Source of the DNA: a virus
Taxonomy: Duplodnaviria; Caudoviricetes
Length of the DNA: 55,100 nucleotides
Strand: one strand, 5' to 3'
Virus record (IMG/VR): IMGVR_UViG_3300045256_000036
Coordinates: 1-55,100 of that record
Both the position numbers and the translations under genes were made by a program. The notes under the pieces were generated by a model. The model ran no database searches. It worked only from the letters and a program-made list of their open reading frames with translations, and had not been told where the DNA came from. Shown piece after piece: positions 1-55,100 of the stretch (positions are counted from its first letter, which is position 1; each line of letters opens with the position of its first letter).

Positions 1-36
1 CCCGCTTTCATAAAACTCCATACCACGGGGGGGTCA
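1..36 (+). repeat. 36-bp imperfect direct repeat shared with window end (55065-55100)
   Basis: cccgctttcataaaactccata (22 bp) is identical at 1 and 55065; 32/36 identity overall; the copies would be tandem if the genome is circular. Confidence 0.9.
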
Positions 37-193
37 CGGGGGGTGGGTGGAGGAGTGCTACTCTTTATATATTATATGAATATTTTTATATTCCTTCTTT
101 TCCTATTCTCGGGGATATGAATATTCATATTCGGAAATACGCCAATATAACAAATAAAATTTAACACCTCCTCCTCCCCCCGCCTACCCCCCC
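27..193. repeat. 167-bp G-tract/AT-rich/C-tract element, copy A (inverted relative to 26621-26787); candidate replication origin
   Basis: 64-97 is the exact reverse complement of 26717-26750 (34 bp); contains the palindrome atatgaatattcatat (115-130); adjacent on the circle to the primase-helicase promoter. Confidence 0.85.
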
Positions 194-342
194 ATAATTA
201 TGTAGAAAATGAGTTAGACGGGAGAAATTAAAATAAGCGGGAGTTGGAACTTATCACCCCAAGGCGGCAGGGTACGTCGTTCCAACTCCCTAGATAATCC
301 GTAGTATACGTTCGGCGAGCGAAGGAGAGGGGACCGAAGTAC

Positions 343-804
343 TTACGGATTATCCTCCTGCGTCTCAGAGGGAGTATCCTCTTGAGACTCTGGTGTGCTA
401 ACGGCCGAGGAAACAACAGCTGACGGCGGCTCCTCGGTGTTTTGCGACGATTGGTTTGGTCCTTCGTTTGTAGTCCCGGATGATGTATTTCCTTCGGGCG
501 TAGGCGCGGCTATGCCATCAAAGATAACCTTCTCTGCCTGATTCACCGATCCGGGTAACGCAGTGTTTTGAGTGTTGTTGGGTGGCGAAGGCGGATGTAG
601 TCTCTGTGTTCCTAACGCGCCACCGAATATACCGATGATCGTTGTTAGGAGTTGCCAAGGCTCTGAAGGTTGTCTTTCCAGACGAGGATAAACAAAGATC
701 AGACCTGACATAAGATACAACATGCCCGCACCTAGAAACATCACGATGCAGAAGTTTACCCACTCACTCATCGTAGGACGTTTGCCTGGCCCATCGCTGT
801 GCAA
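343..804 (-). CDS. membrane protein (2 predicted TM helices, low-complexity S/T/P/E tail)
   Basis: Hydrophobic stretches FCIVMFLGAGMLYLMSGLIFVY and LLTTIIGIFGGAL; true start may be MSEWVN. Confidence 0.6.
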   Translation of the reverse strand: MHSDGPGKRPTMSEWVNFCIVMFLGAGMLYLMSGLIFVYPRLERQPSEPWQLLTTIIGIFGGALGTQRLHPPSPPNNTQNTALPGSVNQAEKVIFDGIAAPTPEGNTSSGTTNEGPNQSSQNTEEPPSAVVSSAVSTPESQEDTPSETQEDNP

Positions 805-1982
805 TCGATTCCTCCAAGAACGTAAGGTTGAAGAAGCTGTGTAAGCCTCTGTTCGTAAACTTCCCAGGAGAACTTAGAGGCCTGATAAGCAGCCTGATCG
901 CTTATTCTCCTGAGTGTAGGGGATACTCCAACAGCCCTACATTGATTATAGACGAACTGCATTTGCTTGATTACGTCCGCCTCATTAGGTTCATACCAAT
1001 AACCTTTGTAGGCAAAGAGTCCGTCTGGTGCACGTTCTAAGGAATATCCAGTTTCCAGCACGCAGTGAGGCTTCATGTAAGCAGCGTGTCCATGAGCTAT
1101 GTTAGCTATGACAATTCTGCCACAGGCCATAGCTTGAAGAGGCATGAAGCCAAAGCCTTCCCCAGTAGCCATCGTGACGTAGCTATGGAGCTGATGATAC
1201 CAGTCTGCCATGGCGCGTTCGCTGTAAGTTTCCTTAACAAGCTTAACACGAGGGTCGAGTAAGGCAGGATGTTCAGGCACTGAGCAATCGTGATGAACCT
1301 TGAGCTGAAGCTCGACATCCTCGACCCCGGGGAAGGCCCGAAGGAATGTTTCCGCTACTTTTATAACTCCCTTACGAACTCCTCCATGAGCGAGTCTGCC
1401 ACCAGCACCAAAGATTATCTTGTGAGTGTCTGGCAGAGGCTTATGGTAGTAGATCTTAGTGTCAATCCCCATTGGGCATACTGCCATAGGCTTATTCACA
1501 CCACTAGCGTCAAAGCATATTTGGTTCCATTCACATGGAACGATAACACACTCAACGCTAGGATCGTTAAGATGTTTCACAGCCATGTCAGGCAGTCTAC
1601 CCGACTCCCACATCGTGAACCGGATTGTTCTTGTCCTTCTAGGAGGTTCCATAGGAGTATGGATACAGAACTCCGTATCAATATCATAGAAGTGATATGG
1701 TCTAATCGAGTCACGAGGAATGTCGGGAGGTAAGGGCACGGGAAGATCCCATACCCAGTTTGCCTCGATCTTGACGTTCAAACCTATCTTACGAAGGGCA
1801 CGTATGGTTCGGATAGAATGTTGCCCGTATCCTGTGACCATGTCGAGGGCACAAGTACGGAACACTATATCTTGGATCTGACGATCTTTAGGCCGCCGGT
1901 GAGTTAGCTGTTTCTCTTCGGGCCGTTTAGTCTCGCTGCTGGGTGTAAGAGAGATACCTCGGTAGGGACTGTTCTCGTTCAT
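768..1982 (-). CDS. glycosyltransferase, GT-B fold (GT4-like)
   Basis: TGYG N-terminal motif, TMWE, RKG, and GEGFGFMPLQAMACG (EgFglpxlEAmacG-type motif). Confidence 0.85.
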   Translation of the reverse strand: MNENSPYRGISLTPSSETKRPEEKQLTHRRPKDRQIQDIVFRTCALDMVTGYGQHSIRTIRALRKIGLNVKIEANWVWDLPVPLPPDIPRDSIRPYHFYDIDTEFCIHTPMEPPRRTRTIRFTMWESGRLPDMAVKHLNDPSVECVIVPCEWNQICFDASGVNKPMAVCPMGIDTKIYYHKPLPDTHKIIFGAGGRLAHGGVRKGVIKVAETFLRAFPGVEDVELQLKVHHDCSVPEHPALLDPRVKLVKETYSERAMADWYHQLHSYVTMATGEGFGFMPLQAMACGRIVIANIAHGHAAYMKPHCVLETGYSLERAPDGLFAYKGYWYEPNEADVIKQMQFVYNQCRAVGVSPTLRRISDQAAYQASKFSWEVYEQRLTQLLQPYVLGGIDCTAMGQANVLR

Positions 1983-1991
1983 GATTGTGTG

Positions 1992-3467
1992 TTAGCCTTG
2001 ACCGACGATCGTCCAAGCATTACCTACCCACTTAAGCAAGCGAACATAGTTGTACTTCGCTGCTAGAGTGATAGGTGTGGTGACTCCGTTGATGGTTTCT
2101 CCTACTGCTGACTGAACGTAGCAAGCATACGTAGGACTAAGATTGACGAACAGAATCTCTCGTTTGGAGGTCCATGAAGGTGGAGGACAGTATGTTACAG
2201 CTCCTCCAGACGGAACCATCAAGATGAGTTCGTCAGTTCCATCTAGAGTCCAAGGACCACCAGACAGCGTGTAGTTCGAAACAGCTGCATGCTCGAATGG
2301 ATTCAGTCCTCCGCCGCCACCGGCTCCATCGCCAGTGTAAACGAAGTCGTAGATCTCAACTACGTCAGCTCCACCAGCACCAGCAACCCAACCAAATCCC
2401 CAGAGTTCAGGAGTTAGGCGAACTTTGTCGTACGTCGAGTAGTAGTCGTAATAGCTGGCAATGTTACTTGCTGCTAAGACCCTGAACGCACACATAGACG
2501 GACCTTTAACTCCTAGGGGCTGGACAACCAGTCCAGGAGGGAGTTGGTCTATGAGACTTTGCCTAATTTGATGAACGAAGTTCAGGTTTGTGAATGAGCC
2601 CTTGTTGGCAAAGTTGATCACGATTATCTTGTCAGTGTTAGCTGCAATGTCAAGATAGATCTGATCAAGCGTCACCATATTTGGTGAGGTGAACGGTGCT
2701 GTGTTCGTTATGAGAAGCTTCTTAACTCCAGCGTCGGTGACAATCGACAGAGCGATTCCGGTTCCGGCTTTAGTCTTCTCGTCGAGGCTTCCAGCGCCAG
2801 TATCACCAGCGTCAGCCTTAACAGTTTTTGCATCGATGACACTGTAGTAGGCTCCGTTGTAGAAGATATAGAATCCGCCGTTAGTGTAGGCAAAGAAAAG
2901 TCCACCAGTAGGAGGAGTATCTCCAGGCGGGCCTACATCTGCGGTGCGTCGTGTGAAGATGCCTTGGTGGATCTCTTGCCTACCAGAGTAGTCCCTCTCG
3001 ATGATATTGCCACCAGAAGTAAGCAAGGAGCCACAGTAAGTAGCTACTTGAGACGGAACCGTTGTGCTCTGTGTGATGATTGGATCGTTCGTTTGTGCAA
3101 GCCAAATAAAGTTTCTGGCATTGTCGACAAGAGGAAGATCAATCTCGGCAGATACGACTACAGGTCCGTCGAGAGAAGCTTGACCAATCTCTAGCACACC
3201 TACTAGACCAGTAGCTGCCTTTTCTCGGACGCCAAGACCATAGGCAATACCCCAGGAACCATTGCCGCCGTAGCGGCTCTGTGCTTCTTGCCTGATTGTA
3301 TTCCTGTTATGCTTCTGCAGACCTACAGTAGTTTCTCCCTGAATGATGTACTCATGGACTACTACTTGGGTCTCAGGAGCACCGTTGTACGGATCGATCA
3401 AACCAGTAGGCAGCCTAACAGCAGGACAGTTGACTGCTAGATAGTTGTACGTGATTGGAAGAGACAT
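1992..3467 (-). CDS. putative tail fiber / receptor-binding protein
   Basis: Position at the end of the tail module; Gly/Thr-rich beta-type composition; C-terminal ETINGVTTPITLAAKYNYVRL...W resembles common fiber C-terminal modules. Confidence 0.55.
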   Translation of the reverse strand: MSLPITYNYLAVNCPAVRLPTGLIDPYNGAPETQVVVHEYIIQGETTVGLQKHNRNTIRQEAQSRYGGNGSWGIAYGLGVREKAATGLVGVLEIGQASLDGPVVVSAEIDLPLVDNARNFIWLAQTNDPIITQSTTVPSQVATYCGSLLTSGGNIIERDYSGRQEIHQGIFTRRTADVGPPGDTPPTGGLFFAYTNGGFYIFYNGAYYSVIDAKTVKADAGDTGAGSLDEKTKAGTGIALSIVTDAGVKKLLITNTAPFTSPNMVTLDQIYLDIAANTDKIIVINFANKGSFTNLNFVHQIRQSLIDQLPPGLVVQPLGVKGPSMCAFRVLAASNIASYYDYYSTYDKVRLTPELWGFGWVAGAGGADVVEIYDFVYTGDGAGGGGGLNPFEHAAVSNYTLSGGPWTLDGTDELILMVPSGGAVTYCPPPSWTSKREILFVNLSPTYACYVQSAVGETINGVTTPITLAAKYNYVRLLKWVGNAWTIVGQG

Positions 3468-3476
3468 GGCTGCTTG

Positions 3477-4697
3477 TTAGCTCGCTTCTGATGGGATAAT
3501 CTCCCAAGTTTCACCGTCATCTTCTGAAGTTAGATGGGCGATGTCGCCGTTCTCTAACTGACAAACTAGTGAGATGGAATTCTCGAATGTGTGAGACTCA
3601 CAAAGCTTGAACGTATTGTTGTGGATTCTCAAATTCGAGAACGTGTTAGCATCTCTATCGTATACCTGGAATGTAAACTCAGCTCCAGGATACTCGGCAC
3701 CTTTTTCTTGGAACCTGCCTTTAATGATACCTCCTGTGTTGGTATCATCTAATGTATCAGGAAGATAGGCAGCGAATAGAAGGCCGTGTGTTGTCTTGAC
3801 TATGTCAGGATGCCTATATCCTAATCCCTGAGGAAATAGAGGCACGGGATCTTCTCCTTCACCTACTTCTGCTGTAGTTAAGATAGTCCAGGTTTCGCAG
3901 TCATCCTCCGAGCCTAGGAAGTCTACCTGTGAGTTATTCGATCCTAAGTCCCTAGTGCCAACTGCCTTATATAGCTGATCATCCCAGATGAAACGAAACT
4001 GTCGGTAAGAACCAGAGTCGATGTCGCTGGCAATGATCTCGTTGATGGGAGGCGTTGTAATGTTGGCTAAGTGGAAGTCAGGACTGTTGTCAAGTGGAAT
4101 GGCTGCTCTATATCTGTTAGCAAGTCCTAGCTTGTTGTAGACATTACCTACGTTGTTCTTTGCACACCTGTGAGTAATGCTATCCCATGAAGTGCCTGGA
4201 GGACAATCATGAGGATCAGGACCACCACTCCACTCACAAATTTGAGTCAGTGGGTTCCAAGTGTATCCAGTAGGGCAGACTATGTCATGACATGTTCCTA
4301 CGTTAGGATAGCACCAGTCTCTGATTGGATTAGGGCAGTACTTGCATGCTGGTCCTAGCCACCAAGGCCCATAAGGAAATATCGATCTGCTGACAGGTAA
4401 GAACGTCGTACAGTCGATAGGCTTTGAGCATCGAAGATCAAACGGATTACCTGACGCAGGATCATATCCGGGAGGGCAGTTAGTTTCTAGTGTTCTAAAC
4501 ACAACCTCGCAGCATGCAGCGAAGCAATCGCTACAGCTACGTTTGTAGTTATCCTCTGCATTGACTCCTGTGTAGCAGTTATCAGGGTAGTCGGGACTCT
4601 CGCATCGGCATTGAGTCCTATTCCACGTCCAAGGAAAGGAAGGGCAAGTGCCAGCAATGTAGCCGCCAGTTTCATCACATGGTTGAAGTAATGGCAT
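3477..4697 (-). CDS. Cys-rich tail-associated protein with C-terminal Asp-box (BNR) repeats
   Basis: 20 Cys in the first ~180 aa with CPxGxxW(N/D)xxTxxC repeats; Asp-boxes SEDDCETW and SEDDGETW. Confidence 0.55.
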   Translation of the reverse strand: MPLLQPCDETGGYIAGTCPSFPWTWNRTQCRCESPDYPDNCYTGVNAEDNYKRSCSDCFAACCEVVFRTLETNCPPGYDPASGNPFDLRCSKPIDCTTFLPVSRSIFPYGPWWLGPACKYCPNPIRDWCYPNVGTCHDIVCPTGYTWNPLTQICEWSGGPDPHDCPPGTSWDSITHRCAKNNVGNVYNKLGLANRYRAAIPLDNSPDFHLANITTPPINEIIASDIDSGSYRQFRFIWDDQLYKAVGTRDLGSNNSQVDFLGSEDDCETWTILTTAEVGEGEDPVPLFPQGLGYRHPDIVKTTHGLLFAAYLPDTLDDTNTGGIIKGRFQEKGAEYPGAEFTFQVYDRDANTFSNLRIHNNTFKLCESHTFENSISLVCQLENGDIAHLTSEDDGETWEIIPSEAS

Positions 4698-4712
4698 TGC
4701 GGGACTCGTTTG

Positions 4713-5261
4713 CTAGAAGCTTCCTAACCTAAGAAGGAACCCAATCTCTTCTGTCTTGAGTTCGTGAAGTCCTATGTTGCTGAAGCCGAACCCATAAGGA
4801 TGATTTTCAGCAAATGGCATTACGAAACCCATTCGAGTCTGATCAGGCGACACCCAGATATCTCCTGGCATTGGAGCGTAGACAGGAAACGGATAACACC
4901 TGAACCCTTGAGTTATGAGCTGTGCTATGAACCTTTCAGGCGACGCATGATAACCTACTAGGAGTCCGCATTGCTGTAACGTCAGCCAGACAAGGAGCTC
5001 TCCAGATGGCGGACTAGGCTCTGCTGACTTCTGTGTGTAGTGTAAGATCTGATTTCTGATTCCGTTTGTAGACAGAACCATAAGCAGAACTTCCTTAGGA
5101 GTAGAAGGTTTGCCAGACTTCATCTTAGGCTTACGAAACGTCAGTTTCTTGTGAAGCTCATTAAGCTTCCGTTGACGTTTGTCGCAGCCGCATCCAGGCT
5201 TCTTCTTGAATCCTAAGAAGCTAGCTACTTGAGCTACTCGGTCTCCTAGCAAGATAGGCAT
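4713..5261 (-). CDS. hypothetical tail-region protein
   Basis: Tightly packed ORF; N-terminal CGCxxRxxxLN motif. Confidence 0.55.
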   Translation of the reverse strand: MPILLGDRVAQVASFLGFKKKPGCGCDKRQRKLNELHKKLTFRKPKMKSGKPSTPKEVLLMVLSTNGIRNQILHYTQKSAEPSPPSGELLVWLTLQQCGLLVGYHASPERFIAQLITQGFRCYPFPVYAPMPGDIWVSPDQTRMGFVMPFAENHPYGFGFSNIGLHELKTEEIGFLLRLGSF

Positions 5262-5269
5262 CGTTATTC

Positions 5270-5509
5270 CTAGTGGAAGGGATTAGGTCCGCCGTATGGA
5301 TGTACTCCATACATGAAGTAAAGCTCTCCAGTGTCAGGATCTTGAAGCTTTCGTTGAAACCTAATGTCGATCGGAAGCCTCAGGATTTTAGCATCCTGAT
5401 TCTGAGACGTTACTTCTCCAACAAACACGCGTGAGAGATCGGAATTGATTCCCAAGTTGAGGAGAGCATTTCTCCGTTCCCATTTCTTTCTGATCGTTAC
5501 ATGTCGCAT
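5270..5509 (-). CDS. hypothetical protein
   Basis: Fills the gap in the co-oriented late operon. Confidence 0.5.
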   Translation of the reverse strand: MRHVTIRKKWERRNALLNLGINSDLSRVFVGEVTSQNQDAKILRLPIDIRFQRKLQDPDTGELYFMYGVHPYGGPNPFH

Positions 5510-5523
5510 GACTTGTGTTGTTC

Positions 5524-8157
5524 CTATTCTGGAACGATGATTCCTTCGTAGTCTGCCATTTGAATTCCGTCGTACTCGTAGCTAGGTGTAACGCTATGAA
5601 GTAGGATAGGTACACCATCTAGTAGGACGACGTCATTTAATCTTAGCATTCGGTGGTAGTACTGGTATTGATCAGGTGTGTCTGAAGGAGCTAGCCATAT
5701 CAATGGTGCATGGTAGTTAACCCAGAACCTAGCATGAGCTGCCTGGTCGAAGTAACGTACACATACAAGATCTACAGCTAGCTGACTTTGAGCAGGGTCC
5801 GTACTGCCAAGATATCTGTCAACATGAAAGAGTGGAACCCATCTTCCTAGGAAGTCTGGACTGTCCGGATTAGAGATAGAGTCCTTGTTGTACAGTGCTT
5901 GGAAGTATTGATAGTTACCTGCATTAGTTCCTGGCAGTACCCTCCCATCAGTAGACACTGCAATGTAATTGAACTCAGGCGGCTCTACCGATATTTCAAA
6001 GGTAAAGTCCTGAATCCAAGAACCATTAGTGCCGTAACCTCCTAAGTTGTGAACTACTCTCGGAACACCATCTCCCCAAGTAGGTCGCTGTGAGTAGAAG
6101 TTATATAGTGCCTGTGGAGCGTAAGGCGGATTAGGGTTAGGAATCAGTCTCCAAGCACCATATACTCCTGTCGCAAGTGAGATGCTAGGATCCCAACAGA
6201 GCGCCATGCCTAGGATGTCCTTGGCAAGCTTCTGAATTACATCTAGGTGTGAAGCACCTGTAGCGATGTAGTAGTCATCAGACTGCAATCCCGGACTCTG
6301 CCAAAGCCTAGTTGGTAGATCAGGAAGCCCGATCTGATTGTCAGGAAAGCCAGCATTCCTAATTAGGTAGTAAATGATGTCGGTGATCTTCCAGGGCAGT
6401 AGTTCCCCAGTCCTAGGATTCCTAGGTCGACTAGGATCGATATAGAAGTTCTTGAGTCCGATGAACCTCTGATCGGCAAGACGTGACCACATGCCGACCA
6501 TACTGATATCGTAGTCGAACCAGTTAGTTGAAGGATACTGCCTTAGTCCTCCCGCTCCTGCGAAACCTCTGTTCTTTCTCCTGCCGACTCTTTTCGCTTT
6601 GACTCGGGCTGTCTCGCCGTCGTGAACAAAACCAATAGTGCCACCAGAGCTATTAACAAGAATGGAGGATCTAATACGACCTCGACTCTTGAGAATAGAA
6701 AACTGATTGGCAGGGTCATGTATCTGGGTCTTTGCAGAGCTCGTACGTGGATCCGCAATCGACGGACCCGTTGCGGATACATGACCATAGGGCTGTGTTG
6801 ATGTTGTCGTATTAGGGAAGTTCAAGTACAACCCAGTAACTACGATCTTGTAGTTCTTGAGTACTGGAGTTGCATACTTGTCCTCTGTTAGGAGTTTGAA
6901 CTTGACGATGTAGTCCTGAACGTTGTCTTCTGCGACCCATTCAGTATACTCTGCATCCAAATTTCCAGCTGACAGCGTCAGAGGTGCTAGAGTATCAGCT
7001 CTACATACAGTAGCTTCGATGGAATTATCGTCACCTAGATGCGCGTCAATGTAGAGCTTAATACGAGTCCAGTCACCGTTAATGTCCGTAAACGGAATAT
7101 GAAACGGGACATCATAGCAGTTACCGTCAGTAATTCCGTCGTGGTCTGAATCGCCAATGTAAACAAGCCTAGCTATCGAAAGCGGGCGTCGGTAGTCAGC
7201 TCTTACGTCGACTCGAGGAACGCCCAGTCCGGTCATCCATTTCGTATGCGTGTGACCGGATCGAGCACTACTCTCGAAATACATCTGATTGTTGTTGTTT
7301 ACATCATCTCTAAAGATGTTGAAAACACTATCAGCTTCAGGACTTATCGAGTCGAAGTCGATATATGAGGCGCAGTAGGGCATGACTCTGATCACGTGCA
7401 CTCTGCCCATGATCTTAGTTACTTCAGCCCATTTGAATTCGTATCGAAGCTCCCACTTCTTAGCTTTTTCGTCGTACTCGTAGAGTTTGGCATGACCGTT
7501 TCCAGCCAGTACTAAACAGAAACGACCGCCAGAAGCAGTATCAGGATCAGTACCTGTTCCTCCACCGAATTGAAACTTGATCAGGTTATGGAAGTTAAAA
7601 TACTCCTCATGAAGGTCGAACATGATAACATAACCAGTGTTCTCCTTATGGGTCTGTTTAACTTGAATAATCCTAACCTGATTGACTTCGTCTCTGTCAT
7701 CAGTAGGAGAAGGAATAGCAGCAGCATCAGCATCTAGCTGATTGTCGTATCTGCCGTCCTTTCTGATCTTTCTGATTAGTGCCTTACCACCTGATGCGAT
7801 GAGATCGGGAGACTTAAGAATACCTCGCACAGGTCCCGAAATCAAGGAGTTAGGACCATACATGATCTTCTCTTTGAGATCGGGAGGTGCGTTGATATCT
7901 CCACCACCGATTACGCTAGGAGATCCCTCTCGAGTGACGTAGACAAGCATGTTGTCTAACGACGGTGTTAGAGTAATGTATCCAGCCTTAGTTAGGTGAA
8001 CATTCCTGAAGGGAAGAGCCTTATTGGAAAGGCCTCCCTGCATGATCTCTAGACCTGTTCGAGTAAACTCCCACTCAGGTTGAGCCAGAGAAGTAGTTTC
8101 AGCCTGAATGAAGACTGCTGTTTGCCTATCTGGAGTTGGAAGCGTGGAGTTAGACAT
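5524..8157 (-). CDS. large minor tail / tail-tip protein
   Basis: 877 aa, directly downstream of the tape measure gene with TAATG coupling. Confidence 0.6.
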   Translation of the reverse strand: MSNSTLPTPDRQTAVFIQAETTSLAQPEWEFTRTGLEIMQGGLSNKALPFRNVHLTKAGYITLTPSLDNMLVYVTREGSPSVIGGGDINAPPDLKEKIMYGPNSLISGPVRGILKSPDLIASGGKALIRKIRKDGRYDNQLDADAAAIPSPTDDRDEVNQVRIIQVKQTHKENTGYVIMFDLHEEYFNFHNLIKFQFGGGTGTDPDTASGGRFCLVLAGNGHAKLYEYDEKAKKWELRYEFKWAEVTKIMGRVHVIRVMPYCASYIDFDSISPEADSVFNIFRDDVNNNNQMYFESSARSGHTHTKWMTGLGVPRVDVRADYRRPLSIARLVYIGDSDHDGITDGNCYDVPFHIPFTDINGDWTRIKLYIDAHLGDDNSIEATVCRADTLAPLTLSAGNLDAEYTEWVAEDNVQDYIVKFKLLTEDKYATPVLKNYKIVVTGLYLNFPNTTTSTQPYGHVSATGPSIADPRTSSAKTQIHDPANQFSILKSRGRIRSSILVNSSGGTIGFVHDGETARVKAKRVGRRKNRGFAGAGGLRQYPSTNWFDYDISMVGMWSRLADQRFIGLKNFYIDPSRPRNPRTGELLPWKITDIIYYLIRNAGFPDNQIGLPDLPTRLWQSPGLQSDDYYIATGASHLDVIQKLAKDILGMALCWDPSISLATGVYGAWRLIPNPNPPYAPQALYNFYSQRPTWGDGVPRVVHNLGGYGTNGSWIQDFTFEISVEPPEFNYIAVSTDGRVLPGTNAGNYQYFQALYNKDSISNPDSPDFLGRWVPLFHVDRYLGSTDPAQSQLAVDLVCVRYFDQAAHARFWVNYHAPLIWLAPSDTPDQYQYYHRMLRLNDVVLLDGVPILLHSVTPSYEYDGIQMADYEGIIVPE

Positions 8158-9848
8158 TAGCTAATACCGAAGGCTCCATACGTAAGCGCACCTGCTGCTG
8201 CGGCCTGCCTGAACAGTTCACCTCTCATAGCCGAACCGATTGCCTCTGTAACTCGATGTCCGCCTCCAGCTGTTCCGTCTTTCATCATGAACGTCTGAGC
8301 GTTAAGAGCATTGGCATGGTTGTCCATAGCGTTGATGTGTTTAGCTTCCGCCTCTGTTCTCTTTCTGATACCTTCCTTAACATCTCTTCCGTGAACTAGA
8401 TCGTTAATTCTAGCACCGATCTCAGAGAAGTTAGCTGGCAACTCTGCGAGGATCTTAAAGTCCTCTGCAAAACCAGCTGCAAAGAAGTTTCCTATTGGCA
8501 TGAGGATCTTACCAATTTCAGTCATGAATAGTCCGAAGTTGTGAGTAAGCCTACCCCAGTTAGCCGCTAGGTCGGTTCCTGCTTGCTGATTTCCAGGATC
8601 TGCCAGACGTGCGGAAGCTCTTGCGTCGTCGAGTTTGGCGTTGTAGATGTCCTTAGAAGCTAATAGCTCTGCAGTGTATCCGTCCAAGTGAAGCATGCGA
8701 GCTTGTCGCAGCATCTCGAGCTTACCATGCTCTTCACCGTAAGTTCGAAGAAGCTTGATATGATCCTCAAGAATGACACCTTCATCAACAGGACCAAAAG
8801 GTCTAGGAGCTACAAAGCCTCCACCACCGATTGCTCTAGACGCCATTACAGCAAAAGGATCATTACCTAAAGCCTCTCGAAGCCTAGCAGCTGCTTCAGG
8901 TTGTTTGTCTGTCGATATACCTAGAGAAGACAATACTGCAGTGGACCTAGCTTCAGATCCCATTAGGTAAGATGTCTTAGCATAGTCCGACAAAGCAGAA
9001 GCTGCATGAATTGCAGATGCTGCAAGAGCTGCCAGTGCTATGTTGACCGGATTAAGGTTCCCTTCACTCAGTAAGAAAGGAGCCATCAAGCCGATAGCTG
9101 CACGGCCAGCACCACCTCCAGGACCTCCAATCAGACCAGCAGAGTAGCCCATCATAAGGCCGATGTTACGAGCCATGAAGCTCGAACCACCAAAACCAGT
9201 ACCCCGCTTTTTGTCGATGAGATCTACTCGCTCCTGAGCCATCTGAAGGTTAAGAGTTGCATCTTTGACAATGTCTGAGTGACCATACTTCATAGCATTG
9301 TCAAGGTCAATCTTAGCTTGCTGTAGATTCTGGAAGGGTCCTTGAATGTGAGAAACACCGGCTCGTCGCTTCTCCTGCAGATTTCTTTCATCTAGAGCCT
9401 TGCGGTAGTTGTCCGCTGCATCTTGAAGAGCATCATCAGGAGTAAAATCTCGGAAGCTTACATCCCCGCCGAGAGCTCTATAAGCTTCTCTTGATTGAAA
9501 GACCCTGGCATTCACTCCACCGCCAGTGATGCCACGCATCTCATTTTGAGCTGAAGTGAATCTTTGCTGCGCCTTGAACAAGTTATAGCCTTTGTCGAAC
9601 ATCTCTGCGATGCTCACAAGACCTTGTTCAACATTCGACTGATCAGCAGCAGTCTTGAAGGAGCGAGCTTTCGCAGCGAGGTCGGTCATAGGACCAATCG
9701 ATGCTCGAGCTCGCCCCGTGTCAGGATCTTCAGGCACAGGCGTTCTAGCGATCGCCGAGACATCCATCGATGCTAGACTCTCGATCAGATCGGGAAGGAG
9801 TGCAAGAAGGTTCTCGACATTCCTTAGATTGTAGTCTGGCGGTCGCAT
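8157..9848 (-). CDS. tape measure protein (short, 563 aa)
   Basis: Ala/Gly-rich helical protein with a hydrophobic segment, immediately after the frameshifting chaperone pair. Confidence 0.7.
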   Translation of the reverse strand: MRPPDYNLRNVENLLALLPDLIESLASMDVSAIARTPVPEDPDTGRARASIGPMTDLAAKARSFKTAADQSNVEQGLVSIAEMFDKGYNLFKAQQRFTSAQNEMRGITGGGVNARVFQSREAYRALGGDVSFRDFTPDDALQDAADNYRKALDERNLQEKRRAGVSHIQGPFQNLQQAKIDLDNAMKYGHSDIVKDATLNLQMAQERVDLIDKKRGTGFGGSSFMARNIGLMMGYSAGLIGGPGGGAGRAAIGLMAPFLLSEGNLNPVNIALAALAASAIHAASALSDYAKTSYLMGSEARSTAVLSSLGISTDKQPEAAARLREALGNDPFAVMASRAIGGGGFVAPRPFGPVDEGVILEDHIKLLRTYGEEHGKLEMLRQARMLHLDGYTAELLASKDIYNAKLDDARASARLADPGNQQAGTDLAANWGRLTHNFGLFMTEIGKILMPIGNFFAAGFAEDFKILAELPANFSEIGARINDLVHGRDVKEGIRKRTEAEAKHINAMDNHANALNAQTFMMKDGTAGGGHRVTEAIGSAMRGELFRQAAAAGALTYGAFGIS

Positions 9849-9854
9849 GTTCGT

Positions 9855-10181
9855 TTAGAACGCTCTTTCGTCAAGTGACTGAAGTGCACGCAACTCACTT
9901 GAAGTAACTTCTTCCTTGCGATTGGTTAGTACATCGATAGCTGCATTCAACTCCTCAATATTGATACTGAGGATGTCGTTGATGATCTCGCTACTGAACT
10001 CAGTCGAAGGAAGAGGAAGTTTATCTTCCGATACACCAAGCTTTAAGGCTATCTCCCTCAAGACAAGGAAACTGCCTCTTGCATGATAGTCGTTGCGCTT
10101 AATAACTTCTAGGTGGTGTCCCGCTCTTTCCTTTAACCCTGCCCGGATACACCTGAGGCCAGGGTAGGCGTTGACTTTCCC
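9855..10181 (-). CDS. tail assembly chaperone, -1 frameshift extension (gpGT-like)
   Basis: The -1 frame is open from the slippery site GGGAAAG (10175-10181) through KVNAYPGLRCIRAG... into ORF 9855..10061. Confidence 0.8.
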   Translation of the reverse strand, partial: GKVNAYPGLRCIRAGLKERAGHHLEVIKRNDYHARGSFLVLREIALKLGVSEDKLPLPSTEFSSEIINDILSINIEELNAAIDVLTNRKEEVTSSELRALQSLDERAF

Positions 10182-10804
10182 AGTTCATTATCCTTAACTG
10201 GTAAGTACGCACTTGCGGCTTTGAGCATCTCCTGGAACGCCACGTAGTAGTTCAAGGCTATACCAATCATCTCCATTACTTCATAACGAAGAGACACGTC
10301 GACACCTTGCTGCATCTGTTCGAGCATGCAGAGGTTCGTAAGTAGTCGCTTCGTGACGACGATAGGAGGACTGGTTGGATCGGGAGTCGGAATCGGAATC
10401 GGCTCACCCGTTTCAGAATCTACTCTGCAGAACTCTTCAGCAAGGACGTCTGCTCGCTCGAGAGCAGCAGCCATCTCAATACCGTTCAACTTCCGATAGT
10501 AGATCCGAATAGTTTGACCTACAGGAAGATCAGGATCGGTGAAGTCCCTAGGCTCTACCTTGCGCGCTGGACGACCAAACACCCAAGGATTAACTTTAAC
10601 GGGACCGTCGATAGGAGCACCGTTCGAACCGATTGCGACATGAGGAGCTGCAGCAGCAGCTGCCACGGGAGCACCACTACCTACAGGTGCTTGAGATACA
10701 GTACGAGGAAGACGGTCATCCGCTTCTTCATACTCGTAGGGTTGAGGAGACGTGCCGACAGGCAAGCCTTCTCCGATAGTCTTCTTAGTCTCTTGCTCTT
10801 CCAT
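10133..10804 (-). CDS. tail assembly chaperone (gpG-like)
   Basis: Lies between tail tube and tape measure genes; ends ...ELGK, encoded by CTG GGA AAG. Confidence 0.75.
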   Translation of the reverse strand: MEEQETKKTIGEGLPVGTSPQPYEYEEADDRLPRTVSQAPVGSGAPVAAAAAAPHVAIGSNGAPIDGPVKVNPWVFGRPARKVEPRDFTDPDLPVGQTIRIYYRKLNGIEMAAALERADVLAEEFCRVDSETGEPIPIPTPDPTSPPIVVTKRLLTNLCMLEQMQQGVDVSLRYEVMEMIGIALNYYVAFQEMLKAASAYLPVKDNELGKSTPTLASGVSGQG

Positions 10805-10882
10805 TTCCGCCTCAAAGGAAAGAGTGCCTAGCCTGCTCTATAGCAGAACAGACTAGGCCATACAGATCAGCTTTAGGTGAAG

Positions 10883-11332
10883 TTACGGGTAGGCAATGTA
10901 TGTCGGGTTAGCAATTCCAACGTCCATTTGCCTAATTGTGGCATCGTAGGTGATACGCTCGTTGTTGTGACGTGCGTTGAGTTCACCTCGTGTGCCATAG
11001 AAGACCCACTTCTTACTTCCGACAATTGCCGTAAGCAAGAAGTAGTCTCCAGCCGTCCACAAGGATGCAAGATCAGAACCCGCAATCCGAACTAGTTCGG
11101 TAATGCGAGCCTCAAATCGCTCCTTCACGACGACATCATTCTCGAATACTGAATCCATAGCAGAGATCTCAGAGATTCGAGGACGAGAGGAAAGTTCGAA
11201 CCACTCACACTTACCAACAAAGCTAATGGCCGATACTGGAGTAAGCACACCAGCATTGTCTTCAGTAAGGAGCGTAATAGTAAGAGAAGTATTCTTACCA
11301 ACCGCCCATCTCTTTCGAGTAGGAGTTCCCAT
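10883..11332 (-). CDS. major tail (tube) protein
   Basis: Synteny (after the tail terminator, before the chaperone); beta-rich 149 aa; followed by a hairpin at ~10826-10858. Confidence 0.65.
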   Translation of the reverse strand: MGTPTRKRWAVGKNTSLTITLLTEDNAGVLTPVSAISFVGKCEWFELSSRPRISEISAMDSVFENDVVVKERFEARITELVRIAGSDLASLWTAGDYFLLTAIVGSKKWVFYGTRGELNARHNNERITYDATIRQMDVGIANPTYIAYP

Positions 11333-11557
11333 TTACTTAGTAGGTTCCCAATCAGTGAGCGGAGTTTCCGCGGGCACCTCTACGCAGTCATATGCAGGCT
11401 CCGGCGACTCAACCACTTTTTGAAAGCTCTGCCCGCCTCCCATACCGCCTCCTGAGAACTTCGTAAGACGATAACGTTTTGGCTGTGGCTGTTCCTGTGG
11501 CTGAGAATCCGATGCAGGCTGCTGCGGCTGAGGGGTTTCTTGCTCATCAGCCATCAT
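11333..11557 (-). CDS. small hypothetical protein
   Basis: AGGAG RBS; abuts the next gene. Confidence 0.55.
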   Translation of the reverse strand: MMADEQETPQPQQPASDSQPQEQPQPKRYRLTKFSGGGMGGGQSFQKVVESPEPAYDCVEVPAETPLTDWEPTK

Positions 11558-11563
11558 GATCTC

Positions 11564-12052
11564 CTAGTCGTCGGCTAACTCATTCAACCAGACACGTGCA
11601 ATTACGGCGCCTCCCCTGTTAGGAAGACTTCGTTCAATGAACGCTCTGTTTAGGGCCAGCCTAGGACTATATCCTACTTCCGAAACCCGTACGATCTGGC
11701 CCAACTCGTCCGGGAGGTCGTTCGCAACGTCATTAAGATAACGCTGCAATTGCTTCAACTTAACGGACATATCCGTAAGCGAATCTTGTGTTATGTCTTT
11801 CACGTAGTAGATAGGTACGAAACCTTCCAGTACGTGGTTTCCCATACCCATGCTGACTTCCCTAAACAATGGAAGCTCAACAACAGCATAAGGAGGTGCT
11901 AGCATCTCAAATGGAAAGTTCTGAACAGATTCCATTTTATGAATGCCGTGCGCGTCGCCATTCTCGGTAGACCCCATCGTAGCTACTTCAGGCCAGACAA
12001 CAGCGATCCTAGTTTTCAGCTCATTGAAAAGAGTGATGAGATCGTCTTGCAT
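11564..12052 (-). CDS. putative tail terminator / tail completion protein
   Basis: Synteny, size, PYAVV motif. Confidence 0.5.
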   Translation of the reverse strand: MQDDLITLFNELKTRIAVVWPEVATMGSTENGDAHGIHKMESVQNFPFEMLAPPYAVVELPLFREVSMGMGNHVLEGFVPIYYVKDITQDSLTDMSVKLKQLQRYLNDVANDLPDELGQIVRVSEVGYSPRLALNRAFIERSLPNRGGAVIARVWLNELADD

Positions 12053-12462
12053 TATCTGACCTCAGGCTTGGCTTGTTTGATAGCGACAACTCTGACGTGC
12101 CCTGCAACTCTACGCCCTTGATTCGTCTCGGTTACCGGATTACCTACAACCTTGAACATTTCTCCGTTGGTGGCACAGTTAGGAGTGGTGTCTCTGATAT
12201 ACCAAGCCTCGTCAACAGTTGTACCTACAGGAAAGTGAAACTCCACCAAGTTGTCAGAAGTAGCACCTGGCAACGCACCAAAATCTTCAAACACATCCTT
12301 CGAGTCTCGTTTGAAGTTAAAGCAAGGTATGCTTACTAACGTTGGTGCGCTTATGCTTGGGTAGGAATAGGTTACTCCACCTCCAGTAGCTACAGCAGCT
12401 GTAGGCTTGTAGAGGTCAGCCCGCATGGTATAGAGTCGCTGCTCACGTCGATTGAGGCTCAT
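12052..12462 (-). CDS. putative head closure / head-tail joining protein
   Basis: Synteny and size; beta-rich. Confidence 0.5.
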   Translation of the reverse strand: MSLNRREQRLYTMRADLYKPTAAVATGGGVTYSYPSISAPTLVSIPCFNFKRDSKDVFEDFGALPGATSDNLVEFHFPVGTTVDEAWYIRDTTPNCATNGEMFKVVGNPVTETNQGRRVAGHVRVVAIKQAKPEVR

Positions 12463-12470
12463 CTAATTCC

Positions 12471-12911
12471 TCAAGAGGAGAACCAAGTTCTCTTGTAAGG
12501 ACTTCCCCTGTAGCCGTCATCATTGGCGTCAGCTCCAGCTGAGGGGTTGGGTATCCCCACAACACGGGAAATCTGCCCCACTTGATAACCTCGGAAGTTC
12601 TGAAGTGACAATATGACGCGCTCAATCTGTGAATCGATAGCCTTAAGAAGCTCTGCCCAGTTCTTGACGACGTCAGAATCATCTTGCCGAACCGTTCCTT
12701 GCTCCCAGTCAAAGTTATCTGCGTTGGCAGTCATCTTGTAGAGAGCACCCTCACGACGAGCGTTGAGGTATTGAAGAGCAAGGCCACCTGACTGTGCCTT
12801 GTCATCGTGCATGCTCCACCAGGTTGTTGCCATAGCTTCAAACGCTGGGTTGTTCTCCTCGCCAAACTCTCTTACGAGGTTCTCAAGATATTGTTCTGGA
12901 GAAAGAGGCAT
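12471..12911 (-). CDS. putative head-tail adaptor
   Basis: Synteny after the capsid genes; helical, 146 aa. Confidence 0.5.
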   Translation of the reverse strand: MPLSPEQYLENLVREFGEENNPAFEAMATTWWSMHDDKAQSGGLALQYLNARREGALYKMTANADNFDWEQGTVRQDDSDVVKNWAELLKAIDSQIERVILSLQNFRGYQVGQISRVVGIPNPSAGADANDDGYRGSPYKRTWFSS

Positions 12912-12944
12912 CTGTTTGTTCCGTTAACTCCTCATGAGAGGAAC

Positions 12945-13008
12945 ACCTTTAGCCCGACTCGAACGGGTCTGGAGTCCTGCAGAGTGAAACTGCCTAACTC
13001 GTAAAGGC
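12945..13008 (-). ncRNA. anticodon-less tRNA-like element E7 (D-loop carries an inserted hairpin)
   Basis: Minus strand: gccttta c gagt[tag gcag tttcact ctgc agg]actc cag acccg ttcgagt cgggc taaaggt. Confidence 0.65.
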
Positions 13009-13040
13009 ACCTTTAGGCTGCGAAGGAGCTGCGCTTCAGC

Positions 13041-13631
13041 CTAAATAACCGAACCGACGTTTCGCAGTGCGACGTCGTGCTGATCACCCGTTTCACTCAT
13101 AGCACGAATGTCAGCTTCGACCTCTTGAGGCGTACGTCCTTGTTCGACGCTCATAGCCTCACGAGCAACTTCCTTGTCGCGCAGGAGATTGAAGTGCTCC
13201 AGATCAGCATCATCTACTTCCCGGATAGCACCAATCCCCAGCAGGCGATCGAGACCCTCCTGACCAAGCTCCTGCAGGATTTCGTCTTCGCTGACAATAG
13301 TATTCTGAGTCCAGCGACCCTGAATACTTGAGAAGGTAACCTTGTACAGGACTCCTTCCGGAAGCTCTCGAGGCTTCGTCATGGGAGTACCAGTACCCGG
13401 AACGGTATCACTGCCAGGATTGACACTCGGGTGGACACCGCTCGCACCAACGGCCGAGGAAGACAGCTCACTCTCGGCGGCCTGCAGTGAACCAGGAGGA
13501 TTATCGTTGGAGCGTACTGGTGCGTTTGAAGTGTTGGTGACTTCCGCGGGTTTGACTCCCGTTCCTTCCTGGGAAGGATTATTGGTTGCTGGAGGAGTAT
13601 CCGGCGGATTGATTCTAGTCTCTTCAGGCAT
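13041..13631 (-). CDS. hypothetical capsid-associated protein with disordered N-terminus
   Basis: Follows the major capsid gene; Pro/Ser/Thr-rich N-half; LLGIGAI motif. Confidence 0.55.
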   Translation of the reverse strand: MPEETRINPPDTPPATNNPSQEGTGVKPAEVTNTSNAPVRSNDNPPGSLQAAESELSSSAVGASGVHPSVNPGSDTVPGTGTPMTKPRELPEGVLYKVTFSSIQGRWTQNTIVSEDEILQELGQEGLDRLLGIGAIREVDDADLEHFNLLRDKEVAREAMSVEQGRTPQEVEADIRAMSETGDQHDVALRNVGSVI

Positions 13632-13654
13632 TGTATTGCTCTGTCTTTCGAGAG

Positions 13655-13689
13655 ATAGCCTCCCCGATCAGATCAATCGAGGAGGCTAT
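13655..13689 (-). terminator. stem-loop after major capsid gene
   Basis: atagcctcctcgat...atcggggaggctat on the minus strand; weak U-tract. Confidence 0.5.
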
Positions 13690-13742
13690 ATGTCCTTCGG
13701 GACTAAGCGCGGACTTGTTTCTTGATCAAGAACAGTTTACGC

Positions 13743-14774
13743 TTATACAGTCATTACAACGATGGAGCCCGGATAGTAGATAGCCGGACCACCGTTGTGA
13801 CCGTCGTGAACCTCGATCGTGCGAGGAACCTGCCGACCCGAACCCTCCGCGCCGCGGTCAATAACCGCCATGTAAGCGCCTGGAGACATATCCGGGTTGT
13901 TGACGTTTCGGGTGAACTTGTATTCACCGATGAGCTGGCCAGCAGGCCGTGCGCCAACAACGATAACCTTGTTGTTCGGGATGTACAACTGGAACGTACC
14001 GTTGTCATCCAGATAACCCTGATCGTACTCGACGATCTGAGGCAGGTTATCATTCATGAGGAGCGCGTTAATGTCCTTCATGTTGTTGAGCGTCTGCAGA
14101 CCCGTATGCCGACGACCGAAGAGGTCATTAGCATTAGCGTTCTGCAGTAGGTTGTTGGCCGTGCCAGAGTTCATATACGCTCGAGCATTAGCATCGAACG
14201 TAACACCCTTACCACGACCCAGCAGCCTGACAGTACGGAAGTCGAGGATCGGCGTTGCCGTAGCAAACGTCGACCACGCAACACCCGCTGCGTAGGTCTG
14301 CAGAGTGTAGGTATCGGTGTGAGCGATACCAGCACCATAAGGCAGCGCGACCGAGAACGTTCCCGTTGCCAGGAGAGTCCAGATGATCAACTCGATCCGG
14401 TCAAGCCGGCGCTCGAGAAGATGATCCTGAGCCTCCATCACGAGGTCGGAGATATCGATCGGCGTGCCGAACGTACCCCACTGACGTCGCATGGTGAGCT
14501 GGAGCTCGTCGATGAATTTGAATTCACCGTAAACCCCGGGCTGAATGTCGTAGCGCTTTGCTCCGACATGCTTCACCCTGCTAGGCTCACCATTAAGGCC
14601 GCGGAGCTGCTGCAGGCCAGCGTAGTTGTCTTTCTGCTCCCAGCTAACCAGATATGCATCGGCTTCAGTCATCGGGAAGAGCTGAAAGCCGAGGCGATCC
14701 TGAATCAGCCGAGGCATTTTTTCCTGTGCGATCTCGCGCAGCTCGCGAGAGCTAGGATAAGTGAACGTAGACAT
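13743..14774 (-). CDS. major capsid protein (lambda gpE / Phage_cap_E-like)
   Basis: 343 aa; RRLDRIE helix, W...TATPILD, YDQGYLDDNG...YIPNNKVIVV motifs; strongly biased codon usage. Confidence 0.85.
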   Translation of the reverse strand: MSTFTYPSSRELREIAQEKMPRLIQDRLGFQLFPMTEADAYLVSWEQKDNYAGLQQLRGLNGEPSRVKHVGAKRYDIQPGVYGEFKFIDELQLTMRRQWGTFGTPIDISDLVMEAQDHLLERRLDRIELIIWTLLATGTFSVALPYGAGIAHTDTYTLQTYAAGVAWSTFATATPILDFRTVRLLGRGKGVTFDANARAYMNSGTANNLLQNANANDLFGRRHTGLQTLNNMKDINALLMNDNLPQIVEYDQGYLDDNGTFQLYIPNNKVIVVGARPAGQLIGEYKFTRNVNNPDMSPGAYMAVIDRGAEGSGRQVPRTIEVHDGHNGGPAIYYPGSIVVMTV

Positions 14775-14784
14775 AGTTTCTTAG

Positions 14785-15231
14785 TTATCCGACTCGCAGA
14801 ATACCGTCAGCAACGGTGCCCTGAATAAGACGTCCCAGATCGGTCACTGCAGCAGCGTCCAAACCTGTGAGGTCGGTGGTCTTAAAGGTGCCAGATACGT
14901 AAGCAGGTGCTGCTCGGAGCTTCTCACCAGACTCTCCACCTGCCGTCGAACCGACACTGGAGAGGGTGATCAGACCGTTAGCGTCGATCTGCATATCGTA
15001 CTGGGCGATGGCCTTAGCCGTCTGCGAACCGTCGTTGTTAGCGTCGTTGTACGCTTTGTACACACCAGGAGAAGCCGTGACCTCTCCAAGAAGCGTACCC
15101 TTGGGAATGTTGGCCGCGCCCGCAGCGAACGTGACCTCGATGATCTTGGCTTCTTCCGGATTCTGGAACGGCTCCAGTTTCTGGTTGTTATAAGTGTGGG
15201 TTGCCGAAGTAGGCATGTTACTCTCACTCAC
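14785..15231 (-). CDS. head decoration protein (lambda gpD-like)
   Basis: KGTLLG...YKAYNDANNDGSQTAKAI...AYVSGTF motif; between protease and capsid genes. Confidence 0.8.
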   Translation of the reverse strand: MSESNMPTSATHTYNNQKLEPFQNPEEAKIIEVTFAAGAANIPKGTLLGEVTASPGVYKAYNDANNDGSQTAKAIAQYDMQIDANGLITLSSVGSTAGGESGEKLRAAPAYVSGTFKTTDLTGLDAAAVTDLGRLIQGTVADGILRVG

Positions 15232-15242
15232 TTAGGAAGCAG

Positions 15243-16805
15243 TTAGTTCTTGTTGCTTCCGTTGTTACCGTTGGTAAGGCCGCCCATAACGGACTTGCCG
15301 AGAGGCGTCATGCTGAGGAGCTGTTTCTTTCGCTCAGCGGTGACAGACGAAGTCTCGTTCGACTGGCTCGTTCGAGCTTCCGGAGTATCCTGCTTGTTCT
15401 CGAGCTTGAACATAGAAGAGATATGCTCGGCATTCATCTTCTGTCCAGCATCGATCTGAGACGTCGCACCTGCTTCGGTGGTAAGCAAGTTCTCCGCCTG
15501 AACCTCACACAGAGCTTTAATAGCCTCTACGCGAGAGTTCGCCTGATAAGTTCGGCCGTTGATCTCAAAGCCGATCTTAAGAGGATTCTTCCTGTCATCC
15601 TCAGCTGCCGTGATCAACAGAGCAGAAATGATCGGAACAGCAACAGGCAGACACTTCCCACTCGCCAAAAGGCTGTTGGTAAAGTGCTGCGTGTCCATCT
15701 GGACCGAAGACTGCGTCTGCTGCGAGATCTGAGCACGAAGGGTCTGCTCGCGCTCAGTAGCTGCTGCCAGCTCCTGCCGAAGCCGCTCGACTTCTGCGCT
15801 CGGGTTAGGAACGCCTTCGCCTGCGGCTGGCTGGCCCTGGCTGCTGTTGTCGTCGACGATCTTCAGCCCAATATTACCAAACGCATGCTTAATGCGATCG
15901 CCAATAGAGAGCTGGCCGCCATTGTTCTCAGTTGCCATGCTTTTCTCCGTAGCCGCAGCACTCGGCGAACCCGATCTTGCGGCGTATCTACTATCGATCA
16001 ACGACTTGATCACAGCTTCTTCGGTCGATATTCCATCGGCCATACCAGCTGCGACAGCCGCTTCTCCAGTAAGGACACCACCCTTACCGAAGTCTGACAT
16101 CACTACATCTGTAGTGACACTTCTGTTTCGAGCAACCTTCGAAATGAAGATAGTCTCGAGGTCGTCAAGAGTCTTCTGCACAACAGAACGTCCTTCAGCA
16201 GTATCAAGATTAGGACGCTTGTTAGGTGCATTGCTCGAGACGAACTTGTATGCTTTCTTACCTGTCCGCTCATCGCGAGCTGATGTGTCGTGAATTACAG
16301 CTGCGACACCAATCGAGCCTACCATAGAGGTTTCGGACACATAGAGCTCTTCGCAAGCAGATGCTAGCCAGTAGGCTCCTGAACAACAGTCACCTGTTGC
16401 ATATCCTACGATTCGCTTTCTGCCGCGCGCATTGAAAATCATCTCTGCGAGCTCTGCAGTGCCGTTAGCCTCTCCGCCAGGAGAATCGATCTCCAGCAGG
16501 ATTTCTCGGACGTTAGGATTGTCAAGAGCAGCGTTGAAGTCCTTAGCGAGAAGCTCGGTAGAGACTGCTCCACTAACCTCTTGAATCCAGTTACCACGTC
16601 TGATCAGCGGACCGTGAACGGGAATAATTGCTACTCCCTCACGTTCTCGCGTCACTCGAGTATTGCTTAGCGGGACACCATCGCGCGCTCTCAAGAACTC
16701 TGGGTTAAGGTCTTCTCGGTTAACAAGACTGACCATCGCCTCAAGATAGTCTTGAGTTAGCGCCATGGGGCATCCAGCTAATGCCCTCATAATCATATCG
16801 CTCAT
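15243..16805 (-). CDS. S49 family prohead protease with C-terminal scaffold domain (lambda gpC/Nu3-like)
   Basis: IDSPGG, CCSGAYWLAS, VGSIGV, AVAAGMAD motifs; internal ATG at 15938 preceded by GGAG. Confidence 0.9.
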   Translation of the reverse strand: MSDMIMRALAGCPMALTQDYLEAMVSLVNREDLNPEFLRARDGVPLSNTRVTREREGVAIIPVHGPLIRRGNWIQEVSGAVSTELLAKDFNAALDNPNVREILLEIDSPGGEANGTAELAEMIFNARGRKRIVGYATGDCCSGAYWLASACEELYVSETSMVGSIGVAAVIHDTSARDERTGKKAYKFVSSNAPNKRPNLDTAEGRSVVQKTLDDLETIFISKVARNRSVTTDVVMSDFGKGGVLTGEAAVAAGMADGISTEEAVIKSLIDSRYAARSGSPSAAATEKSMATENNGGQLSIGDRIKHAFGNIGLKIVDDNSSQGQPAAGEGVPNPSAEVERLRQELAAATEREQTLRAQISQQTQSSVQMDTQHFTNSLLASGKCLPVAVPIISALLITAAEDDRKNPLKIGFEINGRTYQANSRVEAIKALCEVQAENLLTTEAGATSQIDAGQKMNAEHISSMFKLENKQDTPEARTSQSNETSSVTAERKKQLLSMTPLGKSVMGGLTNGNNGSNKN

Positions 16806-18352
16806 GGCGTAGCTACGTCTCCAGCTTCAGGGTCAGAAGGAGCGTCTTCTCCTTCAGTGCCACTCTTTCTAGGTTTTGAATTAGCGTTGTCTCTCTGGTT
16901 AGAATCGACGTCATTGTCGACGTCGTCCGGGTTGTTTGTAAGACCTGCCTGTGCTTTTTGCATCTCCATATATTCTTCTTCCCAGCCAGGTCGTCGCTGA
17001 GGAAGATTAAGCCAAGAATCGATTTCTTCGAACTGACTATGATGCAAAAAGCCTGTGTGCTTGAGCTTCGCAATTGCAGTTGCGAACTCAGGAAAATCTT
17101 GAGCTTCAGTCTCGCTGAGGTTGACTTCAGGAGTGTACTTATCTGCTATTTCTTTTCCGTAGTTATACTTGAGAAGATAGTAGCAGATGTCTCTCTTGAT
17201 CATTGCCTCTACGGCCTTCTTACCATATCTGATAGGAAGTCCGAGAATATCTTGATGTGTTTGCGCTGCTGCTCTTGCCTGGAACTTCGCTTCCTCAGTT
17301 GCAAGCGTCTGGTTCAAGATCGACTTAGCTATTTGCCTGTCAAACAATGCAATAGCAGCATCGAACGGATCTCCCTGATTCCTAACTTCGAGAGCATTTA
17401 CTTTAGCATCGTTAGGAATGACTAGAGCTGTGCCGTTCTGAAATGCTAGTAGCATTGATAGCATAGCAGTTTCAGGATCAACGTAAACTACATTACCTTG
17501 ATTGTCGAGCTCGAATTGTCCTGTGTTAGGATCGACTTTGGGTAGACGCTGAGCATTCGCAGACAACGTACCGATCAAAGAAGGACTGGCAAACTGAACC
17601 AGGAACTTAAGATATTCAGGCCAGACCTGTGTCTTAAGCCACCATGGATTGTATGCAGGACGAATACAACTCGTTCCTCTAGGGTCTCCGTTCTTAGGTC
17701 GATACGTCAGAACAGCAAACTTCTCTCGAGGTAGAAACCACTCAGCCTTAACAGCCTCAACTGCAATAGAACTGATAAGAGCGGGGCCGCCCCTGCCAGG
17801 TAGTCTACCGAGAATGCCGATTACATTCAGATAAGGATCAACAGCAAAGGCAACCGTTCTGCGAGGCTTGACCTTAAGCCGCCTCAAGCAAACGAGACCC
17901 TTGTCTTCGCCCTTATCAGGAATGTAGTATACTTTCTCCGCAATTTTGTTCCCGAGTGGAAGAGCGTCAAGCATATCATACAGCGGTCCTGTAATGAAAT
18001 CCTGGTCGAGATGGCATTCCAGGTTTCGCTTACAAAAGTCGCGATACTTGACGGATTCTTTGTAGTCAGGATCAAGCTGCTTCCTAGAAGGAAGAAGATG
18101 TACACCTTGGGCAAGGATAGCTAACTTCAAGATCTCGACGCAGCTATCTACCTGCGGATCATTAAGCATCCGCTCGTAGATGTCATCACCGAAATCTCGA
18201 GTTAGGTCATCGAAGTAGAAGGGCAGAGCACGAATTAGCTTGGGCCAGGAGAACAAGCCTCCAGCTACGTACTCCTTTTGAAGCTGAGCCTTAGGCTTGG
18301 CTCCCTGCTCCTTCGGATCTTCTTCGATTGCAATTGTTTGTGGGTCTGTCAT
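16802..18352 (-). CDS. portal protein (DUF935 / Mu gp29-like)
   Basis: 516 aa; YERMLNDPQV...C, LDALPLG...EK, PRGTSCIRPAY..W, FDRQIAKSILNQTL motifs. Confidence 0.8.
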   Translation of the reverse strand: MTDPQTIAIEEDPKEQGAKPKAQLQKEYVAGGLFSWPKLIRALPFYFDDLTRDFGDDIYERMLNDPQVDSCVEILKLAILAQGVHLLPSRKQLDPDYKESVKYRDFCKRNLECHLDQDFITGPLYDMLDALPLGNKIAEKVYYIPDKGEDKGLVCLRRLKVKPRRTVAFAVDPYLNVIGILGRLPGRGGPALISSIAVEAVKAEWFLPREKFAVLTYRPKNGDPRGTSCIRPAYNPWWLKTQVWPEYLKFLVQFASPSLIGTLSANAQRLPKVDPNTGQFELDNQGNVVYVDPETAMLSMLLAFQNGTALVIPNDAKVNALEVRNQGDPFDAAIALFDRQIAKSILNQTLATEEAKFQARAAAQTHQDILGLPIRYGKKAVEAMIKRDICYYLLKYNYGKEIADKYTPEVNLSETEAQDFPEFATAIAKLKHTGFLHHSQFEEIDSWLNLPQRRPGWEEEYMEMQKAQAGLTNNPDDVDNDVDSNQRDNANSKPRKSGTEGEDAPSDPEAGDVATP

Positions 18353-18355
18353 GAT

Positions 18356-18964
18356 TTAGAAGATTCGAGAAGCCTTCAACAGATGGTAGTTGAATCTTGT
18401 CTGCCCAAACCTGTTCCGATAGAACAGAATCGTAGAGAAGAACAACTGCCAGTGTTGTCCTTCCCACCCGCCTTCGATTACCTGACAACCTGCCGAGTTT
18501 CGATTGACTTCAGGAGACGTTCCACCTGCATGGATGTTAATTCCAAACCATCCAGTGAACTCAGGCTCTTCAGGGTCAGGTTTTCCATCCTTATCGAAGT
18601 CACGAACAATCGTAACTGCAGCGTCCTGAACAAGAGCTTGATGGCCCTTGTGAACTCCAATCCTGTAGAACCAGGCACCTTCCTTGAGATGAGCGCATCC
18701 CTTAAGATTGAGTGGTCGCTCCGTCCAATACCTGCCAGGATCACACGATGCTGGAAAAGCTGCAAGAACAGGACCATACAACACTAGCGTGTCGTTGTAA
18801 TGATTCTGGTTCTCAGGAGAGAAGTTATCATTCCGTTCAATCTGAGTTTCGCCTTTCCGAAAGGCTCCTCTAAGTCCGAGGATGCCTAGCTTACCCGAAG
18901 GAGCGGGAGAATATCCCTCACGTGTGATGAAATCCCTGATCAGTTGGTTGGTTAACTCAATCAT
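18356..18964 (-). CDS. putative endolysin / peptidoglycan-acting enzyme (L,D-transpeptidase-like His/Cys motif)
   Basis: GINIHAGG...SAGCQVI motif; DPG and RDFDKDG. Confidence 0.6.
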   Translation of the reverse strand: MIELTNQLIRDFITREGYSPAPSGKLGILGLRGAFRKGETQIERNDNFSPENQNHYNDTLVLYGPVLAAFPASCDPGRYWTERPLNLKGCAHLKEGAWFYRIGVHKGHQALVQDAAVTIVRDFDKDGKPDPEEPEFTGWFGINIHAGGTSPEVNRNSAGCQVIEGGWEGQHWQLFFSTILFYRNRFGQTRFNYHLLKASRIF

Positions 18965-18981
18965 TGAAGTGAAGGCCCTTA

Positions 18982-19392
18982 TCAGCTGAGACTTTCGGTC
19001 GGGCTTTGAAGGATATTGATAATCCCTCTAGCCACAGTCTCGAGGTCGCCTGTTCCACCCGGAGCCAAAATCTTAATGTCAGTATAGAGCTGATAGTCCC
19101 TGTTAACAATAGCTAGTCCACTGTAAGTAGTTGGAAGGAGTGATACTCTCACCTTCCTATTAGCTGCATCAGTGATTGCTATGTTAGTCGGATTGTTTGC
19201 TGTGTTAAAAGCAAACAATGGAACATCGTCTGACTTTCGCTCCTTAGCTGTGAAGAAGATCTTGTAACCCGTTAGAGAGGCATTTGGGACGATCGTGCCA
19301 TTACTATCACGAATCGTGATTGTAATGTCAATGAAGCGACGATCGCCCCACATCACATCAATGTCGAAATCTTCGTAGGTAGAGCTTGCCAT
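18982..19392 (-). CDS. BppU N-terminal-like / Ig-like virion protein
   Basis: GD...ITI...LTGYKIFFTAK...YTDIKI...VARG pattern. Confidence 0.5.
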   Translation of the reverse strand: MASSTYEDFDIDVMWGDRRFIDITITIRDSNGTIVPNASLTGYKIFFTAKERKSDDVPLFAFNTANNPTNIAITDAANRKVRVSLLPTTYSGLAIVNRDYQLYTDIKILAPGGTGDLETVARGIINILQSPTESLS

Positions 19393-19406
19393 GATTTTGC
19401 CTGATG

Positions 19407-21101
19407 CTAATTGATCTCTGCGCTCGAATCTTCGACTAATGTGACAGAAGCCTCATCCGTTTGAACTGCAGTTACTTGTGCCTCGTCTTCTGCTTCAAGA
19501 ACTGTGTTAGCTGTCGAGTTCATAATTGCTTGGATAGATGCAGTAGCAGCAGCTACCAAAGCAACCGTTGCTGAATAGATGTAGTGTACTGCTGACGAAG
19601 CTAACGTTGCTAACCCTCCAATAGGAGAGATAACACCTCCAACCTTCTTGTTAGGCTTCTTAAGAAGTGAGCCTGTAAAGGTTAGAACAGCTTGTAGTAG
19701 CTTACTCGGTTTTCTTTTCAGCGAACCCGTCGGGCTAATTAATCCTTGAAGTTTCTTGTTTGGTTTTCTCTTAAGTGTGCCAGAAGGAGCAATCAGTCCT
19801 TGAATTGATTTCTTAGGCTTCTTAAGCAGGACACCTGTAAAACTGAGAACACCTTGAATTACACGTGCTAGTTTCTTACTTAGTGTGCCTACTGGGCTGA
19901 TTGCTCCCTGTAGAAGCTTCTTCGGCTTCTTGTTTAGTGTTCCAACAGATGTGAGTGTGCCTTGAAGAATCTTCTTCGGTTTTCTCGTCAGGATGCCTGT
20001 AGGACTAATAGAACCTTGAACTAGTCGTTTAGGTTTTTTGATTAGTGTTCCGGTAGGAGAGATAGAACCCTGAACGACTTTCTTTGGTTTTCTAGTCAGC
20101 GTACCTGTAGGAGATATCGAACCTGAAACATTCTTCTTAGGCTTCTTGTTTATCGTTCCAGAAGGTGTGAAGGCGCCCGCTAAACGCTTCTTCGGGAATC
20201 TCGACACTATTCCTGTCGGTGAGATTGCTCCCGCGCAACTCTTGAATGCTTTCCGAATCTTCGACAGCGTAGCAGTAGGAGAGATCGAGCCCGTCAGCGA
20301 CTTCTTCGGCTTCTTCAAGAGGGTGCCTGCGAAGCTCAACACACCTGATACGATCTTCTTCGGCCATTTCTTTACCGTGCCTGTAGGACTGATCGAACCT
20401 GATACTGCTTGAAATCTTGCTACTTCGTGAAGGAAGTTTCCTAGAGGTCTGTAGATTCTAGGATTGTCTGCTGTTGTAGGCGTGTTTACTAGCGTAGCGT
20501 TGATCTGCCCTACAAAGTCCGGTTCTGGAGAAGCACCGATACAAGGCCAGTAACGAACAAGTGCTGTAGGCCTAATTAGTAGTGGACAGGTCCCTGCTGC
20601 CAGCGATGCTGCCTCATCATCGGTAAGAGCTACATTCCAGATAGCAGCTTCTGCGATTCTGCCATCCATATAACCTGCAGGGGATAGACGATCGAGAACA
20701 CCGATCGTACATCTATTCATACTTGCAGGGAACGTAGCTGTTGAAGATGATGTTCCTTTACTTCCTCCGTTGATGTATGCTCTTCTATCGTTGGACGCTG
20801 CAAAGACTCCGCAAGCATGAATCCACTGGTTAGGAGCTAATCCTGTAGTCGTCAATGCAGCAGCATCAGAAGCACCTGCATTTTGCTGTGTCTCTGCATT
20901 GATTGTTTGTGGACTAGAAGCTCCTCTATATTCAAGCTGGTGCCAGTCACCATTACCAGAAGACTTCGCCATACAGATCAACGTCATACCATTACTACTT
21001 ACTGGGTAACACCAACAAGCAAGTGTAAACGGATATGCGCTAATTGGTACGGTAGTCGTTCTGAGTGCTTGACTAGACGATCTGGCGAAGCTCCTCGCCA
21101 C
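19407..21101 (-). CDS. LamG/concanavalin-like domain protein with 14 basic 18-aa repeats
   Basis: FTLACW, QWIHACGV, YING, GRIAEAAIWNVALTDDE (LamG); repeats xGxISPTGTLxKKPKKxx. Confidence 0.75.
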   Translation of the reverse strand: MARSFARSSSQALRTTTVPISAYPFTLACWCYPVSSNGMTLICMAKSSGNGDWHQLEYRGASSPQTINAETQQNAGASDAAALTTTGLAPNQWIHACGVFAASNDRRAYINGGSKGTSSSTATFPASMNRCTIGVLDRLSPAGYMDGRIAEAAIWNVALTDDEAASLAAGTCPLLIRPTALVRYWPCIGASPEPDFVGQINATLVNTPTTADNPRIYRPLGNFLHEVARFQAVSGSISPTGTVKKWPKKIVSGVLSFAGTLLKKPKKSLTGSISPTATLSKIRKAFKSCAGAISPTGIVSRFPKKRLAGAFTPSGTINKKPKKNVSGSISPTGTLTRKPKKVVQGSISPTGTLIKKPKRLVQGSISPTGILTRKPKKILQGTLTSVGTLNKKPKKLLQGAISPVGTLSKKLARVIQGVLSFTGVLLKKPKKSIQGLIAPSGTLKRKPNKKLQGLISPTGSLKRKPSKLLQAVLTFTGSLLKKPNKKVGGVISPIGGLATLASSAVHYIYSATVALVAAATASIQAIMNSTANTVLEAEDEAQVTAVQTDEASVTLVEDSSAEIN

Positions 21102-21596
21102 CTAAGTCTCCTTGATTTCGATCCTTAGGATCTCTGCATCACCTGTCATGGTGTCTGCTGCGTCTGCCGCCTTCCGTGCAATCTTCAATCTGAACGACTC
21201 ACCTGCAGCAAGGTTATCCATATTAGCACCACTACTAAAGGTGATCGTTGTGACTAGGACTTGTCCTGATGTACCAGGAGCTGTCCCTGTATTTGTTTGT
21301 TCTGTTGCAAAGCTGTCTGCATCGAGGTCATCTGTAGATGCTTGATGACGCTCGATTGATCCACCCCATTTAACCACTCCTGTTGTGGCTGAAGTTGCCA
21401 TCCAGTAGATGCTGAGCGTAAGACCGCCCCCGCCGTAGTTGCGAGGTAATACGTCATTGAAGTATGCGGCCTCTTCTGTTGCAGCATCAAACTGCAGGAT
21501 AGGATGGGCGTTTCGATATGCTATGTTTGGAAAGTTAGAAGAGGGTAGGGTGAACCCTAGGGCGTTAGACTTAGATAATGTTTGTCCTGATGCCAT
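21102..21596 (-). CDS. virion structural protein (jelly-roll-like)
   Basis: Co-oriented, abutting neighbours; Thr/Ala/Gly-rich. Confidence 0.55.
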   Translation of the reverse strand: MASGQTLSKSNALGFTLPSSNFPNIAYRNAHPILQFDAATEEAAYFNDVLPRNYGGGGLTLSIYWMATSATTGVVKWGGSIERHQASTDDLDADSFATEQTNTGTAPGTSGQVLVTTITFSSGANMDNLAAGESFRLKIARKAADAADTMTGDAEILRIEIKET

Positions 21597-21600
21597 AGGG

Positions 21601-21837
21601 CTACCCTACCCTCTTAAGAGCGACTGCTGCAAATAATGCAAGCTTTTCAGCTGCCGTTAAATTCTGACGTGCTGCTACAGACAGAGCCTGATTGAAGCTA
21701 GCTGTATTAGCTTCAATTCAATTATCGATAGCATCAACAGCTGCTCGAAGTTCAGGCTTAGTAAGAGAAGCGCCTATGCCGGAGCGCATCTGATCAGCCC
21801 AAACATCGACTCGCTTTGCGTCAGGTAGTACAGCCAT
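21601..21837 (-). pseudogene. 78-codon ORF interrupted by an in-frame TGA (codon 40); not in the ORF track
   Basis: MAVLPDAKRVDVWADQMRSGIGASLTKPELRAAVDAIDN*IEANTASFNQALSVAARQNLTAAEKLALFAAVALKRVG exactly fills the gap between 21596 and 21859. Confidence 0.65.
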
Positions 21838-21858
21838 AAGAAGCTCGCTTGTGTTGCT

Positions 21859-22503
21859 TTAGCCGCCCGAATTGATCGTGCACTGGTAGGTAAACTGAAG
21901 TTGTTCGCCACTTGCCATGTTAACGACAGAGAACAACGTTCTGTCCCACAGTGTACCGCCGCCAGTAGCTGCCTGCGAGAACAAACCATGTTCAGTAATA
22001 GCTGCAGTTGCGTCGAACGTCACAGTTCCAACAGACTGCAAAATATTACTGGACGGCTGACTCTGGGTTCCAGTTGCTCGCGTATTGTCAGGGTTAAGGG
22101 CCGTAGTCGACTCTGTCACCAGGGCGGTATCACCGGCAGCCTCTGCAGTTCCTCCAGTACCGCAACCATGATACTTCATGGTCGTTATGTCGTTGGTGGC
22201 AGAAGCTGTATTGTCATCCCAGTCGTCAACTAGGAAGGCAACTCCCGCGTTGGTAACAACACGATAGCCGACGACACCGTAATCGATCCAGGTTCCGTCC
22301 AGACAACGCTTCTTGATCCTCAAACTACTGGTAATTGTAGGAATACCAGTCAGTCGTGAGAATCCTTTAGCAATCTGAACGTTGACCCAGCCGAGGAGAA
22401 ATCCCAACCTCATAGCGTTCTTCAAACGCCACGAAAGTGGAGCCTTCTTAGGCGGGATCTTTTTCATTGTGAGTCGGCCTGACGGGCCGATAGCACCTTG
22501 CAT
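21859..22503 (-). CDS. virion structural protein (tail-fiber-like N-terminal module)
   Basis: VVTNAG...GCGTGGTAEAAGDTALVTE...ITEHGLF...GTLWDR pattern typical of fiber/baseplate domains. Confidence 0.6.
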   Translation of the reverse strand: MQGAIGPSGRLTMKKIPPKKAPLSWRLKNAMRLGFLLGWVNVQIAKGFSRLTGIPTITSSLRIKKRCLDGTWIDYGVVGYRVVTNAGVAFLVDDWDDNTASATNDITTMKYHGCGTGGTAEAAGDTALVTESTTALNPDNTRATGTQSQPSSNILQSVGTVTFDATAAITEHGLFSQAATGGGTLWDRTLFSVVNMASGEQLQFTYQCTINSGG

Positions 22504-22530
22504 CGCGAACTCCTTAGCCTAAGGCTTGGA

Positions 22531-23028
22531 CTAGAACACCTCTTCGAACAGTTCCTTCGCGATCATTTTGACGGCACTCTCAACACTATCTTCGGGATCA
22601 AGCATGCCCTTGATGTTAGCGAAGACCTTATCATCGTGATCATCACGAAGTTTGTCGGCTGCCATTGGCAACAGTGCATTGAGAACCGTACCGGCAAGTC
22701 CTGGAATAGGAAGACCATCCAGAAGATGCTTGATCGTATGCTTGCTGATCTGGTAGAGGTAGTCTCTAACTAGGATGTATTCAGCCTGATCAGAAGTAAT
22801 CTTCTTAGCAGGAGTTACACCCTTGTTTTCGTAGTAAGTGACGCACTCTGTAATGGCAAGATTAACAGCCTTCTGGGAGCGGTCGCGTCCGATGTTGTTA
22901 ACCATATGAGCAGGGTCAACGCCGAACATCTTGAGGACAGGACTGATACTGTCCACAAGCTTCTTAGCGTCACCTAGCTTGCTGCCGATGTTACCGAGAT
23001 TGAGTCCGCCGCCTAGATTGAAACTCAT
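22531..23028 (-). CDS. hypothetical protein
   Basis: GGAG RBS; co-oriented. Confidence 0.6.
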   Translation of the reverse strand: MSFNLGGGLNLGNIGSKLGDAKKLVDSISPVLKMFGVDPAHMVNNIGRDRSQKAVNLAITECVTYYENKGVTPAKKITSDQAEYILVRDYLYQISKHTIKHLLDGLPIPGLAGTVLNALLPMAADKLRDDHDDKVFANIKGMLDPEDSVESAVKMIAKELFEEVF

Positions 23029-23029
23029 C

Positions 23030-23632
23030 TTACTCTCCCTTAGCAGGATGGATCTTGAGTGGATCGGGGTCGATTACCTGAAACGTCTCAGAAAAGTATC
23101 TTGCTGGTAGCGCTCGTTTCTCGAGCTGTGCACTTGCCCAACCTTCAAGAATGTATTCTCCTGTTGAGAGGTTTTCAGGTAGTCGTCGATAGAGTACTGT
23201 CTGCTCCACACCTTTTTTAGCTACCCTACCTAAGATAGGTCCTGGATACGACTCACCTGTAGAAAGGTTCTGCCAGGTGTCTAGTGTCAGAATAGCTATG
23301 TTGTCTTGTGAGATTTCTTTCAAGAAGTCAAATCGGATCGTATCGCCTGGATGGTAGACACGCTGTTCTACTACATGCAGTTGTGAAAACTTTACAGGGC
23401 TCGGAATAGCATTTGCCGAGTCTTTGACCGTCAACTGAATGCAGTAAAGATAGGCTGTGAAGAACACAGCAGCTCCAACCACAGCGATGTTTGACCAGAT
23501 CTTTCTACGTCGTGCTCTCTGCGCGGACATAGCCTGCTGCTCACCGCAGGTGAAGCCTTCTTCTGGAATGTAGAATAAGGCTAGGTTGTCGTTACTATCC
23601 TCTTCCCTTCTCACTGGCCGTAGGAGATTCAT
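23030..23632 (-). CDS. membrane-anchored protein
   Basis: TM segment IWSNIAVVGAAVFFTAYLYCI. Confidence 0.6.
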   Translation of the reverse strand: MNLLRPVRREEDSNDNLALFYIPEEGFTCGEQQAMSAQRARRRKIWSNIAVVGAAVFFTAYLYCIQLTVKDSANAIPSPVKFSQLHVVEQRVYHPGDTIRFDFLKEISQDNIAILTLDTWQNLSTGESYPGPILGRVAKKGVEQTVLYRRLPENLSTGEYILEGWASAQLEKRALPARYFSETFQVIDPDPLKIHPAKGE

Positions 23633-23892
23633 CTCTTACCTTTTCTGCGCTCGGACTCAGCGATTTCTACTTCCTTGAGTAGTTCGTGAAGTTCTTGCGT
23701 CATGCGTGGCGTTACTTCTTGTGCTAAAAGACTTAAACTGACGGCCCGGGTAAGTCTATCGATCGCCTCGGTTTGTTTGTTTTGCAGTACTTCATTTCTC
23801 AGCATGAACCACGTCAAGACACAACCAATAGCTCCGAAATTCAGCAAAGGAGCTACGAAGTCCGGAGAAATTGTGATGGGTCCTGCAACCAT
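23629..23892 (-). CDS. putative holin-like membrane protein
   Basis: 87 aa, N-terminal TM helix followed by coiled coil and basic C-terminus. Confidence 0.5.
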   Translation of the reverse strand: MVAGPITISPDFVAPLLNFGAIGCVLTWFMLRNEVLQNKQTEAIDRLTRAVSLSLLAQEVTPRMTQELHELLKEVEIAESERRKGKR

Positions 23893-23895
23893 GTA

Positions 23896-25500
23896 CTATC
23901 TCACTTGGTACGTGGATAAAACCGGTCTATTTCCTCCTGCTAACGCTTTCTGCTGGTAAAGAAGTACGGGTGCAAAGGCAAGGGCTAGTGCGTCGGCCCT
24001 ATCTGGAGATGGTAAGCCTCTCTTGGCCATCTCTTCTTTCGTTTCTACTTGAATCTTGCCTCGACTGTCGTGCGTATACTGCAGAGCTGTTAGCTGTGCT
24101 TGCGTCCGGTTGTCGAGTAGAGGACCGATTTCTCCTTCTCGTAACCTTTCCCGAAGAGCCCAGAAGATCTCGTCTCGTAAGAAACGAAATCTTTCTTTAT
24201 CAGTAGGAGAGGAGCCAACAATGACAGCGTTGATATTAACGCCAGGACAAGTTTCCCGAAGTCGGTCAGCTACACCGGCGCCAATACCAGTTGCGTCAAC
24301 GTTAACGCATTCTACTGAGTAATCAACTACCATCCTTCTAATTCTACCAGCAGTCTCCATGAGATCTACTTTACGCCAGAATTCACTATGAAGGATGTAT
24401 GGGCCCTTCCTAATATAGACTGCAGACTCCGCCGAGCCATACCTGGCAATATCAGCTCCCAGTGTAACACGCTCCTGGTGTATGATAGGTCGCCAGATTG
24501 CAGATTGTGAAGGGTTGAATTGAGTGATGATTACATCACGAGGGTTGATTCTAACGTTGATGAATCGATTCCTAGCGGACTCGACCCAGCTTAGAGCTAT
24601 AAGTGACTTATCACTCTGATCGGGGAACTCGCCGAGAACGCGACTCTTGAAGAGAGGAGAATCAGCACCCCATTCCCTCTCTCGATCTCTTACCCACTTA
24701 GGCTGAACAAGTTTAGGAGCAATCGCTTGAGGTATCCGCTCTCCTGTGAAGTTGGGACTATCGAGTGCACTGATGTGAACTGTTTTATAGATGTCCCTGA
24801 GCGAATGGTGCGTGTCGTAGAACTTGCCAGACGTCGAAGTAGGGTTTCCGATCATCATCAGAATGGCGTATTCATTGGTAAGGATACCTTCAATAACTTC
24901 GAAGATTTCCTCAGCAACGCCGGCTGCCTCATCAACGATCACCATAATGTGACCGCCTTGAGGGTGGAAGCCCTGGAACTTGTTACCGTCATCGGTAGCA
25001 AATCCCATAGCATACCACTGATCGGAGAGTTCGAGCATCGTAGTTAAGCAGCGGCCTGGGAGGCCCGCTCTTGCATGATGCCCTCTAATCTCACGCCACA
25101 ACAGCTCTTTGACCTGACGAGCTGTTGGTGCTGTAGTGATCAGGATTGAATTTTCAAAGGAGTACAGATGCCACAATCCCGCGGCTGCACAGATTGCGGT
25201 CTTTCCAACCCCGTGACACGATCTAATCGAAATCCGTGAATGGTCCTTCAACGCATTCAGGATCTCTCGCTGCTTGCTCCAAGGGAAGAAGTTCAGTTCG
25301 TCCCTCACAAAAGCTATCGGGTTCTTCTGGTAGACTGAGTAGTCCTTCCCCAGAGTCGGTTTCTGATCTGAATTCAGCGTCGATGAATTCAGTTCGATCC
25401 CCCTCGCCTCCAACTCCTTCGTCAATGCCAGGAGTTCCTGCTCTAGCGAGGGTGCGCTGGATCTCTCTAACCCGGGCAACAATCTGTTCGGGAGTGGCAT
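23896..25500 (-). CDS. terL: terminase large subunit
   Basis: PWSKQ (Q motif), SCHGVGKT (Walker A), IVDEAAG (Walker B), GNPT, GADIARYG, VDATGIG, SPDRADA nuclease motifs. Confidence 0.95.
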   Translation of the reverse strand: MPLPNRLLPGLERSSAPSLEQELLALTKELEARGIELNSSTLNSDQKPTLGKDYSVYQKNPIAFVRDELNFFPWSKQREILNALKDHSRISIRSCHGVGKTAICAAAGLWHLYSFENSILITTAPTARQVKELLWREIRGHHARAGLPGRCLTTMLELSDQWYAMGFATDDGNKFQGFHPQGGHIMVIVDEAAGVAEEIFEVIEGILTNEYAILMMIGNPTSTSGKFYDTHHSLRDIYKTVHISALDSPNFTGERIPQAIAPKLVQPKWVRDREREWGADSPLFKSRVLGEFPDQSDKSLIALSWVESARNRFINVRINPRDVIITQFNPSQSAIWRPIIHQERVTLGADIARYGSAESAVYIRKGPYILHSEFWRKVDLMETAGRIRRMVVDYSVECVNVDATGIGAGVADRLRETCPGVNINAVIVGSSPTDKERFRFLRDEIFWALRERLREGEIGPLLDNRTQAQLTALQYTHDSRGKIQVETKEEMAKRGLPSPDRADALALAFAPVLLYQQKALAGGNRPVLSTYQVR

Positions 25501-25972
25501 TCTGTACCTGGTGGATCCAGTCGGGAAGTTCTCGAACTTTCCTTTGTATTTCGATTCCGAGCTTTGCAGCGTTTATTGCGTCTCTAGCATTATCAATAGG
25601 CATGTTCTCAAGGAACTCAACTGCCCTATCGATAAGCCTGTTTCCAACTTGGTAGTGCTTGTCGAGCATCGTGGCTACAGACTCTGCAGCCTTGCTCTCC
25701 ATCAACTCTCTGGCTTTCTGCCGTCGGAGGATGAGACGAGACTTCCACTCGTACCAGACTTCGTATCTTTGAACAGTTCTTCGAGCTAACCCGGTAGCAG
25801 CACAAGTTTTGGATATGTTACCACCATTGCTGAAGTAAGCCTCAAAGGCATCTAGGGTAATTTGTGTTTCTTGTCGTGGACCGCCACCTCTGGTAGGTCT
25901 ATTGGCACCTATCCAGTCGGTCTTAATATCTGCAGGTCCGCCGTAATCTCCAAGATCAATTAGGTTACCCAT
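25223..25972 (-). CDS. terS: terminase small subunit (HTH)
   Basis: AFEAY...NISKTCAATGLARRTVQRYEVWYEW HTH directly upstream of and overlapping terL. Confidence 0.65.
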   Translation of the reverse strand: MGNLIDLGDYGGPADIKTDWIGANRPTRGGGPRQETQITLDAFEAYFSNGGNISKTCAATGLARRTVQRYEVWYEWKSRLILRRQKARELMESKAAESVATMLDKHYQVGNRLIDRAVEFLENMPIDNARDAINAAKLGIEIQRKVRELPDWIHQVQNATPEQIVARVREIQRTLARAGTPGIDEGVGGEGDRTEFIDAEFRSETDSGEGLLSLPEEPDSFCEGRTELLPLEQAARDPECVEGPFTDFD

Positions 25973-25983
25973 GTACGCCTCGG

Positions 25984-26247
25984 TTACCGTTCTATTAACT
26001 CGTACAAGTCCTGTTCATCGAGTGGCACGCACTCCGTACTTAAACCCATTGAGTTGAGTGTGCTAACTAACTCATAAGGGTTGTTGACATAAATTTGTAC
26101 AGCCGTCTGCTTAAGGAGATCAGCCAGTCGCTCAACAGCCCTGGACTCGAATGAATTCGCCTGTCGAAGATCAATCAGCGCAGGACAGTCAGGTAGCGAA
26201 TATATGTCAACGCATCTGACGTCTCCTTGTGGGACTATGTTGTGCAT
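25984..26247 (-). CDS. hypothetical protein
   Basis: First ORF after the promoter at 26286-26315. Confidence 0.5.
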   Translation of the reverse strand: MHNIVPQGDVRCVDIYSLPDCPALIDLRQANSFESRAVERLADLLKQTAVQIYVNNPYELVSTLNSMGLSTECVPLDEQDLYELIER

Positions 26248-26285
26248 CTCTCTTTATGGATTTGAGGTCCACTTAATCCATGATT

Positions 26286-26315
26286 ATTATATATCGGAAG
26301 CTCGGGAGAAATCAC
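26286..26315 (-). promoter_or_regulatory. sigma70-type promoter with CTCC box (late arm)
   Basis: gtgatt-tctcccgagcttccgata-tataat, 18-bp spacer. Confidence 0.6.
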
Positions 26316-26620
26316 GCACATTATCTATAAACTCCCATTGTGTATTTATTGAGTTCTTTTAGAGACATTATTGAGTGTTCCTGTAGTCCCGGTAATATGG
26401 TAGGAATATATGCCCAGCAAGGCGGCACAGCTCTAACGGAGGAGAGAACCAATCCCTGCTCACGGCTAGCTCCTCGGGCATCCAGCGACTTCGACTGTAA
26501 TAACTACAACATATATCTATAACTATTATTTATGATTATGAATATTCATATTCTAATCAATTTATTGAATAGCTAACTAACATATATTATGAACGAATGT
26601 TATAAATTATCCTCTCAATT

Positions 26621-26787
26621 GGGGGGTTTGGGGGGGGTGGAGGAGGTTAAAATATTTATTTGTTAGATAGTCGTATTTAGGGAGATGAATATTCAATATC
26701 ATAAAATATAGGAAGGGAAGGAATATAAAAATATTCATATAATATATAAATATATACACTCCTCATCCCCCCCATAGAACCCCCCCC
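26621..26787. repeat. 167-bp origin-like element, copy B (inverted relative to 27-193)
   Basis: Same length and G-tract/AT core/C-tract layout as copy A; 34-bp exact inverted match. Confidence 0.85.
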
Positions 26788-26916
26788 GGGGGCCTTGGGG
26801 TGGTTCTCTAGATGCCGTCTGCAGTTAGCTGGTTCATGCTTAACTTTCAAGATGACGTCTCTTGTTGTCCGAGGGGACACCTATACGGAAAAAGTGCCCC
26901 CGTTGTGTGAGACGAT

Positions 26917-27008
26917 ATATTATCTATAATACATATATTTAGTAAATTTGTATTCATAAACGGAGTGTTAGTGGTAGATCGACTAAATATATGTATTATA
27001 GATAATAT
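26917..27008. repeat. 27-bp perfect inverted repeat with 38-bp spacer
   Basis: atattatctataatacatatatttagt (26917-26943) / actaaatatatgtattatagataatat (26982-27008). Confidence 0.9.
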
Positions 27009-27120
27009 GTTGTGATTATATTGAGATGATATGATGTTGAATAAATGTTGAGAAAATATGATGTTGAGTAAATGTTATGATATGTTGAGGAAATAAGATG
27101 ATCAGTTAATATAAATGTAG

Positions 27121-27149
27121 TTGCATGTTGAGATTGTATATGTTAAGAT
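27121..27149 (+). promoter_or_regulatory. sigma70-like promoter without CTCC box
   Basis: ttgcat-17 bp-taagat with TG extension, upstream of the first HTH gene. Confidence 0.5.
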
Positions 27150-27196
27150 GTATGTAGTTAAGTAATAGAGCTTAACTGATGATGAGAGGTGTTGAA

Positions 27197-27502
27197 ATGG
27201 AAAGGGAAGTGGTTATGGTTGGTGGTGTGAAGGTGGAGAAGGGTTCGAATGTTGAGAAGATGTTGAGGTTGAATGAGGAGGGTAAGACTGTAGGAGAGAT
27301 TGCTAAGTTGTTGGGGTTAAAGTATCAGGTAGTTTATAATAGTTTGAAGATGAAAGGAGTGGGAGTGAATTTGAAGGAAAAGGGAGAAAGTAAGAGTGAG
27401 AAGATTAGGAAGATGGCTAAGGAAGGTGTGAGTAAAGGAGACATTGCTAAGGAGTTGGGGATTAGTTATCAGTTTGTGTATAATGTGTTGAGTAGGAAGT
27501 AG
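27197..27502 (+). CDS. tandem HTH DNA-binding protein (YQxVYN family)
   Basis: Two HTHs: TVGEIAKLLGLKYQVVYNSL and SKGDIAKELGISYQFVYNVL; GAGGT RBS before the ATG at 27197. Confidence 0.8.
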   Translation: MEREVVMVGGVKVEKGSNVEKMLRLNEEGKTVGEIAKLLGLKYQVVYNSLKMKGVGVNLKEKGESKSEKIRKMAKEGVSKGDIAKELGISYQFVYNVLSRK

Positions 27503-27511
27503 TAGAGAGTT

Positions 27512-27561
27512 GAGATTAGGCTATAGCTTATATTGAAAGATATAGGCTATAGCTTAATTTT
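27512..27561 (+). other. long RNA hairpin with G-U pairs
   Basis: gagattaggctatagcttatat / atataggctatagcttaatttt. Confidence 0.6.
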
Positions 27562-27579
27562 AGGTGAAAGGAGAAAGTG

Positions 27580-27660
27580 ATGAATCCGGCAGTGTTGTTT
27601 ATGATCGTTTGTTTGGTAGCTCATATTGTTGTTGAGTTTGTGATCAGGTGGAGAAAGTAA
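27580..27660 (+). CDS. 26-aa single-TM peptide
   Basis: AAAGGAG RBS; MNPAVLFMIVCLVAHIVVEFVIRWRK. Confidence 0.6.
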   Translation: MNPAVLFMIVCLVAHIVVEFVIRWRK

Positions 27661-27749
27661 TGAAAAGTGAAGTGTTGTTTGATCTGGCAGTGTTGGTTAT
27701 GTTGGTTTTAGCGATCGTAGCTTTAGTGATAGTGTTCGGAAGTAGGTAG
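27660..27749 (+). CDS. 29-aa single-TM peptide
   Basis: TAATG coupling, GGAG RBS; MKSEVLFDLAVLVMLVLAIVALVIVFGSR. Confidence 0.6.
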   Translation: MKSEVLFDLAVLVMLVLAIVALVIVFGSR

Positions 27750-27753
27750 TGTT

Positions 27754-27821
27754 GAGATTTTGTTGCGAGAATGTTGAGTTCTCGTGACAAAATTTTTCTT
27801 GCCCTTCGGGCACAACTTTTT
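27754..27821 (+). terminator. hairpins / terminator closing the C-poor operon
   Basis: gagattttgttgcgagaa...ttctcgtgacaaaatttt followed by gccc-ttcg-ggc and a T-tract. Confidence 0.55.
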
Positions 27822-28074
27822 ATTCCAAACGTATGTTAGCTGCAAACTGTTAGCTGCCATTAAGGTATGATTTTCTCACTGCGTTCGAAAATCATGGTTA
27901 TTTGGTTGTTAGTGATACGAGGGGCATCCACTTCGCTTCGCTACGTTCCTCCCAAGCGAGGTTGTTAGTTTTCGCACATTCGAACATGGTTGTTAGTGTT
28001 CTGGGCTCCGCTTCGCTCCGCCCTTCGGGTTACCCGTAAGCCAAAGGCTTCCAGTTAAAACCTAATCGTTCCGA

Positions 28075-28380
28075 TTATCCCCCACCCCACAGGTCCCCCA
28101 ACCCCCATTATCCCCCACCCCCACCCCAGCGCCCCGGGCGGCGGCGCCCTCGGATGCACGCGCCTCCCATGCACGCCACGGCGCGCCCGAGCGGCGGATG
28201 CACCCGCGGCGCCCGGCCCAACCGGCCACGGCCGGCCCAGGGTCCGATGCACCCGCCGATGCACGCGCGGCCCAGGGCGCCAGCGCACCTGTGAGCCACG
28301 ACGCCCACGGCCCGGCCCGCCCACCCATGCACGGGCGTCCGATGCACCGGCCCGCGCCGACAGGAGGCCCGCCCGGCCCT
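28075..28380. repeat. extremely GC-rich non-coding island with 7 ATGCAC repeats and C-tracts
   Basis: ATGCAC at 28154, 28169, 28198, 28247, 28259, 28327, 28342; ccccaccccac runs at 28079-28128. Confidence 0.8.
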
Positions 28381-28608
28381 ATAGTAAAACTTTGGCGCTG
28401 GTCCGACCCTTCCGACGTGTCGCACGGCTCTGAGTGCCTCTTGAGGCTTCCCTTTCGATCCTTGGCTACGTACCATAAAACCATACCATATAGCTCCAGT
28501 TTATCTTTATCCCTGGAAGTAACCTTGGCTCCTTAGTCCTAACTTTTCGTACAACCTCGGCTTCTTTAACGGTCCAAAATAAATTTTGAGTACGACTATG
28601 AAAAGTAC

Positions 28609-28638
28609 TTGTTTTCTCCCATGTTTTCGCTATATAAT
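28609..28638 (+). promoter_or_regulatory. early promoter with CTCCCAT box
   Basis: ttgttt-tctcccatgttttcgcta-tataat. Confidence 0.75.
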
Positions 28639-28784
28639 ATTTATATATAACTAACGAATGGATGTTAGTTATATAGTGTCCACTGGAAGGAACCAAACAC
28701 TATGGATCCACAAACAGATCGCCTTAGAGAAGCGTTCAAACAGTTATCTCTTCCAAGTCTCTCAACCCTAAAGGAGAACCTAAG

Positions 28785-29006
28785 ATGGATCGTCCAATCT
28801 GTCCGATCTGTGATGACGACACAGACAACATTAGAGTGATGCATCCGGGCGATCGTGAAACGATGCCATTCTACGTAGGCACCTGGTGTGCCTGTGGATG
28901 TATCTTCAACGAAGTAGACAAGACAGTCTATGTCATAGGAGACGCCTTAACTGACGCGCAAATCCAGTTAATCAAAGACAAACGGAAGGAGAACCTGTTA
29001 AAATAG
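28785..29006 (+). CDS. small Zn-ribbon protein
   Basis: CPIC...CACGC; AAGGAG RBS. Confidence 0.6.
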   Translation: MDRPICPICDDDTDNIRVMHPGDRETMPFYVGTWCACGCIFNEVDKTVYVIGDALTDAQIQLIKDKRKENLLK

Positions 29007-29124
29007 CTCAACAAAGGCCCCATGGGAGAAACCACGTCAACCACGTCAACCACACCAAAAAATCACAGCTCCCAAGGCGTGATGAACGGTCCAAAAGAAA
29101 TTTTTGCCCTCCCAGCAAAAGTAC

Positions 29125-29155
29125 TTGATTTCTCCCATGGGCTTTGCTATATAAT
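29125..29155 (+). promoter_or_regulatory. early promoter with CTCCCAT box
   Basis: ttgatt-tctcccatgggctttgcta-tataat; shares upstream aacggtccaaaa with the 28609 promoter. Confidence 0.75.
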
Positions 29156-29194
29156 TATAGTGATGAAGCAACACATCACATACATCAAATAGTG

Positions 29195-29241
29195 ATCTCA
29201 TAGGTTACAGGCCTCTCGAGAGTTCGATGCTCTCATGAGAT
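29195..29241 (+). ncRNA. anticodon-less tRNA-like element E1
   Basis: atctcat agg-ttacagg-cct ctc gagag-ttcgatg-ctctc atgagat. Confidence 0.75.
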
Positions 29242-29313
29242 ATGCGCTACGAGCGCAACTCGGCTCCTTAAGCTAAAGTAATTAAGGTAGCCAACCTTGA
29301 CAGGAGAAGAACG

Positions 29314-29772
29314 ATGAGCAAGCGCAACAACAGCGGCGCTAACACCTCGATCGTCGTGACGGCGAAAGCAGGAACGAAGACCGAGAAGATCCTTGAGGCG
29401 TACAGCCGACTTGGATCGGTTAAGGCCGTCGCTGAAGAACTCGGGATCAAGTACCAGCACGTTTACAACACGCTGCGTATGAAGCAGATCCAACCCAACA
29501 CGACTCGCTCCAACAACGGTGTCTCGCTCTCCGATGAGATCGTCAAACTTCACGGATTGGGCAAGACCACCGGCGAGATCGCGAAGATCCTGAGTGCTCG
29601 AGAAGATCGGCAGGGCAAACCGGTTTCGTATCAGCAGGTTTACAATACGCTGAAGAATCGGGATCTACTGCCGAATCGCGCCGAAGCTGCTTCCGTCGAG
29701 ATCGAGATCGATCCGAGCAGCTTCATGTCGATCGATGACGAAGCTGAAGAGATCGCGCCTGATCTCGCCTAA
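29314..29772 (+). CDS. tandem HTH protein (YQxVYN family) with acidic tail
   Basis: VAEELGIKYQHVYNTL and IAKIL...VSYQQVYNTL; AGGAG RBS. Confidence 0.8.
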   Translation: MSKRNNSGANTSIVVTAKAGTKTEKILEAYSRLGSVKAVAEELGIKYQHVYNTLRMKQIQPNTTRSNNGVSLSDEIVKLHGLGKTTGEIAKILSAREDRQGKPVSYQQVYNTLKNRDLLPNRAEAASVEIEIDPSSFMSIDDEAEEIAPDLA

Positions 29773-29789
29773 CAGCCTCAACAACAGAG

Positions 29790-29838
29790 AAGCCTGAGGG
29801 ATAATGGCCCCAAGAGAGTTCAAAGCTCTCACAGGCTT
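29790..29838 (+). ncRNA. anticodon-less tRNA-like element E2
   Basis: aagcctga ggg-ataatgg-ccc caa gagag-ttcaaag-ctctc acaggctt. Confidence 0.75.
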
Positions 29839-29890
29839 TGTTAGCAATCGGGCTAACTAGTCGCACAACGCGACATAACACTCAGAGAAG

Positions 29891-30085
29891 ATGGATCCAC
29901 AGAATCCCTTCAAAGAAGGCACAGCCTTGTGGTGGCTGCGAAACAAGTTTAAACATGTTAGCATCTACACCACTCACACAGAAGTCATCGTTGACGTCTA
30001 TAACGACATCAATGAGATCGAAGTATCTGTGACCGCAGCTAATCTCGATGAGGTGGTCGAGAAGCTCAAGGAGGTCTATCGATGA
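29891..30085 (+). CDS. hypothetical early protein
   Basis: ATGA overlap with the next gene. Confidence 0.6.
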   Translation: MDPQNPFKEGTALWWLRNKFKHVSIYTTHTEVIVDVYNDINEIEVSVTAANLDEVVEKLKEVYR

Positions 30086-30396
30086 GCTCCGAGAAGAAGC
30101 AGTCCTGGGTGCTCGACGTAGGCGTTAAACTTTCAGAGCACGGTTGGGACTTCTCCATGGATCTGTGGGAGAAGGCTAACGATGTCGTACACACGGCTGT
30201 AGGCTTCGAGTCATCTTCAGCTGGAACTGGATTCGGTGTTCGAGACATGCAGTTCTACTTCGACACCGAAGACGATGCTAAAGCCGCTGGTAAGCGTGTC
30301 ATCGAAGCCTTAAAGACAGCTAACCTCGAACTCTCTTACTGCTCAACCTTTGAAGAAGGTGAAGATGAAGAGGGAGATGAAGATGAGGAAGCATAA
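30082..30396 (+). CDS. hypothetical acidic early protein
   Basis: GGAGG RBS; SAGTGFGVRDM motif. Confidence 0.65.
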   Translation: MSSEKKQSWVLDVGVKLSEHGWDFSMDLWEKANDVVHTAVGFESSSAGTGFGVRDMQFYFDTEDDAKAAGKRVIEALKTANLELSYCSTFEEGEDEEGDEDEEA

Positions 30397-30502
30397 CAAA
30401 CAAAGGCTGAAGCAACTGCTTGGCGACCTCCTGATCATGGTGTTGATCGTCGTAGCAATTGCGGGCTTCCTTGGAGTGGTGTATCTTCTAGGAAAGCCTT
30501 AG
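30383..30502 (+). CDS. 39-aa membrane peptide
   Basis: MRKHNKQRLKQLLGDLLIMVLIVVAIAGFLGVVYLLGKP; GGAG RBS. Confidence 0.5.
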   Translation: MRKHNKQRLKQLLGDLLIMVLIVVAIAGFLGVVYLLGKP

Positions 30503-30603
30503 CACTATGAGCCACAAACAACTTCGTCTCCAGATCTTACTAGCCGTCCGGAGAGCTGAGTGCAGTAGGCTAGAACGAGAGCTCGCTAACCTCAAGTCAG
30601 AAA

Positions 30604-30924
30604 GTGAGAAACGTAATATCAGAGAACGATCGACCCGATCGCGAAGAACTGGACGAGATGTGCGACCAGGTTAACGACCTTCCAGAGCGAGAAGACGTAT
30701 TTCATGGACTCACTGTCCAACAGGCAGTTGATAAGATCATGAGCTGCGTTAAAATTCCAGAGCGTGATGAGGTCGCGTTCAGGGAGTATGCTCAGTACGT
30801 CGTTACAGGCTACGCACTTCTACAACTCCTCTGTCTTGATGTAGCTGAGGTAGTGTCATGGAACGTTGAGCTTGGCGAACCGATGTTCAGGCTTAAGCAG
30901 GAGCCACCGACCACTCACAATTAG
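30604..30924 (+). CDS. hypothetical early protein
   Basis: ORF track; co-oriented. Confidence 0.55.
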   Translation: MRNVISENDRPDREELDEMCDQVNDLPEREDVFHGLTVQQAVDKIMSCVKIPERDEVAFREYAQYVVTGYALLQLLCLDVAEVVSWNVELGEPMFRLKQEPPTTHN

Positions 30925-30931
30925 TTTCAAG

Positions 30932-30980
30932 TTCAGCTAGGGATTATGGCCCCAAGGCGGATCATTGCCGCCAAGCTGAA
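30932..30980 (+). ncRNA. anticodon-less tRNA-like element E3
   Basis: ttcagcta ggg-attatgg-ccc caa ggcgg-atcattg-ccgcc aagctgaa; D-arm and linker nearly identical to E2, while the stems differ but still pair. Confidence 0.7.
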
Positions 30981-31016
30981 TCTAGACAAACAGGTGTCTA
31001 GAGATAAGAGGCTGAC

Positions 31017-31352
31017 ATGGAAGAAGATCGTCTACCTGACCTCTCACAAGTAAAGCTCCAAGACGGAGAATACTGGACGCTGCAACACTGGTGTCCGAAG
31101 CATGATTGTCCGATCCAAAGCGATCAGTCTAAGATGGATCTCGATGATCTAGGTAGGGAGTATTTCCAGGACGACAATCGATACTGTCCAGGATTCTCAG
31201 ACATCGAGTCGGCCAAGATCAAAGAAGTTGGTGACAAAAAGTTCGACTGGAACAAATGGTACGACGATGAGGATTGTTCCTTAAACTGGAAGGTAACACC
31301 AATCGTCGTTAACTCCAAGGAAGAACAACACGACGCTAAAGTGGGAGAGTAA
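31017..31352 (+). CDS. hypothetical early protein
   Basis: GAGG RBS; Cys/Trp motifs. Confidence 0.6.
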   Translation: MEEDRLPDLSQVKLQDGEYWTLQHWCPKHDCPIQSDQSKMDLDDLGREYFQDDNRYCPGFSDIESAKIKEVGDKKFDWNKWYDDEDCSLNWKVTPIVVNSKEEQHDAKVGE

Positions 31353-31481
31353 ACGTCGCTAGTCGCTCGCCTGCCGCCGTGAGTAAGCTTTCTTTCCGGG
31401 CCCGCTTACGGCAGCAGGCAGCTCAACTTCCATGTTCAGATGTCTTAAAAATTTTTAAGGACCTTCGAATTGGGAAGTTAC

Positions 31482-31511
31482 TTGTTTTCTCCATGGTTTT
31501 TGCTATATAAT
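31482..31511 (+). promoter_or_regulatory. early promoter with CTCCAT box
   Basis: ttgttt-tctccatggtttttgcta-tataat, 18-bp spacer. Confidence 0.75.
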
Positions 31512-31583
31512 TATATTGATGAAACTAGAACAACCGAACAGAGTTAGTTTCATTACAACCTCTCAACTACCTACAGACAGCAG

Positions 31584-31988
31584 GTGCAGAGTATGGCTAA
31601 GTCAAGGCCTCGTAAGCACGCTCGTAGAAGAACGAACTACAAGTTCTTCAAACTCCACTTCAAACTCGGTACTCAAGAACTTCCTTTGAGCGAGTTTCCA
31701 GAATGGGCACAAAAGTTTCTCGGTGAGTATGGATGCGAACTGAGGAAGATGCGTCCACGTGACTTCGACGCAGTGATGCTAATGCGTCTTCTGAGTGCGT
31801 TGGACAAGGTGCCTATCCCAAACAGACCTCACTGCTGTGAGATCAGAGATCCAGTGGGCAGAATTGTTCGAAGATTCTCTCGAGTGAGAGACTGGAACAT
31901 ACCACATCCAGATCTCGATGATAAGGTCAAGCAGCAGGAGCTCGAGCGTAAACAAGTCGAAAAAGATCTAGCTACTCGTAGGATCTAA
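31584..31988 (+). CDS. hypothetical basic protein
   Basis: ORF after the promoter. Confidence 0.55.
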   Translation: MQSMAKSRPRKHARRRTNYKFFKLHFKLGTQELPLSEFPEWAQKFLGEYGCELRKMRPRDFDAVMLMRLLSALDKVPIPNRPHCCEIRDPVGRIVRRFSRVRDWNIPHPDLDDKVKQQELERKQVEKDLATRRI

Positions 31989-31998
31989 ACGGCTGGTT

Positions 31999-32199
31999 AT
32001 GCGTTCGAAGCAACAAGAGCGTAAGCTCTGGGGTCTATTCTACTACGTAAAAGGTCGAAGGATCAGATACGGTAGTAGAGAATTCCTTTCAGAGTTGTCG
32101 GCTCGCATTATGGCTGACGCTCTGAATGCGCAACAACAAGAAGCCGTCAAGAGGGGCGGTTCTCAGTACAGGCCACTTGTGGCAGAAAGGTTAAGCTAA
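31999..32199 (+). CDS. hypothetical protein
   Basis: TAATG coupling to the next gene. Confidence 0.55.
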   Translation: MRSKQQERKLWGLFYYVKGRRIRYGSREFLSELSARIMADALNAQQQEAVKRGGSQYRPLVAERLS

Positions 32200-32429
32200 T
32201 GCGTAGGAACTACGGTTTGTTCTTCGATATCAAGACTGATGAGGGCGTCAAGCCTAAGCAGTTCGATCCGAAGAACAGAGTCTACGCTACAGAGCAGTAT
32301 GGTGACCTTGCTCTTACTACTGCGATGCATGAAGCTCGCGAGTTGAACAGGAAGCTCGGTCGGCCTAAGCTCTATGTTCGTCGGATCGACAAGCTCACGG
32401 ATGAGCAGTGGCTCGACATGCAGCTCTGA
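32199..32429 (+). CDS. hypothetical protein (possible paralog of 31999-32199)
   Basis: Both carry (W/Y)GLF...A..LN...R(P/L) patterns. Confidence 0.55.
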   Translation: MRRNYGLFFDIKTDEGVKPKQFDPKNRVYATEQYGDLALTTAMHEARELNRKLGRPKLYVRRIDKLTDEQWLDMQL

Positions 32430-32527
32430 TTCAAGGGGGCTAGAACATGGGGGCTAGAACTAAACGATGGATAGAGATTTTTGGCACATCCCGCCTGACG
32501 ACCAGTAGAGTTAGTTGAGTAGTTGGT

Positions 32528-32577
32528 TCTCTAGGCTGACAGGCAGCTGCGAAGAGGGTTCAATTCCCTCCTAGAGA
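32528..32577 (+). ncRNA. anticodon-less tRNA-like element E4
   Basis: tctctag gctg-acagg-cagc tgcgaa gaggg-ttcaatt-ccctc ctagaga; ends 2 nt before ATG 32580. Confidence 0.75.
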
Positions 32578-32579
32578 GT

Positions 32580-32969
32580 ATGAGCAAACGAAGATTCAAT
32601 AGCTACAACTGGGAGGCAATGGGAAGCTATCCTCCTACGTTCAAGGCTGACTTAGGTAAAAATTTTTCGGAGCCTGAGTCAGTAGAGACTCCTCCTCCTG
32701 ACTTGACTCCTGAAGAGCAAGTAGCTAGGGTGCTGTCTGCACTAGTAGCTAGGGAGTATTCAGCTATAGATGGCTATAACCTAACTCCTACACTTAGACA
32801 GATAAATAAAATTTATAGTGAGCTCGAGAAGTATGTTAAATCTACAGGAGGCATTATCGGCAATGTCATGAAGTGTGAAGCAGCCATCAAAGCTGAATGG
32901 CACAAACATGTAACTAATGCTGCTGCTGTCGACCTAACTGATTTCGATCCTTATGAGGATGAGTCTTAG
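32580..32969 (+). CDS. hypothetical protein
   Basis: ORF bracketed by elements E4 and E5. Confidence 0.6.
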   Translation: MSKRRFNSYNWEAMGSYPPTFKADLGKNFSEPESVETPPPDLTPEEQVARVLSALVAREYSAIDGYNLTPTLRQINKIYSELEKYVKSTGGIIGNVMKCEAAIKAEWHKHVTNAAAVDLTDFDPYEDES

Positions 32970-32970
32970 T

Positions 32971-33012
32971 AGTCTCAGTAGGCGTAGAGAGGTTCGATTC
33001 CTCTCTGAGGCT
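32971..33012 (+). ncRNA. tRNA-like minihelix element E5
   Basis: agtctcag taggcgtag agagg-ttcgatt-cctct ctgaggct; no D stem but retains GG. Confidence 0.7.
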
Positions 33013-33097
33013 TGTAAGCATTCCGCGGAGAGTGCGGCGCGGCTTACACTCTCTCCGATCGTGGAGAGTAGCACCCTGACAGAAGGGGTGAATATGA

Positions 33098-33421
33098 ATG
33101 GATCCGGGTAATGGTAGGCAAGTCTCAAAAGCACAACGCATTAGAGACTTGGCAGAGCAGCGTAAGAGTATTGCAGAGATCATGCAGATCATGCAAGAGG
33201 AAGGTAGGCCTGTAAGCTATCAGCACGTTTACAATACGCTTACCTATTCTCGAAAGCTCAAGGATCCAAACGAAGCATACAAAGCTCGTAAGGCTATGGT
33301 TCATCATCGTGATGACGGGCCTCGGTCGCTGGAGGAGCGAGACGAGCTACGTACGCGTAGGGAGGGTGTGCGAGCTCGTGAACGAGAGCTGAAGGAGAAC
33401 AACAATGCCGCTGATGGATGA
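33098..33421 (+). CDS. HTH protein (YQxVYN family)
   Basis: SKAQRIRDL...SIAEI...VSYQHVYNTL. Confidence 0.75.
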   Translation: MDPGNGRQVSKAQRIRDLAEQRKSIAEIMQIMQEEGRPVSYQHVYNTLTYSRKLKDPNEAYKARKAMVHHRDDGPRSLEERDELRTRREGVRARERELKENNNAADG

Positions 33422-33722
33422 AGACGAACAGCTTCCGCCTGAACTTCAGGCAGTTCAAGACGTCTCAGACGACAAGACAAGAAATCTGCTTACCATCCTA
33501 AGGGATGAGCTTGGCTTTGAACTGACCGAAGAGTTCGTAAGGGGAGTAGTAACTTGTCAGGCTGTGCAACTAGCGCTATCGGGTAGTCCTTACGTTGTGG
33601 TAGCTCTAACCTTAGTTGCGGCTCAGAAGGACATCAGTGCTCCTGAAGCCGTGCGTAAGCTCGTAGATTACTGTGTTAGGCGTGCGCTTCGCATTCGCGA
33701 AGTAATGTTGAAGGAGATTTAG
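33405..33722 (+). CDS. hypothetical protein
   Basis: AAGGAG RBS. Confidence 0.6.
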   Translation: MPLMDEDEQLPPELQAVQDVSDDKTRNLLTILRDELGFELTEEFVRGVVTCQAVQLALSGSPYVVVALTLVAAQKDISAPEAVRKLVDYCVRRALRIREVMLKEI

Positions 33723-34091
33723 ATGTCGTTCAATCGTCGCAATGCAGCTCCTGTCAAGGAGCCTCGTCGGGTGCTTCTCGGAAGCTTGAAGGTTGGCAGG
33801 GAAGAAGTTCGTATCAACCACGCGATCTTCGAGCGTGACGGGGAGGCACAACCGCCTACGATGGACATTCGTCGGTGGTGGTTCGACGATAATGATGATG
33901 CTCAACCTGGTAAGGGATTGAACATTCCTAAAGCCAAGTGGGATGAGTTCGTCACTCTCGTCAATGAGGCTGATTCCAAGCTCAAGGAGCTTACCGAGAA
34001 AGCTAAAGAGCTTAGGGCTCAGAGAGAAGCTGAGAAAGCTTCTAAGAGCTCAAGCACTGAAGCTGTAATGAGTTTGGAGGATGTAGACTAG
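33723..34091 (+). CDS. PC4/YdbC-like single-stranded nucleic acid binding protein
   Basis: MDIRRWW...PGKGLNIP...W motif (DIRxW...KG). Confidence 0.7.
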   Translation: MSFNRRNAAPVKEPRRVLLGSLKVGREEVRINHAIFERDGEAQPPTMDIRRWWFDDNDDAQPGKGLNIPKAKWDEFVTLVNEADSKLKELTEKAKELRAQREAEKASKSSSTEAVMSLEDVD

Positions 34092-34100
34092 TCAAGCAGT

Positions 34101-34150
34101 AGCCTTGTAGCGTTAAGGGCTAATGAGATGTTCGATTCATCTCCAAGGCT
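34101..34150 (+). ncRNA. anticodon-less tRNA-like element E6
   Basis: agccttg tagc-gttaagg-gcta at gagatg-ttcgatt-catctc caaggct. Confidence 0.75.
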
Positions 34151-34194
34151 TGCTTCAATAAAGAGGCAATGCAAGGGAGTAAAGAAAGGAACTC

Positions 34195-34527
34195 ATGAGC
34201 GAAAGAAGAAACAGACCGCCTAGGAGGCGTAAGGTGAAAATCAACCTTGCAGAGCATGACAGAATCGTTGAGTTGTATCGGCAACTGATGCGGGGATGTA
34301 TCACAGCAGGAAGACCTCTTACTGATGATTACATTCAAGGTCTAGTTGACTCTAGCGTAGTGCTTGGTGCAGCGTTCAACATGATTCACCAAGACACAGC
34401 TGAAGCTCTAGTAACGTCAGGAGTAGAACTTACTCAGAAGCTTCAGGAGATCAGAGACATGTTAGAGGGTGACGAAGGTCATCGAGTGTCTGATGATCAC
34501 AGTAGCGAGAAGCCTAAAGGCTTGTAG
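34195..34527 (+). CDS. hypothetical protein
   Basis: AAGGA RBS. Confidence 0.6.
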   Translation: MSERRNRPPRRRKVKINLAEHDRIVELYRQLMRGCITAGRPLTDDYIQGLVDSSVVLGAAFNMIHQDTAEALVTSGVELTQKLQEIRDMLEGDEGHRVSDDHSSEKPKGL

Positions 34528-34543
34528 ATGAAGGGAGAGTATA

Positions 34544-34996
34544 GTGTCGTCGCTAAACTTTTTTGTCGTAACAGAACACAAGGAAGATAATAAAGCCGTT
34601 GGCGACATTCACATCGTCAAAGCTTTTCCTTCTCAGAAGCAAGCTAGAGAGCATTTGTCTAGTTTGATCGAACGGAACGAGAAGTTAGGACACACTTATG
34701 ATCATGTGACAGGCGACATCTATCGCGTAACAACTCCTAAGAGGGTGTACACGATTAAGATTGTTGACTGGCAGTACATGTTCAACAAGAGAGTGTTCGT
34801 CACATCTTCGATGTTCACACGAATCGGATACAACACCAAGCTTGCCAAGTTGTATCTCAGGTTCAAGACTAACAACTCTCTGTGGAGTTATGACTGTCCT
34901 CCTGCGATGTTCAAAGCGTTGTTGACTGCTAACAGTCTTGGTCAGATCTACAACGCAGCCATCAAGGGAAAGTACGACGGCAGACAAGAGGAGTAG
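34544..34996 (+). CDS. KTSC domain protein (C-terminal)
   Basis: VTSSMFTRIGYN...LYLRF...YDCPPAMFKALLTANSLGQIYNAAIKGKY. Confidence 0.75.
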   Translation: MSSLNFFVVTEHKEDNKAVGDIHIVKAFPSQKQAREHLSSLIERNEKLGHTYDHVTGDIYRVTTPKRVYTIKIVDWQYMFNKRVFVTSSMFTRIGYNTKLAKLYLRFKTNNSLWSYDCPPAMFKALLTANSLGQIYNAAIKGKYDGRQEE

Positions 34997-35000
34997 TTCA

Positions 35001-35231
35001 GTGGCTTGGATACCAGTCGTACCAGAACACACACTGGTTCCATATCATGTCTGCACTAGACAAGATCCATGGAACGAGCATAAGAGTAGGCGTGCATGTC
35101 ATCCTCATGCGAAGCCTATTGGAAAGCTAGAGAATGCTGGGAGCAACAAGTTCTTCTGTCCTTATTGCTCTACAGTGTTCAGGGTTATCTTAGTAAGACA
35201 AGGTTCAGGAGTTCCAAAGGAGAACAGATGA
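35001..35231 (+). CDS. small Zn-ribbon-like protein
   Basis: GAGGAG RBS before GTG; CHPH...CPYC. Confidence 0.5.
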   Translation: MAWIPVVPEHTLVPYHVCTRQDPWNEHKSRRACHPHAKPIGKLENAGSNKFFCPYCSTVFRVILVRQGSGVPKENR

Positions 35232-35806
35232 AGCGAGCAGCCAACATCTCACGCGAGATTCTCTATACTTGGGAGTGGCAGAAACTCAGAGTCAGTCTGA
35301 GCTTTGCTACTCTCATCGACACGAGGGAAAGTATTGAGACGCTCAATGCTTACCTTCTAAATCATCACTTCGATGATCCTATCGGGAATCGCATTACCCG
35401 TGTGAACAACATGATGAATGCTACCAAGATGGGAATGAACGGACAGCTAAAGCTTCACGCTGGAACAAACAAAGCTGTCGAGCTGAAGCAGATGATTCTA
35501 GAAGTCTCACGTATGCAGTTAGTCGTCAGTGCTATGCAGCTCGAACACTCGATGGTTCTAAAGGAACCTATCTTGGCTGTGCAGCGAGACGATCTCACAC
35601 GAGCGTACTACGAAGAGCCAACTATCTTCAAGAAGGTTCTTCAAGACTTGACGAAGAGGTTCTACTACGGGAAAGGTGCGAGGATCAGTCCTAACGACAA
35701 TACCGCGATGAACAAACGTATCAGAGATCGACCAGAACTCTGGCGCTACATCAGACTCATGGAAGATGTGGCTAACAGCGTAGAAAGGAAAAAGGCAGCA
35801 GCTTAA
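35228..35806 (+). CDS. hypothetical protein
   Basis: AAAGGAG RBS before ATG 35228 (the track's longer start is unlikely). Confidence 0.6.
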   Translation: MKRAANISREILYTWEWQKLRVSLSFATLIDTRESIETLNAYLLNHHFDDPIGNRITRVNNMMNATKMGMNGQLKLHAGTNKAVELKQMILEVSRMQLVVSAMQLEHSMVLKEPILAVQRDDLTRAYYEEPTIFKKVLQDLTKRFYYGKGARISPNDNTAMNKRIRDRPELWRYIRLMEDVANSVERKKAAA

Positions 35807-36261
35807 TGGTGACCAAACTTGTAGGCGTAGTTCGTACGAGTGCTGACGTAGGTGTACTTATGATAGCTGAAAGGCTAAACATTCCCACAAGTGGATGGGC
35901 ACCAGGAAACATATCTTTAACGGAGGAGGGACGTAAGAAGTACGGTATCAAGAAAACCAAAGCTGTAAACGTTCACAAGGCTATCGACCTCAGTACAAGT
36001 GAAGCTGACAAGATACTTCTTTTTACCTTCACACCGCCGGATCCTCAACTCAAGAAGATCGTCGAGCAGGTAACTAAGAAGCCTTGTTTCGTGTTTGAGA
36101 CTGTCAGAAACATGACAGCCTTAACTGACAAGATCATGGAGGCAAGAAAGTTCATCCATGGAGAAGACGGTAAGGACAAATGTAAGCTGTGCGTCATCAC
36201 GGACATGTGCACAGACAATGCTGAATTCAGACTGACCGTGCTCAGTATGCTAGCTATCTAG
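35806..36261 (+). CDS. SLOG-superfamily (putative molybdenum carrier / YpsA-like) protein
   Basis: TSADVGVLMIAERLNIPTSGWAPG resembles the TGADxAaL...giptgGwaP motif. Confidence 0.5.
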   Translation: MVTKLVGVVRTSADVGVLMIAERLNIPTSGWAPGNISLTEEGRKKYGIKKTKAVNVHKAIDLSTSEADKILLFTFTPPDPQLKKIVEQVTKKPCFVFETVRNMTALTDKIMEARKFIHGEDGKDKCKLCVITDMCTDNAEFRLTVLSMLAI

Positions 36262-36276
36262 AGCCTAACACAAGGC

Positions 36277-36320
36277 AAAGAAATGGGGAGTAAGCCTAAT
36301 AGCCTACTCCCCTTCTTTTT
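36277..36320. terminator. bidirectional intrinsic terminator between convergent arms
   Basis: aaagaaat-ggggagta...tactcccc-ttcttttt. Confidence 0.7.
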
Positions 36321-36348
36321 GGCCTAGCTTTAGGCTTATCGATTGGCT

Positions 36349-37434
36349 TTAGGCTTTAGGAACTTTGGTGATGAGATTCCTGTGCCCGAGATCCTCAAGA
36401 CTCCAGTTGTAAATCGTATGCTCCTTATGAAGGTAGCGGAACGATCTCCAACCCACCATAGGACCAACGTGAGCCCTCCTAGCTAAGGCCTCTAGCTGGT
36501 GTTCCGTAGGAGAGATGTGTAGAGGTATCTGTCCAGTAAGTCTTCCGTAAAGACTTGAGTCTTCATCAAACGTCGATAGCTTATCAGAATTGAACCTTGA
36601 CAAGTTAGACGTCCGGGCACATCTTGCCGCACTGATAATGCAAGCATTTCTCGTGCCTTCTGAGTAGCCGCAGTCTTCGATGAGCGCCTCGATCTCCTCG
36701 TAGCTAACTAGTGGAATGTGCCACCCACCGCAATGGACTATGTTAACCCATGCAGGTGTTTCTCTCCCGCAAGGAGTTGTTTTGGTGTCTGCTTGCCACT
36801 TGTGAGGCATGACTCCGAAGTAACAGATGGCAGCTAGTCGGGCCATCTCAAACATTTCAGGCTGTGCATCCTCATGCACTCGTAAGGCGAAGAAGTTATG
36901 CCACACATCTTCATGAGCCGTTACGATCTCTGTGACCCATTGGTATGGAGCTAACGGGCGATTAGCTATTTGCTTGTGCGCTCCAGCAGCCAGCATGATC
37001 TTGGATGCTAGGATAGCACTACGTCTACCCAGAGCCCATCCGAACTTTGCCACTAGAAGCCGAAGCCCGGAAAGCTCACTCTTGGATTGCATACCGGGGT
37101 TGTTAGCTCCCCAGAAGATAGGTGCGCATTTGTCTTCAGCTACCATCTTCAGGATCTTGTGAGTAGGTATTGCTCTGTTCGATGCAACGCTCCTGCTCTT
37201 ACCCCTGTGCCTGCAAGCTTCGGCGTGAACCATAAGAGGATAACGCCATAGCATCGTAGTGACTCTGTCGCCTGTGTTAGCGTTAATAGAGTCAGCTAAC
37301 GTTCTGCATTGGTAGCCTCTACCTGACTCAGTCACGACTGCAGGCAGTAATCCGAAAGGACCAGGCAGCCAGTCTGTAACGTGTGTTACTTTCCTGACCG
37401 GACCAGTATCAACTTGCCAAGGCAAAGAGCTCAT
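36349..37434 (-). CDS. thyX: flavin-dependent thymidylate synthase
   Basis: RHR-X7-SxR motif (RHRGKSRSVASNR), HKQIANR, NFFALR...AQPE, SAARCAR, HISPTEHQ. Confidence 0.85.
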   Translation of the reverse strand: MSSLPWQVDTGPVRKVTHVTDWLPGPFGLLPAVVTESGRGYQCRTLADSINANTGDRVTTMLWRYPLMVHAEACRHRGKSRSVASNRAIPTHKILKMVAEDKCAPIFWGANNPGMQSKSELSGLRLLVAKFGWALGRRSAILASKIMLAAGAHKQIANRPLAPYQWVTEIVTAHEDVWHNFFALRVHEDAQPEMFEMARLAAICYFGVMPHKWQADTKTTPCGRETPAWVNIVHCGGWHIPLVSYEEIEALIEDCGYSEGTRNACIISAARCARTSNLSRFNSDKLSTFDEDSSLYGRLTGQIPLHISPTEHQLEALARRAHVGPMVGWRSFRYLHKEHTIYNWSLEDLGHRNLITKVPKA

Positions 37435-37697
37435 TCGGGCTTCCTCCTTCTCCCTCTAGCAGTGCCTTCTCTTATCGAGAGGCAATGGTTGCAGATCCAT
37501 CTATGTGTAGGGTAGTCAGGATAGGCTCTGTCGAGCGTTTCCTTATCCCAGTTACGTTGTTTGCACTCCTTACACTTAGGATCAAATAAGTTGACAATCT
37601 TCAGTGGTCCTAACAACAAGACTACAAAGAACGCTGCGTTGTGAATCTTCATAACAACCTCAAAGCTAGGTGTGCTACGGAGAAGCCACACAAGCAC
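37431..37697 (-). CDS. membrane-anchored Zn-ribbon protein
   Basis: TM segment plus CKEC...CNHC; start uncertain. Confidence 0.45.
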   Translation of the reverse strand: MLVWLLRSTPSFEVVMKIHNAAFFVVLLLGPLKIVNLFDPKCKECKQRNWDKETLDRAYPDYPTHRWICNHCLSIREGTARGRRRKPE

Positions 37698-37745
37698 AAC
37701 AATAAGAACACGATGAAGCTTAACAACTTGTCGTCTTCTGTCATC

Positions 37746-38741
37746 TCAGTCTAGTCCTTCAACATTTCTAACCTCTTGAAGATGTTGTAGGATGACTTCG
37801 AGCCCTACGTGCTTGGGGATCCTAGGACTCCACTGAAGCAATTTGTTGACCTTGACTAGGTTACTGCAATAGTGACGCTGATCATAAGGTCTCCAGCTGT
37901 CATACTCTACTAGAGGATAGTCAGCTAGTAGTTCCTTCACCGTCAGGACGTTATCGGGACCTCCTCCGATGTTGAACGTCTGCCCTATAGAACGCTCAGG
38001 CTGGTTCATGATCTCTCCAAACAACCGGACAAGATCATCAATGTAAAGAATGTCTCTACCTTGAAGGCCGTTGCCATACACAGTGATAGGTTCTCGCCTT
38101 ATCATTCTATCTATCATGTATGACACCCAGCCTTGATGTGTAGATCCCCTCTGCAATGGACCGTAGATGCAGCTCATTCTCAGGACAGTTATCGGAACTT
38201 GAAAGCTCCTGTAGAACTCGTTGCAGTACAGCTCTGCACAGTATTTAGACACACCATAAGGTGTCTTAGGGTTAGCTGGATAGTCTTCAGCTATTGACTT
38301 ACTGATACATTCAGACAAGTCTCCGTACACCTTGTTAGAGGATGTAAAGATGACGTGAGGCTTTCTCTCAGGCACACGGCACAGCGACAATAGAAGGAAC
38401 GTCATAGAGACGTTACTAGTGAAGTCAGTTGCGGGCTTCTCATAACTCTTGGTGACTGCTGTCTGCCCTGCCAGATGGAAAACGTAGTCATAGACTCCCG
38501 CCTCGATGATGTCAGCAACCTGTCCTAGTCGAGTGAACCATGACAACTGTTTCTTACTTACAGGCTCCTTCTTCATGAAGACTTCATCAACGTAAGCCTG
38601 ATTGAGTTCACTACCCGGTTTAGAAAGATCATCGACTATCGTAACCTTGTGACCCTTCTTAAGAAGGTCCATAACTAGGTTACTGCCAATGAACCCATAA
38701 CCCCCAGTGACTAGGATTTGCTGTGGGTTGTGTGTGCTCAT
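37746..38741 (-). CDS. NAD-dependent nucleotide-sugar epimerase/dehydratase (CDP-paratose 2-epimerase-like)
   Basis: TGGYGFIG, HLAGQTAVTKS, SSNKVYG, YGVSK, RMSCIYGP.Q....QGWV, RDILYIDD. Confidence 0.9.
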   Translation of the reverse strand: MSTHNPQQILVTGGYGFIGSNLVMDLLKKGHKVTIVDDLSKPGSELNQAYVDEVFMKKEPVSKKQLSWFTRLGQVADIIEAGVYDYVFHLAGQTAVTKSYEKPATDFTSNVSMTFLLLSLCRVPERKPHVIFTSSNKVYGDLSECISKSIAEDYPANPKTPYGVSKYCAELYCNEFYRSFQVPITVLRMSCIYGPLQRGSTHQGWVSYMIDRMIRREPITVYGNGLQGRDILYIDDLVRLFGEIMNQPERSIGQTFNIGGGPDNVLTVKELLADYPLVEYDSWRPYDQRHYCSNLVKVNKLLQWSPRIPKHVGLEVILQHLQEVRNVEGLD

Positions 38742-41311
38742 GCGAACATCCTCCTCTTGAAGTTCTTCTTACCGTGCCAGTGAACACGGTGGACTCCATC
38801 ATCGTCAAGCTCTGCTTCTACTTCAAGCATGGCTCCCCATTTCATACCTGCTTTGAACTCAGCCTCCATAGGAACAGCATCTCCCAACCAATACTGTCCC
38901 CACTTGAAGAAGCTGTTCCTGATACAAGACATCGTATTGATGATTACAGCTTCATTCATAGGCAAGTCAAACAACAAGGAGTCATGAACGAAGTTGATGA
39001 TCAAACCACCCTGCAGGTAGATTGCTCTCCTATTCTCTGCAGCTGCCATTGCTGTGATGTCTGAAGCAGGTCCCTGGATAGGATGGTTAGCTGCTTCATT
39101 CTGCATCGACTGAAGCATGTGCTCCGTTACGACTCCGAACCTTCGTCTCCTGTTATTAGGAGCTACAAGAACCTTACCTGCAGCAGGATGCTCTCGGTAG
39201 CTTCTGATAGTAGCCATCGCAACAGGGAACTTGATATCCCACATCTCGATCAGACTCTCTGCCTGATCCATCTTAAGCCTCTTGTCAGGTGGAATGTTGT
39301 CGTGACCATACTCCATGACTAGACTATGAGCTGTTCTTCCATACATTACACCAAAGTTAACTGCCTTAGCCCTGATGTAGTCATCCTTAGTGTAATTGTT
39401 TCCGTAGAAGTCTACAGCTACCTCGTGGTGTAGGTTTCTTCCCTCGTTCAGAATCGCACACAGCTCAGGGTCTCTAGACACATTTGCTAAGACTCTGATC
39501 TCAGCACTCTTCAGGTCACACTCAAGTAGGATGCGTCGTGCCTTCCTAATAGAATCTGGAAGGCTCATCCAATGATCTACGCTACCTGTGAGAACGGCGA
39601 ATAGATGAGGGAAGAGCTGCTGCACCATCCAAGCTGGTGTTGCCTGCACCATGTTCCTGAAGATGTTTTTACGAGGCACATTCTGAGCATTGGGTTGCTT
39701 GCACGACGACCTACCCGTACCCGTTCTATGTACGTTGTAAGTTGGGTGGATACGTCTTGTTCTACGATCGAGAGCTCTTGCCCATCCTTCTGCATAAGTT
39801 GACCTCGCATGTCTGGCAGCTTTGAAATCCAAATGGGCATAGATCACAGGGTGCGGATCCATCGCCTTGAGAGTATCCTTAGCTGTGTCCTGTTTGTATC
39901 TTCTAGGGACCTTAAACTTGAAGACCTCGTAGAAGAGCCAACTGACTTGTTTAGGACTGTCAGGATTGATCTCTGGAACAGGCTCTCCCCTCTTACCGTG
40001 TTGAGTGTTATGCCAGTTGTCTCGGATGACTTGCTGGTAACGATCGTAGGCTTCTCTTACCTTACCATCAAGAAGGCTCCATACCTTATTGATCTGATCT
40101 GGATTAGCGTACATTCCAGTCAGCTCCATGTCGATGAAGAAGTCATTCATCTGAAGGAGCTGTGTCTCGTATAGTTCTCTTAAGCCTTCGTTACCCTTAG
40201 CGTCGAGACGCTTCTCGAATATGTCTCGTAGCTGACCACCAAAGTCAGTGTCTTCAGCACAATACTTATACATTGTGGCTAAAGGACAGTTCCTCCAGCC
40301 TACTTTCTTCCAGCTGTCGACTTCTTTCTTGTAGTCTCTAGCACCTATCTCTACGACAGATAAATGCTCAAGGTCATGTGAAGAAGTTTCATCCAGGGCA
40401 TAATGCCTAAGCAATGTGTCTCCATCGACACGGGCTCTCACTAAACGCCATCTGAAGAACTTAACGTCGAACTTGCCATGATGCCAATCCCATCTGAAGT
40501 AACTCGACTCCATAAGTTGCTTGACTAGCTTATGCCAGATCAAACTTTCTGGAACTAGAATGACTTTGTTCTTCTCCCAGTTAAGAGCCATACACTTGAC
40601 TGTATTACTTCTGGGAGAGAAACCGTCAGTTTCAATATCTGCCGTTATCCAAGAACCCTTAGGCTTGGAACTGATTAAGCCTTTGAGTGTCTGTCCGATG
40701 TTGTCCTTCGTGACAACGAAGTACTCTGTGGTGCCTGGATCTTTCCTGAGCGATCTGCCAGTAGCTAGTTCTACAGCGTACAACAGACCGGCTTGCATGG
40801 CTTTGAAGTCTCCAGGCTTACGAAGTACAGCAGCTGGATGAACTGTAGGCACTACAATACACTTCCAACTCTGACCTCCGACTTCAAAGGTAGCATCAAT
40901 AGCCATAGCATTGATTGCTGTGATGCTAGGCTTGGCCATGTTAAGAAGGGAGATAACAGCATTGTTACCTAAGGCAGCTATGACCTTAGGCTTCTCTGCT
41001 ATTATCTCCCTGAAGAGTCTAGTGCGGCAGTGGGCAATAGCTTCGAAGTCTTCTTTCCCTGTAGGCGTCTTACATTGAACAGCGTTGGACGCACTGATCC
41101 TTATGTCTCCGCTCTTAAGTCCGAAGCCTGCTAACGTTCTCTTTAGGACATAACCCGATGGCCCCGTAAACGGTTTGCCCTTAACAACCTCGTCAGCTCC
41201 AGGAGCTTGACCTACGAGCATGAGGTCACAGCCACCAGCTAACGACGCTGGAACTATTCTAGCTCTGTCGCCCCAAGGACAATTCTGACAACGCTGACCA
41301 CTGCAAGCCAT
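38738..41311 (-). CDS. polA: family A DNA polymerase with N-terminal family-4 uracil-DNA-glycosylase domain and 3'-5' exonuclease
   Basis: UDG4: CQNC, GQAPG, PFTGPSG, HPAAVLR; Exo: DIETDG, GKFD, YCAED; Pol: TGRSS..PNAQNVP, DLKSAEIR, KAVNFGVMYG, VHDS. Confidence 0.95.
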   Translation of the reverse strand: MACSGQRCQNCPWGDRARIVPASLAGGCDLMLVGQAPGADEVVKGKPFTGPSGYVLKRTLAGFGLKSGDIRISASNAVQCKTPTGKEDFEAIAHCRTRLFREIIAEKPKVIAALGNNAVISLLNMAKPSITAINAMAIDATFEVGGQSWKCIVVPTVHPAAVLRKPGDFKAMQAGLLYAVELATGRSLRKDPGTTEYFVVTKDNIGQTLKGLISSKPKGSWITADIETDGFSPRSNTVKCMALNWEKNKVILVPESLIWHKLVKQLMESSYFRWDWHHGKFDVKFFRWRLVRARVDGDTLLRHYALDETSSHDLEHLSVVEIGARDYKKEVDSWKKVGWRNCPLATMYKYCAEDTDFGGQLRDIFEKRLDAKGNEGLRELYETQLLQMNDFFIDMELTGMYANPDQINKVWSLLDGKVREAYDRYQQVIRDNWHNTQHGKRGEPVPEINPDSPKQVSWLFYEVFKFKVPRRYKQDTAKDTLKAMDPHPVIYAHLDFKAARHARSTYAEGWARALDRRTRRIHPTYNVHRTGTGRSSCKQPNAQNVPRKNIFRNMVQATPAWMVQQLFPHLFAVLTGSVDHWMSLPDSIRKARRILLECDLKSAEIRVLANVSRDPELCAILNEGRNLHHEVAVDFYGNNYTKDDYIRAKAVNFGVMYGRTAHSLVMEYGHDNIPPDKRLKMDQAESLIEMWDIKFPVAMATIRSYREHPAAGKVLVAPNNRRRRFGVVTEHMLQSMQNEAANHPIQGPASDITAMAAAENRRAIYLQGGLIINFVHDSLLFDLPMNEAVIINTMSCIRNSFFKWGQYWLGDAVPMEAEFKAGMKWGAMLEVEAELDDDGVHRVHWHGKKNFKRRMFA

Positions 41312-41349
41312 TTAGCTTCTCCTGCCCAGCCCAGCCTCGCAATACGATG

Positions 41350-42126
41350 CTACGCTATGACTCTACGCACCCAGTGAAGATTGTACTCTACCTCATTAGT
41401 AATAGGCCAATCTTTGTCAAGCCAGTCTTCAGGCCTGCGAGGACACACTCTCGGGAATGTGTTGATTCTCTTGAAGGCACATCCCATACGCAGAGGCTCG
41501 GAGCTATCAATACCAATAACTCCAACAGGAAAGCTCTCACGCTTTGAGAACATATTAGCCGTTGCTAGGTCGTCGATCAGATCGTCCGAGAATCCTAACA
41601 AGTGGATGTCCTTGCCAAACTCAGAGATGATCCTTTCAGTGATGAACACTCTAGAGCCTAGCACTTCCTTTGTGACTCTTGGAATGGAAAGGTAATGACA
41701 ACCTAACCCAACCAAACCCTCAGCACATTTCATGTACTCGTCTTCTGTTTTACCCTGGACAACTCCAAGAAAGTCGAACCAATCCCTGCACACGGCTGTG
41801 TACTCCTGCATAGCTGCCTTACTCATCTCAAACGTCTGAGACATATCAGTCAGCTTGTCAGGAAGTACAATGCAATCAGCAGCTACATGAACAGCAGCAT
41901 TTACTACTTCCTGAACTGATAGCGGACGCCCTAGTTCGATGAGACTATTATCCATAATGATAAAGTCCTCACCTCGTTCAGTTAGTCTCCTCTGAAAGAA
42001 GCTTCCCCATCCTTGAGGATCTTCCAGGATCTTGTGAGCAAGGAGTAAATGATAGTCGCCCAAGAGATCTTTCTCGTCGAGCGACTTCATCATTGCAAGT
42101 GATGCAATCGGTGCAAACTTTGCCAT
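41350..42126 (-). CDS. dpdA: TGT-fold DNA 7-deazaguanine transglycosylase (DpdA-like)
   Basis: TIM-barrel TGT-like motifs IIMDNS, VLPD, GVVQG, IHLLG, GIDSS; next to folE/queE/queD/queC and the polymerase. Confidence 0.7.
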   Translation of the reverse strand: MAKFAPIASLAMMKSLDEKDLLGDYHLLLAHKILEDPQGWGSFFQRRLTERGEDFIIMDNSLIELGRPLSVQEVVNAAVHVAADCIVLPDKLTDMSQTFEMSKAAMQEYTAVCRDWFDFLGVVQGKTEDEYMKCAEGLVGLGCHYLSIPRVTKEVLGSRVFITERIISEFGKDIHLLGFSDDLIDDLATANMFSKRESFPVGVIGIDSSEPLRMGCAFKRINTFPRVCPRRPEDWLDKDWPITNEVEYNLHWVRRVIA

Positions 42127-42173
42127 CGTTAGCCTTTCTCTAGCAAAGTGGAACAGTTGCTTTCTCCAAGATA

Positions 42174-42203
42174 ATTATAGCACATTACTTATGGAGAAAG
42201 CAG
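42174..42203 (-). promoter_or_regulatory. promoter with CTCCAT box upstream of dpdA-like gene
   Basis: ctgctt-tctccataagtaatgtgc-tataat, 18-bp spacer. Confidence 0.65.
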
Positions 42204-42223
42204 GCATTGTTCGGGAGGAAGAA

Positions 42224-42481
42224 TTAGGCAGGGTTGCATACGCAATCAATCAGGGTTTTCCTGCACTGACTGCATACACCCAGGTTGAGCTGCGCTGTGC
42301 CATCCGGCCCCGGGGAAACAGCTAATGGCGGCTCGCGGTGTTTATGAGTGCGCGGTTTGCGAATTGAGACGCCCTCAATCTCCTTATCGAAGACTTGGTC
42401 GATCTTCTTCATCGCTGCTTCATAAGAATCGGCTTCAGCCTCAAACGCAACAAGTCGAGTGATCGAGAACCGCATCGGCAT
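42224..42481 (-). CDS. small protein with C-terminal Cys cluster
   Basis: CSQC...DCVC; GGAG RBS. Confidence 0.55.
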   Translation of the reverse strand: MPMRFSITRLVAFEAEADSYEAAMKKIDQVFDKEIEGVSIRKPRTHKHREPPLAVSPGPDGTAQLNLGVCSQCRKTLIDCVCNPA

Positions 42482-42499
42482 TTTCGGGACTCCGTATTG

Positions 42500-43084
42500 T
42501 TAATAGAGACGAACCTCCCAGAAGATTGTGTTGAGTCCTAGTGTCCCGACTCCTGTGCTGTAGATCGAGAACTCAACTACATGATCGGGAAAGTCGTCGA
42601 GAAGAGTATTGAACCATTCCCAGGACTCGGGATCCATTCGTTCCTTAATTAAAAGGACGGCTGTGATTCCCGAATACTTCTTGAAGAGTGGTTGTGCCTC
42701 ACGCATGTTCTTATGAGGCGTTAACGTCGCGTCGAGTGTTATATACTCGTCAGATCTCACAGCAAAGCCCTGCATCAGGCATTTGTGATCAGGCATCATG
42801 ACAGAGTACTGCAACTCGTCGGGACGGAATCCTGTTGCCGTTAGCTGTTTCGTTTCGGCCGTTACAGCAGCTGCATCCAGGTAGGGAAGGAAGGGACCTC
42901 TCGGCCCCCTCCTTGTTCGTATAGCACACAACTTCCCTGGATGCTCTTCCAGATACTTGAGGATCTCTGGAAGCGTATCGAACCCTGGAGAAGTGTTGCC
43001 TAGTCTTCCTCTATGAAGAAGATCGTACATCAGCTTCTTGGTTCGGATCGTAGGAGGTAATTCGTGGCTATTTGGTTGCGGCAT
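42500..43084 (-). CDS. hypothetical protein, possibly degenerate ATP-grasp fold
   Basis: K..MY...GN, AIR, VVEFS...G....TIFWEVR pattern; fold call is weak. Confidence 0.45.
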   Translation of the reverse strand: MPQPNSHELPPTIRTKKLMYDLLHRGRLGNTSPGFDTLPEILKYLEEHPGKLCAIRTRRGPRGPFLPYLDAAAVTAETKQLTATGFRPDELQYSVMMPDHKCLMQGFAVRSDEYITLDATLTPHKNMREAQPLFKKYSGITAVLLIKERMDPESWEWFNTLLDDFPDHVVEFSIYSTGVGTLGLNTIFWEVRLY

Positions 43085-43274
43085 AGTGGAAGTTATTCCT
43101 TCTGGCCAACTCGCAGACCTTTTGAGCTACGTCGTCCTCAAGTACAACTCCTACAGAGGCAGCTCCGGAATCTCTAATCTCCCTACCAATACGTACCTTC
43201 GATTGGAAGTCGATAGCTTCGATCTCTTTGTCTAGGAGCTGCCAGTAAGTCCTGTCCATGACTACTCTAGTCAT
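43068..43274 (-). CDS. hypothetical protein
   Basis: GAGGT RBS before MTRVVMDRT; the longer start in the track overlaps folE. Confidence 0.55.
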   Translation of the reverse strand: MTRVVMDRTYWQLLDKEIEAIDFQSKVRIGREIRDSGAASVGVVLEDDVAQKVCELARRNNFHYAATK

Positions 43275-43279
43275 GAATT

Positions 43280-44188
43280 CTACCTCAGTGCGATGAGTGA
43301 AAGGAACTCTGTCCTTGCGTGTGGGACGTCTCTGAACACACCTCTGATGGCTGATGTCGTTGTGGTTACGCCTTGAACCGAAACTCCTCGAACCACCATG
43401 CATGTGTGTACGATGTGATCTGCTACTACGATAACGCCTTTTGGTTTCAGGACACGTTCGATAGTGTCTGCTATCTCGTTAGTTAAGCGTTCTTGGATGC
43501 TGGGACGAATCCTACCAGCAGCCGACACCAGTCTCTGCATCTTGCTCAGTCCAACCACATTTCCATTTGGGATGTAGCCAATGTGCATCTTCCCAAAGAA
43601 CGGACAGAAGTGATGCTCGCACAGCGCTCCAAATTGTAGGTCGTTGAGGATGACCATCTCATTGGACTTCTCGTAATGAGCGAAGCTCTTCAGGAGTTTG
43701 TCTAGATTACAGGGTTGTCTGAACTCTTGAAGGAACCTAGCAACTCTTTCGGGCGTCTCACTTAGTCCTGGCTCGGATGCAGGATCGAGATCAAGCATCC
43801 TCATCATCTCTCGGAAGTTAGAAGTTAGTTGCTTCTTGACAGCCGAGGCCTGTGCTTCGTCTGAATTCACAAAGTAGTCTTCAGCTCTTACTTCAAAGGC
43901 ATCTTCGTCTTCGTCTTCGTCTTCTGTCTCGTCGGAGTTGATCCTCAACTTACCTGTCGCGATCATGTTTCTCATGCCATCAAGCTCTTGAAGTTGCCTC
44001 TTCAGATCTTTATCAGCTATAGAAGGATCGATCACACGTGATCTGACATCAAGATCTTGGATGAAGTCGAACCCAGCAAAGCTTTGCCTGCAGTTGTGGC
44101 ATTCGTACGTTTGAGTAGGACCTGCTTTGAGTATGTCCCACAACGAGAACTCCCTTGGAACGCTGCGGCATTCTGGACAGCCTAGCAT
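43280..44188 (-). CDS. folE: GTP cyclohydrolase I with N-terminal Zn-ribbon/acidic extension
   Basis: ETPERVAR, CEHHFCPF, YIP, GLSK, IQERLT, HTCMVVRGV. Confidence 0.95.
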   Translation of the reverse strand: MLGCPECRSVPREFSLWDILKAGPTQTYECHNCRQSFAGFDFIQDLDVRSRVIDPSIADKDLKRQLQELDGMRNMIATGKLRINSDETEDEDEDEDAFEVRAEDYFVNSDEAQASAVKKQLTSNFREMMRMLDLDPASEPGLSETPERVARFLQEFRQPCNLDKLLKSFAHYEKSNEMVILNDLQFGALCEHHFCPFFGKMHIGYIPNGNVVGLSKMQRLVSAAGRIRPSIQERLTNEIADTIERVLKPKGVIVVADHIVHTCMVVRGVSVQGVTTTTSAIRGVFRDVPHARTEFLSLIALR

Positions 44189-44194
44189 GATGAC

Positions 44195-44971
44195 CTAAAC
44201 TCCTTTTCCGTGGCCGAAGAGATACAGATGTAATTGAGGAAGAACTCTAGCTCTCGGGAACTTGTCCGACTCTAGAGCCTTCTGTGTAAGGAATCTGTAG
44301 TCGGCAAGCATGTGCGAGACTGTAGGTCCGGAGTTGGGGTCCTTCCAAATTTTACCTTTGAAGGCTGTTCCACACTGGATGTAGAAGGGAACTAGATGTG
44401 CATACTTGTCGTGCACTTTCACTGCCCATTCTAAGTCGGCAGGCTCGTAAGGAAATACTACTACCTTCAGAGCAACCTCTCGCCTTAAGTCCATGACAAG
44501 CCTCTGGACTACATCCCAGTTGTTTCTTTCTGACATGCCTGACGACGGTGGCTTAGGACTCAGTACTATCTGATCGCAGTTCTCTAACCATGATCTGTAG
44601 ATAGTTCCTTGAGTCTCGACAGCTATCTCGAAGTCTGGTCTGAGCTCTCTGATCAGTTCCCATCCAGCTTTGTCGTTGAGTAGTGCTGGATTTCCTCCGC
44701 TTAAGGTAATCCATGCAGCTGAAGATATGTCATCTAGTCGATAAATCTCTTCAACGATCTGTGGAACTGTCATGCGCTTGTTGTTCTCTGGCTTCTTAAT
44801 TTCCTCAGGCAATACAGCACTGAGTGAATCACACCAGTCACATCTGAAGTCGCATCCGTTGAACCGAATGAAATGAGTGAGGGCCCCTGCTAGAGGACCC
44901 TCACCCTGAACAGTCGGTCCAAAGATCTCATTCACGGAATACGTTCTTTCCGTTTCGATCTTGGCCAACAT
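44195..44971 (-). CDS. queE: 7-carboxy-7-deazaguanine synthase (radical SAM)
   Basis: EIFGPTVQGEG, FIRFNGCDFRCDWCD, LSGGNP, VETQG, LSPKPPSS, PQLH. Confidence 0.95.
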   Translation of the reverse strand: MLAKIETERTYSVNEIFGPTVQGEGPLAGALTHFIRFNGCDFRCDWCDSLSAVLPEEIKKPENNKRMTVPQIVEEIYRLDDISSAAWITLSGGNPALLNDKAGWELIRELRPDFEIAVETQGTIYRSWLENCDQIVLSPKPPSSGMSERNNWDVVQRLVMDLRREVALKVVVFPYEPADLEWAVKVHDKYAHLVPFYIQCGTAFKGKIWKDPNSGPTVSHMLADYRFLTQKALESDKFPRARVLPQLHLYLFGHGKGV

Positions 44972-44999
44972 TGTTTCCGCCTTGTTCTTTCTTGAGCTG

Positions 45000-45494
45000 T
45001 TAGTCGGTTAGCGTATCGGACTCATCAAGTCCTGCGTAAGCAGCGAAGTCTTCGTAGGTTACCTTAACGCTACTCTTCCTAGTCTCCGAAACTACGACGT
45101 AGTCTAGTAGATCTCCGAAAGCTAGGTAGAGCTTGTCGAATGTCCAGTAGGCTACGTTTTCAGTAGTAGGAGGATAGTAAGGAGAGTCCGGCTCGATTAC
45201 ATCGTTGATGATGCGATGATCGAGCTCGTCGATAACCTTAGACATGATCGTATCTTCAGCTGCATCGAAGTCGATGAGCATACCCTGACTAGGTCCAGGT
45301 GTCTCCTGAATATAGCCAGCAAGACCGATCGTGAACTTGTAGTTATGACCGTGGACTCTCCTACACTTACCTTCGTGTTCGGGAAGGTTGTGTGCGCAGT
45401 TAGCTTCGTAGGTAAGCTCAACTGTTGCGTACCTCGGATTAGTCTCCTCGCTGTCGTTGCGTGTTGTATTGTTGCTAACGGTTTCAGAGCTCAT
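45000..45494 (-). CDS. queD: 6-carboxy-5,6,7,8-tetrahydropterin synthase
   Basis: AHNL...CRRVHGHNY, GMLIDF, LDH, TTEN, VSET. Confidence 0.95.
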   Translation of the reverse strand: MSSETVSNNTTRNDSEETNPRYATVELTYEANCAHNLPEHEGKCRRVHGHNYKFTIGLAGYIQETPGPSQGMLIDFDAAEDTIMSKVIDELDHRIINDVIEPDSPYYPPTTENVAYWTFDKLYLAFGDLLDYVVVSETRKSSVKVTYEDFAAYAGLDESDTLTD

Positions 45495-46221
45495 ACTGTA
45501 CCGGGTCCTCCCTTCCCGCGATCCTAAAGGCCTCTTTCCGACCTATGCAAGTCGGGCAGACGCCGCAGTGAAGTTCGCCGCCATTGTAGCAGGAATACGT
45601 CAACTCAAGAGGCAGCCCGAGTCGAGCTCCTACGTTGACGATGTCTGCCTTAGTCGACCACTGGAACGGCGTCAGTAGTCGAACTCTTTGATACGAGCCG
45701 ATGTAGATGCTATTCATCATAGCACCGTTGAACTCAGGCGTGCAGTCGGGATATGCCCAGTTGTGAGCATCCTCTGCATGTGCTCCATACCAGATCTCAA
45801 CAGGAGGACGATCGGCATGAGCCCTTCCAAGGAACTCAGCTGACTTCGCATTCTCTGCGTCGAACTTCAGAGCCAGAGCAGTTGCGATGCTGAGAAAGGT
45901 AGCATTCCTAAAAGGAACGTAAGTCGGAGACGGCCCAACACTCTCAGCTAACTCTTCATAGGTAAGTTCAGGATTCGGCTTATCAGGATCAACAAGCGTC
46001 GACCCAGCACCTCTGAAGATGTCGATAGGAAGAGAAACGTTCATTCTCTTCACTCTGAAGATGTCGCATACCTTCTGCGCTGCTTCGAGTTCTCTTGAGT
46101 GTTTCTGACCGTAAGAGATTCCCAAGCTAACGATCTCTTTAGACGTGAACTTCTGAAAAGCCAAGCCTAAAACAACAGTAGAGTCTAGTCCACCCGAGTG
46201 TAATACGATCGCCTTGATCAT
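45484..46221 (-). CDS. queC: 7-cyano-7-deazaguanine (preQ0) synthase
   Basis: SGGLDS, YGQKH, VPFRN, YPDC, SCY...CGVCPTC; start chosen from the RBS. Confidence 0.95.
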   Translation of the reverse strand: MIKAIVLHSGGLDSTVVLGLAFQKFTSKEIVSLGISYGQKHSRELEAAQKVCDIFRVKRMNVSLPIDIFRGAGSTLVDPDKPNPELTYEELAESVGPSPTYVPFRNATFLSIATALALKFDAENAKSAEFLGRAHADRPPVEIWYGAHAEDAHNWAYPDCTPEFNGAMMNSIYIGSYQRVRLLTPFQWSTKADIVNVGARLGLPLELTYSCYNGGELHCGVCPTCIGRKEAFRIAGREDPVQYEL

Positions 46222-46248
46222 CTTGGACCTTTCCTTAAGCAAACAAAG

Positions 46249-46285
46249 AAGCCGAGACCCACTCTTGCGAATGAGTCCCGGCTTT
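46249..46285 (-). terminator. intrinsic terminator after the SSB gene
   Basis: aagccgggactcattc-gcaa-gagtgggtctcggctt followed by ctttgtttg. Confidence 0.6.
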
Positions 46286-46340
46286 CCTTGCGGAGTTACA
46301 GGACGCTTACGCTGCCTGCTTTGTTACTGCGCTACTGTTG

Positions 46341-46892
46341 TTAGGCAGTCTGCAGGAAGGATTCGCCGCCAAGGGGAAGAAGATCGCGAATGTTGTTCCG
46401 CGACTCAACCTTACCGGAATCCTTGTTCTTCTGCTTGGTTACCACAACCTTGAGTCTGCAGCGACCCTCAGTAGGACCGTTCATCAGGATCTCATCGATC
46501 TTGCTCAACTGAACGCGAGCCATGTCAACGTTCGGATTGAGTACCAGAACAGCCTTCTTGAGAGCACGCTTGCCACGATCATTGTGGAGAGTGCAGTAAT
46601 GCCACAGACGGCGCCCATTCACCTTGCCGCGCTCGTCATCGTTGTCATCGACTTCGAAGACGACTTCGACCATGGGGTTGCCGGCCTTGCTCTCCTTGAA
46701 CGTGGCCTCGACTACGAAGCACTCGTAATCGGCAGCAGGAATCGGATCGAAGTCAGAAGCATTCTCGTCGACATCGACCAGAGAGATGATATCATCTCCG
46801 AGATCGAAACCTCCGCCATTGCTTCCGCCATCGTTCCCCTTGATAGCCGACTCTGCATCGAACTGGTCAAGGTCTACGGTTTCCATACTCAT
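46341..46892 (-). CDS. DUF669-like single-stranded DNA-binding protein
   Basis: FDPIPAADY...SKAGNPMV...RNNI pattern; follows the AAA ATPase. Confidence 0.75.
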   Translation of the reverse strand: MSMETVDLDQFDAESAIKGNDGGSNGGGFDLGDDIISLVDVDENASDFDPIPAADYECFVVEATFKESKAGNPMVEVVFEVDDNDDERGKVNGRRLWHYCTLHNDRGKRALKKAVLVLNPNVDMARVQLSKIDEILMNGPTEGRCRLKVVVTKQKNKDSGKVESRNNIRDLLPLGGESFLQTA

Positions 46893-47007
46893 GGCTTTTT
46901 AGCCTTTCGAACAATGCCAGATGCCCTCTGGCGGGGGTGGAGACGCTGAAGGGCTGTATCGGATGAACCATGATCAATCGTAATGATTGGTGGCATCCTC
47001 AACGTTC

Positions 47008-47985
47008 CTAGCCTCCACTCTTTACCAACTTCATGATGTCCTGCATTGTGGGGTTAACCAAGAATGCAGGCGAGTTGGGAAATCTACTTTTTGCCTGATA
47101 TCCAGAACCAGGCTGAAGGAAAAGAATACGCGCTTTATTTCCGTTAGCATCCGTTTTCATAGCATAGTAGCCTACCATATCCAGGAAGCCTGGAACTTCA
47201 GCTGCTAGTGCTTTAGGCAGATTAAGAACGATCGTAGCACGCTTGTTCTTGTCCTCTACAATCTTTTCTGAACAGACTAGCAGAACATGGTAAGGCATAT
47301 CTCGAAGCGTACGCACGAGCAGCCTAGTCATGTTAGTAGTCTGACCCCATTCATCCCATTCAGGCTTCGCGAGTTCTTCGTCCAATCTAGCTTTACCGAT
47401 GTCTATGCCCATGAGCATATACATGTTCAGCTTTTGAAGCTCAGTGAACGAGTCGATGATAACAGTCTTGAACCTACGAAGTTCTCCGTTGCGAGGATCT
47501 TTCTCAGGGTCGATGAGTCGAGCCTGATGCCTTATCATGTTGTCGACTGTTTCGGTTAGCTTAGTTCGTGCTGCTTCAAGTATTTTAGCTTCTGACTCGT
47601 TAAGCTCCGATTTAGTCTCTAGCTTCTTGATGATGTCGATACACTTGTTCTCGAGCGTTCTGAGGTTTGCGTGTGCCTTCAGCCACTCATAGATCTTCTG
47701 GATCTTTTTGTACTCTCTGATCGGTATGAGATCAAGTGTAGGTCGTTCCTGGAGAGTTAAGTCTCCTGACTCAATGTCGATGAAGAGTACATCATTCATC
47801 GTCTCAACGTCCATAGCTGTTGCTACGAGATGAGTTTTACCTACACCGAACTCTCCGAAGACAGCTGCGTTCAGCCAACGCTCTGCTCTGACTGGATGAC
47901 TAACCATCAAGTCACTTTGCGGAGGAGCCCCCGTTCCTGCATGCTGGCCTGTAGTTCCTGTGGATTGGGGAGTCGGTCCCGCCAT
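47008..47985 (-). CDS. AAA_24 / Sak4-like recombination ATPase
   Basis: GEFGVGKT, IDIESG, VIIDSFTEL, AKSR. Confidence 0.8.
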   Translation of the reverse strand: MAGPTPQSTGTTGQHAGTGAPPQSDLMVSHPVRAERWLNAAVFGEFGVGKTHLVATAMDVETMNDVLFIDIESGDLTLQERPTLDLIPIREYKKIQKIYEWLKAHANLRTLENKCIDIIKKLETKSELNESEAKILEAARTKLTETVDNMIRHQARLIDPEKDPRNGELRRFKTVIIDSFTELQKLNMYMLMGIDIGKARLDEELAKPEWDEWGQTTNMTRLLVRTLRDMPYHVLLVCSEKIVEDKNKRATIVLNLPKALAAEVPGFLDMVGYYAMKTDANGNKARILFLQPGSGYQAKSRFPNSPAFLVNPTMQDIMKLVKSGG

Positions 47986-49106
47986 GATTTGACCTCTTTC
48001 CTATGAACGTACGATTCGTCGATGATGTGTTGCCAGTCTGCTTCGTCATCCATTGCCAAGCAGACACCTTGGAATCCGCAGTCCCAACTACAATCTCTAG
48101 TTGGATTGGGATAGAGTGGTAACTCTCCGAACCTAGCTTTGATCATGTCATTAGCTTCCGACATGATCTTCCACTCTTCAGAACTGACTTGCTGAGACGG
48201 ACGCCTTACTTCATCAGTTCGAATGAATGGATCTCCTTCCTTAGCATCTCGTTCTTTTAGGTATGCTAGGAATTGCAGATACTTAGGAGGAACTTGAGAA
48301 GAGTTCGTTCCGTATCGCTTGATGACTTCCTTAACATACAACTTGAACGATGTGCCTTGGTTCTTGTTAACGCTCAGTGATCCATCCTGAAGCTCCATAG
48401 GAGGTCCAGGCAACTGCTTCATAAGTTGCATGTAGATCATTCCCTCAGGAAGAACGTTATACAACTTATGCGCGCCCCAGCAGTAAGCTGTTACCTGAGG
48501 ATCAAGCGGTAGCTTATGTGGCTGGTAGCGTGCAGCTGTCTTGTAGTCTAGGATCCACCATCTGCCTTGTTCATCTGTAACGACACGATCCCACGTACCG
48601 TTATAGAATGCTTTGTGTCCTTCGACTTCTATGTCGAGATCAACAAGCCAGTTAACCTCGACCATAGGGACTGTTTTACCTTCGGCATTCTCAAGCCAAA
48701 CAGTCTTGTAGGGAAAGTCTTTAGACCACTGTTTGTAGTAGCCCATCATTCCTAATCCAAGTTCAATGTGATCTTGGATGTCGGATGGATGGTTCTTCTT
48801 CGTAGCTACTACGTAAGCATAGAAGGCAACTCTAGGATCTCCATAGACATTGTAGCCATGGAAGTCTTCTAGAGCGAAATGAATACCTGAGCCAAACCAA
48901 AGAGGAGCAGGTGCCTCTCCATCCACAACGTAGTTGCCCATCAGAGGACTCTGAAGGCTCCACTTCCGTCGACATCTCTTGAACAGAATTCTGTCAGACG
49001 TATGGATGTTGAGAACTTTTAGTGTGGGAGGATCTTCCAGATCCGATGTGGGGTTAAGGATCGCAGTTAGATCGATTTGATCTAAGTTGAAGAGGTCGTC
49101 TGTCAT
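47907..49106 (-). CDS. PD-(D/E)xK exonuclease (Cas4/RecB-like, phage recombination)
   Basis: FKRCRRKW, FGSGIHFALE, GTWD, LDYKT, Q...Y, C-terminal CSWDC...C. Confidence 0.85.
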   Translation of the reverse strand: MTDDLFNLDQIDLTAILNPTSDLEDPPTLKVLNIHTSDRILFKRCRRKWSLQSPLMGNYVVDGEAPAPLWFGSGIHFALEDFHGYNVYGDPRVAFYAYVVATKKNHPSDIQDHIELGLGMMGYYKQWSKDFPYKTVWLENAEGKTVPMVEVNWLVDLDIEVEGHKAFYNGTWDRVVTDEQGRWWILDYKTAARYQPHKLPLDPQVTAYCWGAHKLYNVLPEGMIYMQLMKQLPGPPMELQDGSLSVNKNQGTSFKLYVKEVIKRYGTNSSQVPPKYLQFLAYLKERDAKEGDPFIRTDEVRRPSQQVSSEEWKIMSEANDMIKARFGELPLYPNPTRDCSWDCGFQGVCLAMDDEADWQHIIDESYVHRKEVKSWRDRLPNPQELQASMQERGLLRKVT

Positions 49107-49165
49107 GTGCCCTTCCCAGCCTATCTCTCAAGCTGTAGGAGTGAGGATGCACTGCTTGCTAATTA

Positions 49166-49195
49166 ATTATAACACATTTCCTATGGAGTTTCCAA
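49166..49195 (-). promoter_or_regulatory. promoter with CTCCAT box
   Basis: ttggaa-actccataggaaatgtgt-tataat, 18-bp spacer. Confidence 0.7.
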
Positions 49196-49219
49196 AATTG
49201 ATCCAAAAGTGACTCCCGA

Positions 49220-50764
49220 TTATGCTGCCCGATCTAGAATCAGACTGTGTGTCTTAGTCTTGTTGTCTAGGATTAACATCTGTTGACTCTCAACCGAGTT
49301 CATTACGATTGGGTAATAGATATTAACCGGATTGACTGTGTGAAATCGGTGGAGTCGGTCCTCAGCCTGCAGCATATCATCTGGTGCGTCACACAGTCCT
49401 GAAGCAGCTGCCATTGAACACTCTTGAGCTATATCCCAGCCTACACCCATCTGAGTAGTGTAGTAGAGAACGCTCGGTTTGTTCTTTCTAAAGTCGTCGA
49501 GAGCTTTGTCGTTCTCGGCAGGCTTTCTACGCCCTGTGATATAGAAGCAAGGAATACCTGTAGCTTCTTGCACTCGGTAAGAGTTGATCATGGCAGCATC
49601 AACGTAGGGAGTAAACACAGCAAAACGTTCTCCCTCGTCAGCAGCTTGCTTCACCAAGTCAATGATTACAGGTTCATGAGGGCTAGGAATCTCATGGCCC
49701 AACATCGTAGGACAGCACAGTAGCTGCCTCAACCTAGTTCGAAGTCCGCCTCTGTTAGCCGCTACGATAGTAGGCAGTTCTTCGCCTTGGTCATCATCGC
49801 CTTGATAAATCAATTCGGAGTCTAACTCCTTATAGATCTTAGCAATGTTGGAAGGCATTTCAATCGGAATATGTAGCCTCTGCTTAGGAGGTAGCTGACT
49901 TAGAACGTCTTTCTTAAGTCTCCGAATGCCGTACTGAGCTAAGAGCCTACGAAGCTTGGCAGGATCTTTTACTCCTAGATACTCAATCCCTCCGAACTCA
50001 CCTCTCATCGTGGCGATGTGCTCGCCAACGAACTTCCAAAAAGAAGAGAACTGTTTCGGGTCAATGAGATGAAGGTATCCCCATAACTGCTCAACACCCT
50101 TCTTCATAGGTGTTCCAGTTACGAAGAACAGCCTCTCACTGTTGCTAGAATGGAACTCGGCAGCCTTGTATACTGCAGTGCTTTTGTTAGCTAGCCCGTT
50201 ACGATGAGGCTCATCAAAGGTAATTGAGTTCCAGCCTTTGACGTTAAGCTTGGCGAGTGTAGGGTAGGTAGTTAGAACGAAATAAGGTCGTCCAGTCTGA
50301 GTGAGTCTCTTCCACTCTTGAACGCCTTTAGTTCTTTCTCGCTCTGGGCCAAATACTCTACAGGAGGAAGCATCAGGCCACCACTTCTTGATCTCGTTCT
50401 CCCAGACACGGAAGACCATAGTAGGACACACTACAAGGTTGTGTCTACTGTTGGCAATTCTCAAGGACAGGATTGTCTGAGGGGTCTTGCCAAGACCCAT
50501 CTGGTCGAACAGAAGTGCACGCTTCCTTTCGTAAAGAAAGGCTGTACCAAACTTCTGATAAGGTCGTTCCTTATCGAGATCCTCTACGAGAGCCTGAATG
50601 GAAGGAGCTTCTTCCGGGTTTGTTGCTGCGTGGGCTATCTTTGAGGTGATCCCAGTCTTTTCCAACAACTGGTTCAGGTCGAGTTCGCTTGCCCCTGTGG
50701 AGAATCCAGTAGCATCCGTGCCGGACTGCGTCGTTGATGTGGTTGGCGTCATCTTTTCCAACAC
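49220..50764 (-). CDS. SNF2-family helicase
   Basis: PYQ, DQMGLGKT, DEPH, TGTP, RRLKKDV, QAEDRLHR. Confidence 0.9.
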   Translation of the reverse strand: MLEKMTPTTSTTQSGTDATGFSTGASELDLNQLLEKTGITSKIAHAATNPEEAPSIQALVEDLDKERPYQKFGTAFLYERKRALLFDQMGLGKTPQTILSLRIANSRHNLVVCPTMVFRVWENEIKKWWPDASSCRVFGPERERTKGVQEWKRLTQTGRPYFVLTTYPTLAKLNVKGWNSITFDEPHRNGLANKSTAVYKAAEFHSSNSERLFFVTGTPMKKGVEQLWGYLHLIDPKQFSSFWKFVGEHIATMRGEFGGIEYLGVKDPAKLRRLLAQYGIRRLKKDVLSQLPPKQRLHIPIEMPSNIAKIYKELDSELIYQGDDDQGEELPTIVAANRGGLRTRLRQLLCCPTMLGHEIPSPHEPVIIDLVKQAADEGERFAVFTPYVDAAMINSYRVQEATGIPCFYITGRRKPAENDKALDDFRKNKPSVLYYTTQMGVGWDIAQECSMAAASGLCDAPDDMLQAEDRLHRFHTVNPVNIYYPIVMNSVESQQMLILDNKTKTHSLILDRAA

Positions 50765-51206
50765 TATGCTTGTAGTAACCCCAGGCCTTGAGTTTGGTAT
50801 CAGTGCAGAACTTTGTTGCGTCAGCTGGCGTTTGAAAGTAGAGCTCCACCTTCTGCTGCAAGCAAATCAACTGCAGTGCGCCTATGAAGCGTGGCACGGG
50901 GAAGTCTGACCATGTTTGCTCTTTACGAGCCCATGGATACAACACGTACTCTTCCACAACTACGACATCTGGCTTGAGAGTCTTGATGAGGTTCTCAAGC
51001 GACAGCATGTCATAGTCTTTGATCACACCACGCTGCTTTAGCTTGCCCTTCTCGAAGAAGGCAATACCAGTAGTGCCTCCAGGATCAAGAGCAAGAAGTC
51101 GTTCGGGGATGTAGGCGTTGAGGCCTCTAATCTCCCCCACCAGTTGGAGAAAGTCCACTGCTTTGACTTTGTAGTGTGAGATGCTTTTGCATCGTGGTCT
51201 CCTCAT
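50571..51206 (-). CDS. RuvC-like Holliday junction resolvase
   Basis: LALDPGGTTGIA, VVVEEY, HINDAVRH; start uncertain. Confidence 0.75.
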   Translation of the reverse strand: MRRPRCKSISHYKVKAVDFLQLVGEIRGLNAYIPERLLALDPGGTTGIAFFEKGKLKQRGVIKDYDMLSLENLIKTLKPDVVVVEEYVLYPWARKEQTWSDFPVPRFIGALQLICLQQKVELYFQTPADATKFCTDTKLKAWGYYKHSVGKDDANHINDAVRHGCYWILHRGKRTRPEPVVGKDWDHLKDSPRSNKPGRSSFHSGSRRGSR

Positions 51207-51318
51207 TGCGAAATCTTCATAACAGAAAAGACCTTGGATCTCAACGAGACTCGATGAACAGTGGCTGACAATCTCTGCCCTCTCTTGACAGGAGTTGAGT
51301 CTCTCCACCCAAGGCCAA

Positions 51319-51390
51319 AAGGCTAGCCAGGAATCGAACCTGAGACCAACCGATTATAAGTCGGCTGCTCTACCACTGAGCTACTAGCCT
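51319..51390 (-). tRNA. tRNA-Ile (anticodon UAU), CCA not encoded
   Basis: aggctag ta gctc agtggta gagc a gccga cttataa tcggt tggtc tcagg ttcgatt cctgg ctagcct t. Confidence 0.9.
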
Positions 51391-51421
51391 TACCACCTAA
51401 CATCTGGAACCGCAGCGGAGG

Positions 51422-52132
51422 TTAGATGTTAAGGTCGGTGATCTCTTCGTCCTCACCGTCTCCGGACTGAGGAGCTGCTGCCGCAGAGCTCTCGCTCGAA
51501 GCCGTATGCTCCTCTTCCTCGACCGTGTGAGCCCACTCGCCGAGATCGATGATGTCTCCAGCATCCTGGACGCCTGCAGCCTCGAGAGCCCTCATACCCG
51601 AACCGCCACGGGTTCCGGTCTCCTCGAGAACCTCGATGCCTTCGTCCTTCAGCTTCTTGGAAGCTTGATACACCGTACCGTAGGCGATCTTGATGCCCTG
51701 CTCCTTAAGAGCACGAACCACACCCTGACGAGACATCTTCGGACGCTCATCCGAACCCCTTAGCAGGTCGCGAATGACGTCAGTCTGGAACTGCTCCTTG
51801 CCATCGAAGACGATCTTCTTACCCGAACGGGTAGTGGTAGTCGAGGTCTGCTCAGACCCGATCTTCTGGAGCTCGTTCTTGTTCGTAGCCTGGAACACGA
51901 CCTGGAACGAACATTCGTGGTTGCAGACTTCCTCAAGGAACTTGACGATCTGTCCTCGGTTACCCTTCTGAACTTTCATACCCGGCCAGCCCTCAGGCGT
52001 GCCATTGATGAAGAGGTGCTGAATCAGTGACTTACGAGCTACGGTCGTACCCTTCTTGAAGGGATTCGATACATAGATCGTTCGGCCCTGATTCTCGACG
52101 ATCTCAGGTACAGTAGCAGTAGCTTCGCTCAT
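51422..52132 (-). CDS. tandem HTH-like protein, divergent member of the YQxVYN family, acidic tail
   Basis: RGQIVKFL...CSFQVVFQAT and RQGVVRAL...IAYGTVYQAS; start moved to MSEATATV because a promoter lies in the track's 5' extension. Confidence 0.6.
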   Translation of the reverse strand: MSEATATVPEIVENQGRTIYVSNPFKKGTTVARKSLIQHLFINGTPEGWPGMKVQKGNRGQIVKFLEEVCNHECSFQVVFQATNKNELQKIGSEQTSTTTTRSGKKIVFDGKEQFQTDVIRDLLRGSDERPKMSRQGVVRALKEQGIKIAYGTVYQASKKLKDEGIEVLEETGTRGGSGMRALEAAGVQDAGDIIDLGEWAHTVEEEEHTASSESSAAAAPQSGDGEDEEITDLNI

Positions 52133-52243
52133 TTCGAACTTTCCGCCTTCTCGAGATAGGAGCATCTGCATGATTGCAGAGGTGCTCGGTGTTATCCCTT
52201 CCCCACTATATAGAGGGGTTGAGGGGATTCTAAATCCATGATT

Positions 52244-52273
52244 ATTATAATGCAATAACCATGGAGTTATCAA
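52244..52273 (-). promoter_or_regulatory. promoter with CTCCAT box
   Basis: ttgata-actccatggttattgcat-tataat, 18-bp spacer. Confidence 0.75.
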
Positions 52274-52317
52274 GGCCATTATGGAGTAGCTTTTTGCCCA
52301 ATTGATGTACTCTTAGG

Positions 52318-52581
52318 CTAAACTCTCTCCGCTTGACACTTGAGAACATTTTCTTCCGCCTGGGCACAGCCCTCCTTGTATAGTGCCTCTACATAAGCAC
52401 TACGCTCAGGACCTTCCGGCCGACACATAATCTGAGTATGCACGGCCCTTGCTTCTGGGCCCACGACCTTAACCACTGGAGCTTCAGCTGAGTGAGAGTC
52501 GTAGAGTGTGATTGATGGAACACCGTGGTACAGTGATTCGCCACGCAACGACGACACCAAGAACTTGTACTGACCTGTCAT
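52318..52581 (-). CDS. hypothetical protein
   Basis: ATGA overlap with the primase stop. Confidence 0.55.
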   Translation of the reverse strand: MTGQYKFLVSSLRGESLYHGVPSITLYDSHSAEAPVVKVVGPEARAVHTQIMCRPEGPERSAYVEALYKEGCAQAEENVLKCQAERV

Positions 52582-54941
52582 TGTACTTCCTTTCCGTTTC
52601 TGTTACTACTGACGCTAACCTTGGGCGGCTGCACTCGGTAGTACGTTTGGTTATGTCTCTTGAAGGGAACGAGACCGACTACTTCACTAATATCGTACTC
52701 ATGGGTTCCAATGTAACGACCGAGCCTAACAGGATTCTTGAGTACCTGTAGATGACTGTAACGATCGTCCATGTCTCTGACAACCCAATTGACAATATCA
52801 GAGGCACTAACCTCCTTAGGAGGCTTCTCACTTGAACTAACTTCAACAACGAACTGCTTAAGTGCTTCCATGATAGGATCGCTATCAACGATCGTCATCT
52901 GAACAGCACTAAAGAGAGGAGCGATACACTCCTTCATCTCATCGCCTTTACCCATCGCCTCTCCCATGAGAAGCAACGACTGCTCGAAGTGAACTAGTCG
53001 ATGCGAAGACAGATAGTTGTTATTCCATTTGTGTTCAGCTAACTCCATGAATTTACGAACCATCCGAAGATGATCCATAACCCATAGAGCTCGACCTGTT
53101 CCACTTATCTGTCTTTCATACCACATCGGATCTCGCTGACCCTTAGGAATCGCTTTGAAGTTAAGTCCTAAGGATCTTTGAATGATGTCAGGTTTCCAGA
53201 ACGGACATCGAATGGACGTTATTGCAAACGTACAATCGATAGGCCATGTTCCTGATTCGAGAGTCGTGTAGAGCTTACGCATCTCGACTTTAGGGTCCGG
53301 ATCTGTAACGAGGCGGGCGAGTTCGTCGGACATATGGTCCTTTAGTTCTCTCGACGGCTCTCCCAGATTGTCGCAAACCCACATCCCTGGTGCGTTGGTG
53401 AGCTGAGCGTACCAGTCCTTCTGAGTAGGAGGAGGATTGTCGAGGCTCGGCTTTCCAGTTAGGATAGCTTTCCTCAAGTTGTACAAGAAAGTCTTGCCGG
53501 AGTTCGGTTCCGCTACGACTAGTTCTACAGGCAGCATCAGCCCACGCCACCGCCTCAGCCAAGGCGATAAGTAGAATAATGCGGCCACAACTAATCGAGT
53601 CTGCTCGATCGTCATTCCCGGAAACGGTTGTAGGTTCACACTCTCCAGAGTCTTCAACCATCTCGGCTCTTCCTCGCTATCTCTGGTAAGGAGATCAGGC
53701 GAAATGTGTAGAGGCTCTACTTGACCTGAAAGGAACAGAACACCATCTGTTCCATTGTCGACGAAGCTAATACCTTGAGAGGTTACCTTCGCCAAAGCAG
53801 AGTCTGACAACTGAAAGTAGAAAGCCCTTCTTCCGGCATACGTAACTCTTCTAGGAGTCGTCGTCTTGAGGCCTCCTCCAGAGGCGAACAAGTCAGCGAT
53901 TCTTCCCATGAGCTGAGTATCGGTAGCTCCGACTCCAAACTGGTCCTGTATAAAGGATCCAAAGCTGCTGAGTCGTATCTGCCTGATCTCTGCTGACTCC
54001 CATCTGAACTGATGAAGAATGTGCGTTTGCGAATCCCAGTAGTAGTAACTTCCATTAGCTGGGTCGACAAATCTTCTTCCCCTCGAATCGAGCGCATTAA
54101 GAACAGCACGAGCGGCTTTAACGCAGTCTGATCTCTTAAGGCGTCTCGAATCCAGAAGTCTACGCAACCACGAACGAAGCCTTGGATGTTCTGGAACTCT
54201 TCGCTCGAGGGTGTAAAAAGCTTCGGCTCCTTCAGCAATGAGAAAGTCATCAAGTCCGCGTCGTTCACCTTCTTCTCCATGAGGAATCATAACCTGGCGA
54301 ACTGTAGCACCTTGTTCTTCAAGCCACATAGCTAACTCGAAGGCGGCTCGCTGAACCTCTGACTTGCTGTCGGCATCAGAGTCGAAGCAGATCTCAACCA
54401 GTCGACCCTCCCAGTTGATCTGGAGAAGTTCAGGAGCTACCATCTCCTCGACTTCGTCCATGTCAACTCCACGAAGATCGACCGTTAGCTTCTCGCCGTG
54501 TTCTTTACAAGAACTGATATCGACTTTCAGCTTTCTAGAACGCCAACTGTTAACTCCGCCTAGTGCTATCGTGTCGATACCTTCCTGACACGCTTTAGCT
54601 GCCTTCTTCTCACCTTCAGTAATGCGAAGTGGAAAGCCAGGATCTTGAAAGACTTCAGGATCGATTAGAGGTGGAAGGTATACTCTAGTGATCGATCCGT
54701 TTGGTTGCATGTACCGAATTTCATCACCCTTGATGACTAGAGGCGGGAGAAACCTAATTCGGTAAAAGTCAGGGTAGCGATCTCCTTTGAGATCGAAGTA
54801 GGGGATTAAATATCCTTCCTGGTCATGCTTCGACTTTGAAGCGAACTTATCCAACTCCGTTGCGGTGAGAGAGCGAATTTGCATCGCCTCGATTGTTGAA
54901 TCGGAGAGACCGCTCCGATCAAGATCTTCTTTTGGAGTCAT
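52578..54941 (-). CDS. Toprim (DUF3854-like) primase fused to a P-loop helicase
   Basis: YLIPY, ITEGEKKA, ALGGV..W, CFDSD, GLDDFL; Walker A AEPNSGKT, Walker B VCDN, RKLYT. Confidence 0.85.
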   Translation of the reverse strand: MTPKEDLDRSGLSDSTIEAMQIRSLTATELDKFASKSKHDQEGYLIPYFDLKGDRYPDFYRIRFLPPLVIKGDEIRYMQPNGSITRVYLPPLIDPEVFQDPGFPLRITEGEKKAAKACQEGIDTIALGGVNSWRSRKLKVDISSCKEHGEKLTVDLRGVDMDEVEEMVAPELLQINWEGRLVEICFDSDADSKSEVQRAAFELAMWLEEQGATVRQVMIPHGEEGERRGLDDFLIAEGAEAFYTLERRVPEHPRLRSWLRRLLDSRRLKRSDCVKAARAVLNALDSRGRRFVDPANGSYYYWDSQTHILHQFRWESAEIRQIRLSSFGSFIQDQFGVGATDTQLMGRIADLFASGGGLKTTTPRRVTYAGRRAFYFQLSDSALAKVTSQGISFVDNGTDGVLFLSGQVEPLHISPDLLTRDSEEEPRWLKTLESVNLQPFPGMTIEQTRLVVAALFYLSPWLRRWRGLMLPVELVVAEPNSGKTFLYNLRKAILTGKPSLDNPPPTQKDWYAQLTNAPGMWVCDNLGEPSRELKDHMSDELARLVTDPDPKVEMRKLYTTLESGTWPIDCTFAITSIRCPFWKPDIIQRSLGLNFKAIPKGQRDPMWYERQISGTGRALWVMDHLRMVRKFMELAEHKWNNNYLSSHRLVHFEQSLLLMGEAMGKGDEMKECIAPLFSAVQMTIVDSDPIMEALKQFVVEVSSSEKPPKEVSASDIVNWVVRDMDDRYSHLQVLKNPVRLGRYIGTHEYDISEVVGLVPFKRHNQTYYRVQPPKVSVSSNRNGKEVQ

Positions 54942-54997
54942 GTGATTTCAGCCGGAGCTCCTTGTTGAGTGATTTGATGTTGATGAAGCTCAAGAAA

Positions 54998-55027
54998 ATT
55001 ATAATCTATTTCCCATGGAGTTAACAA
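54998..55027 (-). promoter_or_regulatory. promoter with CTCCAT box for primase-helicase
   Basis: ttgtta-actccatgggaaatagat-tataat, 18-bp spacer. Confidence 0.75.
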
Positions 55028-55064
55028 GCAACTTCAAAAAGGTATTCCATGGTAATGGACTAAG

Positions 55065-55100
55065 CCCGCTTTCATAAAACTCCATAACAATGGGGGGTAA
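55065..55100 (+). repeat. second copy of the 36-bp repeat at 1-36
   Basis: See 1-36. Confidence 0.9.

What the first reader, a model, noticed from the sequence alone, without database searches (positions are those of the whole stretch)
32528..33012. One gene boxed in by two tRNA-like elements, with its ATG 2 nt after the upstream element
Seen: E4 ends at 32577, the ATG is at 32580, the stop ends at 32969 and E5 begins at 32971. The only purine-rich RBS-like bases lie within the E4 stem. Inference: RNase Z cleavage after E4 and RNase P cleavage before E5 would release an almost exactly leaderless, trailerless monocistronic mRNA, as in mitochondrial punctuation. This is the sharpest test of the processing model.
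Basis: partly seen in the sequence, partly recalled or inferred. Interest (0 to 1): 0.72.

Follow-up and report, generated by a model that had tools for sequence, protein, structure and literature searches.

The report
Phage gene boxed by tRNA mimics
A small gene of an uncultured hot-spring phage sits exactly between two cut-down tRNA look-alikes, which probably tell the host's tRNA-trimming enzymes to cut it out as a message with almost no leader or trailer, although no RNA data show the cuts.

Summary
The window is a whole 55.1-kb phage record. Its + strand early block holds six 40-50 nt tRNA mimics. Each has a 7-bp acceptor stem, a short GG-bearing hairpin or linker, and a canonical T arm; none has an anticodon arm. 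E4 is 32528-32578 and E5 is 32972-33012. They box a 129-codon ORFan (32580-32969) with 2 nt on each side.

The family is real:
- A covariance model built from E1-E3 alone recovers E4, E6 and E5.
- 13 of 15 pairs show compensatory changes.
- All six are intergenic and on the coding strand.

New here: the base after the discriminator is U in 6 of 6 and none encodes CCA. A U there is a published activator of Bacillus subtilis RNase Z. The 2-nt gap before the ATG is exactly discriminator plus that U.

Limits:
- There is no RNA evidence.
- The ORF has no relatives, so its start cannot be checked by conservation.
- The nearest relative found (terminase 49% identical, syntenic early block) has no such elements.

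Best reading: RNase P/RNase Z punctuation of early operons (about 0.55). The leaderless reading of this gene is about 0.4.

This scan has noted similar tRNA top-half mimics in other phages. My literature searches found no published phage case.

The parts
29195..29242 (+). E1. tRNA mimic: acceptor ATCTCAT/ATGAGAT, hairpin AGG-TTACAGG-CCT, T arm GAGAG-TTCGATG-CTCTC, discriminator A, then U. It lies about 33 nt after the inferred start of promoter copy P2.
29791..29838 (+). E2. tRNA mimic starting 18 nt after the stop of the HTH gene 29314-29772. It has an A:A mismatch at 7:66. It shares its GG hairpin with E3, but the stems differ.
30933..30980 (+). E3. tRNA mimic starting 8 nt after the stop at 30924. 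Its T loop is ATCATTG, with positions 54 and 58 swapped from T/A to A/T.
32528..32578 (+). E4. tRNA mimic: acceptor TCTCTAG/CTAGAGA, hairpin GCTG-ACAGG-CAGC, T arm GAGGG-TTCAATT-CCCTC, discriminator G32578. U32579 follows, then the ATG.
32580..32969 (+). 129-codon ORF without relatives. The codon-usage signal is in this frame only. There is no SD core. An alternative in-frame ATG lies at 32619 (M14).
32972..33012 (+). E5. The shortest mimic (41 nt with discriminator): acceptor GTCTCAG/CTGAGGC, 9-nt linker TAGGCGTAG, T arm AGAGG-TTCGATT-CCTCT, discriminator U, then U. It starts 2 nt after the stop codon.
34102..34150 (+). E6. It starts 10 nt after the stop at 34091. Its T arm and 3' acceptor strand are 86% identical to E5's.
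   Evidence: (family D14)
28593..28638 (+). P1. Promoter-like repeat ending in TATAAT, followed by a predicted 5' hairpin. That it is a promoter is inferred.
   Evidence: (D5, D6)
29117..29155 (+). P2. Second copy of the promoter-like repeat. E1 follows about 40 nt after its TATAAT.
   Evidence: (D5, D11)
31466..31511 (+). P3. Third copy of the promoter-like repeat. It heads the inferred unit that holds E4, the boxed ORF, E5 and E6.
   Evidence: (D6, D11)
51318..51391 (-). The phage's only true tRNA, Ile (anticodon TAT). No CCA is encoded and a U follows the discriminator, as in the six mimics.

Best explanation
The six elements are anticodon-less tRNA mimics. They keep what the tRNA end-processing enzymes read: the acceptor/T-arm stack, the T loop, a GG partner for the elbow, an unencoded CCA, and a U after the discriminator.

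Inferred mechanism. They are transcribed inside the early operons that start at the repeated promoter-like elements. Host RNase P cuts at their 5' side and RNase Z cuts after the discriminator. The operon RNA is thereby split into single messages, and mini-tRNAs of about 40-50 nt are released.

For the gene at 32580-32969 this predicts an RNA of about 393 nt (32579 to 32971). It would carry a 5' phosphate, a 1-nt (or 0-nt) leader and a 2-nt (or 1-nt) trailer. It would then have to be translated as a leaderless mRNA.

Shown here: the structures, their family character, their placement, the U74/no-CCA signature, and the absence of an SD core or other upstream start.

Inferred only: the promoters, both cleavages, their order, the start codon and leaderless translation.

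My odds:
- The elements are real structured RNAs: 0.95.
- At least one of the two enzymes cuts them in vivo: 0.7.
- The punctuation model as a whole: 0.55.
- This gene starts at 32580 and is translated leaderless: 0.4.
For: Family and structure:
- The strict scan finds 3 elements against 0.09 expected.
- Model R1, built from E1-E3, finds E4, E6 and E5.
- 13 of 15 pairs show compensatory change and 97.6% of cells are paired, with 0 of 500 shuffles as high.
- E2 and E3 share an almost identical GG hairpin but have different, fully compensated acceptor and T stems.

Features read by tRNA enzymes:
- G53:C61 in 6 of 6 and T55-C56-R57 in 6 of 6.
- T54/A58 in 5 of 6, with a swap to A54/T58 in E3.
- GG in the hairpin loop or linker in 6 of 6.
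- The elbow is what RNase P, RNase Z and the CCA-adding enzyme grip (PMC4810234, passages).

RNase Z signature:
- U at position 74 in 6 of 6 (chance about 1.3e-4) and no CCA in 6 of 6.
- The phage's own tRNA-Ile has the same 3' context.
- A U within 2 nt of the discriminator stimulates B. subtilis RNase Z about 200-fold (PMC10100781, passage).
- RNase Z cuts after the discriminator and is blocked by CCA (PMC1874595, passages).

Placement:
- 6 of 6 lie on the coding strand of the early block and 6 of 6 are fully intergenic. The chance of that is about 1e-6 with a generous ORF set.
- Four start 2-18 nt after a stop codon.

The boxed gene:
- The coding signal is 0.30 bits per codon in frame 0 and negative in the other five frames.
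- It has no SD core, whereas 8 of 17 early ORFs have one at 4-9 nt.
- The ATG lies 2 nt from a stem-loop of -19.5 kcal/mol. An uncut transcript should therefore be a poor substrate for ordinary initiation (inference).

Precedent: plant mitochondrial t-elements coincide with mapped mRNA ends. One (rps4) gives a 5' end at +2 of the gene (PMC1920247, abstract and passages).
Against: - There is no RNA evidence of any kind.
- Only 1 of the 6 elements abuts a start codon. The other five leave leaders of 37-86 nt.
- E1 lies just behind a promoter copy and a predicted protective 5' hairpin. Cutting there would remove that hairpin and leave a 5' monophosphate, which fits simple punctuation poorly.
- In 5 of 6 elements the base at -1 can pair with the discriminator. 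From recalled work on tRNA-His, this may shift or slow RNase P cleavage.
- Only 2 of 6 have G at +1.
- The nearest relative found, G001 (terminase 49%, capsid 66%, syntenic early block), has none: R1 best E 1.4, a generic scan gave only chance-like rows, and I read its intergenic gaps.
- 80 terminase-related loci (1.01 Mb) give 2 strict hits against 1-2 expected.
- An in-frame ATG at 32619 would give a 40-nt leader, like those of the other elements.
- The first 13 codons score lower than the rest of the ORF (0.125 against 0.32 bits per codon), though 13 codons are too few to decide.
- The host is unknown, so its RNase Z and its use of leaderless mRNAs are unknown.
Confidence: 0.55

Rival explanations
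1. The elements work mainly as end-protecting or insulating structures and are cut on one side only, or not at all. For example, RNase Z alone would leave the upstream message with a tRNA-like, CCA-repairable 3' end. RNase P alone would leave a structured 5' end on the downstream message. The boxed gene would then be translated from a longer RNA, possibly from ATG 32619.
For: - Four of the six elements start 2-18 nt after a stop codon, as a 3' cap would.
- The phage appears to protect its mRNA ends: each promoter copy is followed by a predicted 5' hairpin.
- Pairing of -1 with position 73 in 5 of 6 elements extends the stem.
- With M14 as the start, the leader would be 40 nt, within the 37-86 nt range of the other elements.
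Against: - A plain hairpin would protect an end just as well. It would not need G53:C61, the T loop, GG and U74 in 6 of 6.
- The GGAGG before M14 lies only 2-3 nt from that ATG. Real SD cores in this block lie at 4-9 nt.
- That GGAGG is predicted to pair with CCUCC downstream. The fold's z-score is only -1.2, so this is weak.
- An uncut E4 places a stem of -19.5 kcal/mol 2 nt from ATG 32580.
Confidence: 0.2
2. The released mini-tRNAs are themselves the product: small early RNAs that act in trans. They might act as decoys or competitors for host proteins that grip the tRNA elbow or acceptor end, such as tRNA-modifying, CCA-adding or tRNA-sensing defence proteins. Their position between genes would then be only a convenient way to express them.
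For: - There are six paralogous copies, all in the earliest transcribed block.
- The elbow features are kept.
- E1 sits at the very start of a transcript, where punctuation has little to separate.
Against: - The acceptor stems differ in all six and show no shared identity set. There is no G3:U70, and G1 occurs in only 2 of 6. A trans target that reads sequence is therefore unlikely.
- No phage protein with a tRNA-related domain other than the queuosine-precursor genes was found: 0 of 62 ORFs scanned against Pfam.
- The exact abutment to a stop codon and a start codon at E4/E5 is not explained.
Confidence: 0.15
3. The elements are decaying remnants of tRNA genes that lost their anticodon arms, and they have no present function.
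For: - Phages often carry tRNA genes, and this one has a tRNA-Ile.
- The nearest relative lacks the elements.
Against: - Compensatory changes keep 97.6% of pair cells paired across six diverged copies.
- The T-loop core and U74 are kept in 6 of 6.
- All six have the same deletion architecture and the same strand.
Confidence: 0.05

Closest known systems
t-elements of plant mitochondria (Forner et al. 2007, PMC1920247; abstract and passages read)
   Same: - tRNA-like folds that are not tRNAs and carry the GGTTCRANYCC T-arm motif.
- They are embedded in mRNA precursors, and their borders coincide with mRNA 5' and 3' ends.
- They are proposed or shown to be cut by RNase Z and RNase P.
- Released elements receive non-encoded C/CCA.
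- One case (rps4) has the mRNA 5' end at +2 of the gene.
   Different: - Organelle, not phage.
- Those elements are about 74 nt and cloverleaf-like. These are 40-50 nt with no anticodon arm.
- Ends were mapped there; none have been mapped here.
- Here six paralogues lie within 5 kb of one early block.
tRNA punctuation of animal mitochondrial transcripts (Ojala, Montoya and Attardi 1981; recalled, not read here)
   Same: - Genes are butt-jointed to tRNA-shaped RNAs.
- Excision yields mRNAs with almost no leader or trailer, which are translated without an SD.
   Different: - True tRNAs do the job there.
- Stop codons there are often completed by polyadenylation. Here the TAG is complete.
- Only one of the six junctions here is butt-jointed to a start codon.
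tRNA top-half mimics noted by this scan in other phage genomes (AI notes e1-5996470, e1-5799890, e1-6115994, e1-5947523, e1-5697935)
   Same: - Anticodon-less acceptor/T-arm folds lie between phage genes.
- One note describes a tRNA-shaped RNA 3 nt before a gene without a ribosome-binding site.
   Different: - Other genomes, with no sequence likeness to this window.
- The notes are unchecked and have no RNA data either.
- The U74 signature and a gene boxed on both sides are reported here.
CCA-less bacterial tRNA precursors processed by RNase P, then RNase Z (PMC1874595 passages; PMC10100781 passage)
   Same: - No encoded CCA, and a U directly after the discriminator.
- The acceptor/T stack and elbow are present.
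   Different: - The mimics lack the anticodon arm and the usual D arm.
- They cannot decode.
- Their 3' trailer is a protein-coding message.

Membership tests
Canonical tRNA gene | Cloverleaf with an anticodon arm, detectable by tRNA finders | tested here: not met
   ARAGORN finds only tRNA-Ile at 51318-51391. Rfam tRNA matches only that gene at the gathering threshold. It gives no match at E up to 10 in 28000-37000. The elements are 40-50 nt with a 9-19 nt connector.
Canonical tRNA gene | 7-bp acceptor stem stacked on a 5-bp T stem, 7-nt T loop, G53:C61 | tested here: met
   The stack is 12-13 bp in 6 of 6. The 7:66 position is mismatched in E2, E3 and E6, and E6 compensates with a sixth T-stem pair. 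G53:C61 holds in 6 of 6 and T55-C56-R57 in 6 of 6.
t-element / tRNA-like processing signal | tRNA-like fold with the conserved T-arm motif, lying inside an mRNA precursor next to coding regions | tested here: met
   GGTTCRAWTCC is exact in E4 and E5, and GTTCRA-type loops occur in 5 of 6. All six are on the coding strand and intergenic. That they are co-transcribed with the genes is inferred from the promoter-like repeats.
t-element / tRNA-like processing signal | mRNA ends coincide with element borders; cleavage by RNase P and RNase Z; CCA added to the released element | not testable with these tools
   No RNA run holds the phage.
RNase Z substrate (CCA-less class) | No CCA after the discriminator, and a U within 2 nt downstream of it | tested here: met
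   Position 74 is U in 6 of 6 and CCA is absent in 6 of 6. The criterion comes from PMC10100781 and PMC1874595.
Leaderless mRNA | AUG at or within a few nt of the RNA 5' end | not testable with these tools
   This holds only if RNase Z cuts after G32578 or U32579. No RNA ends are available.
Leaderless mRNA | No Shine-Dalgarno sequence, and an AUG start codon | tested here: met
   No GGAG/GAGG/AGGA core lies within 20 nt upstream. 8 of 17 early ORFs have one at 4-9 nt. The start codon is ATG.
Intrinsic terminator | G+C-rich hairpin followed by a U run | tested here: not met
   None of the six is listed on the + strand by the terminator scan. The tails are UGC, UGU, UCU, UAU, UGU and UGC.
Conserved RNA family in related phages | Presence at the same place in relatives | tested here: not met
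   G001 has a syntenic early block but no element. In 80 related loci, R2 gives only one weak hit, present in two identical contigs. Closer relatives (terminase 71% P0008; HTH 56-59% P0005, P0006) could not be fetched.

The most novel reading that the evidence does not exclude
A bacterial virus uses mitochondria-style punctuation. Purpose-built, anticodon-less mini-tRNAs recruit host RNase P and RNase Z to cut a monocistronic mRNA out of an early operon. That mRNA starts at its AUG (5'-pU-AUG or 5'-pAUG) and ends 1-2 nt after its stop codon. Its translation would then depend on processing and on SD-independent leaderless initiation, perhaps as a timing or host-state switch. The 2-nt spacer, discriminator plus the RNase Z-activating U, is the tightest packing that still allows the cut.
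Probability: 0.35. Interest if true: 0.8.

Novelty: new variant of a known kind. Interest (0 to 1): 0.6.

Why it matters
tRNA punctuation and t-elements are textbook for organelles. They have not, as far as my searches reach, been described for phage operons (searches found no phage case).

If the cuts occur, three things follow:
- Phages can shape operon expression with about 45-nt modules that borrow two universal host enzymes.
- Leaderless mRNAs can be made by processing, not only by transcription starting at the AUG.
- The modules would be compact, portable parts for making defined RNA ends in bacteria.

This locus gives the cleanest test case. One RNA of about 393 nt has both ends predicted to within a nucleotide.

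Tried and rejected
RNA evidence. No RNA holder is listed for 28500-36300. The 4 runs that hold it are DNA runs from hot-spring or microbial-mat metagenomes and may be the source itself. I did not lay reads.

Relatives of the boxed ORF: none found.
- Pfam 0 families and PHROGs 0 families.
- Viral contigs 0.
- The phages collection gave one hit at E 0.5.
- The 5.8-billion-protein search returned only the ORF itself.
- The representative library returned the ORF itself plus two long repeat proteins, P0002 and P0003. I judge these spurious from their sequences.

Function of the ORF.
- The ESM Atlas gave no usable feature hit, and structure hits had TM below 0.5.
- AlphaFold from the single sequence gave pLDDT 48.9, mostly helices after residue 43. 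That is too poor to search with.

DNA relatives.
- blastn of 30000-36300 against phages gave no match.
- The DNA polymerase found no close relative in viral contigs or metagenome contigs. In the phages collection its best match is 28% identical.
- The pattern GGGATWATGGCCCCAAG gave one chance match inside a coding region (L001).
- The HTH-protein alignment A3 gave one high-GC contig that ends inside the gene (L002) and nothing in genome contigs.

Host. The epimerase search in genome contigs found nothing. The host remains unknown.

Rfam at E up to 10 gave only chance-level miRNA/snoRNA hits and a 12-bit tmRNA-like hit on E5's T arm.

Other points:
- A 19-codon frame across E4 (TTG 32515 to TAG 32574) is the only candidate for translational coupling. 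I rejected it as implausible.
- E5 has an alternative longer register, with its acceptor 5' strand at 32963-32969. RNase P cutting there would remove the stop codon, so I prefer the register starting at 32972.
- The MAFFT alignment of all six (A2) misaligned the 5' strands and was not used.

Full report
**What the window is.** The 55,100 bases are one whole virus record. It encodes:
- a lambda-like head module: capsid protein E, decoration protein D, S49 protease and a Mu-type portal;
- a large terminase, a family A DNA polymerase, an SNF2 helicase and a PD-(D/E)XK nuclease;
- a folE-queD-queE-queC set.

Almost all long genes are on the minus strand. A block of about 17 small genes at roughly 28.6-36.3 kb is on the plus strand. 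DNA runs that hold the region come from hot-spring and microbial-mat metagenomes, and none is RNA. The host is unknown.

**The observation.**
- The E4 acceptor 3' strand ends at 32577.
- G32578 is the discriminator and T32579 follows.
- The ATG is at 32580 and the TAG stop ends at 32969.
- After 'TA', E5's first acceptor base is G32972.

Both elements fold as a 7-bp acceptor stem stacked on a 5-bp T stem with a 7-nt T loop.

The ORF's frame is closed by a TAG inside E4, and no ATG, GTG or TTG lies between that stop and 32580. The purine runs near the ATG are inside E4, and no SD core lies 4-11 nt upstream.

**The family.** A scan for 'acceptor plus T arm' finds five elements on the + strand. 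A sixth, E3, has a variant T loop and was seen by eye.

| Element | Coordinates (with discriminator) |
|---|---|
| E1 | 29195-29242 |
| E2 | 29791-29838 |
| E3 | 30933-30980 |
| E4 | 32528-32578 |
| E5 | 32972-33012 |
| E6 | 34102-34150 |

Each element has, in order:
- a 7-bp acceptor stem;
- directly after it, a 3-4 bp hairpin whose loop ends in GG (E5 has only a 9-nt GG-bearing linker);
- a 3-6 nt linker;
- a T arm;
- the acceptor 3' strand.

None has an anticodon arm. ARAGORN and Rfam see only the true tRNA-Ile on the other strand.

**Is it more than chance?**
- Under strict rules the window has 3 distinct elements. The mean of 100 Markov simulations is 0.09.
- A covariance model built from E1-E3 only, run without filters over both strands, ranks E4 (21.9 bits, E 7e-4) and E6 (20.1 bits, E 2e-3) directly after its training set. 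E5 comes seventh (12.5 bits, E 0.4), behind one decoy.
- On the model-fitted alignment of the six, 97.6% of 85 cells are standard pairs and 13 of 15 pairs change on both sides. 0 of 500 shuffles reach this, and slid registers give 33-56%. The alignment was fitted to the structure, so it leans towards it.
- E2 and E3 aligned by MAFFT without gaps show the same thing plainly. Their GG hairpins are nearly identical, while their acceptor and T stems are different and compensated.
- All six lie on the coding strand and wholly between ORFs. With a generous ORF set the chance of that is about 1e-6.

**Features that point to the tRNA-processing enzymes.**
- G53:C61 is kept in 6 of 6, and T55, C56 and purine 57 in 6 of 6.
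- T54/A58 is kept in 5 of 6, and E3 swaps both to A54/T58.
- GG, the usual partner of the T loop in the elbow, is present in 6 of 6.
- The elbow is what RNase P, RNase Z and the CCA-adding enzyme hold (PMC4810234, passages).
- None of the six encodes CCA, and the base after the discriminator is U in 6 of 6. The chance of that is about 1.3e-4 at 22.6% T.
- The phage's own tRNA-Ile has the same 3' context.

In B. subtilis a U within 2 nt after the discriminator stimulates RNase Z about 200-fold (PMC10100781, introduction passage citing Pellegrini 2012). RNase Z cuts after the discriminator, is blocked by CCA, and works poorly on long 5' extensions, so RNase P is thought to act first (PMC1874595, passages).

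This makes the E4 junction readable. The 2 nt between acceptor stem and ATG are exactly the discriminator and the activating U. That is the shortest spacer that keeps the signal.

**The boxed gene.**
- The ORF scores 0.30 bits per codon in its frame and is negative in the other five frames. This is like its neighbours, so it is probably a real gene.
- It has no relatives and no usable structure model. Its function is unknown.
- Its start cannot be checked by conservation. The only other candidate is ATG 32619 (M14).
- The GGAGG before M14 is 2-3 nt away, whereas the eight SD-bearing early genes have 4-9 nt.
- That GGAGG is predicted to pair with CCUCC downstream, though the fold is not better than shuffles.
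- The first 13 codons score lower than the rest, but they are too few to decide.

I put 0.6 on ATG 32580 as a start. I put 0.4 on the full leaderless reading.

**Context of the other elements.** Three copies of a promoter-like repeat ending in TATAAT lie at about 28.6, 29.1 and 31.5 kb. Each is followed by a predicted 5' hairpin. That they are promoters is inferred.
- E1 lies about 33 nt after the inferred start of the second unit.
- E2, E3, E5 and E6 start 18, 8, 2 and 10 nt after stop codons.
- E4 starts 98 nt after one.
- The distance to the next start is 72, 53, 37, 2, 86 and 45 nt for E1 to E6.

So the general rule is 'just behind a gene', and only E4 is 'just before a gene'. This fits punctuation, but it also fits a 3'-end role. 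E1's position behind a protective hairpin is awkward for simple punctuation.

**Relatives.** The nearest relative I could reach is an IMG/VR record of 53,993 bases, G001. Its terminase is 49% identical and its capsid 66%. It has a syntenic early block on its minus strand at about 44-50.5 kb, with its own repeated promoter-like element. It has no such elements:
- Model R1's best hit has E 1.4.
- The generic scan gives only chance-like rows, and ARAGORN finds nothing.
- I read its intergenic gaps.

In 80 terminase-related loci (1,013,118 bases), the strict scan gives 2 hits against 1-2 in five simulations. Model R2, built from all six, finds only one weak match (18.6 bits, E 0.13), present in two identical contigs, L074 and L076. 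By eye that match is a well-formed minihelix with a GTTCGATCC T loop. It lies 3 nt before the ATG of a 31-codon hydrophobic ORF.

So the elements are a young, lineage-specific expansion. Their support rests on paralogue covariation, not on conservation across phages.

**Comparison with what is known.** The closest described systems are plant mitochondrial t-elements (PMC1920247) and animal mitochondrial tRNA punctuation (recalled). This scan's own unchecked notes list tRNA top-half mimics in several other phages. One is a tRNA-shaped RNA 3 nt before a gene without a ribosome-binding site. Nothing in them resembles this window by sequence. Five full-text searches gave no published phage case. 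Subscription journals are mostly not covered.

**Verdict.** The structure and the exact boxing are real. The RNase P/Z reading is the best-supported mechanism, and the U74/no-CCA signature strengthens it. No cut has been shown, the leaderless step is uncertain, and the nearest relative does not share the elements.

Noticed in passing
window 43280-46242 (-): A set of GTP cyclohydrolase I, radical-SAM QueE-like, QueD/PTPS and QueC genes. Phages use this set to make 7-deazaguanine precursors, often for DNA modification (that use is recalled). The relative G001 has the same set.
   Followed up: partly
window 26900-27800 (+): The + strand is extremely poor in C here (43 C in 901 bases) and GC skew reaches 0.31. 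The motif ATGTTGAG occurs seven times between 27045 and 27771. The stretch still carries an ORF (27179-27502) with two HTH repeats and two tiny hydrophobic ORFs.
   Followed up: partly
window 28060-28400: A 76% G+C island in a 48% G+C genome, with three copies of a GATGCAC-containing 24-mer. It lies just upstream of the first promoter-like repeat. No convincing gene was found in it.
   Followed up: no
window 26610-26640 and 26765-26800: Long G runs and matching C runs flank an A+T-rich stretch of about 130 nt in the large non-coding region between the terminase side and the early block. This may be an origin or packaging region.
   Followed up: no
window 28593-28638, 29117-29155, 31466-31511 (+): Three copies of a promoter-like repeat (AAGTACTTG..TTTCTCC..GCTATATAAT). 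Each is followed by a predicted 5' hairpin of -7 to -15 kcal/mol. G001 has its own, different, repeated promoter-like element in its early block.
   Followed up: partly
window 27179-27502, 29314-29772, 33098-33421 (+): A paralogous family of small HTH proteins shares the motif YQ(H/Q)VYN(T/S)L. It occurs twice in each of the first two proteins. Homologues at 56-59% identity exist in metagenomes (P0005, P0006).
   Followed up: partly
window 32435-32460 (+): GGGGGCTAGAAC occurs twice, 2 nt apart, in the 98-nt spacer between the stop at 32429 and E4. Its function is unknown; it may be a protein-binding site.
   Followed up: no
window 33013-33085 (+): Two adjacent predicted hairpins lie directly after E5 and before the next gene: GTAAGC..GCTTAC enclosing CCGC..GCGG, then ACUCUCUCC..GGAGAGU. 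Neither is followed by a U run.
   Followed up: no
L074 1338-1381 and L076 1354-1397 (+): A distant terminase relative (43% identical), present in two contigs identical over the 400 nt compared, has a tRNA top-half mimic. It has a 7-bp acceptor stem, a GG linker and a 6-bp T stem with a TTCGATC loop. It ends 3 nt before the ATG of a 31-codon hydrophobic ORF upstream of the terminase genes. The model score is weak (E 0.13).
   Followed up: partly
window 51318-51391 (-): The only true tRNA, Ile with anticodon TAT, sits between two replication-module genes. It has no encoded CCA and has UU after the acceptor stem, so it may itself punctuate that operon.
   Followed up: no
window 31365-31421 (+): A long G+C-rich inverted repeat (GCCTGCCGCCGTGAGTAAGC .. 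GCTTACGGCAGCAGGC) follows the gene 31017-31352 and precedes promoter copy P3. It is probably the end of the second early unit.
   Followed up: no
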